A DNA stretch of 59,780 nt, filler included, from Catajapyx aquilonaris (taxonomy: Eukaryota), in the NCBI GenBank assembly GCA_000934665.2. It is 3 parts of 3 records of this genome, joined end to end, with 100 filler letters (N's around TTAATTAATTAA, not from the genome) between each part and the next. Parts side by side here need not be neighbours in the genome. Positions count along the whole stretch, not along the records: positions 1 to 19,895 come from JYFJ02006377.1; 2 more parts are not named here. One strand, 5' to 3'. Under the pieces are notes generated by a model, which worked only from the letters and a program-made list of their open reading frames with translations, was not told where the DNA came from and made no database searches. A program made the translations under genes and the position numbers. How positions within the stretch are numbered: position 1 is the stretch's first letter; each line of letters opens with the position of its first letter. This document shows, piece by piece, positions 1 through 59,780 of this stretch.

Positions 1-287
1 AGAACAACAAATTCATGTTTTCAGGGTGTGTGGAAAATGTAGCACTTTGGGCATCGACATTTGAAGGCTTCTGTATTGGGATTTCAGTAGTGTCACTTGA
101 TGACCCTTGCTTCTGGGAAGGCTGCACGAAACAGACTGGGCATTTTGTCGCGCACACTCTCATTGTCGGGCCAGTAATCAAATTCTTTGAGGTGGTAGTA
201 CAGGAAGTTCAGCCAGGTATCAAACCCCTTGGATGCTGTGCTTTTTGAAAGTCCAAATAAAAAAGCAAGATCAATGTCTTTGCTTCT

Positions 288-1270
288 TTAAGGGGGAATG
301 CAACCCTGAAGCCTTGTTTTTCTGGGTGCAACTTTGCATTTATTTTCTGGGAAACTAAAAATTCCAAATGCACAAGTTTTCTCACATTTATTACACTAAA
401 CTTACACTACTTTCATTTTACAAATGTACCCATCTCGGTGCCCCGTAAACGGGGATTATGAATGTTGCCGTTGAGGGCTGCGCAACATGCTGTGAGTCCA
501 TGGTGGGCGGGCTGCACTCTTAAGCGGTAATCTGTAATATGTGAAAATTTACATATCACTTCTCTGTAAGTGTGACTTTGCGCTGAACCTAAATCGAGAC
601 ATCTCACGTGTTCTTTTCTAAGAAATAATAGGATTTAGAAAGTCGCTACTGCAATTTGTCTATAATTTTGGCAGAAAGATGTGCATAAACCCATTTAAAA
701 GTATTTTGACCTCCAATCTCAGAGGTTCAGCGCAGAAAGACGTGTTGGGTGTCACCAGTAAAAATATCAAATCTGGTGGAACCTCCATTCTTTAGCTATG
801 CCGCCCACCAGGTTGAAATATGTCATTTGTGGGAAAATTGAGTTAAAGAAAAAAATTGAAAATTAATGGGTGGAAAAAATTTTAAGGTCAACTTACCAGT
901 CTCAATCTATGCCTGGCCCATACAAGTGCCCTTCTTCTTCCACTGCCTTGTCTTGGGCTGCCTTCCTTTGCTCCCGAAGAGCTGCCCGGCCTTCTTTGGT
1001 GGACACCAGAGCTCGTGCCTCTGCTTGGGTGACCCTCTTGACATCCCTCTCCTGACACTCAGTCTGACAAGAAGGCCCTGGTGTCACACCCATCTTCTGC
1101 TTGACTGCCATGTATATATTGCTCCCTTCATTAAACACACCGGCATCAATGTAGGCAGCAATTTCGACTGTCGTGGTGCCGCTGCGGCGGCCTCCGTCCC
1201 TAGGTAAATATGAATTACTTGCATTCCTGTAATCCAATTTCATTAAATACATGGATACCTGGGAGCACAA
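288..1270 (-). mobile_element. 3' end of a Kolobok-like (Mutator-like domain) DNA transposon: C-terminal ORF fragment plus terminus
   Basis: ORF 902-1270 ends ...EEEGHLYGPGID*, a C-terminus typical of these transposases; TTAA-GGGGGAATGCAACCC at 288 resembles a Kolobok end (TTAA target site, purine start). Confidence 0.5.
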
Positions 1271-1279
1271 TTTTATTCC

Positions 1280-3111
1280 TTAATCAAATTCTGCTTCGTG
1301 AAGCCATGCCAACATTTTCATTTTAAAGGCGCTCTTCTGCCGCTTGTCCAGTGCCTGGATTCTTGGCAGTACACTTAATAGAAACAGCTTGTCAGGGTCG
1401 TCAGGTGGTGGTGGAGCAGCAAGTCTCTGGAGGACAGCTATCTCGAGTGCCTCTGTCCTTGCCCTCTTCCTTGACGGTGGCTCGAAGTCTTCTCGCAGAC
1501 TAGATGCACCAAGAGTGCTGCTTTCACCTTCTGCTTCTCCTTCACTCCCACCTTCAACCTCCACAGTCTCCTCTTCCTCCACCTCAACTCTCAGCATGTG
1601 GCCGTCCCAGTTTCCTGATTGGCTGAAAGTGACAAAACAATCAGTTTATTGCGCCAGAAATGCAAGAGTTGCATTGCATCCAGTGTTTTCATGGCTACAT
1701 CCCTATTTTTAATACTCTGTTTGGATGGAAAGATGGACACATGTAGTCAGAAGGCAGGCTAATCTCCACAATAGGACAGCTTGAACAATTGGCTAGAAGC
1801 ATTTCATAATGGACACAACATGTAAGCCGCAACCAGTATGATGCAGTTAGTGTGAAGCAAGAGGAGTTGATTAGAGGAAAATAAAATCACCTCCGAGGCT
1901 TCGTTACTGCCTCCAAGAACTGGTGGAGTAGGCTGAACAATGGCCACTTCTTCCGTAACACAGCCTCGGAGCCACTTCGGCCATCTCCGAGCGCCTTCTT
2001 TTCCCGGACATATTTATCCATCAGGCTCTTCCACCTCGCCTTGGCTTCGGCAACTGTAAATAAAACATTTCATTAAGACCTTATCAGGGTAATGTCAATT
2101 TCTGATTCCCAATACTGCTTGATGTGAATTACCAAGGCACATCCATATAGCCTACCATGTGAAAGAAAATATTGGGATTGGGATTACTTATGAATGGAAC
2201 ATGGGTGCACACATTGAGCAGCAAGCTTTTTACTCTATTCTGATTGGTAATTGCATGGATAAATTATTATTATTACCGACCCTTCCATTTTGCTGTTCGG
2301 GTGCCATGTACATATTAATAAATTAAAAACATTTCATAGCATTTCACACAAGCTACTTGCCACAAGTAATGACTGCCATTACATATATAATGACCATGTG
2401 ATAAGCACACTCCTATGACTTTGTGAAGGGAAATTTGTGCTAAACGGTGACTGGGTAAAGTTCATATCACCACTCACGCCTGCATGCAACAATGCAGGTA
2501 CTGTACAATGTGAAGTTGTAAACTGGAAACCATTAAAACAGCATCAAATCAACTCTTAGAAATCTTGAAATAAGCTTGTAATGTTTTTTTGTTGGTAAAA
2601 AGCATTTTAAACCCTTAAAAATTGATGCTCAATGGGAAACTCAGTAGCTTGCTCAGTAATGATGCTCTTTTAATGCCGTGCGGTTTGGCCGCCATTCCTA
2701 CTGCTGCTACTCAATGGCAAGGAACTGAAGGAAGGGATGGTTGGGAGGGGTCCGCGAGTGCAATGGTGTTTGATGTAGCCCCCTAGGTCAGTGCAACCAT
2801 GCATGTGGTCTTGTGTTCCAGCAGTACGAGTATACTCCCCAGTCATGCTGTAGTCCTTGGCCAGCTTCTCCCAGTGGTGTTCTTTCACGTCGGTGTTGCG
2901 GTACTCCCGCAGCCTAATGTCCCAAATAATTGGGACACTTTGCACCACAGTCACGAAGACTTCGTCCGTAGCAGCCATCTTTTTCTTTGACAAAGGAACG
3001 GTATTTCAAGGAACACAATTATAACTTCAAGGGACACATGTACCACTTTGAAGTCACACTTACCTTACTGATCACGCATGGTGTAGTAGGTGCTTCACAA
3101 TTGACGTCCAT
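1280..3111 (-). pseudogene. Spliced MADF-BESS domain gene, probably a Harbinger/PIF accessory gene; exons 3064-3111, 2840-2984, 1891-2053, 1280-1622
   Basis: MADF motifs VQSVPIIWDIRLREYRN...HWEKLA and AKARWKSLMDKYVRE...KWPLF; BESS motif DPDKLFLLSVLPRIQAL...FKMKMLAWLHEAEF; exon phases are compatible, but the donor at 2839 reads GGGAGT instead of GTGAGT. Confidence 0.75.
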
Positions 3112-3299
3112 TGCAGGGAGAAGGAAAGGTTGGGGTCCTGGGTTTTACATATTGGGTCTCCTGACATCCACGAACTTTTCCTATAGGCTATACATTTCTA
3201 CAATGCTAAATTATTACCACACTTACTAATTACTACACCCATTTATGTACACTACATTCTACAACACTCCCCTGCACTTCACATTTTCAGTTCTACTCG

Positions 3300-3960
3300 T
3301 AGGCGGGTCGCAAATGCACGCACATTCTCAGAACTTATGCACCGTGTCTGCTAGTTGTTGGGTCAGGGTCGATAGGGCTGGCGCTGAAGTAAATTGTGTC
3401 AACAACGCTTTCTTAATCTTTTCCCAAGTGTCAATGGTTGATTCCGGAAGCGAATTTAAATACGCCCGCGCTTCACCGGCTAACTTCAACTGCAGGACTT
3501 ATATTTTTTTGCCTTCTTCTACACCTGCCAATTCCGCTGCTATTTCCATGTCGGCGATAAAATCCCTAATGTCCTGGCCGCAATTCCTTCCGCTATAACT
3601 GGCCACTGTGGTCAGCACCCCCATGTTCAGCGTCCTGATGTTTACCACCTGTGGGTCATTACCCGTTCCTGGCATGTTGAACTTTGAGTAGGATAACCCA
3701 CCCCAATTGTACCAGTAATTTTGGTCAAAAAAGTGCCCTGTCTTCCAAAATATCGCCTGATGTCTCCGTAATATGACTCCTACCTTAATCGCACCTTTCA
3801 TTGACTCAGTATAACCCTATCCTACCGACTGCTGCCATTTGTAACGGTTATTTTGGGGTGATATAGGTGTAGGAATGGGGGTGGGGATGAGGAAAAGGGG
3901 TTGGGGATGAGGGGGAGTCTCTTTGTTCCAGCCTGATCTCCCCCCCCCCTCCCCCCGTAG
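3300..3960 (-). mobile_element. Gypsy LTR retrotransposon 5' fragment: LTR end, primer-binding site and degenerate gag
   Basis: On the minus strand ...GTTACA (LTR end at 3840) is followed by AA and TGGCAGCAGTCGGTAGGAT; gag-like YSGRN...DIRDFIADMEIAAEL...*VLQLKLAGEARAYLNSLPESTIDTWEKIKKALLTQF contains an internal stop. Confidence 0.75.
3819..3837 (-). promoter_or_regulatory. Primer-binding site complementary to a tRNA-Ser 3' end
   Basis: TGGC(A)GCAGTCGGTAGGAT matches the complement of the invertebrate tRNA-Ser end ...AUCCUACCGACUGCG-CCA (recalled, not searched) with one extra base; it lies 2 nt after the LTR terminal CA. Confidence 0.7.
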
Positions 3961-4289
3961 TGGGAGGTTACATAGCTCCTACTTCATCTGGAGGGTGCCT
4001 GCCAGCATCGACCTTATCACATGCTTCACGTTGTTGCCACCAATTCGTGACAGCTGACGCGTCTGATGTAGTGGGGGAATAATAACAATGAAATACAATC
4101 CGAGCTCTTGTACCACCAACAAACTCTCCCTCCAGTCGCATTATCAGCAGGGACGATGACCCATGTTTATGGGACACATTCAACACAGGGCAAGCCCCTC
4201 CTTGCGCTGGGAATTCAACAACACTGTAACTCGTCATTGTTTCTCTGAAAAGTAAGAAACACATTCTTAGCTCAAGGCTGCAATAATCT

Positions 4290-4993
4290 GGGGCCTGTAT
4301 GATTGCATAGGCAGTTTGTGCCTGTGTCTGGACAGGTTTTCCATGGACAACTTTTTCTGCCAGTTCCTCACTACTTCCTCGGCATGTTTTGATGCGATGT
4401 GCATCCGATCCTCTCGACACACGAAATGCTCTCTCGCGCAACCAGCACCGTGAACCTTGCACCGCATCAACCAGCATTTTGAGTTTAGTTTCGTCACACG
4501 CTACATTTTGTCTGTACCACTCCGATGATTCAGCACTCTACTCAACAGGAAATATTTTGAAACTCGTTTCCCCACACATTTCGGCTCACTACACTTTGTA
4601 CCTGGTCAACACTCCGGTCTGCATGATTTTCTCCTTGGCAGTATCTTGTGCACTCTCTTGTAAATTCCTCTCCACTCCAAGAATCAATGTTCCCATGACA
4701 CCTTCTGCAGCTGCTTCATCGTCTTCTTTTTTGAGAGAATTGATGAAAGGACAGTTAATGTCAGGGAATGCTGCCAACATGGATTCGGGGAAAACTTTTT
4801 TCACGTTCACTTTTATTTTAGGTGGTCCGAAAAATGTTTCCAATAATGCTGCCTTCTTGTAGCTATGGCATTTGCTCGCTGGTAGGCCCCACGACTGGGG
4901 CTGAGAAGTGACAGATTCGGCAATTTCCTCGTTAATTGCATACGTCATGGCAGCTGCAGCAGGGCCTAATATAAGGATTTGTTCGGACTGCAC
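4290..4993 (-). pseudogene. Degenerate transposon-associated protein fragment leading into a YqaJ-like nuclease N-terminus
   Basis: SVTSQPQSWGLP resembles the motif that follows SWIM fingers; VQGSRCWLRERAFRVSRGSDAHRIKT resembles the start of a YqaJ domain; frameshifted. Confidence 0.5.
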
Positions 4994-5483
4994 ATTAGGC
5001 TCTCAAAGTCACACAGGCTTCACTGGAATATAATTGTAATAATATTAGGCAGGTTCCAAAAGGTTAAAATATTATATTTAACTCTGTCATCAGATATAAC
5101 AAACAGTACCTTTACATTTTTCTTTTTTGCATCATAAAACACACAAAACCATATCAAAAAAGACAAGGGACATTACATTTGCATTACTTTTCTTTACATT
5201 TCTTTACATTTTCCTTCACATTTTTCATTCTCAAAACATGTAGGTTGCACACGAAGAAATATAAGATATAAAGTACATGCATTATGTGACATTAAAGTGG
5301 CATCAAAGTGACAGCAGAAATTGGAAAAACGTAGCAGGAAATATATTACAGTTGCATACTTCTATTTACTCGTGTATATTACATGGATTACCCTGTTAGA
5401 ATGAGAGAATAAGTCAAAATGCCATGTAAGTTATTAGAATGAGACCTTCGATGAAGGAGGTTCTGATTCCAGTTGTTCACACG

Positions 5484-6113
5484 TCAACGATCTCGGGAAC
5501 ACATGAGCGAACCACTCTTGGTGCCTAGCCTTAGGTGCCTGACGTTTCCGTCGATAGTGTCCGCTTGCAATGATTCCCGATCAGGTGTCTTCACCAGATT
5601 ATAGAACGAGATGAGCCTCTCCACGTCGGCGCTTGATGGTGTTGCAGCCACAACTCTGGCGACCGCAATGAAGAGACTCGTCCACTGCTTGATGGATGCA
5701 AGCAGTGGCAAACATTCCGAGCACTTCCTGCCAGAAAACCGCTCATCTGCCGATGCTTCGCGATAGCTGGCCGCGAAGTCGATCAAGGAAAGGTCTGGAC
5801 ATATCTTCTGATGAGCTGCACGAAGCGCCGAATCAGAGACATCCATGTTGAATCGCTCTAGAGGTAGTAGATCGGCAAACTCCGTTGGGTCCAACCGTTC
5901 TTTCACAAAGTTTATGAGGGCATGCAGCGCGTCGTTGCGAACGGCTGTAAAACAGCGCCGGTCCGTCACAAACTTGTTGTGTGCACTGGCACGACGAGGG
6001 GGTGGCACGAAAACATTTATTCCATGCAGTGTTGCAGCTGAAGCAGCTCCATTTGGTCTATCACTGTTAAAAAGGATGGAGCCAAATGGCACCATGTAAG
6101 GGTGCCAACCCAT
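5484..6113 (-). mobile_element. hAT transposase C-terminal fragment (dimerisation domain)
   Basis: ARVVAATPSSADVERLISFYNLVKTPDRESL matches the hAT dimerisation motif. Confidence 0.75.
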
Positions 6114-6337
6114 GTCCCACCTGCAGCACCCTTAATGGAGCCGATTGTCACCCTTTTTTTGGGGTGACAATTGGCACCCTATGAGGAAGGTGGCAAAAGG
6201 GACGACAGGGGTGCCATTTGGCACCCCTTGTTGAACTTGGGCAAGGGTGCCAGTTGTCACCCAAGGGTTCCTTTTGGTTCCCTTCTGCACATTGATAAGG
6301 GTGCCAGTTGTCACCCAAGGATTCCTTTTGGTTCCCT
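6098..6337. repeat. Cluster of direct and inverted GGGTGCC/GGCACCC/GTCACCC repeats, resembling transposon subterminal repeats (possibly CACTA/CMC)
   Basis: AAGGGTGCCAGTTGTCACCCAAGG.TTCCTTTTGGTTCCCT occurs at 6243 and 6297, with shorter inverted copies upstream. Confidence 0.55.
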
Positions 6338-6673
6338 CATAAATGATTGTTCAATTTAAAAAGAGTCTGGTTTATGAATGACTAATTTGGAGGGAAATGC
6401 TTTTAAAGAATGTATAACCCTTCATAAAACATAGCAGAAAAATGCATACGTATTTTGGATTTGCAATTCGTAATTTTCAACCTATTTCTTAGATCGTCGT
6501 TTGGTTTTCCGCACTTTAATTATGTGGAATATATACCATGTAATGTAATGCCTAAAACAAGACGCTGGAAAACAAAGTTGATGGAAATTACATTTGATTG
6601 AAGTGGAAAAATGTGTTTTTTGGACCAACTTATACTTTATTAAAAAGCGTCATAACGCTCTTGGGCACATGCT

Positions 6674-7961
6674 TCACAGATTATTTTTTTTAAACACGCA
6701 AGTGTCGAAGAAAATCAATGTTTTTTTGGTACTCTGGTTGTAGGAGATCCCAAAGACCCAGTACAATGAAAACCAGAGGATTATCGCTGTAATCCCATTC
6801 TTCACTTTAAGAATTTCCACCCCATCTAGGTAGATTGTGTAGGTGCTGTCCACGTCAAAGATGGTAGTGTTAGTGGAAACCGTCAACGCCGGATAAGGCG
6901 CTGTGGGCTGCATAGTCGCCAGTACTTTTTCATTCAAGCATAGAGGGATCATCAACAAGTTGAAGAGCGCATCATTTTCTGAAATGTTGGAAAATGACTT
7001 ATGTGATAATAATCAATGGACAACACAGACTATACCATCTGTTGCTACGGTCACTTCATATGCTTGCTTTAGGGGATGTGGCCGTAACTTCAACTTGGCA
7101 CTTGATGCCAATCCAGCCCCATGCCGTCGCAGAAAATCAATGAGTCTTGAGGGTGTGATCCCGTAGATCCCGGCTTCTTCGAGCAGCTAGAATATATTCC
7201 ATGAGAAATCAGGGGTTTAGCGATATACATCTTAGGAAGAAAGGCATAATACAAACGACTGATGACATTATAAAATAGTTCATACCTGTTCCTCCATCTT
7301 CAGCGCCGGGTACTTCTGCAGTACATCTTTTACCGAGTTTTCCCGCATGAACTGGGTCCTTGAAAAGCGTGTCCTGGCCATTTTGTCGTTAACGATCTTC
7401 ATGTCAGGCACTCGAGATTGGCACTGTTCGTCATCACCTTCTCGTGATGTGCCAGGGTGCTGGCATCTTCAGCCTGAATTGCATCCTAAAATGAATTACG
7501 ATCAGAAATTGCCAACCAGTAACAACTGAAATATGCACTGCATGCAAATATGAACTGCATGCACGTATAAAAGTAGAAACAAATGTCTCACTTCTTCAGG
7601 TGCCTGATAACGAGCTTCTAGAACAAGTGGCTCGTTATCCGGCAAAGCCTCCTTCGTCTTCTTCCCCCCATACTTCTGTCCCATCACCTCCATCTCCTCA
7701 TTCGCAACCAGCTGGCAATGGCGGCTTCGAAATTTTTTGAATTTGTCTTGTAGGCTCTTGCGCCACAGTGCCTATAATAGTTTCATGGTATGAAGTACAT
7801 AGAGAGACACTCAAGTGCAAAGGATATAATGACCAACAGTGCATGATTCAAAATAGAACTTACATGTGGTTTTGCATTTAGGAATGGTTTCCCTTTCAAA
7901 TGTGGGTACCTGTCTACAAGCTTTTCACTTGCCTGTTCGTACATTCTTGCAGATGGGTAGC
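6674..7961 (-). pseudogene. Multi-exon SAMD3-like gene fragment (a family often found inside CACTA/CMC elements)
   Basis: Exons read YPSARMYEQASEKLVDRYPHLK, ALWRKSLQDKFKKFRSR, SVKDVLQKYPALK, and a C-terminal AIILWFSLYWVFGISYNQSTKKTLIFF; GT-AG introns are present. Confidence 0.6.
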
Positions 7962-8199
7962 TATGGAAGAGGTCAGTAATAGCATATGTATTTAGTTTGC
8001 TTATACTGTATAATGTCGTTCACTGAAATTATTTTGAGCAATATATTGTGCCAGCAATCTATGGCATACATGGAAATAATAGAAACTGAAGGGGTGGTCA
8101 CTACAGCTGGAAAAGCGCATACAGAGCAGTTTCTGAGCATGCAGTGTTGAAGCCTTAATGCTCACATGTCGTATCTGACCAAATCATCGAACAACGTCT

Positions 8200-9370
8200 C
8201 AATAATTTTGAGACGGCACTTCCCAAGCTTAGCAATAAAATCATGCTTTCTTAATGCCACCAGTCGGCCCATAAGCGTTTCAAGGAAGTCATCAGTTTCT
8301 TTCTTTCTTTCTTTTTTGTAATTTCTTCCAACGTTGTGTGATCAACAGATACCCAAGATTTGTAGGTGATCTTGTCGCTTCCATGCTCCTCGAATGCATC
8401 ATGGATGGCAGTCTGCAGGCTCTGCATACTGTCGCACAAAGGACAGAGTTTGCTTCCGTCTTTGTAGAGTTCATCATCACTACATTAATCGCTCGTTTTA
8501 GGTTCCCTCGAGGCCGAGCTTGAGCTCTTGCACATGGCACAGTCATTCATAAAGCAAGCAGGCTGAGGAGGAATGCATGTCATTAGGGCCAGTAGATGTT
8601 TGTATGTGTCGTATATGTGATCCGGGGTGGTCACAGGTCCGGGCAGGAATGTAGGGGGAGGGAGCAAGCAAATCAACGTCTGTACACATAGCTAGCGTTC
8701 ACAAGACTGCCTTTTATTTCCTACTCCCGCCAGGAGACAGGAGTGTATGGGTCAGTACACAGAGGGGAACAGCAGGGTTATAAATATGACAGTATGTAAC
8801 ATTGCCGGAGTAGTTCTCAATAAGATCCGAAAATGCTGGGGTAGATTTCATTTGGAAACCTTCATCAACTTCATGTTTTGGTGTAGGACACAAGTGCACA
8901 CGTTGTGAGAACCACTGGAATCGGCCAACACTACGTTCTTTGGACGCAACTCGGCGAACTTGCTGGATCCAACTTTGACAGTGGGATGCTCGTCTCGAAA
9001 ATGACTGAACGCTTCCAACACATTACACAACAGCAGTCGCTTCTGCACGAGCTCCCTTTGTCCACCAATTCGTACTGCAGCACAATCCTTCTTTCCTGGC
9101 ATAAGACGACTGATATCATCCCTTTCATAAAAAGACTTAGCAATTCCCACTGTCTTCGCATCCAGTGTCTGTCCTGGTCTTGGATTTGGCGATGAAAGCA
9201 CTCTTTTCTCTTCTTGTAGTTATTTTGCGCGCCTTGCCATGTGATAGGTCGTGCCAAATTCATTCATGATATTTCGTATGCTCCAGCTACGAGGCAACAC
9301 TGTCTTTCACTTTGTTTGTGTACAACTTTAAATTTGTCTTTCAGTTGGGACACCATTTCCTCGCCACAGT
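8200..9370 (-). mobile_element. Degenerate DNA-transposase fragment of the 'Cc8L18.2-like' type (possibly Sola)
   Basis: FYERDDISRLMPGKKD...VQKRLLLCNVLEAF..F...HP.VKVGSSKFAELRPK.VV...SGSHNVCTCVLHQNMKL, then CFMNDCAMC, ITYKSWVSVD and KHDFIAK; frameshifted. Confidence 0.6.
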
Positions 9371-9756
9371 AATGTGTGGCCCAGCTTGATTTTGGCAGTG
9401 TAATGGGACACAATATGTACTTTCTTATGGTACATAAATTTTAAAAATCGAAGATGTCTGAATTTGTCAAAAATTGGGTCAAAGGTCATAATATGTAACG
9501 CCATGGACTGAACAGAATCGTAAGTGATATTTTGACAGACTCTTCCCTTCTACCAAAGTTAAGTGCAGTGAGGTAGGGTCGCGACATGTATTTTGATAGG
9601 GGGAGTGTCCGGGAACTGATTTAGACACTACTTGGGGAAAACTGGCCCCCTACATAAGAGAACTATATTCTACTGTGTATTGCACATAAAATGAATAGGC
9701 TACTTGTGAGTTAGTTTTCAACATTTTATTAATCAGGCAAAACTGGACAGGATTTC

Positions 9757-10981
9757 TCATCGAAGTCCCACACGAGCTGCAACATTGCTTTTTTCGAACT
9801 GCCTCTGTTTGGCCGCCGGGATATCCAGATATAGTGACTTCACATACTTTGAGAGCTGCGCATACTTTGAGGGCTTCTGATTGATTCTCCTGAAAAGAAG
9901 CATGAATTACAAATTATGGGTGTGAGAGGTTAAAACAGGTTATGACTAGAGACACTGGAATTTGTTGGAATGAAAATTGAAAATTGGTGGAATGAATCAA
10001 GAAATTGTTGGTATACAAGGAAGTTGATTTCCACACTGAAAAAACCAGACGGTCTCATTGTTTGCTTTCATACGCAAACGATGACAGAATTTCCAAGTTG
10101 GTAAGTGACAAATTCGTGCGTTTATCAGAGAGCACTATGGAATATGTGGAAAAAATTCTTTCACAGTCAACATTTGACACTGGAAACCAAACTCCTCTCA
10201 GACTGCGTGTAGAAAAATCTCTTCCTGCATCGCCAGAAGGGCATCAAAGACTGACACATCTTTGCTACGGACCATGTCCAATAATTCCCTCAACCCAAGA
10301 ACAGCACCTTCTATATTGTAATTCTGCAAGCTTGGAACACTAATCTTCTCATTGATCCCTTCAGCACATCCTCTGCCAAATTCAAAGTCAGCAAGTTCTC
10401 CTTGCAAAACAGTTTTGATAATTATGCCCTTCCAAAATATCCCTAGCAGGATCACCTTCAATATTAGTTTATTCAACTTCAGCAACACCTTTCCTGCGAC
10501 TGCTCTAAGGGTGGTTTTACACAGAGTTCGTTCTGCTTGTGACATCTCCTGCTTTCAGCCACACAGTTAGAAAATGTACCTTCGTGGTTGACTGTCAGCT
10601 TTTTTTGCAGAAATGCGAGTTTTTTCCGGTATTGTAAACAAATTGTCGTAAACAGCAGAAATTGTTGGCATCTTGCCATTTATGTCCAAATTGTCGATAT
10701 GGACGTAATTCCGCTGCACCTTCAATTTGTGCTCGCCAACTGCAATCAGCTGCACTTCTAGCTGAAGGGAAAAACAAACCGGTCAAAAACAGAGTATTCA
10801 TCACTTCATAAAACTCTCCACAAAGGCATGTGCAACTCACCTTGCCACCCATGATTTTAGTGACAATATTGTTCGTCTCGAAGGTGACAGTAGCAATGAT
10901 ATCAGACTCGACGTTTGCTGCAGCCTCAGGGTACGGCCTCACATACACCGCCAGTATGTGCCCATATGGATGGAAATATTT
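9757..10981 (-). pseudogene. 3' part of a spliced gene with an RRM-like segment; exons 10841-10981, 10580-10761, 9757-9889
   Basis: KYFHPYGHILAVYV...IATVTFE is RRM-like; GT-AG junctions keep the frame through to TGA at 9757; AATAAA on the minus strand at 9725-9730. Confidence 0.45.
10070..10545 (-). mobile_element. hAT-type (CGGBP1-like) transposase C-terminal fragment nested in an intron
   Basis: After a frameshift the ORF reads LRGVWFPVSNVDCERIFSTYSIVLSDKRTNLSLTNLE, a hAT dimerisation motif. Confidence 0.65.
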
Positions 10982-11709
10982 CTGCAAATGTTAACATGGG
11001 ATGAACCAAGGTTTTTAAAACAACAAGCTGCATGACTTGTGTGTCCATATACAGTATTATTTTATGCAGCTACAAGTTCACAATTCTCGCACTACCAGTT
11101 AGTTCACTAGTAACACGGGGCATCAACAGGTGAGCATATGTCATACAATTGAGTAATGAAAAGCATATTTATGAGTGAAAAATGGAGCTAAATACAATCT
11201 ATGAAAAATGGCTGTGCAAATTACCATTACTTCCTCTTCCCCCCATTCACTTGGGACCCACACCTTAATTGCCTTACGGGCTATTTCTTGGTGAGTCGGA
11301 CTGGGAGTTCGAAGACTTCGCTCCTGAACTGAAATGGAAACAACAGTTACAAATAACTGCCACCACACTTTCCCTAGGCACTGATGCAATTGATCAGCTG
11401 ACAGAATGACCACTTGTTTCGCAACAATAAGATCATGCCAGCTGAATTGTCGGATTTCCATTATGACATTTTCCAGTGTCTCTAGTTATGACTCCTTTTT
11501 GACAAAAGAAAGGTATGCAATGACGTCACAGTTTGTGTGTTACTTTACTTAATAAATTGGGGGAAAAAAGATACTGAAGATTTTCATTTGACATAGTAAA
11601 TTAGCCTCGAATATCTGCTAACGTTCCCACCAGAACATTGTCCACGTGTGTCAGTGGTGCCGATGCTGGCGGTGCCAGCTTCCTTCTCTTTGGCTTAGGT
11701 TCAGTGTCA

Positions 11710-12010
11710 TGTGAACCAGGCTAGGTAGAGTGGGGGGCTCTATGTCAAATAGATCCATCATTCCTCGGGCAAGGTCCTTCCGCAAAGCACTTGCTGAAAT
11801 ATTCTTGTCTATCATTGTACCTCCTATCTCCTCTCGCTGTTTTGAAGTCATGGGCCGTTTCCTAACGCATGAGTGGTCGTCTCCTATGTCCCACACGTGG
11901 ACCTCAAGATCTAGACCATACATTCCAGGATCACTGGGAGGGGGATTAGGGCAGGTGGCAACAAGTTCGGCCCCACAGCCACAAGTACCGCGAATTTTGA
12001 GATAGTGCTG
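11710..12010 (-). mobile_element. NOF-FB/MULE-like protein fragment
   Basis: FRGTCGCGAEL...DHSCVRKRPMTSKQRE...SASALRKDLARGMMDLFDIEPPTLP resembles the NOF N-terminal region. Confidence 0.5.
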
Positions 12011-12099
12011 TGCGTCATCTCCTCTTGCGACATGATGTCCTTCAAAGCTCCAGGAGCATGCGAACTTTTTTTTCTTCCATATTTCAGCAGCGAGGATAT

Positions 12100-12865
12100 T
12101 GCTCCAAATACCTTCTTCGAGAACAGTGTACTTTCTTGTATGCTCGTGCCTTCCAAGTGTTTCAAGGTGTTGATGCCATCTTCTGCCCCCAAGCCCAGGT
12201 ACAACTGATCCAGGGCAATGAGTCTTTCTGGATTGCCTGTTTCTACTTGTAAGATGTCGATGTTCTTCACATATGACAGCGGCATGAAGTTACTGCACAG
12301 GTGTTTCAAAAGCCGCTCTACTTCAGGCTTCAGTCTGTGAAGTAGAGGGCTTTCAGATTGGAACATCAGATTAAAATCATTCCAGTACATATGACATGAA
12401 GTTTAAATACAACTCGGTGAATTTATTTTCCATGGTCTGCAGCATTTCAGATAAAGTGATGGAAGGATCGTCTAGGACATATTCTCGAAGGTACTCCTTC
12501 AGAGGTGTGTACTGTTCCCAGACTCTGTCTACGCAAGCTTTCAATGACAACCACCTAGTTGTGGCCGGAGAAAGAATTTTGTGGACTGTCACGTGAAAAA
12601 ACTCTTGGAATTCTTGAAAGCGCTTCTGGCGTGAATAACTCCTATTGAAGTGAGCCCCAAAATTCCTCAATAAATCTTCCACAGAATGTGGTAGCTTCTT
12701 GCAGGCCGCGGACGCTGCGAGATGTATCATGTGACACGAACATTTCACATATGCGATGTCTGGAATATCTCCTTTCAAAAGGGCAAAGACAGAATGGTGT
12801 CGTCCAGCCATCACATTGGTGGTGTCGGAAGAAAATTTTTCCATAACGACCAATGCCTCCAGCAA
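12100..12865 (-). mobile_element. hAT transposase core fragment, frameshifted
   Basis: FSSDTTNVMAG, KCSCHMIHLAAS, F.RS..RQ..F.EFQ, TRWLSL..CV.RV.EQY, FNLMFQSE. Confidence 0.85.
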
Positions 12866-12899
12866 CCATAATCTTAAGGCTGAATTTGGGTTTCTGTAT

Positions 12900-13113
12900 T
12901 GGGGAAATGGTTGAGGGATTGATTGCTGGTGCGTATCCTGCAGTTCTGCTTGTTTGGTGAGGATTGCAGTTCTACTGGCGACTCATCTGAAAACATTATG
13001 TGACTTCTCTTGATCCTGCCTGCTGCGGAATCATCAGCAAATCCTTGGTCGACAAGCCTGGTGCTAAACTTGATTCGGTCTTGAATGTTTTTAGCTGACA
13101 ACATTGGTTTCAC
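12900..13113 (-). mobile_element. Tc1/mariner transposase fragment
   Basis: KPMLSAKNIQDRIKF...IMFSDES...PNKQNCRI covers the first catalytic Asp. Confidence 0.7.
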
Positions 13114-13114
13114 A

Positions 13115-14933
13115 CAGCGCCGGCCCTAGAGCAAATGGCGCCCTGGGCGAGGGTTCAAGGAGCGCCCCCCCCCCCCACACACACACACACACACACGCAC
13201 ACAAAATAAAAACAACAAACCAAAAAAACCTCATTCCCNCACACACACACACGCACACAAAATAAAAACAACAAACCAAAAAAACCTCATTCCCACTGTC
13301 GCAAATATATTACAAACACTGTCTAAAGTATCATCTGTTTTTAGTATACGGAATTTCTGGTACAGGGAAATGTGACGTAAAAAAATTAACAAGGAAAAAT
13401 TGGGATAAAATAATACCCATTGATTTGGTTTGTGTGTATCACCACTGCACCTGAAAATGGAGCCTTCCGCTCTTTTAATTTAGCTGTGACAAAGCTTCTG
13501 AAAAGTCAATTTCGTGAGCAATTTCACTTTCTATGAAGAGCACTGCAAGTGAGGTCAGTCTGTCGTCAGCCATGGTTGATCGGAGATAAGTTTTAATTAG
13601 CTTTAACTTCGAAAAGCTGCGCTCTCCACTTGCTACTGTTACCGGCATAGTCATGAGGATTCGTAACGCCCCACCCACACGTTAGGGAATACGTCAATTG
13701 TATTAGAGTCTTTCAGGAAACTTTCTCCTGTGGCACAATTTTACACAGTTGCTTAAGTTCCTCTCATATCTCGACTCCGCCTACATCAGAATGCTCTCCA
13801 TCGGTAACAGCGCGGTGTAAGTCCATGCAGTGCGCCACGGTGTTGTCCGGAAGCACCTTGGCGTTGTAAAGAAATCCCCAAGTGTCCATGTGAGAAAACA
13901 GTTGGTCGAACCGCTCCTGCACGGACACCCGGGTAATGTCCACAAGAGGATTCAAAAAATCTCTCCTGAATACCTCCTCAGGACTGGTTGATAGCTCGCC
14001 CCCAGCACCCTCGTACTGGAACATGATCATCTTAGGGCGCTTCCTCGGTAGATTGGCGAACACAGGGTCAACGTCCATGCTTTCGGCGATCTCCTTCGCA
14101 ACCGGAACTGCACTGTCCCTGTAGGTGTTGATAAACTACAAACAGTTTTGCAGGAGTGATGTTGCCGTTGAAATATCCACTGTCTCACTCTGCATCGCCT
14201 TGCGTACAATATTCACTTGGAACAATATGTCATACCATACTGCTAGTGAAATTAAGAACTTGAAGTCGGTCAGTTGGTTTCCTAAGCACCCTGCTTCGTG
14301 TCAACTCCAGGATCAGCTTGTTGCATTTCAGAAATTTGTTGAAGGGCTTCGTAAACCTCCTCCTTTTGATAACGAACTGTCTTAACACTATCAATACGGC
14401 TCTCCCAGCGAGTAGCGCTCAATGGTTTTACTGTTAGACTTGGCACATTGTCCTTCAGGATTTGCCACCGTTGAACAGAGGCGGAAAACAAAACGTAAAT
14501 TCGCTGCAATACACCAAACAGAGTGACCGATGATGTCGTCGAAGACGCTGCATCAGAGACTACTAGGTTGAGAGAATGGCAGCCACAGGGTACGAAGGAA
14601 GCTCTAGGGTTCATTCCGAGCACTCGAGCCTGTGCGCCTTTTTTCCCCCTTCATGTTGGCACCATTATCGTACCCCTGGCGACGTCAGTCTTCAAACTTG
14701 ATGTTATTTTCTTTCAATGCTTGAAGTAGAAGTTCTGCAAGTCCTTCGCCTGATGATTCCGAAACAGACCTAAAGCCTAGAAAATGTTCTTTCACTTGGA
14801 TCAAAGTGCTATCCGTATCCACAAATCTAACAGTGAATGACATCTTCTCAGAGTGACTTATATCAGGGGTGCAGTCTAGAATTACAAAGTAATACTTCGC
14901 AAATCTGAGCTCGGATAGAATCTTATCCAACAC
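13115..14933 (-). mobile_element. hAT (ZMYM1-like) transposon, 3' two-thirds with its terminal repeat
   Basis: YFVILDCTPDISHSE, QGYDNGANM, VPCGCHSLNLV, SATRWESR, PVTVASGERSFSKLKLIKTYLRSTM; terminus CAGCGCCGGCCC at 13115; several frameshifts. Confidence 0.9.
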
Positions 14934-15089
14934 TTTATCGGGTAAATGTGCAGAAAGCTACATTCTCCCAGAATATCGGGTATATGTGCATAGATATATC
15001 GATATTTGGGATATATCCCAAGAACGATTTTCCAACGATGTAATAGTTTACTATCGTTACAATCCGAATTCACTTACCATTGATTTTGA

Positions 15090-15515
15090 TTACTCGGGGC
15101 CTGGATACAACCTCCCTGCCGCCTGGAAAAAGTGGTGAAGTCTTTCTTTATGGTTGGGGAACGCTCTTTTAAAATAAAATTCGGCATGGTAACCCGCGAA
15201 GTGTGTTTCCCTTCGACCATATCTGCAAATTTAGAATCCAAATTTTTTAAAAAAATTACACGCTACCGTAGTTATTTTTAACATATATTTTACGCACCTT
15301 GGTATTTTTGATCGGACTTCTCGCCAGGTTCGCTCGATATTCTGGGTGTGAGCCCCAGTATCAGGATCGACGAAATTGTAAGTGTGGTTAACTGTTAGAT
15401 GCTTAAATCCCTTGTTTTTCAAACAATTGTGTGATTTCCTACAATCACTATAAATTATGCTGCCTGGTTTCACATATTTTTTGATAGCCTTCAATAGTGT
15501 CCCTGCTGATCTATT
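15090..15515 (-). mobile_element. Merlin (ISXO2/IS1595-like) transposase C-terminal fragment with an intron; exons 15298-15515 and 15090-15222
   Basis: NRSAGTLL..I..YVKPGSIIYSD...HLTVNH..NFVDPDTGAHTQNIERTW, spliced in frame to YGRRETHFAGYHAEFYFKR...LYPGPE*. Confidence 0.85.
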
Positions 15516-15517
15516 AT

Positions 15518-15686
15518 GTGGCTTGTGATCCGTGATAATAGTCACATGGCGTTCGTATATGTATGCATGGAACCGTCGGACACCGAAAAGAATCGCGAGT
15601 GCCTCCTTGTCGATCTGAGCCAGGTTACGTTCAGCCGACGTCATTACTCGCGAGGCGAAAGCAACAGGTCGTTCCTTCCCGTCCAT
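15518..15686 (-). mobile_element. Gypsy pol RNase H fragment
   Basis: DGKERPVAFASRVMTSAERNLAQIDKEALAILFGVRRFHAYIY...ITDHKP. Confidence 0.9.
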
Positions 15687-15846
15687 AAATTGTGGTGTTC
15701 GTCCATTCCCATAACGTGTCTGCCTTCAACAGCTCTCGGAGTGGCTGCACTTCATCCGACAGGTGAGGTATGTACCTCGACAAGTAGTTCACCATCTCGA
15801 GGAAGCCCCCTCGGTGTGGGTTCCTGTCCGTGGTGAGGGGACCACC

Positions 15847-16539
15847 CTACTGGGGATAGGTAATGTTAAAATAATGTTTAAAATAAAGGAGTTGTAGCTT
15901 TGGTATCAATTCCCGTAGGAAAAGATCATCACGTTCTACGCTAATAAGGACGCTGCCAAATGGAGAATATACATACAATGCACACTTCCTCAGTCCGGTT
16001 ACGTACAGACTCTCCTGCACCTGAGTGTAATAGGTATGAGTTTTAATCGATTGAAAACCTTGATCACCCCTTTTCAGGTACTCAACAACTGGAATATTAT
16101 CTGAGGATATGACAGGGCAATCCTTGGCTCGGATTGGGCATTTGATTTCAAGTAACTGTAGCTCGCCCTGTGACTCATAACACCCATCTGGTGAGAAGCA
16201 CAGCCATGGTTGTTCCAACATTACTAACACGCCACAAAGGTATACCCTGGACTTAGTAACATGCTCAAATTCACACCGAGCCACAGACTCGTGTTTCAGG
16301 CCATACCTTATGGCTTCCGAGCTGATATGCCTATGACTAATCAGAGATCTAGCAAGATTATCGTGGCTGTCCCTCCTCGTCCAAATGCGGCGAGTCTTGG
16401 TGGCTGAAATGCGTTTGTCCCTAACCTCCACCCATTCAGTACAGCTTCTTTGAGACACAGTATTTTTAAATATGCTGTCGCACTCACTTTCAGACACTTC
16501 TACTTTGCACTCATACAATTTTTTTTGTTCGTCATTCAA
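15847..16539 (-). CDS. YqaJ-like (lambda exonuclease family) recombinase domain, transposon-associated, probably partial
   Basis: W...R..RISAT, YGLKHE..A, PWLCFSPDG, LEIKCP and YYTQVQ motifs in an uninterrupted 230-codon ORF. Confidence 0.8.
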   Translation of the reverse strand: MNDEQKKLYECKVEVSESECDSIFKNTVSQRSCTEWVEVRDKRISATKTRRIWTRRDSHDNLARSLISHRHISSEAIRYGLKHESVARCEFEHVTKSRVYLCGVLVMLEQPWLCFSPDGCYESQGELQLLEIKCPIRAKDCPVISSDNIPVVEYLKRGDQGFQSIKTHTYYTQVQESLYVTGLRKCALYVYSPFGSVLISVERDDLFLRELIPKLQLLYFKHYFNITYPQ

Positions 16540-16819
16540 GCCATCACTAGCGGGATGTACTCACCTCCTGAGCTTCATACCTGACTCTGTTGGGATGGTT
16601 TTATACATAGCATAGATATCATGCCTTCTCTTATTCTGAACCTGGCTCAAAACTTGCATTGCCCTTCTCTTCACTTTTGCACACTGCGTCTTGGATCAAT
16701 GCACTTAACATAACACTGCAAACTTGCTCACTCTCATTTTATTTTCGTTGCCAGCTTTCCGTCCGGTCCAGTTCATTCAGTTTTTCACCACCACGTGGCG
16801 CAAGTGAAAAGGAATAGCA

Positions 16820-16885
16820 TCATCCTGCATTCCATACTACCCGGCGAACAACGCTGTTCGCCGGGTAGTATGGAATGCAGGATGA
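16820..16885. repeat. Perfect 31-bp inverted repeat with a 4-nt loop
   Basis: TCATCCTGCATTCCATACTACCCGGCGAACA-ACGC-TGTTCGCCGGGTAGTATGGAATGCAGGATGA. Confidence 0.95.
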
Positions 16886-17326
16886 ATCTGTATCCGGAGA
16901 GTTCGACCCCGTGACAATTTCGCTACCGGCAGTTCCGCTGGTGACGCCCGGGGAATCGTTTGGAATGCTGCTCCTATTGACATTAATCCCTGATCTAGGA
17001 ATGTCGTCATATTCCACACCAAGATAGGACTTGTGACAACTGCAGGTATCTTTTCACCTTCAGTGGTCACATGTACAAGAGTCCTCACCCAAACAACTGA
17101 CTTCCACCAAAAAAACAACAATGTGACACCTTTTCCAACTCCAATTTTCAAATATGCACCTTCAAACCAATAATAATTCAGGTATCATAGGCGCACAATT
17201 GAGAATCCCATTCCCACCGATGCACACATACATGGTGTAATGTCATATTTACTAAGTTGCAATCTAGGGAGTATGTGACCCACAAGTTTGTCAGTTACTG
17301 TGATAAATTTTATTCTGGTCGCTTAC

Positions 17327-18505
17327 CTTCCAGAGGGTGATGACTCTCTCGCTTGTGCTATCGGATATGATGCCTGGAAGGTGGCTTGGTAACTTATCCA
17401 GCAGTGTGTCACGGCCCTTTCCTGTAGGTGAAAAATAAATTTGAGTTCACATGCTCCACAAAGGACTTTCAACACCATCTCAAAGTTTCTTACCTGACAA
17501 CGTGCTCCACTCCGTTTTGCCCTTCAGCCCAGAAGTGGTAAAAAATCTGATGTGGATGCCACATTTTCCAATAGGACCGGCAAGTTTCTGTAGTACTGTT
17601 TCATCCACTGAAGATAATTTCTTCGTTTCATTGTCCTTGTCCATTTCTTCGCATTCAAAGACAAGGTTCTCTATCAGACGGTCCACGATCCTCGTCTTCA
17701 TGTGGAGTGTGTCCACCACAATAGCCTGCGGCTCCACATGGAAAATTGGCAAATGTTTCACACCAGACGTCTCAGTTACATAGTAATTTTTCATATTGGA
17801 GAGACTTCTTTTGTGCGGAACAGTCGCACTTGGGCAGGTCATCCACAGGCAATCACTTGTCACAGTACAGTACATACACGGATGCTTGCTATTGGCACTT
17901 TTTAAACCAGCCACAATCAGGAGAAATTTCATGTCCCCTCCGAGTACTATTTTCATCTTCACAAACCGGTCGACAGGATTCCTTAACCAAACTCCTCCAT
18001 CTGCAATTATTTTGTTCACTTCTTCTGCCAATAAAGTGGTGGCTTCTTTCACTGCTGAATAATTTTCACTGTGTTCCATGATCATGATAGTTTTGTGTGT
18101 TTTCACAGATTGCATGTTTGTTGAGCCGTCTAAAACAAAATTCACTGCTGTCCAGTTCAGTCCATAGTTGTTCATTCTGACACCATCACCTTCCAGTTTC
18201 AGAGTAATGGTTTCTTCCCTTCCGACCATGTTCTTGTGGGCACATAGCTCTTCCACCGAATCGACAACAATCTTCATCACTGAATCTACAGTTGCTCCTG
18301 CAACTCTGCCCCTTAACAATGAGATATTATATTATTGGTCCACATATTCCTGACACGATTGCAGCAAGGACCACTTTGGAATTTGGGACATGGAGTTCAA
18401 TGATTTCCAGGCATTTTGGCTTATGTGGCAGCTCTGCTGAATGTGCAAGAAGATGAAAACTAGATTCTTTTGATCGGGCGTCAATGAGGCAAAATCAGAG
18501 GTTCC
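17327..18505 (-). mobile_element. RAG1-like (Transib/Chapaev-related) transposase fragment with an intron at 17422-17493
   Basis: LKLEGDG, SENY, LGGDMKFL..VAGL.SANSKHPCMYC, VVDTLHM..RI.DRL, WSTLSG; upstream frameshift near 18330. Confidence 0.65.
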
Positions 18506-18539
18506 TGCTATATACAAATTGGGCTTCCCCTTATAGACA

Positions 18540-19080
18540 CGGTCCCCTTTGCTGGGTTTAGAGCATAAGTAGCATTTCCCCCTCTAGGCCGGCCACCAGG
18601 GCCGTGGCTACCGTAGAGGAACGGCGGGCCACCCGTGTCATCAGTCCGAAGACTATGCCCCGGAAGGTGTGGGCCGGGTGCAGACTGGACGGGGTGACGT
18701 AGGCCCGGAGGGCCGTCGGCTTTGTGTAGTGCGCTAGCTGGCTTTTTCCAGAAAGAGTCGGGCGTCCAAATAAGAGACGTCCGTGGCAGCTCCCTCATTG
18801 GTCACCGTGAGACGTCGGCGACTTCGGACCAGGGAGATTTATTCCTCCACGGTGCCTGGGTGTGCCACCAGAAGCACGTCATCTAGGTTCCGGATCAGGG
18901 TGTGGACGGCGGGACCCTGGGCTTCCAGGAAGTCCGCGTCAACCTTCGCTAGGTAGACATCCGCTAGTAACGGGCTGCAGCTGCTTCCCATTTTCACCCC
19001 ACAGAGCTGCTGGAACAGCCGGTCCCCAAGCCAGAAGTAGCCGGTGTAACGGGCGAAACGTACCCCGGGCGAAATGTACC
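18540..19080 (-). mobile_element. Penelope-like reverse transcriptase fragment
   Basis: FQQLCGVKMGSSCSPLLADVYL...IRNLDDVL, then VSYLD, YTKPT and SLHPAHTFRGIVFG; GC-rich relative to its neighbours. Confidence 0.75.
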
Positions 19081-19895
19081 TCACCTGCGTAACTGATCCT
19101 GATGCAACGGGGAGCGGGGGGTACAAATAGCCCAGGCGATTCTTACCGCACCTGAATAACTGAACCTAATCGAAGGTGGAGAGCTGACCATGATTTTTGC
19201 ATAACGCATTTCTTGAGTGGATATGTAGCGAAAAAGCATATCCATGCGATGAATGGCAAGATAACTTATTAACAGCAAAATTGCTTCCGGGACCTGAAAG
19301 CGATTTTACACGTCTGAAAGACTGAGGAAATTAGATGTGGCCATCTAAGACTCTACTTCATAATCTGCGGTGTATGGAAAAGGTTGTGAGGTTGTGAAGG
19401 GTGTACTGCATGCGTTGCCTTTGCACAGGGGTTCTGCCCAAACAATAATGGAGGAAATAACTGACAAGGTGCATGTGACAGATGTTGGATGTCACACTCA
19501 TTGGTACGCAATATTGAAATAATGCATCACTAAATTTTACGTAACTGTAAGGGTTCATATATTCGTACAACAGGTCAATAGTACGTTCACAATGGTGAAG
19601 TCAACAACACGACCGTATAGGTCAAACAAGCTGTCTAAAATGTAAAGCTAATGCCAGGTGTGACTTACATGATACTCGTCAGTTCTTCCATAACTTTTCA
19701 CATTTTTTGCACGAACTTAGAATTTTAGGAAAGGGTGTTTAATAAGAAACAGGCTGTCCATATGTAATGTGTTAAGTAATGTTTTAATGTTAACAGATTG
19801 TAACCGTATACGTTACAAAAACGATAGTGGGTTCATCGCTCAATACAGATCTTTATTGTGTACGAGTGTACAGAGATATACGGGAAAAGAAAGGG

Positions 19896-19995
19896 NNNNN
19901 NNNNNNNNNNNNNNNNNNNNNNNNNNNNNNNNNNNNNNNTTAATTAATTAANNNNNNNNNNNNNNNNNNNNNNNNNNNNNNNNNNNNNNNNNNNN
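19896..19995. other. Artificial contig linker
   Basis: 44 N + TTAATTAATTAA (stop codons in all six frames) + 44 N. Confidence 0.97.
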
Positions 19996-20027
19996 GGGAT
20001 AGGAAAATCCCGCCTCTGCATAACTAA

Positions 20028-20045
20028 CGCCGCCATTTTGATGGC
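20028..20045. promoter_or_regulatory. YY1/Pho-like site upstream of the first zinc-finger gene
   Basis: CGCCGCCATTTTG; similar sites at 22111 and 23399 lie upstream of the next two genes. Confidence 0.5.
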
Positions 20046-20464
20046 AGGCCAAATTTGGCCGCTAGGGGCGTGCAACTGGAAAGTCATCAATTGAGTGTTT
20101 GGCTGTTGTTGACTTCACTTACGTTGCAGGACTGGTTGAATTTGATTGCTGGAACTAGTACGGTATCGGGAAGCCCGAGGAAGGCAGCGGACTTGAACTG
20201 GGAGGTAATTATCAGTTGTAAGGGCCAAATGAAGGCTTGGTTTGTATCAAGTGCCAGGTAATTTTCAAATAATTGAATTGTTTTGTGGTATGTTCTGCTT
20301 AGTGACAAAGTTCAGAGTAAGTTTATGATTGCAGTCATAACATCTGGGGCATGGAGGTTATCTGCAGGATGAAGATGGCATGAGAAATGTCTTGAAAACG
20401 TTGCAACTACCACTAAATCATGATCAGCTGTAAGTTTAAAGTCTGATCCTGCCTTTCCAGAATC

Positions 20465-21946
20465 ATGTCGTTCGAAGTAGTGGATATCAAGGTTGAGGAC
20501 CCGGAGGACATCACTACGGAGCAAGCTTGGATGTTGCAGTTCAAGCAAGAAACTGAGGAAACGCCGCAGCATGTGGAGCGGGAAGTGGCATCAAGTGGAG
20601 ATGCTGCCATGGTTGAGGTTAAGATGGAGCCAACTGAGGAAGAGGCTGTGATGACAATCCCGGAAAGTACGGAGGTCGCCTATGATCCACTTCACATGGC
20701 AGTTGGTGGAACATCCCAATTGAATGAGTCGATATCACTTCAGAACTTGGCCGGTGCTGATAGTTTGAACCAAAGCTTACCCAGTGAAACGTCTTCAATG
20801 TTGTATAATATTCTGAAGCAGTCTGATCAATCCAAGGAAACCCAAAATGATGAGAATGTTTGGGATTTGTGCGGTGAAGAGTTTTCATTTGCGAGTGATT
20901 TATCGAAGCACAAGAAGGTCCATTCTAATGCGAATTTATTGGCTTGCACATTTGACTCTGAATCATTTCCTGAGAAGCATTTCTTAACTTCACACATGAA
21001 AGGTCATACCAGTGAAGGTCCATTTAATTGTGATGTATGTGGTAAAAGTTACACTAGCCAAGGAGAGTTAACTGCACACAGGGGGACGCATGCAGGAGGG
21101 AAATCTCATATGTGCAAAGTGTGCCAAGAGATATTTCCTACCAAATATCGCTTAGAACAACATGAGATGGTACATGCTGGTGCGAAGCTATACTCTTGTG
21201 ATATATGTTCAAAAAGTTTCTCAGCCAAAGGGTATTTAAGTTCACACAGGAGGATACACACGGGTGAGAGGCCTTACTCGTGTAATGTGTGCCAAAAGTC
21301 TTTTAAAAGCAAAAGTGAAGTGTGGCAGCATCAGGTTGTTCACTTTGGTGTGAGGATGTACACTTGTGATTTATGCGAGAAACAGTTTGCGTACCTGAGG
21401 GATTTAAAGGCTCACAGAAAGAAACACGCAGGCGAGAGACCTTACGAATGTAATCTGTGCCCGAAATCATTTCCGACTCAACCACAGTTAAGTCAGCATA
21501 TGATTTCACACACTGATGAGTTACCATACGCATGTGAGTTTTGCGATCAGAAGTTTGCCCATAAGCCAAGTTTGATTTCACACACGGGTGTACATACAAG
21601 TGAGAAACCTGTTGCATGCAGCGAGTGCCAAATGTCCTTTGTAACTCGAGATTGTTTGGTTCAACATGAGATGACACATGCTGGTGAGAAGCTATACGAG
21701 TGCGCATTTTGTGCTAAGAAATTTACACGTACGAACAATTTAAAACGGCATATACAGACCCACACTGGTCAAAACCCATACATGTGTGATAAGTGCAGAA
21801 GGACATTTCCATCCAAAGGTGACTTATATCAGCACAAGAGAACTCACTCGGACGAGAAGCACGAGTTCACGTGTTATGTGTGTGACAATTATTTTGAATC
21901 TTACGAGTTGTTATGCAATCATATAAAAAACAAAGCCTGCAAGTGA
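20465..21946 (+). CDS. C2H2 zinc-finger protein, 493 aa, acidic N-terminus and about 12 fingers
   Basis: Tandem CxxC...HxxxH fingers with TGERPY-type linkers; splice acceptor TTTCCAG directly before the ATG. Confidence 0.93.
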   Translation: MSFEVVDIKVEDPEDITTEQAWMLQFKQETEETPQHVEREVASSGDAAMVEVKMEPTEEEAVMTIPESTEVAYDPLHMAVGGTSQLNESISLQNLAGADSLNQSLPSETSSMLYNILKQSDQSKETQNDENVWDLCGEEFSFASDLSKHKKVHSNANLLACTFDSESFPEKHFLTSHMKGHTSEGPFNCDVCGKSYTSQGELTAHRGTHAGGKSHMCKVCQEIFPTKYRLEQHEMVHAGAKLYSCDICSKSFSAKGYLSSHRRIHTGERPYSCNVCQKSFKSKSEVWQHQVVHFGVRMYTCDLCEKQFAYLRDLKAHRKKHAGERPYECNLCPKSFPTQPQLSQHMISHTDELPYACEFCDQKFAHKPSLISHTGVHTSEKPVACSECQMSFVTRDCLVQHEMTHAGEKLYECAFCAKKFTRTNNLKRHIQTHTGQNPYMCDKCRRTFPSKGDLYQHKRTHSDEKHEFTCYVCDNYFESYELLCNHIKNKACK

Positions 21947-22405
21947 AAATGTAGCTCAAAAGTCAGTACAAAAATAATACATTGCAGCTTATCCAGTAAT
22001 ATTCCTGTAATTTTCTGCATTATTCTCTGATAGCCGTTAAGGTCGCTGTTCTTCCCCGTTATACGCGATCACCGTAGCTGTAGTGACCAGCAGCTACGTG
22101 ATTCGGCCCTCGCCGCCATTTTTGAAAGATGGCGCCTTTCACTTGGAAAATGATAAAGAAGGACAATTTGATGATTTTGTTTGATGTTTGTGGCTGTCGT
22201 TGACTGCTCGTACGCTGCAGGACTGGTTGAATTTGATTGCAGGAGTTGGGACGACATTGTGAAGACTGGGCTTCACCTGGCAGGTAATTATTAGATGTAA
22301 GAGCATGTAAGAGGCACATGAAGGCTTTCCTACACTACAAAGTGTGATCGGCAGTAAGTTTAAATTCTGATCCTGCTTTTCCAGAATCATGTTCGAGCAG
22401 TGGAT

Positions 22406-23284
22406 ATGAAAGTTGAGGACCCAGAGGACATCACTATGGAGGAAACTTGGATGTTGCGGTTGAAACAAGGAACTGAAGAAACTTGGCTGCGTAAGGAGCG
22501 GGAATCAGTATCAAGCGGAGACGCTGCCAAGGTTGAGGTTAAGATGGAGCCAACTGAGGAAGAGGCTGTGATGTCAGTTCCAAAAAATGCAGAGGTTGCC
22601 AACGACCCACTTCAAATGGCAGTTGGTGGAACTTCCAAATTGAATGAGACGATATCTCCACACTACTTATCACTTCAGGACTCTGCAGCTGCTGTTACTT
22701 TGAACCAGAGATTACCAAGTGAAGTGCCTTCCAAGCTGTATATCATTCTAAAGATGTCTGAACAACGCTCGGAACAACGTAATTGCAATGTATGTGGTAG
22801 AAGTTATGCTAGCCGAACAGGGTTATATGCACACAGGCGGAAGCATGCAGGAGGGAAGTCTCATACGTGTACTGTGTGCCAAGAGACATTTCCAACTAAA
22901 TATCACTTGGAGCAACATTGTGTCGTTCATAAGCCATACTCTTGTGATTTATGTTCAAAAAGTTTCGCGGTCAAAGGGACTTTAATTTCACACAGGAGGC
23001 TACACACGGGTGAGACGCCTTACGAGTGTGAATTTTGCACAACGAAATTTACAAATAAGAGAAAATTCGCATCACACATACTGACACATGGTGACAATCT
23101 GTACGTGTGCAGCAATTGCAGAGAAACATTTCCATCAAGAGACGACTTACTTCAGCACAAGAGCACCCACTCGCAATCAGACGACGGCAAGCACCAGTTC
23201 TCATGCTATGCATGCGACAAGTCATTTGAACACTACGAATTGCTGTGCGACCACATCAAAAATAAATCCTGCAATTGTTCATAA
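22406..23284 (+). CDS. C2H2 zinc-finger protein, shorter tandem paralog with about 6 fingers
   Basis: N-terminus, C-terminus and upstream DNA align with the 20465 gene; intact ORF from the ATG at 22406. Confidence 0.85.
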   Translation: MKVEDPEDITMEETWMLRLKQGTEETWLRKERESVSSGDAAKVEVKMEPTEEEAVMSVPKNAEVANDPLQMAVGGTSKLNETISPHYLSLQDSAAAVTLNQRLPSEVPSKLYIILKMSEQRSEQRNCNVCGRSYASRTGLYAHRRKHAGGKSHTCTVCQETFPTKYHLEQHCVVHKPYSCDLCSKSFAVKGTLISHRRLHTGETPYECEFCTTKFTNKRKFASHILTHGDNLYVCSNCRETFPSRDDLLQHKSTHSQSDDGKHQFSCYACDKSFEHYELLCDHIKNKSCNCS

Positions 23285-23530
23285 ATTTTGTTTGTTCACA
23301 TTATTTTGTTGCCAACTATTCCGCTATATGCGATCGCATTGTTGCGAGTAACGGCTATGCGTGTAGCTGCGACGCACTATTCGACCCCCCGGTTCGACCC
23401 GCCATTTTGAAAAAAAACGACCGTTTGTTCCTCCGACCGCCTTTTCTTCTGGTCGGTTTTGCCTTCAAGGTTCTTCCTGAGCTCGTTCCTGGCCAGCCTT
23501 CTGGGGCATTGCTGAGGAAGAGGACAAGAC

Positions 23531-25472
23531 ATGGAAGGACCAGTAGAGCAGCAGGTAATGTGTGGGGAGGACCGCCATGAGCACGGGGAGAAAACTGAAT
23601 GGAATGGGTTCATTTGCATTGCACGAGAGGAACTGGGCTGGTTCCAGAACAGGTCTTGTTTTGTCTCTCAGTATTCAACTTATGTGTTTACTCCAGGTGG
23701 CAGACACTACAGCAGTACCATCATCCGCCTGCTGCGTGCCGTCGTCCTACAGAAGCGGTGCCGCTACTTTCCCCTTTCCAGTGGGCAACACTCCCACAAA
23801 TACTACACCTACCTTGGGTAAGCAGCTGAAAGATGGTGACAACGTTAGAATCATGACTACCCAGGCGCCGGAGTTACTTCGGGCATTGTTCAGCCGCCCC
23901 AACCAACCGCGCGCTGGTGACGACAGCCAGCTGGTCCTAATCGCCTGCAGGAACAACAGCCATGGAGTGACCAAGATGTCTTGTACGTCTCGCAGTTTCA
24001 AGCAAGTGGACGGGGACGAGCCATCGGAATTGGTAGGTTCGCCCTTGGAGTGGCCGTTTGATCCAGAGAGCAGCTTTGCATGCGGAAATGATGCGGCGAA
24101 CGCTACAAAAGCTGCTAACTTAATCATTGAACCCCTCACAACTAGAGAGGCTACTGATTTGCTCTCCAAGTACTTAATGTCAAAGTCGTACACTCTACCT
24201 CTCTACACTCTGACGGATGCAAGTGACCCTGGGAAGACGATATTAAAGGGCGTGCTGAAGAAGGACGCAAAGCTGAGTCAAATCAAAGGGGTTCTGGTCA
24301 AGCCACGTGAGGCAAGGAAACTGGATATTAATCGAGATTTGATCAAGGAGATGTTTGGCAATCAAAAAGTGAAATGCGGTGCATACGCGGTGTACGACGT
24401 GCTTGGTGGAAACAACGACGTAAGCAGTAAGTTCCAGTTGGAAGCAAGCTGGCCTAATGTGAAGGCAATCTTGGAGCACCCTCCGCTGGGATCCAAAACG
24501 CAGCTGCACATTTGCAGCTATCCGGGAGAGCTTCACAGTTTTCTTGTGGCCGAATGGCAGGAACTGGAGCTGCTGGGCAGCATGGTCAGTCTTCTCGACA
24601 ACAATGAAGTGGAGTGGTCCCTTGACGAGAAGACACCGTTGCCCCTGAAGGAGGAGCTGCTTAGCCTGTTCGACCAACCTTGGACGTCTGCGCCGCATCT
24701 CGACACCAGCGCGGTGTTTGAAAAGTTCAACATATCTTGCCGGTCAAGCCTGGACTTGGGTGACAAAGTGTGGGAAATAATCAAAGATTGCAGCTCCTCG
24801 GCCCAGTTGAAAGACTGCCTCTCGGTGCTGGTGAGCGAGGCGCAGGTAGGACGAGTTCGGGCCCAGATGCTGCCCAAGCAAAAGTGTCGTCTGACGGAAC
24901 TGATGACCAGTTGCATGAAGAGCTCGTCTCCACCCGCACCACTGGATGATTCCCAAGCTCTGGAGTTGCTAGTGGAAATGGGATTAATGAAGCTGCAGAA
25001 AGATTACTTCCATATCTACACGGTTGGCGAGTTGCTCATGGCTGAACATCTTCAGTCGTTATGCGAGGGTAAGAGCAGCCCGAAGGATGCTCTGACATGC
25101 TTGAAGAAGCTTCACCACATGCTAGATATGGTCATCTTGTGCAAGGCTTTTCTGGGACTGCCGCAGAATACCCTGCAGGACTATTCACTTCACTTTCTGC
25201 AGTACTACAAGAAGAACGACCTGTCCTTTGAGCACGAGTTTGTGTTGCCCATCTTTTCAGGTCATGCTGGTTCACTGCTTGGTCGGCTGACCTTGACCGC
25301 ATGGCGCTTGACCATGGAGTCTGAATCAAATTCCCTGAATACCAAAGTTGTGTGCCATTTCAGCCGAAGCCTTGCTCACATTCCTTGGATTAGCGAATCA
25401 GATGACTTGGAGACGTCTCACATGTATCACACTACTGTCCTGCGTTGCATTACTAGTCGAAGCCTCATTTGA
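23531..25472 (+). CDS. ZWILCH: Zwilch kinetochore protein (RZZ complex); exons 23531-23554 and 23697-25472, about 599 aa
   Basis: Motifs LDLGDKVWEIIKDCSSSAQLKDCL and ALELLVEMGLMKLQKDY match Zwilch; the length fits; phase-0 GT-AG intron. Confidence 0.8.
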
Positions 25473-27116
25473 AGGAAAAAATACTAATAATTGTTTTTGC
25501 CAATGATGCGTCTGTTCAATTACAATCTTGAGTCCTTGAAACAATCACTGAGCCTGTACTACTGTAATTCAATGTGAAATAATAAGTCTTTTTTATATTT
25601 TGCCAATGTTGCTTGTTCAAATGCTATTAACTGTTGCATTTTTTTGGATTATAAAGGCAAATGTGACTATCCTCGTCAGTTCTCCATTGACTGTGTTTAT
25701 GCTGCCCAGAGAACTGCAGCTCCATGCTCTCGAAGACGGAAGAAAAATTTCCTGGCATCTGCAACAAAATAATGTGGGTGGATGTTAGGCAGTAATGAGG
25801 TAAATATTTTTCAGGAAAAAATTTTAATTCGCAAGGAACCCCACCCCACAAATTTTTTTCCGGTGTAAAATTTTTCTTTTTCTTTCTTTACACAATGGGT
25901 AACCAGTAAAGCTCTGACATCAAATCCAAGTGTAAACTCTTTCTACACTCTCTTCTCAACTGACTTCAACTATGAAGACTTTATAACACTTTCAAAAAAT
26001 ACGTGTGTCCTACACAGGGACTTTTTAATATGCTTTTTTTGTTGCTGTCACATCTCCCTAATTTGCTTGTAGGCCTGTCTCAAGCACAATGCAGGAAGAA
26101 TTAAGTCTGAACTTATAAGTACGTAGCTGCTTCTTTGTCAAACTCAGAAATAAAAAGCAACTCTCAACTTTTTTCTTCTTATAAAACACGCCAATCTTGC
26201 AAGTGTTCATGTCAGTCCCAAAATATAACTTAGCTAGACGTGATAATAAATAAGCTGCAACTGTGGGTGAAACTTCATGGTTAAATAAATAACCTGCCAC
26301 GTGTGCAAAACCGAAAAGATTACGCCTATTTCATGACTAATATGTACGGAAGTGCTCGTTAAATAGCAAGTGGCAGTTAAGAAGCACGGAACTGAATATG
26401 ACGAGATTGGGGGCAATAAATGTAAAGAAATCACAGCTTTCCCGAAACACTTGGAAAGTTGCCGATATTTTACCTCTCTCTTTCCTTCACTACGAATATA
26501 AATTTTTTGCTCTGTCCAATAGTTAACAAACTCTTTTATCCCCGCTATTACCAGTGCACAAAAATATCCATCCACTGGGGCGTGGGAGTTATTGCTCTCA
26601 TAAAATTTTCCACTCTAATTTCATCTGAGACAAATATAACAACAACAAAATATGCTGACACTGCCAGATGTAGGAACAACCTTAAGAACTTAAGAAGCAT
26701 CAGAGGGGCACCAAAAAAGTGTACGAAGTGAGACTAGACAGCAAATTTAAAAAACTCTGCTTCTAATACTGCAATAAAAAATTACACACTCTGCTTGACA
26801 TACCGCACATCTTAAACGCCTCCGCAAAAAAAATTACTTTAAAAAAATCCGACTAGAACTGACATTATTTAAAAAACCGTGCAAGTCGGGGAGATTTTTT
26901 CTCGTTTTAGTCACACTTTGGCACCAACACACAGGTCCATCTAAAAAATATACGTCATAATTATGCAGTGTGTGTGTGTGTGTGACCTAACCATTCATAA
27001 TTCAGGGGTACGGGAGAGCAGGTCCCTTCCTGTAAACATATCACATGTATTATATTATATTCAATGTCCTCTTTAGTGGGTTTTTATGTGGTCCATGAAG
27101 AAGAGCCCTGGGGGCA

Positions 27117-29245
27117 TCAGTTAGTCTCGTAGGTGGTGAGCAAGGCAGCGTCCACAGGCTCCATGCAGGACGGGCAGGTGAAACTCCTCATCAGCCAATC
27201 GTCGATGCAGTCTACATGGTACGTATGCATGCAAGGCAGGTAACGCACCTTGTCGCCCAGGCCGAATTCTATCATGCAAATCACACACCTGCAACGAAGA
27301 GAGAGACATTAAGTCGCCCTTTATAAATAGAATCACCACATCACATCTCACTGTTGTGAATACTTCTTAACGCATGAAATTCTCTGATGAACATGTGGAC
27401 TATGTGGGCTAGCAACATGATAGCCCATAGACTACGAATCATCCGGTCGCCAGAATTATACAAACGAGGAACTCACTCTCTGATTTTCTTGCAGCCGTCA
27501 TAGCTACCAGTAGGCAAGTGCTGGATGAGTCCTATGCGCTTTGCTATCTTCACCTGCTCCTCCTCTGTCAGCTGGGACGCCGGACGGCTTATATTCGGTG
27601 ATGGGTAGTACACTGGAACACTCTCCTGAAAAAGGCAAGAGTTCTGCAACATTCCGATCATACTTGTTCAGCTAATACCAGTGCCATTCAAGTCATTTGG
27701 ACGCACACACTATCAACTCATTAGTGTTCACATTTTGTTAACAACAAGAAATGCGTGCACTTTTAAATGTAATTCAGGCAAGACAGTAAATTTTTTAACA
27801 GCGGAAGTACTTCATTGGCCAGTGACAGTGGAAGGTGTGATTGTTGAACTTTAAATTAGCTCTATAACCAGTTGTATTTGTGGCAAAATGTCTTCTGAAT
27901 GCTACATGTTTTGTCCCTGACAAAAATAAAAGAAACCATGGAGTTCTTTGGTGCAGGTACCCATAATTATTGTTCATTATACTATGCGTGTACAAATGAA
28001 AGGAGCCTGATTTCTCACTGTCTCGGCAGGCAAATCCATAACAAAGACTCCAAGGCATAACTCTTGTTGATCAGAAGATGTGGAGCGTAAAAATATGACA
28101 ACCCCATCTCCAATGAACATCAGTCAGTACCGGTGCAGGCTCCCCAGCTTTCCGCACGAACCCACGGTAGTTCCCGTGCGACTCCACCTGCAGTAACGGG
28201 ATGGATTTGATGGGCAGAATGTAGTTGCACTCCACAATGTCCATGTAGCTCCAACCCCGCTCGGGTTCCCTCCAATCCAAGCTCGTGGCTCCAGGTATGC
28301 CGTTCAGGGAACCAATGTCTCCCAGAACAACTCCACCAGACACTGACTCAACACTCCCAACTTCCTCTGAGGTGGATTCGTTGAGAAATGGAAGTTCTGA
28401 CCACAGCTCCATCGTTTTTTTTAAAAAACTTGCTGTTTGCTCGCAAGCCCGACTGTTCACTTAATGGCCTATTTTGTCTCTCCCGACTTTCAGCACTGCC
28501 CCAACTAGAAAGGCATGGCAATTTGTTAGAAAAGTCATTTCCAGTAAGAAAAAAATGGTTTAACTTGGCTATACCACTAAATTTTGAGGCTCCTCTGGAT
28601 ATAATGCTGCATGTTTATATGACCTTGTGGTGCAATGTCAAGGATGAAATCTAAATTACGAATAAAATGCGAGAGCTTCAAGTATCGGCAACAATCACTC
28701 GTGCAATATTTGAGTAAACAGGAATATTTTTATGCCTTTAACATGCAATGATAAAGTGGTGTAATTTCATAGGCTAGACCAGTGCAGCATCCGAATAATA
28801 ATACTGCCTATTATTCAGCACATTATTTCCAAAAGTAACTTTTGAAGCTTCCCAATCCTTTAACGTCACATGTGGCAGAACGAAACTTTGCCCGCTCCAA
28901 TTAATTTGCTGAGCTTTACCCCCAGAGCAGCCAGTCAAGCGAACATGGTCATAAAAATTGGGACAGTGCCGAACTAGTTTCATCCCCACGCTTAAAATTA
29001 CCCACCACAACAAACACATGCAACACACACCCAATAATGAATACCAGGTGGCATAGCCAAGTTAGACATCCAAGAACACTTATAATAGTCGATGTTCATT
29101 ATGATCACATGCAATGTTTTTTCTACTGGCTCACCTGGTAGATGACATCAGCCGCCATCTGGTCGGAAGACGACTCTCGGGTGCTGTCGCTTCCTCTCAG
29201 GAGAGAGATGTCATCCGACGTCGACCCCTTCAGACAATTGCCCAT
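27117..29245 (-). CDS. RNF11: RING finger protein 11; exons 29135-29245, 27477-27625, 27117-27288, 143 aa
   Basis: MGNCLK..TSDDISLL, QLTEEEQVKIAKRIGLIQHLP, ECVICM...LPCMHTYHVDCIDDWLMRSFTCPSCMEPVDAALLTTYETN*. Confidence 0.95.
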
Positions 29246-30638
29246 CTTCTCCGTGCACCTCGTCCCAAGAGAAACCCAACAAAGACTACGCTACTGGATC
29301 GCTCCAGTGGAAGGGGCGATGTCCTCCAGTCTGACAACTCTCACAGAGCATGGCCCCTATAAATAAGATTCAAGAAGTCAAGCTCTAAATCCATGCACAA
29401 TGCTAGCCACAATATCACGCCCAATTGCTGCTGTCAGCCGCGGAAGCTTAATGTGCTTCACTCATTTCGAAATAGCTTGCTCATACATGTATGCATGTTG
29501 GCATCGAGCCCAAATCAAATTTGCAAGCACTTTTCATTTCAGCTAATGGCAGAATGAGATATTCCGTTCTTCCCCTGTATAAATAACCACTTAACGGGGC
29601 AGGCCACTGCCTGTTGCTGCAGCAAGCAAGGCATCACTTTGCAGAGGTGAAGGGCAATGTATGTGCGTTAGTGTCAAGGGCATTTTTAAAGCAGCTTGAG
29701 AAGCAGACTCTTTAATTTGACCGCATGTGACATATGTAAAAGCCATGACCTCGCCCCAGCTTCACCTGCTCTCTATTAGTACTTTCAACTTGACGCACAC
29801 AACAAAACTAGGCGGCTCTATTGTGTGGGAACAATAGTCTGCAAGAGACGGAGAGAGATTGTGTTTGTCAGCTTGCCTATACTGGTGCAGCTTTTGTGGC
29901 TTCAAGGGTCAATCAATAACAACAAGGGATAGTCAGTGATAAGACAGTTCTACAAAAAAACATGTACACAAAAGCCAAGAACAGCAGCACACGTCTCAAC
30001 ATCAACTTACACCAATTATAGCAAACCTAATGGAACAATCGCTTATCCAAGGTCCATCCAAGGCCTGTGACTAAGACTATGACTCAGAATATCCTCACAA
30101 TTGCATGCTGTGCAAGTTCCCTGCAACTGGTAGATGCTGCCAATACCAACCTCGGTAATTGTTTAGCCTGCACACACGATGCACTTGCACAGTAATGCAC
30201 CAAAATGAAATACGAAGCTGGCCTTGGTTGAACACTTATACTGACTCCTGAGATCAGGTCGTTCGTGCCAAGGAGAAATCCTTTAATCTATGTAATGATG
30301 CTGCAAGTGAATATTTCACGACCATGTGACAAACAGAACCTGAATTTTGGCACACTCTACTACGTATAAGACTATCTTAAAAATGTTTTGCCAAAAAATA
30401 CGGTTTTAGGTGTCACATACCAGAGTTGGCAGCATCAAAACAAACTTGTTTACCCTCTCAGGGTAGGGTATTGCCCAAGTCAAGTTCAAGAAGGGGGGCC
30501 CAGGAGTGGTAGGTGTTGCAATTAAAGGTTGATTACCCCAGAAACCTGTTTAAAGACACGCAACAATCATGGCAAGCTAAATGTCACTTTTCTTTAAACT
30601 GGCAGCTGGGGGGAAACAATCCAAACTCCTTCCAATTA

Positions 30639-30798
30639 AGCCGCGTTTACATGTGAGCAATTTGATCAGTGATGCCATCACTGAGCGTTGATTCCAATTG
30701 TTTGGGGCGAAAGTAACAATCGATTTTCGCCTCAAACAATTGGATTCATTGCTCAACGACGACATCACTGATCAAATCGCTCGCACGTAAATGCGGCC
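30639..30798. mobile_element. Harbinger/Tourist-like foldback MITE
   Basis: Near-complete 160-bp palindrome with ends (A)GCCGCGTTTAC...GTAAATGCGGCC and TTA on both sides. Confidence 0.75.
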
Positions 30799-30962
30799 TT
30801 ATCCCGCAATAAAATTTGGAACCTCTGAAAACACATTTCCTTCAACATTTTACTGCCAACACCTGATCGATCCAGGACACTAACGCATCACAAATGTGTA
30901 AAGTATTTGGTCATCTTCATGCCCTACGTAACGTTATAACTGATCATGATGAGTGTTGCAGA

Positions 30963-31114
30963 TAATGCACGGAAAACGAGAGAACAATCTGACGCCATCG
31001 TTTCTTCCAGTGTTGCTTTTTGTTGACAGTGTTTACTCATATTGTTCTGTCTGTGAGGGTATTTCCATGGAAACCTTGATGACGTCAGATCGTTGCCTCA
31101 TTTTCCGTACATTA
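30963..31114. mobile_element. Short MITE of the same family as 45453-45758
   Basis: Inverted ends GGAAAACGAGAGAACAATCTGACGCCATC / GATGACGTCAGATCGTTGCCTCATTTTCC. Confidence 0.65.
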
Positions 31115-31322
31115 GGTTGCCTTCTCCAATACTGAAATTAATGTTAACTTATTGTAACCTGTGCAAGTCACCATCTGAATACCCAACTTGCGCTAAAATC
31201 TGGGAATAGCCGCAAATCGACAGGATCATTCTCACGGCACAAGGTGAATGATCGGATCACGTCGCAATGATGTGAAGTCTGTGATGGCTCAGGCCGCGAT
31301 GATAATAATGAAGGGACATTAA

Positions 31323-31595
31323 CCCTGGAACCGTGACGTGGGGTCTTTTAGGACCCCAAAGGAATTAAAATAATAATTACAATGAACTTTTGCCATTTAA
31401 AAAAGTATGTAACAGGAAGTGCATGTTTATTTTGAATTAGTGATCATTTTAGGCATTGTTCAAAGAATGATTGCATACTAGTCAATACATTGAAAAGGAT
31501 CATATAAAAATTAATAAAAATTAAAATATGGATGGGGTCCTAAAAGACCCCCCGTCACGGTTGCCGTAACTTTCCGGCACGCCGCGGTTCCATGG
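31323..31595. mobile_element. piggyBac-like MITE
   Basis: TTAA on both flanks; terminal repeats CCCTGGAACCGTGACGTG / CACGCCGCGGTTCCATGG; asymmetric internal inverted repeat GGGGTCTTTTAGGACCCC. Confidence 0.85.
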
Positions 31596-32469
31596 TTAAT
31601 CCGCAAAAACCTTTGTGCCGAATGAAGACGCCACTCGGCACAGTGTTGCTGTCACCCTCCGACAACTTGCTTTGAATGACTTGGAGGCCAACTGGTGTCC
31701 AATCTGCCCACAGTCTAAAAGAGGCATCTTTTATGCCTTGGACGCAACCCTTTCATGCAGCCAGAGGAACAAAGGACTGCTGAGCTCAGATCCTCCAAAT
31801 GACGTCACCCACGTCAAGTAGTGTCAACCCAATGAGTTTCGTTGTCCCCCGCCCGATTGTTGTTGTGAGGAGGCGACAGGTGTTGTTGTTGTCGCGTGTG
31901 TCGTATACTCACAGGAGAGATGATGATGCCCTTTTATTTTGGGGGTCGTCACAAGGGCAGCAGGAGGACTGCCCACTGTTGCCCGCTTCCTTCTTTCCTT
32001 TCCAACTGAGAGGTGGAGACGGCTCCTTGTGGTGCCGTCGGGAGGGCACAAAGGTCGCAGGTCAGGAGGTCAGGAGGGCGAGAAGAGACCTGGTCACTGC
32101 CTGACGATTCCAAGAGGAACAATGGAGGGTCCACCACCACAGTTCTAACAACAACAACAACAACAACAAGCGGAGAGGAGAGGAGAGGACGAGAGGTGGT
32201 GCGGAGGACGGGCCGGCAGAGGGATGCACCGGACGAGGGAGGCTGCGTTGGTTGGAGAGGCCCACAGATGGAGCGGGCGGGATGGACGTCCACTACAATC
32301 GCGCGTTATTCGAAATTTTCGCAAAACTGCCTGACATCCACCCATCATGATACGTACGACAATCTACACACGCAGCTGATAAGTGCCTTGCATCCTTCCC
32401 CTTCCTGGGACTGCACACATGCTGCATAGTCAGCCACGAACTGAGACGGCGGTGTAGACACCAGGCAAG

Positions 32470-33497
32470 ATGCCTGAACAGATACTGAAGGAGATGATAC
32501 ACACAGCAGCATCCTTAGGAGATGCGGAGAAAGTGTCTGCCCTGCTGGACAGAGAAGCACCCGTGGAAGGTAGGGATAAAGAAGGAAACACTCCTATGAT
32601 GCTCGCGTGTAAAAGCGGCGACATCGCCACCGTCACGTGCCTCGTGGACCGCGGTGCTTCCGTAGACGCGAAAAACAACAAAGGGTCGGCAGCCCTGCAC
32701 ATGGCGGCCGAATGTGGACACGCAACGATATGCGAGAGGCTGCTGGGGATGAAAGTGGACGTGAACGTGTGCAACAATGACAGCGAGACCCCTCTGCACC
32801 TGGCCGTCCGGTTCAGTCGGTTCGAAGTGGTGAAGACTCTGGTGAAGGCCAACGCCGACTGCAAAGCTGTGGACAAGAACGACAAGAGCCCAATGCATTT
32901 GGCCACGGAATCAGCAGAAGCTTCCAACAAGATGATGTTTCGCTACCTCCTGGCGGTGACCACCGGAGGAAAGAGCAAGAAGGACAATACTAAGACAAAG
33001 CCATCAGTGGTGCAACAGACACTACACCATACCCAGCAGCCGCAGAAGCTGCAACAACAAAAGCAACAGAAATTCGCCAGGTAAATTTCATACTTCCAAT
33101 ACAATGCAATAAATAAGTACCGTAAAAGACATAAGGGGTCGCAATAAACCTAAGTGTCGTCCTTGCACTATAGACAACTCATCAGAAGTCCTGTGTTTTT
33201 GTTTGTATACATAGTCTTTCCTTCAGACCCTTCGATTCCTTGGATCTTGACTGACCCATTTGATTCCTTTCCAGGCACAAGGCTGGTAGTAGCCCCAAAC
33301 AGCAGCCACCATCTCTGGTCCGATCCATGTCCAGAGAGAGCCTCTTCAACAGTGCGACAGTGCTCTACGTGGAAGAAGGCACCAGGATTTCAGATGCGAT
33401 GAAGGACCTGGAGTCCACAAGGGGAAGCAGCATCGACAATACAGAAGTGCTAGTGGTGGTCAAGCATCCGGCCAGCCCTACCTCCAAGACATTCTGA
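32470..33497 (+). CDS. Ankyrin-repeat protein; exons 32470-33080 and 33275-33497
   Basis: About 4-5 ankyrin repeats (GNTPMMLAC, GSAALHMAA, ETPLHLAV, KSPMHLA); a phase-2 GT-AG intron gives an open second exon. Confidence 0.85.
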
Positions 33498-34469
33498 AAA
33501 TATGTGTTACATGTACACAGTGTGCTGTCCAAAGCAATCATGTTCAATATTAATGCAAACTGTTTCAAAAGTCACGTAATTATTTTAAAAAATTAGATCG
33601 TCTGTGAGATTTTTTTCACTCCGCGTATTTTAACGATCATTACTAGGAATATATTCTCTTGTGTACATGTGGTTTCAGAGTGGGGTAATTTTGTATAATG
33701 TTACATAACTGGAACTTCACTAGACACTGGCACCCCAACAGACAACAAAGATTTATACGTCAAAAATGTCACACACAGCTGTCAGTGTATATCAATGTGG
33801 CCTTCTAGTGTCGATAACGGCAAGGTCACCTTCTTGCACTGCTCATCAGTGTTTATCATTAAAATGCATAAATATCATATTAATATGCAGTGAAACATAT
33901 ATGTGATCGGTGAGGAAACAGCTCTTTGATTGTCTGTCGAAAATATTGGCACAACCACAGTATTATGCTCACCATATTGATGTAGTTAAGTAGGGTCAGG
34001 TACAGTACACCTTCTGAAGATGTGTTATGTGCCTGATATAGGACATAAGTTATGTCCTATATCAGGACCTGTCATTCACATGAAGTACACTTGTACATGC
34101 ATATCTCAAGATGTTAGTACAACATTGGACTATCTCTGGAGGACTTTTTTGGCAGATGACAATGCTGATAAGACACACTCAGCAAATTCATATCGTAATA
34201 AATTATTGTGTGTGGTATACCTTCGCATCCGTTTGCATGCTGCCATCTGATCATAATGGCAACGACTGCTGACGTTCTGTTTGTTATTGTAATTGGGGTG
34301 GCTTATTACGGCGAATGTGCTCACATGTATCAAGTAAGTATTACTCAATTATTATTGGATTAGCGCATGTACGAGTAATAATTCATACCCCGTTTAATAT
34401 CAGCCACCGGCTCCTTAGGGGGGAAGTTTGTTTTTGCCTGGAACTCTTTGCTTTTTCATTTTTACTGCG

Positions 34470-34660
34470 CTTTTTGGGATAGGATAGGGACGGAAGGAAG
34501 CGGCTGTGGCCTATTAATTACGGAAGCAACTCCGTAATTTTCCTGGAAGGACCGTGGGAAACCACAGAAAACCACGGTCAGAGTTGCCGGCAGCGGGATT
34601 TGATCCCAGGACCTCCCGATTAGCAGTCGGACACCACATCCCCTCCTCCAACGCAACCTG
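34470..34660 (-). mobile_element. tRNA-derived SINE
   Basis: B-box-like GGATCAAATCCC followed by a typical arthropod SINE body GGTTTTCTGTGGTTTCCC...CCAGGAAAAT...AGGCCACAGCCGCTTCCTTCC. Confidence 0.65.
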
Positions 34661-35230
34661 CTTCGGTTTTTGATTAGCATGTATATACGAGTATATCAAC
34701 AATATTTGCCCGCAGCCTAACAGTGGAGCGAAGGAAAACGTAACACTGTGCAATATAATTTGTGATTTGCTTGCTTTTGAGTAGCAAATGTCATTTCCTA
34801 ATTGCTGACTACTCAAAAGTATAGCAAATGCCTATTATGCCCCACAAACGTTACTTATGTGATTTACAATATACTCCTATAATTATCTCGAATAACAATC
34901 TATTCATTTAAAAATAGTTCGTGGTCATTCTTTAAAAATGGCAATGCAAATACACGTTTGTTTTGATGCATGCTTATTTTCTGACTTTATGCTGAGGAAT
35001 GACGCAAATTCTCCTGTTTTAACACGGGATGTCGATAAATGTCAGTGTCACTGCCGTCATCACGTAAGAGTAAGGTTTGAGGGGTACAGTTCCCCATTTT
35101 CTATACTTTTGATTAGTAAACCATTTATTAAATGAATGTTTAATAAATATTTACAGACAGTCTCCGACGGCGCAGGTTTAGGCAAGCTCTTGCAATTATA
35201 TTTTACTAAAAAGCATGTGAATGTATATAG

Positions 35231-38200
35231 GCACCCACGCAAGATGTCACTGAGATTCCTTATTCTGCGGTTTGGGACAGAGTATCAGCAAGCGATACTG
35301 GTACTACAGCCACGGACTCGTCCAGCTTTACTCCGCATCACTGTCCAGGTAAGACGATATTAGAGCCATAATTTACAGTGGCCTGTTATTGTCTTGCATT
35401 CCATTGACTCCAGCACTTGTATTGGGCACAAAACATGTGGGGTAATGGAATCGCAATTTCCTCCCGAAATATTGTGGAAAAGCATGAACATCCACATAAA
35501 CATTTCTCTCCATTAGATATCATTACATGAAATTCACTGGCTGGGTCGCTGGGATGTGTTTATACACTATACTAATTTTGAAAAGTCCTACTTCTTCCAG
35601 GTGCAATTGATTACGTAAGGATAAGTGGCCACCCAAGTCCTGGAAAAGTGACACTAGTCTGGAACGCAACTAAAGGGACAGAACGGTTCAAAGTTGCCTA
35701 CCGAACTCGCGAAAGAATAACAGAGAATGCGACTGTGGTCCACGGTAGTACTTCTGTTCAGTTGAAGCTCTTACCGCCATGCATGTTGTTTGACATCAGA
35801 GTCGCCCCTTTATGTGACAACAATGTGACGGGGAAATGGTCGGGAGTTATCCAGGGATGGTCGTGGTCTGCAGGTGAGACTTGAACTGACAAATAACTAA
35901 GACATTACATATTATAGGCCTATACTTCCTTCATAATGATAGTTAAACGTATGAACATACGGGATGTTTGAGAAATATATGATAGAAGAGTGACACCACA
36001 TGTTCATCAACGAAGAGTCCTGTAATACATTGTTGTAAAAGGAGTAGCGTAACAAAACGTCATGACATTCATTGTTACCATCTAATGCAGTTATTTCGGC
36101 CAGCAGGTAACGGCAGCACCCCATCGAACCTGCACGTGGACTTTGATCCTCCTGACCAAGTGATCACTTATGGCTGGACACCCCCTGCATGCGACCAGCA
36201 GTCTTACATACTGGCATATCGCATAGCAGTGCTTGTCAACAGCGCAAAGGGGGAGCAAACATTTTGCAATGTAACTAACGTTAATGCAAACGTATGCAAC
36301 GAAACTAGCTGCATATACAGCGACTGCGACTTCTATGTCAAGGATTGTCTCAGCTTCCATTACGCTGTCGATGTTATGTACAATGGCACTGGCGAATTCG
36401 GACACAGGGCTACAGCTGAGCATCTCGGGAGGGGGGGTAGGAAGATTAAGGTATATCTGTTTTATATAAATGCTAACTTATATCTTTAATCTGTGCAGAT
36501 GTTATTGAGGAGTTGAGTGTATATGCAGTGAATTCTACGGAGTTATACATCGAGTTTTATCTGGTCCTGGTCTGCATCGATGGCTCTCCCACGAATGCCA
36601 CGGTGACCATTTCCGCACCAAATACACTCATTGAATTTGATACAGACCCACGCCAGATATGCGAATATGACAGTTGCAAATTTAACACACACGTTCAACT
36701 GAGGGCGTGCGAAGAGTTCAACATTACCGTTCAGTTATGGCTGAACGACACGCGAGTTGGTATCAACGCCAGTGTTGGAAGTACAATCCCAGAACATGGT
36801 ACTATAAAAGCCTTCGCATCCCCCCCTCCCCTCCTCTCTCTCGTCAAGGACTACGCCCAATCAACGTGATTTAATGCATACGCCAATATAATTCTCATCA
36901 TCATCATTCTCTTGCATACAATGTCCAAGTCTATTGCTTACATGGGATGCTTATACAGTACTGGTTGCTTACATGGGATGTATCAATCCACAGAACTTCA
37001 CCTCCTCTACTTTTATTGTTGGACTGTGGACTTGTGCAGTGTGTATTTGATATTTTCTGCCAGGACCTAGTGCGCCCCAAGACATGAACTTCGAGGAGAT
37101 GCCTAGAAACAAACTGAGGATAACGTGGTCACCACCAGCTAAACATGCACTTTGCGCGTCTGTATACATGATACAGATTAAAACCCGGGAAGATGATTGG
37201 CCGCAGGATGCCTACAATACCACCGGCACCCAATACACTGCGGACATGCTTCACTGCGTCGACTACGACATTGCAATCTGGCCTGTTACACCCAGCGGAG
37301 ACTCTGGACCGACCCTCTTCCGCAACTACAGCACAAGTACGTATGTAACGGCGATTCTCCGAAAACTTATTACCAATACCATGTCCCGTCATAATAACTC
37401 AAAAATGGCTCGACTGAGAGAGATGAATTTTTAAACATCATTCTGTAAATGCAGTTGAGTATTATAAGGAACAACGTCCAATAAAAATTATTTCAGTTAA
37501 CTGCAAAATCAATCCTGGAAGGTTTCAACCACTTTAGAGTATGGGAGTTAGGTCACCCCATTTTTCCCTTGTTTGTGACCTCATATAGAGTAAGTGTGAA
37601 CTTTTCCTAATTTAAAAAACATGTTTTGAAATTCATTAATTTTTGGTTTGAAAATGGTAAGTTTTTGGAGAATCGCCCATATACAATACGCTTATAGTAT
37701 CATTGTTATTTTTATTATTAGTCACTAAGATTAAGTTCATCCTGATCCACACACCACACAATTATACTTTATTGATGACACTGTCGAATATTATACAACT
37801 CAAACCCAGCGGCAATTTGCTTATGTGTCATAAGACTCAAAAACCGATCGTAGACTTGGAATTACTAGTGCCTCCCCCCCCCCCCNCCCCCCCCCCCCTT
37901 CCCCCGATATTGTGGACCAATTTTCGGAATGACAGAGGTCTTTAACAGATCATCTTCAACGACATAATATACTATATTATTGCGTTGAATTTTTTGTTAT
38001 ACTGTTGATAGATCGCGTGCTGATTGTCCTCTCTGGTTCTATATAGGCATGGGAAATGTTACATCTTACACTGCTAGTCTTTGTACAGTTTGTACAGTAG
38101 GCTGCATAACTTACAGGGGAAACATGTTTTCGCCATTACTGTGTCTAAGCAGTTTGAGCTATCACGAAGGAATACATGCCCATTTTATTTTTTCAGCACC

Positions 38201-39665
38201 AGGAGCAGTTGTTAGCGAGGTCAAAGCAACAGTGTACGGTCTCAGTAATAACAGCGTCGAGTGGAAATTAAATCACTGCGCGGAGAAGATCGAAATGATT
38301 CAAATATGTCCAAGCGGAGACGATCCTCTTTGTTTAAACAGAACTGTCACGAGTTCGTGCAAGAATGCCTCGGAATTCACTGCGAAGTGCACAGCAGATC
38401 TTTCAGATACTCTCGCTCCTTGCACAAGCTACAACGTCAGCGTAGAAGTGCTCCTGAGGGGGCAACAAGTGTTTCAAAATAAAACTGAAAGCAACACCAT
38501 CACCACTGCTCCTGCCGGTGAGTTTCTTGCAGGTCAATTTACAGGAAAGGGTTTACGACACTGTAATAATTTATTGGAACCTCTACCAAGTAATATTGCA
38601 GTAAGTTATTTTAGAATATTTTGTGCAGCCCCAGGCCCGCCTGCTACACTGCAAGTATCATCGGACAGTCCTAACACCATGAATTTGACTTGGACGAAAC
38701 CACATCACTATCCGCAATGTGTTGACCACTACAATATATCATACGGTACGAATGATGGTGACCGACAATTCATCAACACGCAGGAGACGACGATTACACT
38801 GCGAGGCTTGCGAGGCTGTGCAAAGTACACAGTTGACATTTGGGCTGAGACCATTGATGGCCAGAAAGACGAAGAGAGCACCACGAACAGCACTGAAGTC
38901 AAAGGAAACGGTAAGGCTGCGCATGGATATTGGAACATGAATATATTGGTTTAAATGTCAATTTATTCATCCCTGACTACCCATCGTAGGGAAATGTCGT
39001 TATGTTGTTGATGATGATGATGAAAGATCAATTTATGTTCACAGACACGGAACATAGGATCAGAAACCTTCAGATAGAGGTAAATGATGACACGGCTGCA
39101 ATGCAGTGGGACGTTCCTGTGTGCAACAACTCTGGATTGACTGGCTACACGGTGAAGGCAAACCAAACAGAAGCACCAGCACATTGTCAATCAAAAACAT
39201 GCACAGCTAAATTTGACAGTCTGCAAAGATGCACTGATTATAATTTTACTGTTATCACCAACTACACAGATGACCAATACGAAATCACAGTGAGGAAAGC
39301 CACTCCAGAAATAAGTAGGCCGTAATTGAGCAAATAATTGTGTTAGGACTGTGTAACGGTACATGCGTCGTTTCCAGAACCTAGCATGCCAGGAAACTTG
39401 ACCGTGTCCGAAGTCGGCGACTCGTTCATACAAATTAGCTGGCTCAAGCCAGAATTGGGCTCTTATTGTGTCGCTAAGTACAACGCATCTTGGTGGAAGC
39501 ATGAAGAAACCAATGTCTTTCATCAAATTGTAGAAACCACCAATGGGACTATTCTGGAACTGGAGCCATGTACAACCTACGACATCGCTGTTGCTGCCGT
39601 CACTCCAAGTGGGAACATGCGCAGCGACTGGGCACAATTGCAAGGCATCGTTACTCACGAAATTG
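35231..39665 (+). CDS. Multi-fibronectin type III extracellular protein, partial; FN3 exons 35601-35873, 36104-36436, 36499-36798, 37064-37336, 38197-38517, 38629-38910, 39045-39314, 39378-39665
   Basis: Eight phase-1 exons of about 90-110 codons, most with the FN3 W..P and L.PC..Y patterns and many N-x-S/T sites; start codon and 3' end not resolved. Confidence 0.85.
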
Positions 39666-39840
39666 GTCTGTGTAAAATCGCTTTAAGAAATAATGGCATT
39701 TAAAAATGGATTTCTTGTGTCAGTCCCCAGTGTCCCTGGTGCCTTAAGGTGGAAATGAAGCTAGAGTCACTCAATGAGAATTTTATGAAAAAAACATATG
39801 TTACGCAGTTTTGTGTCCTCTTATCAATGGTGCAAAGAAA

Positions 39841-39940
39841 NNNNNNNNNNNNNNNNNNNNNNNNNNNNNNNNNNNNNNNNNNNNTTAATTAATTAANNNN
39901 NNNNNNNNNNNNNNNNNNNNNNNNNNNNNNNNNNNNNNNN
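39841..39940. other. Artificial contig linker
   Basis: 44 N + TTAATTAATTAA + 44 N. Confidence 0.97.
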
Positions 39941-39992
39941 TGAAGTGCACTGTACGTACACCATATAATAAGAGCATTTCCTCAATGTGTAG

Positions 39993-40322
39993 AATATATA
40001 ATCATTATATAATATTATATTATATAATAATACAATACAATATAAGTAATATAATATAATAATACAATACAATATAAGTAATATAATATAATAATACAAT
40101 ACAATATAAGTAATATAACATAATATAATATAATAATACAATATAAGTAATATAATATAATAATACAATACAATACAAGTAATATAATATAATATTATAT
40201 AATAATACAATATAATATAATATAATAATACAATATAAGTAATATAATATAATACAATATAAGTAATATAACAATATAATATACAGTAATATAATATATA
40301 ATACGATGATATAATAACGATA
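39993..40322. repeat. AT-rich compound pentamer microsatellite (AATAT/AATAC/AAGTA)
   Basis: Directly visible low-complexity tandem array. Confidence 0.9.
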
Positions 40323-42865
40323 AATTGCAATGCACGGGATTGCGTCATATATATCGGAATTTGCACAAAATTTTCAAATTGCAGAACTTTCGATCAGCTG
40401 AGGTTACAATATTGACTAATATACTCATTTTATAGGAAGTTTAATCCTCTACAACTTCTTCTCTGAAAGCGTTCTTCTCAAATGAACGGAAAACGAGATA
40501 AAAGGAAAGGTTTGTGAACAAACGGGAGGCAAGAATGTTTTTTTGGGGAATTCGCGATTTTGACGAGCGTATATCTCTGAAACTATAACAGATACGTAAA
40601 TAGTGAATAGAGACATTCTCATAGGGAATTTTACCAGCTTCAAATTTGTACACTACCACATTCTGGCTAGACCTACCCGATTTCGAGATATAATATAAAA
40701 ACCAAAAAACCGTACCTTCTTCCCCCCCTCCCCCCTTAGCCTCACCTCCTAGGTCCCAGGACTTTTAGTATGTTTACCTCCTAACTAGTCCAAACAAAGC
40801 CCCGAGGTCAATTCTTGCCGTCCCGTCATTTCCGTCTACACCCCCTTCATTGCCTGGACTAACTTACAATGCAAGAAAGTCCTTAAGAAAAAAGTTAACA
40901 TTTACCAGCTGCATTCCAGCATGACCAGTAGGTCTCTGTGTCAGATGACATTACTGCTCTTGCAATGCCCGCTGATGTGGACTGATCTTTGACCTAGTTC
41001 ATGCCAGGGACCACAGGTGTCACACCATGATCATTTCTTCATGTTATGTCATTTACATGGCCTATTTTTTAAAGAACCAAGGTGCAGTGGGCCATCACTG
41101 TATGGCGGGCCATCACTGTACGGTTTACCCTATTTCCCCCTCTACTAACCTGTTGCTGCTCATAAGTTATAACTTGATTTTCACTCGCCCGAATCAGCCA
41201 TCAGAAAATCATCATCGTACCGTGTGTGTCGTATTTCACTAGCAGAAGGCTTTGAACCTGGGTTGACTCGTCCACCAAGCATTCGAAAAAGGTATACACA
41301 ATTATTTTGTTGTCGCAAATGAGATGGGAGAAAATGCGATCACTCTTTTAAAAAATTGTATATTATTTGGGAATAACAATAATAAAATCGTAATCACAGT
41401 AGTTTTATTTCAAACTAAACTCGGACTACTTGTACAGTATAATCAGCACAGGGGAGAAACCGTCATTATTTTTCTGGTATCAGAACAAAAAAACCGCGTC
41501 TGCGGCCACATGACTCATTCCGTTTCGACAGCCACCCACTACATAGCACGAAACATTGCTTTTGAGATGTAGTAGTTTCATGTGAATCAGTGTATGGTAC
41601 GGTGTTGCTCATAAGAGCATAAACATTTTGAGATCATCCTGGAAACCCCCTATTGTTGTAATTTTTTAAAAAATCATACATGATTGACGAACGTCCGCAT
41701 CCAGGTGACGACACCCACTCGGCTATTGCACTGTACACAAAAGAAATCCAGTCACAACTAGTTTAGTGGTGTTGATGACTGGCCAACAATTTGCTTTTCG
41801 CTTTGGAGGAGACACAATAGAAGAAGCACTCAACTAGCGGGCAGCGTCGAGGCTATACGAAACTGTACCTAACAACGCGAAGCACAAGGTTAAAATTTGT
41901 TTTAACATGAGCCATTCGCATGCAGCGTCTACCATAGACCAAAACTATACCACATACAAGAGCACTGGGCCAGTATGGCCGGGGGCAGATTTGTAAAAAG
42001 AAAATGGAAAGGGGAGGAACAGAGGAGTGCGATGATTTGCTTGTACCGGACACTGCCTGGCTGGCAACATATCGCATTGATACATAGCTGTTGAGTCAGC
42101 GAGAAGAGAACTGGGAGAGAGACTGGACTCCAAGGGTACTAAGATGACCCTCTGATGGCCCTGACGGAACTACACGTGTTCCGGACGGAGCCAATACATT
42201 GAAGGTACGCCTAGTGAGCACATCCTTCCCATACAGTGTCACCGAAGGCGGCGCTACGTGCCTGGTGACATTTTCTGAACATTTTGTTCTCTTTCTGCCT
42301 TTCTTTATCTGTGTTGCAGATTTAAAAAAAAAAAAATCTCAGGAGGCCTCTTATATCAAGAAATATCAGCTCTTCCGTGCGGTAAGCAAAAGTGCATGAT
42401 TACTACTTAAATAGTCTTGTCAGACTACTCAATGCTAAACCAAAGTGAGCATGTAAATCAAATGCACGAAACTCTCAGGAAACCTTGGTATAGCCGCCTG
42501 CTCTATGCGGTGGCCTTTATGATGTAAACAATAATGCACCACAGGTCACAGTACATTTTGCTAGCCTGCAGGAACAAAGGGAATGCCCCTAGCTAGATGC
42601 ACAGTCAAGAGTGCTATAACCATGCATTTTCTAGAAGTACTTACGACTCCTCCAACAACTCCCTATTTTATGCGACACCCTGCCTAATGGCATATCCTGC
42701 AACATGGCGGGATGCTCGAGTTGGTTTATCTTAAATGCGAAGATACTAAAAGCCCTGTGTTAAGTGGGTGTGTATACCGTAAGTTATGGCCATGTCACAA
42801 AAATGGCAAATTCATTATAAATGAATTTTAGCTGGGCATACCATACAGCTGTGGTTGGTTACTTA

Positions 42866-43196
42866 GGGCCGGTTGCATCTTGTTGTGTTTATTCAGGGTT
42901 CATCCTGAATTTGGAACCGATTCCTTCTTTATTACCACTAGCTCTAAAAAAATTAAAGGAATTCTAGCTTGTGGTTATAAATGTTAGAGCATACTATATT
43001 AATAATCGGAGATATTAACTCAAATACAGTATATCCAAGTAGGACATGAAAGCCGAGAATTTTGTTATTTATTTATAATAATTTCGCGCTAATAAAAGAA
43101 CAGGGTTTTCCGCACATCGATATAGAGACAATAAATTATAACCAGGCTGGATGAACCCTAGGACTTGTGCACTACTGTAGCTGATGCAAGAGGCCC
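42866..43196. mobile_element. Harbinger-like MITE
   Basis: Ends GGGCCGGTTGCATC / GATGCAAGAGGCCC; internal inverted repeat AGGGTTCATCC / GGATGAACCCT; flanks TTA and TGA. Confidence 0.55.
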
Positions 43197-43512
43197 TGAG
43201 TGTATGACCCAATCTCACTCAGCGTCATGCAGCGTGTGACTCACTTTGCGGTATGATCACCATGTAAGTCAATTACACAATTTTATTTTATTTTTAGAGA
43301 GGCCATGTAAAGTATGGTCTAACCATGAGATTTTTTCACATGAGTGTATGCCTCTATGTACACTGATACACACCATGTAGAAAGATTTTATCATAATAAA
43401 TGCATATGGTAAAAACCATTGCAAATTAGGGGTCATCCATAAAGTAGGCTAAGTCAGAGTAATATAGGAAGGAGGATATGATTCTGGCGCAAAGGACAGT
43501 GACGTGGGTATA

Positions 43513-43720
43513 CAGGGTGTATTAACCTTTTTGTCCGAACAGTTATCGGAAAAGCCTATGTATTCTAGCTATGTAGCCAGAATATGCCCCAACATTCCTG
43601 GCACATCCCTCAACTGATAAAGGCAGGGAAGCATCACTGGTTGCAAGTCACTCCTAAAAAAATAGGCAGCTTAGTGCAATATTTCCGATAATTGTTCGGA
43701 CAAAAAGTTGAGACACCCTG
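43513..43720. mobile_element. Mariner-like MITE
   Basis: TA-CAGGGTGT...TTTTTGTCCGAACAGTTATCGGAAA / TTTCCGATAATTGTTCGGACAAAAA...ACACCCTG-TA. Confidence 0.8.
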
Positions 43721-45452
43721 TATAAGGGATAGATTATTATGAATCTAGGCTCGAAAGTCATATACAGTATTACAAAAGCGTTTCTGACTTAAATGCAGTA
43801 AATAATTTACTGTGGAGCAAAAATCAGAAAGTTGGGGGAGTCCGCAACAGGTCTTGCGTGACAGCGCGTGACATTGGGTTAGATGGGCGGGGGGGGGGGG
43901 GGNGGGTCTAAATGCTAAAATGATCATGTCGTACTTTCTGGATGATCCCTTACCGGTATAACTCGTCTCACTCTCAACCACAACTTATTCGTTACAAGCG
44001 TGAAATAACTTTTAAAAATTTATTTAATTCATGTTAATATTTTCAGATTGTCGAACAGGCGAATGACTTTTCAATAAATTAATATCCACTTGGTTTGGTG
44101 CCATATCTTACTCTCTTGAAGTTATCACGTCAACGACTCGAGATCACATGTCCATATAGGATATGCCAGCAGGCAAATAGAGCCAGACACATGTTTTTAA
44201 AATTATCTTATCCATCCTTAATGCTCTTTTTTCCAGTTTATTTCCAAACCTGCCGCCAGCCAGACGCAGATACGGTATATCACAATAATATCAAGGGGGC
44301 AACGAAATCCTTGATTAAGTAGGCCTTGTTTATGTCCCAAACTGGAAGACGAGGGTGCCTTTCTTCTCACATTACACTCTCCTAAACACTTGAAAAGCAC
44401 TGACTGCTGTCACAAGTCCCGAGGCCACTGCAGATACACCTCCTCTATGTAGGAAGTACCACAATAGAAGATACCGCATGGGAATTGACACCACTCTCGT
44501 GATCGACAATTTTCTTTTTTTCCTCTCAGGTTACTTTCACGGCTAAAGCCAAATACACGTAACGTTCCACTGACTTCCACTTGGTCAGTACATTATGATA
44601 CATATCTATATGATGCCATTCAGGTGACCGCTTCTCTCACATCCTAGAGGCCACTGATTGGAGGGCTTGTTCCTCAGAGATGAGTGCGGTATTTCACCTG
44701 CATTCAGGAACGGTTGAGCCTTTGTGGCGCCTAGTTCCGAATCAAGTCTTTGTCATGGTGTATGTTACATGTATCTGATGACAGACCAAAGGTATAGTAG
44801 TTGCAATAAATTCCACAGAGCGCAAAGTCCGGGTGGAGTGAAAGGGAGATGGTTTCAAGTCGAAGAGAGAAAAAAAAATCATCTTGTCCATACTACGCTG
44901 GCACCAAGAACATCTAGGATTTGTTGGGTTGGTCAACGTCCTTACATCATGTTACATTGAGAATTGCTGGTCCAAAGACCATTTGGGATTGTGAAAGTAG
45001 AGTCTTGCGTGACGTGACAGTTCATGTGTCCATTTGATATTGGAAGTAGCATGCACTTGCCAAACGGGTAACATTGAAGTTTCACTATAAATCTACCACG
45101 TTTGACATAAACCCCATGATACAGGCACTATCATCTTATGCAAAACATTCATAACATAATGCTTTCTTAAAATATTTGAAAGGTAAATGAAAGAGTGCCT
45201 CGTTTGAGCAGAACCATATACTTCCAGTGGCGGCTCGTCGTTCGGGACTGATGGGGCCCATTATTACAAGAAAAATAATCATTTCATTAAAAGCATGACC
45301 GTATATTGTTAACACAGAAAATGCATGCACATGAGCAAGTTACACCTTAACCATTCTCTCCCACCTGTAACAACCCAAGCTTATAATAAATGTCGGAAAA
45401 AATCGCACTGAAGCACCTGACCTCTCCAAGATGTTTCCTACCCAACATACTA

Positions 45453-45758
45453 CAGTGAGGAAAACGAGAGAACGATCTGACGTCATCGTTTTGTTTATCG
45501 ACTGGTAGTCAACGGAAATATGCCGAACGCTCCCCCTGGAACCTCACACTTTTCAAATTTCCATGGAGATGCCATGCAACAATAGGAGTAAACATTGTTA
45601 TTTTTTGTTGTCGATGTTTACGCATATTGCTGCATAATGGCATTTCCATGGAAACAGGAAAAGTGGAAGGTTCCAGAGGTGCGTTCGGCATACTTCCGTT
45701 GACTAGGAGTCGGTAAACAAAACGATGACGTCAGATTGTTCTTTTGTTTTTCGCATTG
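45453..45758. mobile_element. Tc1/mariner-like foldback MITE with inverted arms over 100 bp
   Basis: TA-CAGTG...CATTG-TA ends and long complementary arms. Confidence 0.75.
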
Positions 45759-48700
45759 TACCTTCCCCCTCCGTCCCGCCAAATGCCTGTGATAAAACTC
45801 ATCCCTCCATGGTTCTGGAAAACAACAGCCTCAACCCTAGTTTACTGGAATCACTCATGGAAGTCTGCTTGGTTCTCAATAATCTCCACGGCATGCGGCA
45901 GTGCAATGACGGCACAGGTAGCCTAGCGGCGATGAGAGAGGGGGAATAAGTTTAAAAAGCTTAAAACAACCTGGCGCTATACAACCATCAGCACTCTAAA
46001 ATGGTGAAGGTTTTTATTCACCTTGTGTAGAGCACCAGAATACATCTGTCCTAAAGTTTATTAAACCACCATTTGAAAAGGGTTACTCCCAGGTGACTTC
46101 ATTCAAATGCGCCTAACTCCCACAATATGTATCTTGTACTACAGATAAGTTTAATACTGACACAGAAGAGAGGCGAAATATTGATAGTTGAGTCCATATT
46201 ATGCTACATTGACCTTTAGCCCCACCGATGGAATAAGACATGAGCCGCCACTGTTTGATGCGATTGTCAATTGAGTTAAGTGTGGCAACCACGTGCAATT
46301 AGATCTGAGCTAATGGAAATTCTTCGATATCCAAAATAAAATTTTACAAAATTGACCCTTATTTCATGCTATCATTATTGAATGTACGAGCTTCAGATCA
46401 AGCAACATCAGATGCACAATCAATTTTTTTCATTGGCAGTATATTTTGACCATTGTTATAATTGGGGGTGGTAGTCGTATACGTGTTTGATTTACTCTCC
46501 ATGTTCCAAACATATCACGCAACAAAATATGCTTACTAAATGACACCTTATGACCTGACAGAACTTTAAATACTATCACCGACTAGTAATTATGTTTGAA
46601 ATGGTAGTGACCATAGTGTTATTAAATTGTACATATTGCCATATTACGGTGATGCAACATACTGCAATATTATGCATTATACAATTGAGATTTGAAATTA
46701 CTTCTCATATCATGTTCTTACACTTTTTGAGTCAACTATTCCAACAATGCGAACCTCGGAACGCGGCAACTAAATTGATGACGTGCCCACACTTCTCGCC
46801 AAAACTGTCCCACACTCAATACATCCGCGAAATGAGTACAGACGACTTCTTCTTTCATCTTGATACGTAGCTCTCATTTACTTCTAACGTAAATCTGTAG
46901 ATCAAAAGCTTGAATGGTAGTAAACGAATGCATTCTGATGAATTATATATGAAACGCCCAAATAAGTGGCAACATTTATGACCTCATATGTTATTTTAGC
47001 ACACATTTAAAATCATTAATTACAGCATTTACTCTCATGCATAAAATAACATACGTTTTAAATAGGCAGATGACAAATATTGGGTACCTAAACAGCCAAC
47101 AAATCTTTAAAACTGTCTAACCTACTGCACGTGTGATCTTGGGCCTTGTTACCGACCAGCCGCACTTATTGTTTATTACTTCGGATAAGTTTAATATGCT
47201 TTGAAAACGCCGCAATGATAACCTTACCCGTAAATAATGGATCAACCTATCTTCGAATTAAAAGCTTGCTCAAAAATAACTTTTTTTAAACAAATTTTTT
47301 TACAGAGTGCCAATTTGCTGATGCAAAATGTGTTAGCTGGCAGGTTACTTTTGACTGTCTTACCTGGCAATCTGAAAACACCACAAAATATGTGTGTATA
47401 TCCGTGACAAAAAACGATGCACATACTGTATATTTAAGTATACTGTATGAGTGAGTTATGAGCAACTTGACAACAAAGGCAACTATAAAATGGAAGCATT
47501 TCAGAAGTCACTTTGTAACAAAGTGTGTTTTCATGTCGTCCTTTTGATGCGATCTAAAAGGTCTTGCTCAGTACCTGCTAACCAAGAAAGCCATTTTACT
47601 GATCGTGACTTGGGCCACACGTAATGCTCTTAAAAGCAATCGTTTATCAAACGAAATCATAAGTGTGAATAAAGTCTCCGACCCTTCATATGACACTCAA
47701 TTTGCTGACCTGACCCATCCTAACGTATCACATTTTGTGAAGAGTTTCTACTGCGTGTCTTCGAGGTGTACGTGAACGCTAACATGGATCCCACCACGAT
47801 TCCAGTTTTATTACGTAAGCTTACACTATGTGAATTCATAATAGGCTTTCCATAATTCCATCTCCAAATATGAGATTTTTCCATCTTTCATCACTTCGAT
47901 CTCACTCATGTGTGACCACTCGTTGGAGGTTGTGTCGGCGTGAAGGTTATGTAGCATAAAGTAAAAAAGATCAGGGGGCAGAAATGTCCCAATTTTTTCT
48001 TGACATAGCCGAATCTTGCTCGTCAACATTGGAGACTATTAAAAACTGCATTGTTTACGGCAACTAATAGTGCACTACAGTGTGACTTAATATTCCCAGA
48101 GTATAGTGTGCGTGTATACGTGTTACCGTGTCACATTCTCGCGCCTGAGGTGAGCATTCTCAGTCTATAAAATCATGTTTCACTCATACGGTGGTCACGG
48201 TATATTCTGGCTCTTGCCTCTGAGGTCATAGGGTCCTACAATGATACCCTTTCTTAGCCACTATCAACCTTAACGGAAACGCGACCTCCTAGTACCCATG
48301 GCCCCTTTGAGTCTCAGGTTTCGTATCGTCCATGCCAAGTGACGAACACAGAGATTAGTGATGTAGATCGCCAATATTTTGGAGAGTGAATGGGAAAGCA
48401 GGTAGACACTCGACAAAACCGAGCTACTTCAACTATGAACACACAGGCTTATTCCAACAGGGAGGAGGGCGGGAGCAATGTCAGCGTTGCAGTATACGCA
48501 GAAAATGTAAGAGATCTGAAGAGCAGGAATTTATATTTTAATATTGGAGTTAGGCAGTTATATCAACCTGTTCGAAAGACGGTCTCTGTCAATTTATCAT
48601 TCTGAGGGATCGTTCAGGAAAGAAAACAATGAAACGTGCACTTGTTACACGCTTCATTTCTATTGCCATACTTGCATCAGACATCGGCAGACAGAAAGTT

Positions 48701-49355
48701 TAATCTGATTCTGATATGAAAGTTAATGTCATATTTAACAGACTCATCCAAAACTGCCAATGTCAAGCGCCGGGCATGTCAACCAAAGGTTATCCTGACT
48801 GGATATCACTTTCGCTGGACATTTTCCGCCTCTCCTAATATTAAGCCTACTGTCTGTCACGACGACCTTTATTTTTTAACGAACTGACACCCTCAATATG
48901 AACGACCGTAAAACAACAAAATTACCCCTGGAAATGTTCGAGTCCTACCAAACGTATGGCATAAAACGACTAGCGATCAGGTGGCAGGGCAACAAACGTC
49001 ACTATTAAGTTACCTCGCTCCGCGTGGTTCGTTCGTGTACGGTAGAGTATAATAATTGCGGTACCAAAAACGATGGACTGTGTGCAGCATTAGCTGAGAG
49101 TACCAAACAAAATTCCCTGTGGCAAGAGTTCCTCGGGACTCGGGTGAAGCGGAGATATACAAATGAATACATGACTTGGAAGCACCCTCTTTCTCTGAGG
49201 AAATATCCAGTTCTTCACCATGCGAGAGCCACTGTTTTTTGCTCCCTAGTTGCTTCTGTAGGAATCTGCACTCTATCCTTTGGGCTCACCAGGTAAGTGA
49301 ACAAATGGAATCACTTATTTTGAAAGATGATGGGTGCCATGTCTTCTTTACTTCT

Positions 49356-52300
49356 TTAGAAATATCCCAAGGTGGCATAGGTCTTTACGAAGGGAGTGTC
49401 AACTTTGCAGTTCTCTCTGAAAAAGAGATATTAGTGACAGTTAGTAAGGATGGTTTGGTTATTTTGCTTGCAGGATAGAATGGTTGAATTGTACATAATA
49501 ATTTATTAATTTCTTTGGGAATTCATGCAGTCTAGAGGATGTCTAGTCTAGGTCAAATTGTGCAAGTACAGGTCTGATGAAAGGATACTCAGGAAGAAAG
49601 AATGTACAAGAAAATTACTCAGTGCAAATATTTTTAGTATGAAGTAAATTAATATGAGTTTTTGCAGGGTTAGTGTAACCTTTGTTAGTGTTTTTTACTT
49701 AATAAAAACTTGACCGGTCTGGCCTGCAATCCCAAACTGAAGTGACACGAAATTCAATCGTGTGTGTCTTCTTGTATGATCAACCTTTGACGCTGAGTGG
49801 CAGTAATATGGATAAAAATGGATCAAGCGGCTGAAATTCTATAGTACTCATGGCCAAGTCGAGCGTCAGATTTGTGCTGATAAACCTCCGCGAAGGAAAT
49901 AGGCTTTTCGCCGATTTCGTACCGAAACTTATTAGGATTTTCATTATTCATTGTGAAATATACCCAAGTGACCTACTTGTGGATTCATCGAGACCCAGCC
50001 ATGCACATGCGCAAAGCTGAGGCCTGAGAGCTGAAACTATAAATTTTAATACACTCTTATGTTAGAGATGTCTATCGCATGCGAAGTTTCTACCTAATTT
50101 TGCTGTCGGTTACAGGTAATCATTAAGTTCGTTGCACTAACTCAATATTAAGTAAGGGGAGACCTTTACTCTGCGTCATTTACACCACTTATTTCTGAAA
50201 TGAGCTCACATTCGTATCAGAAAGAAATCACAGGGACGCTTCTCTCCACTCTCTCCTGTTGACACCCTTTCAAGGGTGGCTGTTAGTTACGCCACTGAGA
50301 ATCGCATTTAATGGTGTTCCCTATGGTATACGTAACTCGACGTCAAATAAAGAAGCGACTGATTCAAGGATCTGCGAAATTGTCACCAATACGGATACGA
50401 GCTCAATTCTTAATACACTATCACAGTAGAATTTGTCTCCACTCTCCAAGCACAATTTAAATTTCTGCTAGATTCCGAAACAATTAAAATAAATACACGG
50501 TATAGGTCCAGATCACGTGCAACTAACTAGCACTACTGCGTCGAACCTCGTTAAGTGTGATCCAATATGCTAGCCGCATAAGAAAGTCGAAGCAGCACAG
50601 AAGACGTCGACTCATGTTGACAAACCCTTCCCCTCCCATTCCCATGATGCCACTCACTCGTCTTCCCAGGGGCAGATGTCCGAGATGGATGCTGGAAGTG
50701 AAGCGCCTGCACCACCACTAGTCCCGGCAACAGCAGCGCCACTGGTTCCTGCCGCGGCCCCATCGGCAGCTTCTTCGCTGGCTCTCTTGGAGATGCGTGG
50801 GGCGCTGGATCTTCGTCGGCCGTGTGGCTGACCTTCTGCCCCTGCCCCTGCCTTCTTTTCTCGACTGCTTCGCCTTCGAACTCCAGACTTTTTCCCTGAG
50901 CTAGATGGCACTGCTGGTGGTGGTTCTAAAGTGACTGCTGCAGCCAGCATTGGTTCAGATTTTTCCATTTCTTCCGGAGGCGTGGCTGGTTCCGGAGTTG
51001 CTAAAGGAGCCTCTCGCACGATTGAGATGTCCAATTCTGTGTCCACGTCGGCGTCCACTAGTGGCACTTCTAGATGGCTCGTGGATCTCTGGTTAGTGGG
51101 AAATGTATGTTTAAAAAGGTACACATCGATTCTCGCTTATATCACTGATCTGCACCTTAAGGGACACTCCACTCAAAATACAAGCTGGGCTCTAAAAATC
51201 GGGCAAAAAATTCTGATTCCGAGGATATAAGCAGTTTTTCTGAGAGACGAACGGTAAGGCCAGGGCGAGCCGTTAAAATTCGGTAATTCGTATCTGCCGC
51301 AAAACAGCAGCGTCTCAACCGGGACTTGGCAGAAATTGGCCTCAGGTTGCGTCATCTTTGGTTCCACGCCATGTTTGGTCCGTGCCACAGTTTCATCCGG
51401 CCACCTCCCGACCCGACCCGACTTACAATCCTAAACCAGTTTCGCCTATACCCGGTGGCGGCGCGCGCGGCAGCGGCGGCGGACTGGACTGGAGGGGCAC
51501 CTCACTAGCAGACGACGCAAATTCTGAGACATTAACACCTCACCCTGGCTTTCCGTTCCGCGTAAAACAAAAACGATTGCACCTTCGGAATCAAGATTTT
51601 TTGCCCGATTTTTAGAGTAGGCCTACCGGTACAACTTGAGTGGAGTGTTCCTTTAACTTACAGTTAGTCTGTGGATCGGGCAATCTCGGTTTCATAATAA
51701 AATAGTGAACACCATACGGTACATACCCTGAGAACACCGCCGTATGTAGAATCGTCCAGAAGACCGTAATCGTCCTTGTTCATCCCGTCTGCAGAACTAG
51801 ATTTTCGACGCGATTTTCCACCTCCTCCACTGCTCAAGCTCGTGATACTTCGACGACCATGGACAGGGGACAGCTGACATGACGTCTTCCTAAGTTGGAA
51901 CGTGATTGTTGGAACAAGTCAATTTACGATAAAGGGGCAGCGTCGATAGCTCAAGATTGCGACATGATATACACTTATGATATGAACCTGCTCTGATCCT
52001 GCGGCGAAGGTGGAGGTGACGGTTGTTTGTGGTCGCTGATCATCGAAAGGTCAATTCTAGTCTCGTCTTTGGAGCAGACCACGTCGGGGAGTTTGTGTGC
52101 CGAAATGGTCGACTGTTTCCGGGCCTGTTTCACTGCGGGTGGCTGTGGCTGTTGCTGTGGTTGTGTTTGTGGCTGTGGTTGTGGAGGTGGAGCCACCTTC
52201 TCTTCCTGCAGTTTCTCCAGCTTTACTTCTTTTTTCGCTACCTCCTTCTCTTTCTTTTCTTCTTTTTCATCTGGTTTGCCGTCATCCCAGGGGCAGACTT

Positions 52301-55300
52301 CGTCCACAGTGGTGACAGTATTGGCTTCGTCGCCCTTCGCAGGTTTAGAACTGGTGCTGGCACTGTGTAGAAAAAACCCGCTTCGAGACCCGTCTGGCCT
52401 GACGTCAGACCAGCCTGCTTGGGCTTCAATATTAGCCTTCCTACTTGTCATGTACGGTGACAAAAATATTTGAAAATCCACACTGTCAGAAAATTTCTTT
52501 AATTGCCGGCATCAATTCAAGTTAATATAATGCATGCTGAAACAGAATTCGGTCATTAATAAGCTTTTGCAGTAATACTGTAGATTTCAATGCGTAATAA
52601 TGCGTAACAGACCAATGACTCATACGAATTAGATATTTCTGAACTGGCGGGTCGAATCATTTTTCAACTATCTCTACACCCAAGATTTTTGTACTGTTGA
52701 TTTATTTAACAGCTTTGTTTCAAAAATGTTACGCAGTCATGTCAAACTAACAATGATATGCTGCATATTGTGGGCCTCATTATTGACTACATTAATGAAA
52801 GTGTTCCCAAAAATATGCTGGTAATGATTTTGCGCATATTTCTAGCCCAACGTACTTTGGTAGCGATAAGAAAAGTGGAATTTTAAAAGTCGGGTTTAAC
52901 CATTTTTAAAACAAATACCCCGTGATAGGGCGGAGCCCTTTTAGGGGGGAAGGGGAAGGTTCCCAAGGGAGGGCACTGTAATTATAGTCATTTCTGACTT
53001 GCTGAAATACACCAGACCTTTTCTCCTGGCCCTGGGCAGAGTAGGAAGTGCAATTCTGCCCCGGCATGTCGGGTGAAAAGCGGAAAAAGACCCGGCCAAG
53101 CAGAGGTGACGGGGACGAGATTTGAACCCCGGCCTCACCCTTGGCTGGCCAGTGGCGTAACCACCAGACCACCATGCCTCCCTGGGTTTATAGCCTTTGT
53201 GAAAACCATAGCAGCTGGGCGGGAAAGGGCACTCGTTACAATTTTTGTGAACAGTTTCATCATATACGGTAATTTTTGAAAATCCGAAGCCAGATGAAGC
53301 AGATTCATAAAAACCGGAACCTATGTTACTTACAATAGGCACATATAACATCAAGTGGGGGAAAACAACGTTATTATTACCTATAATGCAGCAACATGAA
53401 AACAATACTGTACAACAAATAAATGCTGCAGCAAGGCAGGTGAAGGGAAACAGTACACACTTGCAACCGTGCAGTTTCAGCGAGTGGGAAAGAGTGATTG
53501 AGAGTACATTTACATCCACATATTGGGTGAAAATGACACTTAATACTGTAGTACACCGGTACCCGAATTACGCTTCAGATCCCAGTGGTAGAAAATATAT
53601 ACGCAATAAATGAGCAGCACAATATTCCTTCTTACAGCATGGTATTAAATTCCATTGTTCATAAATATTGTGCTATTCATAGTAGTTACAGGGCTACAGG
53701 CTGCAGGAGAAAAGTTCTTCACCAAGTCAGAGCATCGTAATAGACCTATAAAGTGAACAAATTTTATTCATAAGCAGGTTGCATCAAATACTGTAAAGTT
53801 TTGATGGCGTGGATTGCATTGTTGTTAACTGTTTTTCAAACAATTAGTGACAATGAAATACAAGCGTATAAAGCAATAGATGCATTGATGCAATCCGGCC
53901 GTAGTGTTACTCATTCCTGATCATCTCTAAGAAAAACATGCATTAACACAACTAAACTACAGATCTCAGCTACACATACAGTGATGTATATAATATACTA
54001 CATACACAACACGAGGAGCAGTGACTAAAGAATTCATAATGAATACCATTAAGCTGTATGTACTGTATATCTGTGAATGTACCGGTATATATGATTGTAT
54101 AGGGTTTATGAATATTTCATCAATCAGGATTAATTTATTCTGGTGGAATATTGCACCTTCTGTGGATGTGGTAAATATTACTGGACATAATTTATTCTTC
54201 GCAATAATTTTGAAGTTTAAATCAATCTGACTTCTTGGTTGTAAGTACACCGATCTTGCAGAGTCTCATAGGGAGTTGAACTCCGACAGCAGTTGGATTG
54301 TGTTTCTCGAGTGTTCACCATTATACCATGAGATTCAAGCATAGCTTTGCTCTCGCAGTCGGTACCGCATGATTCAAATGCATTGTGTAACTGCTGTGCA
54401 CGTAATTACACGATGACATAACTTACTATAAGTGTAGCTGGTTGGGCAATCTGGTCCAACATTACCACGTGCACAGAATACATTACTACAGCCATGTGTC
54501 TGTAATTATCACAGAGTGTAAGTGAAAGAATGCAAATGACATAGTTTTGTCATGGGCTCTGTTTATAATTCTAGGGGGGAAATCCGCTTTATCCTGTGTC
54601 GACCGGATTTGCTTTTCGATGACAGTGTTCTAGGTAGTCTTTCCGTTAAGCCCCACCAAGCACAACAAAGCAAAATTAGCAAGCAGCACATTCAGCCATT
54701 GTGAAAAGAAAATACAAGCTCAAAATATTTCTGTTAAAATGTTGTCTACAAAAGGTATATGCAGCAGAAGAAAAGCAAAAGCAGGGAGAAATGAAATCAC
54801 CTGCTACTCGGACCAAGGCAGAGACTAACGGAGCGGCAGATTGACAAGGGGCAGGCGACATGCTGGAGGGCCACGGGAGTCAGCAGGCAGCCCAGCAGTG
54901 GGCGCCACACCAGGCTGCAAAACACGCTGCCACAGGTAGTCACACGCACGCACGCACGCACAGAAAACAGAAAGACGAAGATGCATAGAGATGAGGTTTT
55001 CTGCTACTGCTACTACTGCTACAGCTACAACTGCTGCTGCCACCACTACTACTAAGCAATACATTCCTCCCTATTGCATTTAAGTATATACAAATTGAAG
55101 TCCATGCTAAAAATGCATGAACTGTATTCTGTAGTTACTGATGTCAATCTTGAGCACCTTGAGCAGCCCTTCAAACATGTACTTTCATTCATTTATCGAC
55201 GACATTCCGGCTTCTCTTTCATCATCTCGACGTAAATGAAGTTATCGGTCCAATGAATCAAGAACGACAATAATCACACTGAAAAACACTGGGCAAAAAA

Positions 55301-58300
55301 GATGGGGGCCAGAAGAATCCAAGAGAGCACACACGACGTTGTCCAAAGCGCTTGGATGCAGCACAAATATACCGTCAAAAAAGATGGGAAGTACAGATAG
55401 CATGATGCAGCACCCTCCCATGCAGGGTCATGTACAGTACTATAGGTTGGTTTAGATTATTAAGTGCATGTGACATGTCCCACCCATCCACCCGCCCGCC
55501 CAACCAGCCAACCAACCACCTGTCACATTATGTATGTGAACTAACTCACATTCCGCCCCAGGAGTGGGCGCTGGCCACTTTCCACTGGCTCGGCAGGTCA
55601 CCCCTGGAAGAAGTTTGTCCGGCAATCAGCTTTTGGAAATAAACAATATTCAACCGAAACTGTCCCCTGTTCATTATAAGACGCAATATTTCAAGATCTC
55701 CCTCAGATTATCACTTACGATGCCTTGATCCTGAGAAAAACTGCTTTGGTGAAAGTCTTGATTGGGTGTATCTGAACTTTTCTAACCTGTTGACAAGTCG
55801 ATGTCAATTCTCGATGTCGTTGACTGCAACTGACAAATTCATGAAAACGGAGTAATATCATTCAAAATGTATCATGCTAGTCTCATGCCTATCTGAGGAT
55901 GTCAAGAGCCTGACACTTACTAAATTTGATGGGAAACAGTAACTACTAGATAAGTTAAGTTTCCAAGAGTCCGTCAAAATGTTGCCCAATATTGCGTCAA
56001 GACTTCGCAATTATGCAGTGATTGACGGCCAAGGATGTCTGCGCCAGGCGTTGAGAGCGAAAGGGAAATTCAAGTAGTTTGGAGTAGGTTTGCTAGGTAT
56101 AGTGGAATGTGATGTAAGTAGGGCATATCTGTTCTGCACTTACAGAGCACAAGATCGCCAGACGTCAGAGCTACAGATATCTTACCGCGTTCTCACTTCA
56201 AGTCAGCAACTCTATATCGACTCAAGTAGCAGCTATAGTCCTAGCAGATATCAGTTGTGATGCGATAATTCGAGTTATTTATACATTGCGTCTGATATTA
56301 CAATATTCAGGAGCCATTTTGGATCGCAAAAATTCTGCTGTGCACCAAGCACCAACAAAAAATGGCTCCAAGTTTATGTCATTATGCAACCGCCTAATAC
56401 ACACGAAACAATTTTGTAACCATCACTAAAGAAAATCACCTGGTGGGAATAATTTGCTACAATTACTTAACAGGCAACGATAGCACAGTCTGTATACCAC
56501 TACAAACTACAATATACTATCGGGATTAAGGCAGGCATAGTGGGGAAAGGGATTTAAAGGAAAAGTGGCAGAATGAGCACTATTGCATTTCGATGGCACT
56601 GCACATCAGTTGCAGTGCACAGGCTTAGACATGTTACTACCGTAACAAGCTGCTGCAAACGCCGAAAAGGTTACATAAACACATGATCGCGTAGCACTTG
56701 ATGGGCTACCCAGCAGGGCAATGTTCTGTAGCATCTGTGCACAAGAATTCAAAAAGCTCCAGGAGCGAGAACTTTCAAAATCTACCAGTCACTACTGTAA
56801 TCCCAGAGCCGGCCAAATGTGACCATGCATGCAAATAATGCACTACTAGCTCTAGTTTACAATCGATTATGCATTAAACAGCAGGTATGAATTAGCAGCC
56901 ATTTGAAATTAGTCGCAGCTGATCTCGCCAGGAATTGAGCAATTATTTACATAAATATTCTTGGGAGATACTAGCGGCATCAGCCATAATATGAAGCACG
57001 TGCATATTGTAAAAAAGAAGCATTGGCTGTAATAAACTAAAAGTTGCGTGTATTTACATTATTAAATAATGACAGTTTCTTTTCTTTATATTTCTGAGTG
57101 TTCAGTGATGTGATACAGGCCTGTTAAAATCTGGCTACCCATTTATCCTATGCACTTGTGAATTTCAACTGATTTACACAGATACTTTTTTCCCCATAAA
57201 CAACCGTTCAATGTATGTTCTGCCCTCTAACAGTAACACACTCTTTGCATGTATAGACCTTCAATGTTGGTTGAAATATACAGTAATAAAAATCAATAAC
57301 TTACACTGTAACTGAATAAACAGTCCCTCACTGTCCCAGCAACAAAGGCACAAAACTGTCAACCAATTTAACTGCCAACTGTCAGACACTGTAATACCTC
57401 TGCTTTATAATTATTGACTACAGGACCAACAAATAAACACACAAAATTATTGGATAGTGGTGTTTTGGTCGCTCTGCTTCGTTTGCCTCACTTCGCCTTA
57501 GCTCTCTCAAACTGTTAATGAAGTGATTTTCTGTCGTGAGGGAGCTAAACCATTGCATTTCTCTTTGAAAAGATTTACTTAGTTAGTAGAATAGCATATT
57601 AAATGACGACGACTGCTTCTCCTGCAAGACAGTATTAGTAATGTGTTCTTTACTGTTATAGTAAAAATTTTCATGCTAATCCGAATTTACTGTTTTAGAA
57701 AAGCCCAAGTTGCACTGTTTGCTGCAAATACATAGAGAAATAATGCAAAAGTCGCAGGGAAATTAACAGTAGGACAAATTTTCCATGAATAGGTCACTAT
57801 GCAGTATTCTGAGCTCGCCACGGTATAGGAATCATTGTATGCATATATACTGTGCCTGCACGGTACAGGAACCTGTAATTTTTAATTAGCCTTTCAGCAG
57901 TGTTATTTATATTTTCCAAGACACTGTGCCACTCGACTGATTGAAACGAGATCAATTAATTTACGCTGAACTTGTGCCACCACAAGCCGGAAAATGCGTG
58001 TCATCCGTCTGGATTAATTGCAGTCTCATAAGAGGGGCAATAGAGAGGCATTCACATATTGACGATGTACTCCAAAAGGGAAGAATGTTTGCCTGTCGAG
58101 CCATAGCTAGACTCTATTGAACCTACAATCGAGTATCGAGAGATGTGAGAGGCAAGTGATTGGCTAAATGAAGCATCCTAATCACCTGCCCCGTCATTTT
58201 GGTGCCACATGGCCGATATGTGAGTGCGTCAACTCCATCTGTAAAAGTCACTTCATTCGATCTGAAACAAATAGGTGAACTTCAAGAGAGTCATCCTTGG

Positions 58301-59199
58301 ACTGGAAGCTAACCTGTATGGAATGTCGCACTCCATTTCGGCCAGGTTGCTCTGGGAGTGTGACTTGGCCACCGAGGTCGTTGCCCTGACACCGCCACTA
58401 GCCCCGACAGCAACTACCGCCCCTGCGTCGGGGCTGCCTAATTCCTGTGTAGAACCCAGAAGGCTCTTGTCACTCCCTCGTCGTCGGATGGCTTGACTCG
58501 CTGTGATGATGGACATTCCTGACGGAGGTATCGCCGATGCTGTTGATGCCTTCTTTTTACCTGGAGCTCCGAAACTGAAAAACCTGCAAAATATTATGAG
58601 GTTGATTATAGTGTCCTCCATGTTGTGTGCCCAGCCGTCGAACGTATATCAGGGGAATACATACCTCTTTTTTTGTGAAGGCTGCAGTGCATTGGCCAAC
58701 AGGGTGCGGTATTGCTCGGAACGGATGAACCGAGGATAACAGTCCTTCTTGAGCAAAAGGGCGTACACATGTTCAGAAGCAGCCTCGAATGTGAAGCGGG
58801 ACGGTTTCATCATCTCATGCTGCACGCGCTCCATCGTCTTACCGTCAATGTTGATCTCACAGGGAGCTCCAGGTGCCAGAAACTCACTCAAATTATTTAA
58901 AGGAAATGTTTAGTTAGTGAGACAGGTGACAGCATGCAAATCAGGGAACGGGCATGGTTGTGGTTGGAATTCACCAATCGTTACTTGGCCAGCTTGATGC
59001 ATCCCAACAACAACGACCGAAAACAAAGACGAGAATGCCCGTGTGAGAACTAGTTTAAAGAACACTTACTCAAATATTTCCTTCACTTTTCGAATTATTT
59101 GCGACTGTGAACCACGACGGAGGTCGTTGATAGCCAGCCAAAATCGAATGTTCTCATGGCTATATTCTTTGCGCAGGTAGTTGGTAAACTCTTGCAATC
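49356..59199 (-). CDS. RGS7: R7-family regulator of G-protein signalling (RGS7/egl-10-like), 3' half; exons 59070-59199, 58665-58886, 58314-58583, 55550-55603, 51988-52362, 51727-51889, 50658-51088, 49356-49416
   Basis: RGS domain GLQEFTNYLRKEYSHENIRFWLA...EFLAPGAPCEINID...LLKKDCYPRFIRS; the exons join in frame through GT-AG junctions to ...ENCKVDTPFVKTYATLGYF*; the R7 subfamily call rests on RGS-domain similarity because DEP and GGL exons are outside the window. Confidence 0.8.
51161..51652. mobile_element. Kolobok-like MITE in an RGS intron
   Basis: TTAA flanks; ends GGGACACTCCACTCAA / TTGAGTGGAGTGTTCCT; subterminal inverted repeat CTCTAAAAATCGGGCAAAAAAT / ATTTTTTGCCCGATTTTTAGAG. Confidence 0.75.
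52940..53180 (-). mobile_element. tRNA-derived SINE
   Basis: A-box-like TGGTCTGGTGG and B-box-like GGTTCAAATCT at tRNA spacing, followed by a non-tRNA body. Confidence 0.55.
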
Positions 59200-59780
59200 C
59201 TGTAAATGATTGCAGTATTTTAAACATGCGTACATGCCTGCACTTTTCTATGAACAAAACACAAATACATTGTATACAAAATGCAAAGTAGGCTGTGCAT
59301 CGGTTTTACAATACTCTGAAGGCACGAACAATAAAATGTATACGTTACAGATATATTGTAATGCGTCTTGCATGTCTGCCTCCAGTGCCTCGTTAGATTC
59401 AGAAAATTGTTGGAAATAACATGTTTTCAATAATAATTATTACAGCTAGCCTTAGTTGCTAGAGCATCAGGTAGAAGAGAAGAGAGAAGTGGGAATTATA
59501 TCCCGCACATAATTAGGCTATAGCTTATTTTGGTGGATTGAAATGAAAGGCTTATGGCACTCTTAAACAGTGAAAGTAACGCTCTAGGGCAGAGTTTCCC
59601 AAACTGTGCTCCGCGAAGAGGTTGGGAAAAAAAGGAATTCTTCAATAAGCTATACCCATTCAAATCTCTCAGTAGCTTGTGTGAAGGCGGGTTCACACTA
59701 GCTGACGGGAGCATACGAAACGAACGGAACGGTATGACGGGACGAACGGAAAGAGGTGGGGGGTGTTCAGACACAAAAGC

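What the first reader, a model, noticed from the sequence alone, without database searches (positions are those of the whole stretch)
288..19080. Unistrand archive of transposon fragments: candidate flamenco-like piRNA locus built mainly from DNA transposons
Seen: 18 of 18 identifiable fragments, mostly 0.2-1.8 kb and from many unrelated families (hAT x4, Tc1/mariner, Merlin, RAG1-like, Kolobok-like, NOF-like, Sola-like, Gypsy x2, Penelope, YqaJ x2, MADF-BESS, SAMD3-like, RRM-like), are coded on the minus strand and packed nearly end to end. If orientations were independent the chance is 2 x 0.5^18, about 8e-6. Known: unistrand piRNA clusters such as Drosophila flamenco carry transposon pieces antisense to one long transcript, but flamenco is mostly Gypsy LTR elements. 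Inference: a plus-strand transcript here would be antisense to all of these families, making the locus a CRISPR-array-like memory aimed mainly at DNA transposases and their accessory genes.
Basis: partly seen in the sequence, partly recalled or inferred. Interest (0 to 1): 0.9.

Follow-up and report, generated by a model that had tools for sequence, protein, structure and literature searches.

The report
One-strand transposon graveyard, piRNA role untested
A 20-kb contig of an arthropod-like genome is filled with broken transposon genes that all point the same way, the layout of a locus that makes transposon-silencing small RNAs, but no RNA data could be brought to show that it does.

Summary
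The strand bias is real, but smaller than claimed. The window is three separate contigs joined by artificial N44-TTAATTAATTAA-N44 linkers. The finding covers the whole first contig (1-19895).

- **Pfam test, both strands:** 7 of 133 minus-strand ORFs pass a curated cut-off and 0 of 147 plus-strand ORFs do.
- **Units:** with homology searches, a splice and a target-site duplication I count 13 units, all minus (2 x 0.5^13 = 2.4e-4). Nine are well supported (0.004). I could not reproduce 18 independent fragments (8e-6).
- **Families:** most units are DNA-transposon remnants: PIF/Harbinger with MADF-BESS, hAT, Merlin, a RAG1-like lead and two unnamed transposase-like families. Two short Gypsy pieces and one RT piece complete the set.
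- **Origin:** DNA-level insertion. One hAT element has an 8-bp target duplication and one fragment keeps its intron.
- **Copy number:** varies 17 to 280 along the contig, so this is not one composite repeat.
- **RNA:** no RNA run holds the locus, so the plus-strand piRNA precursor stays untested.

The scan noted the same layout on at least six other pieces of this genome. Same-orientation transposon clusters are already described in Drosophila and Aedes. At best this is a new member of a known kind.

The parts
2..287 (-). PIF/Harbinger transposase N-terminus (HTH_Tnp_4; start of DDE_Tnp_4), cut by the window start
   Evidence: HTH_Tnp_4 E 4.7e-8 (33 bits, cut-off 27) in 96-287; DDE_Tnp_4 E 0.0049 in 2-208. 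Multi-copy DNA depth 100-160.
1283..3005 (-). MADF...BESS coding remnant in three ORF pieces (2673-3005, 1890-2069, 1283-1645). Probably the Myb-like second gene of the same Harbinger element (inference).
   Evidence: MADF E 5.4e-6, MADF/Myb E 0.0015-0.0035, BESS E 1.7e-8. Same multi-copy depth class as 2-287.
3331..3816 (-). Gypsy-type gag fragment
   Evidence: Retrotrans_gag E 1.8e-5, 25.3 bits (cut-off 24.1) in 3331-3498. The extension to 3816 is inferred from the adjoining open frame 3502-3816.
5461..6101 (-). C-terminal ~190 residues of a ~700-1000 aa transposase-like family with weak hAT affinity
   Evidence: 185 relatives at E<=0.001, best 4.2e-47; 8 of 8 long relatives match only here, minus strand, with their residues ~480-750. 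DUF4371 in 4 of 27 relatives (best E 0.001).
7016..7468 (-). Two exons of an unnamed multi-copy gene family, with a retained 99-nt GT..AG intron at 7187-7285
   Evidence: an X5 contig joins 7186 to 7286 (CT..AC on plus). GT..AG on minus, and both exons are in one frame across the joint. No Pfam hit.
8228..9359 (-). Middle third (residues ~116-425) of a ~780 aa 'Cc8L18.2-like' protein family found in sponge, whitefly, tunicate and sea-urchin records
   Evidence: 63 relatives, best E 2e-41; 6 of 6 tested match only here, minus strand. DNA depth up to 260, with loose ends at 8607 and 9392-9613.
9947..11484 (-). Non-autonomous hAT-type element, 1538 bp, nested in an older repeat. The strand comes from a weak coding remnant.
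   Evidence: 8-bp duplication GTTATGAC at 9939-9946 and 11485-11492, with terminal inverted repeats TAGAGACACTGGAA; inverted repeat I1. DNA contigs join 9925 to 11489 without it. Dimer_Tnp_hAT E 0.0076 at 10058-10243.
11654..12982 (-). hAT-like transposase core remnant (copy B)
   Evidence: Atlas FAM200-GTF2IRD2-like 0.93-0.94 (lead only). BLASTP E 0.002 to hAT copy A at the C-x-C-H stretch. No Pfam hit. Exact single-copy DNA contig 11456-13143.
13478..14957 (-). hAT transposase remnant (copy A) in four frame-shifted ORF pieces
   Evidence: Dimer_Tnp_hAT E 3.4e-10 (40 bits, cut-off 21.4) at 13478-13681; DUF4371 E 0.0058 at 14688-14957. Exact single-copy DNA contig 13394-14973.
15234..15725 (-). 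One open frame that joins a Gypsy RNase H piece (residues 15-70) directly to a Merlin/IS1595 DDE piece (residues 69-141)
   Evidence: RT_RNaseH E 2.9e-18, DDE_Tnp_IS1595 E 3e-10. DNA contig 14944-15654 bridges the junction without a difference.
15850..16560 (-). YqaJ-type exonuclease domain, whole domain open but with no start codon
   Evidence: YqaJ E 3.2e-14, profile 1-149 of 150. Translation.
17483..18331 (-). RAG1/Transib-like transposase fragment (lead)
   Evidence: Atlas 0.97 with 202 of 256 shared features to RAG1_RNase_H/ZnC2/ZnH2 clusters, recognition 2223 (below 2300). No Pfam or PDB sequence hit.
18842..19165 (-). Reverse-transcriptase fragment, family not resolved
   Evidence: RVT_1 E 0.0017 (18.5 bits, below cut-off 29.6). 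DNA depth 200-280 and an opposite-strand joint at 19080/19148 in other copies.
19896..19995 (.). Artificial linker N44-TTAATTAATTAA-N44 that ends the contig; a second one lies at 39841-39940

Best explanation
The contig is a real, strand-coherent transposon graveyard. At least 13 truncated or nested remnants of unrelated mobile-element families, mostly cut-and-paste DNA transposons, were inserted as DNA and all kept in one orientation. The most likely reason is that the stretch lies inside a long one-directional transcription unit that retains only antisense insertions. The best candidate for that unit is a unistrand piRNA source locus read on the plus strand, whose transcript would be cut into antisense piRNAs.

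Shown: the orientation bias, the mixed families, insertion at the DNA level, and the uneven copy number.

Inferred: any transcription, its direction, and any small RNAs.
For: - **Orientation:** 7 of 133 minus ORFs against 0 of 147 plus ORFs pass Pfam cut-offs. tblastn of relatives hits the minus strand only. A GT..AG in-frame intron reads on minus. ORFs of 100 aa or more run 9 plus to 25 minus, p 0.009, with no such bias in the two neighbouring contigs.
- **Unrelated families, truncated at both ends:** one fragment is the middle third of a ~780 aa protein and another is the last quarter of a ~760-800 aa one.
- **Nesting:** a hAT element with an 8-bp target duplication sits inside an older repeat whose uninterrupted form exists in the DNA contigs.
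- **Not one composite repeat:** depth runs from 17-25 (11456-16600) to 200-280 (18593-19895).
- **Recurrence:** six other pieces of the same genome carry notes of the same layout (unchecked AI notes).
[quoted passage not shown] Flam-like clusters show the same bias (PMC10643416, passages).
Against: - There is no RNA evidence of any kind for this locus.
- AATAAA is not depleted on the proposed transcript strand: 13 on plus against 15 on minus.
- The part 11456-16600 has no other copy at 90% likeness or more in the DNA contigs. piRNAs from it would have no close target in this genome.
- The only splice seen is on the minus strand, sense to the fragments, though it may come from another copy.
- The contig is 19.9 kb with both ends inside the array, so no promoter, boundary or flanking gene can be seen.
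- The strict unit count gives only p 0.004, and this window was picked from a very large scan.
- In one crustacean the majority of predicted piRNA clusters were bidirectional (bioRxiv 10.1101/2025.05.30.656998, passages).
Confidence: 0.4

Rival explanations
1. The contig lies in a long intron, or in a long non-coding unit, of an ordinary host gene read on the plus strand. Sense-oriented insertions were removed because they bring terminators and splice sites, leaving antisense ones. No piRNAs are involved.
For: Antisense orientation bias of transposons in introns is established in mammals (PMC3088655, passages; PMC3517506 and PMC1794541, abstract starts in the listing). No plus-strand exon is needed within 20 kb in a large genome.
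Against: The passages read describe that bias particularly for LINEs and LTR elements, and that study left DNA transposons out of its analysis. That the bias is partial rather than total is my recollection, not something a call showed. Here 13 of 13 units agree and most are DNA transposons. No host exon or domain was found on the plus strand: 0 of 147 ORFs above a Pfam cut-off.
Confidence: 0.22
2. Chance plus non-independence. This is an ordinary pile of decayed transposons whose few truly independent insertions happen to agree, picked out because a very large number of windows were read.
For: The well-supported independent units number 9, which gives p 0.004. Harbinger with MADF-BESS, and the four hAT ORF pieces, each count once.
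Against: With the four weaker units it is 13 of 13 (p 2.4e-4). The long-ORF asymmetry is independent of naming (p 0.009) and is absent in the two control contigs. At least six other pieces of this genome were noted with the same layout, some with about 23 fragments.
Confidence: 0.15
3. The unit is read on the minus strand, sense to the fragments. It would be a transposon-derived long transcript or a cluster that gives sense piRNAs.
For: The only splice observed, a 99-nt GT..AG intron skipped in frame, is on the minus strand.
Against: That contig is 95-99% alike and lies in a segment with about five-fold DNA depth, so it may come from another copy. X5's kind is not on record. A sense transcript gives no selective reason for a uniform orientation.
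Confidence: 0.1
4. Orientation is set by something other than transcription, for example an insertion or retention bias tied to the direction of replication across the region.
For: None direct. It would account for many coherent arrays in one genome without RNA.
Against: I know of no such bias described for this range of eukaryotic superfamilies (recalled; no search was run for it).
Confidence: 0.08
5. Assembly or library artefact: concatenated cDNA, or a chimeric scaffold.
For: The window itself is a concatenation of contigs. There is a single N at 13239 inside a CA-rich repeat.
Against: - There are no poly(A) or poly(T) runs of 9 or more and no repeated adapter in 1-19895.
- One fragment keeps its intron.
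- A target-site duplication marks a DNA insertion.
- DNA contigs match exactly across key junctions, for example 14944-15654 and 11456-13143, though they are probably from the sample the assembly came from.
- Mis-joins would randomise orientation, not align it.
Confidence: 0.05

Closest known systems
Drosophila flamenco and flam-like unistrand piRNA clusters (van Lopik et al. 2023, PMC10643416; passages read)
   Same: Fragments of many transposons inserted in one orientation, opposite to the inferred transcript. Truncated and nested copies.
   Different: Flam-like clusters span 227-1085 kb, are enriched in LTR elements, and their bias is driven by Gypsy elements. Here 19.9 kb are visible, 2 of 13 units are short Gypsy pieces and most are DNA transposons. 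No small RNA, promoter or synteny evidence exists.
Aedes aegypti piRNA clusters (Arensburger et al. 2011, PMC3259105; passages read)
   Same: A large, transposon-rich arthropod genome. [quoted passage not shown]
   Different: Those clusters were defined from small-RNA reads. In that species only about 1% of piRNAs mapped to DNA transposons. Here the RNA is missing and DNA transposons dominate.
Antisense bias of transposons in mammalian introns (Zhang et al. 2011, PMC3088655; passages read)
   Same: Uniform orientation kept by selection against sense-oriented insertions in a transcribed region.
   Different: The passages describe it particularly for LINEs and LTR elements, and DNA transposons were left out of that analysis. 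Here the agreement is total, across DNA transposons, and no host exon is seen.

Membership tests
Unistrand piRNA cluster | Remnants of several transposon families lie predominantly in one orientation | tested here: met
   13 of 13 units on minus. 7 of 133 minus ORFs against 0 of 147 plus ORFs above Pfam cut-offs.
Unistrand piRNA cluster | Dense 24-32 nt, 1U-biased small RNAs from one strand, antisense to the transposons | not testable with these tools
   No RNA holder listed.
Unistrand piRNA cluster | A long single-strand precursor from a defined promoter | not testable with these tools
   The array runs into both contig ends, with a linker at 19896. Contigs cannot show strand or ends.
Unistrand piRNA cluster | Content matches transposon families still present in the genome (possible targets) | tested here: inconclusive
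   depth is multi-copy at 90% likeness or more in 1-3300, 6000-9900 and 18593-19895, but single-copy in 11456-16600.
flamenco-like cluster in the strict sense (van Lopik criteria) | Enrichment of LTR/Gypsy elements that carry the strand bias | tested here: not met
   Only two short Gypsy pieces (gag 3331-3816, RNase H within 15234-15725) among 13 units. Criterion from PMC10643416 passages.
flamenco-like cluster in the strict sense (van Lopik criteria) | Size of hundreds of kb | tested here: inconclusive
   The contig is 19.9 kb and the array is cut at both ends.
hAT superfamily, non-autonomous element (9947-11484) | 8-bp target-site duplication and short terminal inverted repeats | tested here: met
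   GTTATGAC on both sides; TAGAGACACTGGAA / TTCCAGTGTCTCTA. That 8 bp is the hAT size is recalled.
hAT superfamily, non-autonomous element (9947-11484) | An uninterrupted form of the target exists | tested here: met
   DNA contigs in X1-X3 join 9925 to 11489 with 25 other letters between. This is a diverged copy of the flank, not a clean allele.
Host-gene intron | Flanking exons of one gene on the opposite strand to the transposon remnants | not testable with these tools
   No whole genome is held. The contig ends inside the array.

The most novel reading that the evidence does not exclude
This contig is one of many strand-coherent arrays in this arthropod-like genome. Together they form a set of unistrand piRNA sources whose archive is dominated by cut-and-paste DNA transposons and their accessory genes, not by Gypsy-type retroviruses. 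That would show the one-strand trap working against a class of elements it is not known to specialise in.
Probability: 0.28. Interest if true: 0.55.

Novelty: new member of a known kind. Interest (0 to 1): 0.3.

Why it matters
If small RNAs confirm it, this locus and its look-alikes on other pieces of the genome would extend the one-strand trap model from Gypsy-type retroviruses of flies to DNA transposons in a non-model arthropod. They would also give a sequence-only way to find such loci. As it stands it is a reasonable, untested candidate of a kind already described in flies and mosquitoes. Its practical use is as a named target: the single-copy part 11456-18550 is where small-RNA reads can be mapped uniquely.

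Tried and rejected
**RNA data**
- The look-up of sequencing runs listed no RNA holder.
- X5 (kind not on record) has depth in only 6 of 30 bins, all in multi-copy segments, with 7 contigs laid, 6 of them under 99% alike. I draw nothing on expression from this.

**Concatenated-cDNA or adapter idea**
- Prompted by the intronless Zwilch ORF and the same-strand genes in the second contig.
- Rejected: no poly(A)/poly(T) runs of 9 or more in 1-19895, no repeated adapter, a retained intron and a target duplication.

**One composite repeat or internal duplication**
- Rejected by uneven depth.
- blastn of the contig against all three contigs found only the 16820-16885 palindrome.

**Naming attempts that gave nothing**
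- 3971-4537(-) and its opposite-strand ORF 4311-4859(+): no relatives among longer proteins. This was also my attempt to find a plus-strand fragment.
- Pfam at E<=5 on 28 unexplained ORFs: nothing usable.
- PDB sequence searches of 17483-18331, 12380-12982 and profile A1: no relevant hit.

**Other scans**
- Rfam and tRNA scans of the whole window: no match.
- The bacterial promoter/terminator scan does not apply to an animal genome.
- No whole genome is held, so no genome-wide strand statistic or search for intact donors was possible.
- Scan index by sequence and by relatives: no look-alike windows.
- CpG observed/expected is 0.65 against 0.70 and 0.76 in the other contigs: not distinctive.


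Full report
**What the window is.** The 59780-base window is not one stretch of chromosome. N44-TTAATTAATTAA-N44 linkers at 19896-19995 and 39841-39940 join three pieces of about 19.9 kb: A = 1-19895, B = 19996-39840, C = 39941-59780. The finding (288-19080) is therefore essentially one whole contig, and what lies to its right is unrelated. No whole genome is held for this window. Earlier notes of the scan describe the genome as arthropod-like.

**Check of the observation: Pfam on both strands.** I translated every stop-to-stop ORF on both strands and scanned them against Pfam in the same way.
- ORFs of 60 aa or more that start at or before 20000: 12 of 70 minus-strand ORFs hit at E<=0.01, against 1 of 60 plus-strand ORFs. 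The plus hit is a 16.5-bit Lactococcin match below its cut-off.
- Six minus ORFs pass curated cut-offs: HTH_Tnp_4 (96-287), BESS (1283-1645), MADF (2673-3005), Dimer_Tnp_hAT (13478-13681), RT_RNaseH with DDE_Tnp_IS1595 (15234-15725) and YqaJ (15850-16560).
- ORFs of 40-59 aa: I scanned 150 of 153, dropping three plus-strand ORFs at 19364-19739. Minus gave 1 of 63 (Retrotrans_gag, 3331-3498, above cut-off). Plus gave 2 of 87, both below cut-off.
- Long open frames, without any naming, show the same asymmetry: 9 plus against 25 minus at 100 aa or more (p 0.009), and 1 against 8 at 150 aa or more. Pieces B and C give 16/14 and 9/8.

**Further fragments.**
- ORF 8851-9219(-) has 63 relatives (best E 2e-41) in a ~780 aa family without a Pfam domain. 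One source calls it 'Cc8L18.2-like', and it occurs in sponge, whitefly, tunicate and sea-urchin records. tblastn of 6 of these places residues ~116-425 at 8228-9359, minus strand only.
- ORF 5487-6131(-) has 185 relatives (best 4.2e-47). Eight long ones match only 5461-6101, minus strand, with their C-terminal ~190 residues. The family has weak hAT affinity: DUF4371 in 4 of 27 members, best E 0.001.
- ORF 17483-18331(-) resembles RAG1 core clusters by language-model features (0.97, 202 of 256 features, recognition below the usual bar). It has no Pfam or PDB sequence hit, so it remains a lead.
- ORF 11914-12402(-) resembles FAM200-GTF2IRD2-like clusters (0.93-0.94). ORF 12380-12982 shares the C-x-C-H stretch with the Pfam-supported hAT copy (E 0.002).
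- The largest unexplained stretch, 3971-5002, has long ORFs on both strands. Neither 3971-4537(-) nor 4311-4859(+) has relatives among longer proteins. This was my attempt to find a plus-strand fragment, and it found none.

**How many independent units.**
- Harbinger and MADF-BESS share one depth class, and their order fits a two-gene Harbinger element, so I count them as one element (inference).
- One hAT copy is spread over four ORF pieces.
- I count 13 units, all minus, covering 11444 of 19895 bases (58%). Nine of them are well supported. The chance of full agreement is 2.4e-4 for 13 units and 0.004 for 9, not 8e-6, and this is before allowing for the size of the scan.
- Tc1/mariner, Sola, Kolobok, NOF, RRM and a second YqaJ found no support in any call.

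**How the array was built.** Contigs of three DNA runs of one sample (X1-X3, probably the sample the assembly came from) cover all 30 bins.
- Depth is single-copy (17-25) with exact long contigs in 11456-16600, for example 11456-13143, 13394-14973 and 14944-15654. The last of these bridges the Gypsy/Merlin junction.
- Depth is 45-68 in 16601-17928, 70-160 in 1-3300, 85-260 in 6000-9900 and 200-280 in 18593-19895.
- The segments therefore belong to families of very different copy number and are not one composite repeat.
- blastn of the contig against all three pieces finds only a 31-nt palindrome at 16820-16885.
- The stretch 9947-11484 is a hAT-type non-autonomous element. It has perfect 14-nt terminal inverted repeats and an 8-bp duplication GTTATGAC on both sides. 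DNA contigs join 9925 to 11489 without it, so it inserted into an older repeat.
- A contig of run X5 (kind not on record) skips 7187-7285. On the minus strand this is a GT..AG intron of 99 nt, and the two flanking frames join in phase. The copy in this contig keeps the intron.
- There are no poly(A) or poly(T) runs of 9 or more in the contig.
- These points argue for insertion as DNA followed by truncation and nesting, and against a cDNA or adapter artefact.

**What it most likely is.** Total agreement of orientation among unrelated families needs a directional process. The known one is a long one-way transcript in which only antisense insertions persist.
- A unistrand piRNA source fits best. 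[quoted passage not shown] Flam-like clusters show the same bias (PMC10643416, passages).
- The scan noted the same layout on at least six other pieces of this genome (e1-7683629, e1-7683656, e1-7506408, e1-7596252, e1-7682800, e1-7683721, unchecked). That raises my prior that such arrays are a real feature here.
- Against it:
  - No RNA evidence could be obtained.
  - AATAAA is not depleted on the plus strand: 13 on plus against 15 on minus.
  - The part 11456-16600 has no copy at 90% likeness or more elsewhere in the DNA contigs.
  - The only splice seen is on the minus strand.
- I give the piRNA reading 0.40, a host-gene intron or other long transcript 0.22, chance with non-independence 0.15, a minus-strand unit 0.10, another orientation-setting process 0.08, and artefact 0.05.

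**Comparison with what is known.** The locus works like, or at least looks like, a unistrand cluster.
- It is not flamenco-like in the strict sense. In Drosophila the bias of those clusters is carried by Gypsy elements and the loci span 227-1085 kb. Here two short Gypsy pieces stand among 13 units and only 19.9 kb can be seen.
- In Anopheles and Aedes, DNA transposons are abundant in the genome but give few piRNAs (PMC4662822, passages; PMC3259105). A cluster dominated by DNA transposons would therefore be a modest novelty.
- In one crustacean most predicted clusters were bidirectional (bioRxiv 10.1101/2025.05.30.656998, passages).
- I did not see the supplements of any of these papers. Their cluster tables might list comparable loci.

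**Verdict.** The interpretation cannot be decided with the data in reach. If real, this is a new member of a known kind. Interest is 0.3.

Noticed in passing
window 19896-19995 and 39841-39940: Artificial linkers (44 N, TTAATTAATTAA, 44 N) join three separate contigs of about 19.9 kb. Any feature or statistic that crosses these points is meaningless.
   Followed up: yes
window 20447-25469 and 32458-39700 (+): The second contig carries only plus-strand host genes: two C2H2 zinc-finger ORFs (499 and 306 aa), a Zwilch ORF of 637 aa open without any intron and only 278 bp after the second finger gene, an ankyrin ORF and several fn3 ORFs in different frames.
   Followed up: partly
window 15234-15725 (-): A single 164-codon open frame runs from a Gypsy RNase H piece straight into a Merlin/IS1595 DDE piece with no gap and no stop. 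The junction is confirmed by an exact DNA contig. Whether this is chance (1 in 3 for the frame) or a template-switch or deletion product was not pursued.
   Followed up: partly
window 7016-7468 (-): A 99-nt GT..AG intron at 7187-7285 is skipped, in frame, in a contig of run X5. It belongs to an unnamed multi-copy gene family with no Pfam domain.
   Followed up: partly
window 16820-16885: Perfect palindrome: two 31-nt arms, 100% complementary, 4 nt apart, in single-copy DNA between the YqaJ and RAG1-like fragments. Unexplained.
   Followed up: no
window 8228-9359 (-): Fragment of a ~780 aa protein family without any Pfam domain ('Cc8L18.2-like'). It is present in sponge, whitefly, tunicate and sea-urchin records, mostly on ~3-kb contigs. 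It looks like a widespread unclassified mobile-element protein.
   Followed up: partly
window 19080-19170: DNA contigs at depth ~180 join 19080 to 19148 on opposite strands. Other copies of this RT-bearing repeat therefore carry an inverted arrangement.
   Followed up: no
window 13165-13294: A 56-bp unit duplicated in tandem, with a (CA)n run and a single N at 13239. This is probably a closed scaffold gap.
   Followed up: no

Follow-up and report, generated by a model that had tools for sequence, protein, structure and literature searches.

The first third of the window holds a dense heap of transposon fragments, all of them on the minus strand, and we consider it probable that this heap arose by ordinary insertions, some nested, that were trimmed by deletion and filtered for orientation, either by a one-strand locus of piRNA type or because they lie in a long intron. 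The window (59,780 nucleotides) joins three unrelated 19.9-kb segments with N spacers, and the finding is confined to segment 1 (1-19895), which comes from JYFJ02006377.1 of Catajapyx aquilonaris. A nested insertion, introns, truncation points, a single-copy core, and one-way orientation are all directly visible, and ordinary insertion with deletion accounts for them more readily than any dedicated mechanism of capture. Segment 1 was scanned against Pfam as 193 ORFs (94 plus, 99 minus), tblastn with 117 fetched proteins gave 214 matches, and copy number was judged from the depth of same-sample DNA contigs at least 80% alike, mapped along the segment. Contigs of a set from another sample (X5) were used to place splice joints; they match only small parts of segment 1 and reflect minus-strand splicing of single genes. 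No run catalogued as RNA contains the stretch.

At the left end is the start of a PIF/Harbinger transposase gene (2..287, minus strand), which is cut off there by the window boundary. Its Pfam matches are to HTH_Tnp_4 (E 4.7e-8, 96-287) and DDE_Tnp_4 (E 0.0049, 2-208), and a frameshift near 270 was read from the sequence. Position 288, earlier taken for a single element end, is an ORF and frameshift boundary within this gene rather than a terminus. About 1 kb upstream of the transposase start, also on the minus strand, lies a complete MADF-BESS gene copy of three exons (1283..2978; 2978-2840, 2053-1891, and 1622-1283), in which Pfam recognizes MADF in two parts (profile positions 1-41, E 5.4e-6; 41-81, E 0.0035) as well as BESS (E 1.7e-8). 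The intron from 1890 to 1623 is GT..AG, its joint (1622 to 1891) being matched in X5. Intron 1 (2839 to 2054) was placed by X5 record 22, a spliced contig from a paralogue roughly 10% diverged, and has lost its donor, reading GG..AG in the segment-1 copy. PIF/Harbinger elements are described as having two genes, a DDE transposase and a Myb/MADF-type DNA-binding gene (PMC9710019, PMC4482050), and positions 2-3005 hold both a PIF-type transposase and an adjoining Myb/MADF-type gene on the same strand; MADF-BESS probably represents this Harbinger element's second gene. The arrangement differs from the elements as outlined in these two sources by the BESS motif in its second gene, and a further ORF (905-1279) stands between the two genes. 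Both genes are within stretches matched by additional similar contigs. The inverted ends and 3-bp target-site duplication typical of PIF/Harbinger elements would lie at least partly beyond the window. Beyond them is an LTR-retrotransposon gag piece (3331..3845, minus strand; Retrotrans_gag E 1.8e-5 at 3331-3498), in which a possible LTR-end/primer-site boundary lies near 3840-3845.

The region that follows is decayed and repetitive. A hAT C-terminal piece (hAT-C; 5487..6131, minus strand) was mapped by tblastn with full-length hAT proteins, with 5702-5502 aligning to the C-terminal dimerisation region (best E 1.4e-4). The piece earlier labeled SAMD3-like (6677..8019, minus strand) is a 5'-truncated, intron-bearing pseudogene copy from a multi-copy gene family, with 22 matches at E<=1e-3, all to unnamed proteins. 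It has an in-frame stop at 7013-7015 and, relative to other copies, a 1-nt indel at 7429 that causes a frameshift. Its 99-nt intron (7285 to 7187) is GT..AG, with X5 record 24 fusing 7286 to 7186, and two further GT..AG intervals (7863-7772 and 7591-7486) were found by eye. Transposon-like minus-strand ORFs at 8165..9263 matched no family in the Pfam scan and lie in a stretch with many extra contigs, the summed contig depth reaching 165-363 in the bin 8633-9296. For the labels SAMD3, RRM, NOF, Tc1, and Penelope assigned by the sequence-only reading, support from the tools is absent or weak.

The clearest evidence of ordinary transposition is a complete non-autonomous hAT-type element at 9947-11484 (9939..11492 with its duplications, minus strand). 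It has perfect 14-nt inverted ends (TAGAGACACTGGAA) and an 8-bp target-site duplication (GTTATGAC) at 9939-9946 and 11485-11492, and none of 10 shuffles gave a comparable inverted-end pair with a duplication of at least 6 bp. An unoccupied paralogous site is present in same-sample DNA contigs, with the joint running from 9925 to 11489. These features make the element a directly visible nested insertion and contradict the earlier claim that paired termini and paired target-site duplications are missing from every fragment. Inside it are a hAT C-terminal remnant (10243-10058; Dimer_Tnp_hAT E 0.0076, tblastn E 0.001) and cargo of two exon-like blocks (10981-10841 and 10762-10580, the RRM-like piece), separated by a GT..AG intron (10840 to 10763) and flanked on their outer sides by splice-like sites; neither Pfam nor solved structures gave a match to these blocks. 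They would be the one genuine case in segment 1 of foreign DNA being captured. Transduplication and Pack-TYPE elements (PMC8903248), with Turmoil-1 of C. elegans (PMC2572040), are the systems for comparison, and as of 2008 transduplication was called unknown in animals (PMC2572040). Like Pack-TYPE elements as presented there, this is a non-autonomous cut-and-paste element with intact ends and intron-bearing exon-like DNA unrelated to its transposase; unlike them, it retains a remnant of its own transposase, is of hAT type, and resides in an arthropod-type genome. A complete hAT-type element carrying intron-bearing, putatively foreign exon-like blocks is worth noting in its own right.

To its right is the core (11.9-16.6 kb), in which internal fragments abut. 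An internal hAT fragment (hAT-B; 11983..12895, minus strand) corresponds to about residues 300-591 of 723-residue full-length relatives, with one frameshift near 12380 by tblastn and one end falling between 11983 and 12160. It has 80 relatives (best E 2.4e-66, 74% protein identity) and is single-copy: no second contig at least 80% alike was found in the same sample, and the exact contig 11456-13143 (record 3) has single depth. A little-decayed orphan fragment with no other such copy in its sample deserves attention, and so little decay at 74% identity would be surprising in the ancient remains of a family that was formerly active, an observation that sits uneasily with our preferred reading. 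Adjoining it, a short piece at 12877..13125 (minus strand; HTH_Tnp_Tc3_2 E 0.044, with no solved-structure match) is a weakly supported internal fragment, putatively Tc1/mariner-like by its motifs. A second hAT (hAT-A; 13472..15047, minus strand, tblastn 15047-13472) is 5'-truncated but reaches its natural C-terminus; Pfam gives Dimer_Tnp_hAT (E 3.4e-10) and DUF4371 (E 0.0058), and the copy has decayed, with at least four frameshifts and one in-frame stop. Then come the 3' portion of a Merlin transposase gene, stop codon included (15093..15520, minus strand; DDE_Tnp_IS1595 E 3e-10, profile positions 58-129 of 153), whose 75-nt GT..AG intron (15297 to 15223, minus strand) can be excised with the frame preserved to the stop, and an internal gypsy-type RT/RNase H piece of ~340 bp (15510..15857, minus strand; RT_RNaseH E 2.9e-18). 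The last of the series is a YqaJ exonuclease ORF with its 3' end cut (15858..16560, minus strand; YqaJ E 3.2e-14). YqaJ exonuclease is an accessory gene type of ISL2EU transposons (PMC4482050, PMC4122938); segment 1 resembles these, as described, in having the YqaJ ORF and differs in having that ORF only, the THAP/DDE transposase and the ends being absent from it.

Several junctions in this core bear out the earlier observation that fragments break in mid-ORF and abut one another. The Tc1-like/hAT-B junction lies within 12845-12895, hAT-B ends at 11983-12160, the RNase H and Merlin DDE domains are fused in frame in one ORF at ~15510-15520, and the break at 15857/15858 cuts the YqaJ ORF three codons short of its stop and ends the gypsy-type piece, other copies of which continue beyond (loose contig ends). 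Simple cut-and-paste by itself cannot produce such abutting internal fragments, as had been proposed. The junctions at 15857/15858, ~15510-15520, and 12845-12895 are tight and without visible filler, which counts against our preferred reading. So does the scarcity of split element halves flanking an insert: none were seen except the repeat flanking 9947-11484, and therefore every other junction needs its own deletion. These same features, together with the small size of the fragments (0.24-1.5 kb) and the orphan yet little-decayed state of hAT-B, would suit a patchwork of already-truncated fragments stitched in at recurrent double-strand breaks, whether through template switching, which gives filler DNA, or because free pieces of transposon DNA were end-joined there. 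The cargo of the hAT-type element indicates that this genome does acquire sequence at the DNA level. However, break repair gives no reason to expect co-orientation, deletions account for these junctions too, and the clean insertion at 9947-11484, flanked by its target-site duplication, shows normal transposition operating; we regard such a patchwork as rather unlikely.

A false mosaic, chained from unrelated repeats by a short-read assembler, is still less plausible and in our view highly improbable. The runs that contain the stretch come from one 2014 sample, and the sequence has N letters occurring singly as well as a perfect palindrome of 66 nt; these give some reason for suspicion, but separately built contigs cross key junctions (11456-13143, 13394-14973, 14944-15654, and 18554-19069) with 0-1 differences and even depth, the contig 14944-15654 (record 5) spanning the RNase H/Merlin junction. 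This support is only partly independent because the contigs were built from the same reads.

At the right end, a RAG1/Transib-like transposase piece (17290..18331, minus strand) is suggested by an ESM Atlas lead (score 0.97 to RAG1 clusters) and has no match in Pfam or to solved-structure sequences; the frame runs on across its 72-nt GT..AG intron (17493 to 17422). A reverse transcriptase piece of a multi-copy retroelement, the Penelope of the earlier labels, lies at 18842..19165 (minus strand; RVT_1 E 0.0017), and summed contig depth in the bin 18593-19256 is 229-342.

The introns, with the missing termini, had been taken to point to capture at the DNA level. GT-AG introns do persist in all five pieces named (MADF-BESS, SAMD3-like, RRM-like, Merlin, and RAG1-like), although one of the two in MADF-BESS is now GG..AG, and the pieces that bear them did not arrive as cDNA, as proposed. 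Retained introns do not point to a special capture process: the Merlin, RAG1-like, and hAT pieces derive from DNA transposons, whose genes have introns of their own and keep them because the element is mobilized as DNA. Each intron-bearing piece either belongs to a transposon gene or is found beside (MADF-BESS) or inside (RRM-like) a transposon. The Helitron-like capture put forward as one candidate would make the block the cargo of a Helitron- or Pack-type element, with many fragments captured in one orientation. Co-oriented, intron-bearing fragments are indeed found in Helitron captures, and the ends of such an element may lie beyond the 19.9-kb segment. Within segment 1, however, no Rep or helicase domain occurs among the 193 ORFs, hairpin-CTRR-T sites number 0 on either strand (vs 0-4 across 20 shuffles), the sole long hairpin (16820-16885) has no CTRR after it, and the pieces are transposon genes rather than host genes. 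Copy number bears on the same question. Along 11456-15654 every matching contig is exact, with depths of 15-19; in the bin 11953-12616 one exact contig accounts for the whole summed depth, and 1-11.9 kb and 18.6-19.9 kb draw many more contigs at least 80% alike. Since copy number varies along the block, it is not one repeated unit, and since 11456-15654 is at single depth with exact contigs only, making the core (11.9-16.6 kb) single-copy, the block cannot be a Helitron or Pack element present in many copies. Helitron or Pack cargo is thus largely refuted within segment 1, and we give it almost no credence.

The orientation of the fragments is uniform. Among the 193 ORFs scanned, the seven that match a family at E<1e-4 all lie on the minus strand, as do all 214 tblastn matches (0 plus) and nine of nine tool-backed elements (two-sided p about 0.004; 13 of 13 with weaker labels included), and the Pfam ORF scan found no plus-strand coding signal in the 19.9-kb segment. 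Flamenco and flam-like piRNA clusters of Drosophila offer a model in which a promoter is followed by selection for insertions antisense to the cluster transcript (PMC10643416). Segment 1 resembles flamenco, as characterized there and judged from transposon sequence and orientation alone, in that transposon remnants are densely packed and almost without exception share a strand; unlike flamenco, where Gypsy-family retroelements predominate, most of its remnants are of DNA transposons (PIF/Harbinger, four hAT pieces, Merlin, ISL2EU-type, and RAG1-like). The bias might also arise if the segment lay in a very long intron, belonging to a host gene on the plus strand, from which sense insertions are purged, rather than in a piRNA source locus. 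A host exon or promoter may lie outside the 19.9-kb segment, but the uniform orientation exceeds a mere tendency and the segment lacks plus-strand coding signal, so that we hold this origin unlikely.

Of the three candidates raised by the sequence-only reading, nested insertion with heavy deletion and an orientation filter fits best. Under this preferred reading, each element would have come in the way usual for its class: DNA transposons would have moved as DNA, bringing their native introns, whereas retroelements would have been reverse-transcribed, and some would have landed inside earlier arrivals. Later deletions, as we infer, would have stripped ends and flanks to leave abutting internal fragments. 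The minus-strand uniformity would stem from a presumed filter on which insertions persist, not from the joining of pieces, and its source may be a flamenco-type one-strand piRNA locus, with a putative small-RNA role, or a plus-strand gene with a very long intron here. The unequal decay of the pieces (hAT-A, hAT-B, the SAMD3-like copy, and the lost MADF donor) fits separate arrivals followed by decay. On the other side of the balance, the order of the gag and RNase H pieces is wrong for a single element, and the hAT pieces cover overlapping regions of the protein.

A more active history, which we think improbable, is that a DNA-level process joined already-truncated transposon DNA, including orphans such as hAT-B, into a recurrently broken or transcribed locus under an orientation filter; it would yield tight, filler-free, and sometimes in-frame junctions. 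If true, it would provide an acquisition mechanism for an archive dominated by DNA transposons, as opposed to passive insertion and decay, and junctions that carry repair signatures would bear on how transposon archives gain new sequences. If the history is instead one of ordinary insertion and deletion, segment 1 would be a co-oriented transposon graveyard and a candidate one-strand small-RNA locus made up mostly of DNA transposons.

The fragments described by the sequence-only reading are confined to segment 1 (1-19895), in which every stop-to-stop ORF 50 or more residues long (193 in all; 94 plus, 99 minus) was scanned for protein families. Seven ORFs gave matches at E<1e-4, and 7/7 lie on the minus strand: HTH_Tnp_4 (96-287), BESS (1283-1645), MADF (2673-3005), Retrotrans_gag (3331-3498), Dimer_Tnp_hAT (13478-13681), RT_RNaseH with DDE_Tnp_IS1595 in the same ORF (15234-15725), and YqaJ (15850-16560). 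The plus strand of the segment yielded two matches only, DUF6098 and Lactococcin (E 0.007-0.009), which we take to be chance. Among tool-backed elements, the minus strand accounts for 9/9 (two-sided p about 0.004). The YqaJ ORF is of the accessory gene type that two reports assign to ISL2EU transposons (PMC4482050, PMC4122938).

The window comprises three unrelated segments rather than a single locus, each ~19.9 kb and separated at 19896-19995 and 39841-39940 by N44-TTAATTAATTAA-N44 spacers. Self-comparison revealed no repeat shared between any of them, and segment 1 has no LTR pair. A domain search of segments 2 and 3 took 114/202 ORFs of at least 62 residues, shorter overlapping ones having been dropped by hand, and turned up domains of ordinary genes (C2H2 zinc fingers, Zwilch, ankyrin, fn3, RGS); as ordinary gene regions, both segments were rejected as an orientation control. 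Two small tandem duplications were also seen in segment 1, one at 6232-6337 (54-nt units, inside the ORF at 6135-6350) and one at 13165-13292 (56-nt units adjoining a (CA)n tract, with a single N at 13239).

The proposal that no piece retains both termini or a paired target-site duplication is contradicted by an element at 9947-11484, the one clear case from a scan of segment 1 for inverted ends bordered by direct repeats. The 14-nt inverted repeat at its termini (TAGAGACACTGGAA) is perfect, and an 8-bp duplication, GTTATGAC, borders the element; an end pair with a duplication of at least 6 bp occurred in 0/10 shuffles. DNA contigs of the same sample carry diverged flanks without the element, joining 9925 to 11489 with 25 other letters between, an unoccupied paralogous site. 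The 8-bp duplication, together with an internal C-terminal hAT remnant, identifies it as a non-autonomous hAT-type element, and it demonstrates nested insertion in segment 1. Consensus splice sites accompany the two exon-like blocks that make up its cargo (10981-10841 and 10762-10580), and no other ends match its terminus beyond its own two. Where other copies of the element are represented in DNA contigs, the alignment covers both sides of 10841-10981 but omits exactly these 141 nt, which make up the first cargo exon (joint 10840->10982). Of the single ends reported earlier, that at 288 proved to be a disruption of the reading frame within the Harbinger transposase gene, and the site near 3840, upstream of the gag piece, is a putative LTR-end/primer-site boundary.

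A search with the ORF at 12380-12982 returned 80 full-length hAT transposases with DUF4371 and the hAT dimerisation domain (best E 2.4e-66, 74% identity). When 117 fetched proteins were compared to segment 1 by tblastn, none of the 214 matches fell on the plus strand, and these matches define four minus-strand pieces: hAT-C (5702-5502, C-terminus only), the remnant within the hAT-type element (10186-10085), hAT-B (12895-11983, residues about 300-591 of 723), and hAT-A (15047-13472, mid-protein to the C-terminal end). The pieces of segment 1 have decayed to differing degrees, with at least four frameshifts and one stop in hAT-A and one frameshift in about 850 nt of hAT-B. The best relatives of hAT-B, an orphan piece, are insect proteins: full-length hAT transposases from beetles, moths, a stick insect and wasps share 60-74% protein identity with it, and a lizard protein shares 64%; hAT-B may represent a horizontally spreading hAT family. 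Comparison of hAT-B to solved structures gave nothing relevant. The idea that hAT-B and hAT-C are split halves of one element was rejected on order and overlap.

Whether the block is itself a repeated unit can be addressed with contig depths, bearing in mind that summed contig depths are not copy numbers and show only where extra similar contigs exist. In bins spanning 11953-14608, summed depth was 16.7-25.3 (X1), near the 15-19 of the exact contigs, and in the bin 11953-12616 the two were equal, so that nothing else with 80% or greater similarity is indicated there. Summed depth reached 40-229 across 1-11.9 kb and 18.6-19.9 kb. The block is thus not a multi-copy unit.

Several of the reported junctions, at which pieces break in mid-ORF and abut one another, do hold. 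hAT-B starts within 12845-12895, at the end of the Tc1-like ORF (12877-13125), and ends between 11983 and 12160. The gypsy-type piece measures only about 340 bp; other copies extend past 15857, where the window switches to the YqaJ ORF, thereby truncating that ORF three codons ahead of its present stop. On the other side of the piece, at about 15510-15520, RNase H continues into the Merlin DDE domain without a change of frame. The fused minus-strand ORF (15234-15725) encodes 164 residues, from gypsy-type RNase H to Merlin DDE, and once spliced reaches the Merlin stop codon. A separate assembly of the same reads yields contigs that cross these junctions exactly (11456-13143, 13394-14973 and 14944-15654). 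Outside the hAT-type element, no two halves of one element were found flanking an insert, so a separate deletion is required at each junction, unless the pieces arrived already truncated. A single origin of the gag and RNase H pieces, as halves of one split element, was rejected on order and overlap. That templated break repair produced these fragments strikes us as improbable.

The introns of the fragments are real, as judged by GT..AG sites, frame checks and joints in a second sample, X5; intron 1 of the MADF-BESS gene now reads GG..AG. The Merlin intron (15297->15223, 75 nt) is GT..AG and, once it is spliced out, the frame reaches a stop codon; the RAG1-like intron (17493->17422, 72 nt) is likewise GT..AG, with the frame open across it. 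In the SAMD3-like piece, a GT..AG intron at 7285->7187 is matched by X5 record 24, which joins 7286 to 7186 with 2-5 differences, and two further GT..AG intervals were seen. X5 record 22 is a spliced-form MADF-BESS paralogue, about 10% diverged, with exon borders 2840|2053 and 1891|1622; the second intron of the window copy is GT..AG, and the first, being GG..AG, has lost its donor. Joints of this kind would be expected from spliced RNA or from a processed DNA copy. Contigs of source-sample DNA omit 253 nt at 1631-1885, nearly coinciding with the MADF-BESS intron at 1623-1890, and may derive from an intron-less paralogue elsewhere in the genome.

That retained introns point to a capture process was not borne out, as most of the pieces are transposon genes or transposon associated. 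Merlin, RAG1/Transib-like and hAT elements are DNA transposons, whose genes move as DNA, introns included. MADF-BESS is a complete three-exon gene copy about 1 kb upstream of the PIF/Harbinger transposase start, on the same strand, and the two match the pair of transposase and Myb/MADF-type protein by which PIF/Harbinger elements are defined (PMC9710019). Between them lies a minus-strand ORF of 125 residues (905-1279) without a Pfam family. The exons labeled RRM-like are located inside the complete transposon at 9947-11484, and the SAMD3-like piece remains the only non-transposon fragment. It is 5' truncated, with an in-frame stop at 7013-7015 and a frame-shifting 1-nt indel at 7429 relative to other copies, several similar copies being present in the same sample.

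The fragment labels fared unevenly. The RAG1-like label (17483-18331) drew an ESM Atlas lead scoring 0.97, with 202/256 features shared; the piece had no Pfam match and no sequence match to solved structures, and its single-sequence AlphaFold model (mean pLDDT 33.6) was too poor for a fold search. An X5 contig (depth 2.1) matches the RAG1-like ORF at 18061-18311 with 4 differences in 251 nt, and there may be transcription of this ORF or of a nearly identical copy. The SAMD3, RRM, NOF, Tc1 and Penelope labels found weak support or none. The likeness of the piece at 6677-8019 to SAMD3 is one we assume. Its exon 6677-7012, compared to 1.84 billion representatives, had 22 matches at E<=1e-3 and none at 1e-10, all of 69-284 residues, and the eight clusters looked up bore only the names "hypothetical," "unnamed" and "uncharacterized"; exon 7505-7771 had no significant match among 26 candidates. 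For the ORF at 3971-4537, 0/853 candidates among longer proteins reached E<=1e-3; this ORF is probably not the SAMD3-like piece and may be non-coding. For NOF, the ESM Atlas leads were weak (GCM in 12% of one cluster, ALS2CR8 at 0.87). RRM had no Pfam match at E<=5 and no solved-structure match at E<=10, and the Tc1-like piece resembled nothing relevant among solved structures.

Helitron-like capture, another of the processes proposed, finds no support within segment 1: none of the 193 ORFs belongs to a Rep or helicase family, and hairpin-CTRR-T sites number zero on either strand (0-4 in 20 shuffles). The interval separating the YqaJ ORF from the RAG1-like piece contains a perfect palindrome of 66 nt (31-nt arms, 4-nt loop) at 16820-16885, for which a foldback, a repair scar and an assembly artefact are each conceivable; this only long hairpin has no CTRR after it.

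The original observation stands for the introns and the mid-ORF junctions and falls for the absence of termini; several labels are putative. Of the three explanations offered with it, the best support goes to insertion with nesting and later deletion, subject to an orientation filter, and we favor it with some reserve. Ordinary insertions, some nested into earlier ones, would have been trimmed by deletions. A long intron could supply the filter, as could a one-strand piRNA locus of the flamenco type (PMC10643416).
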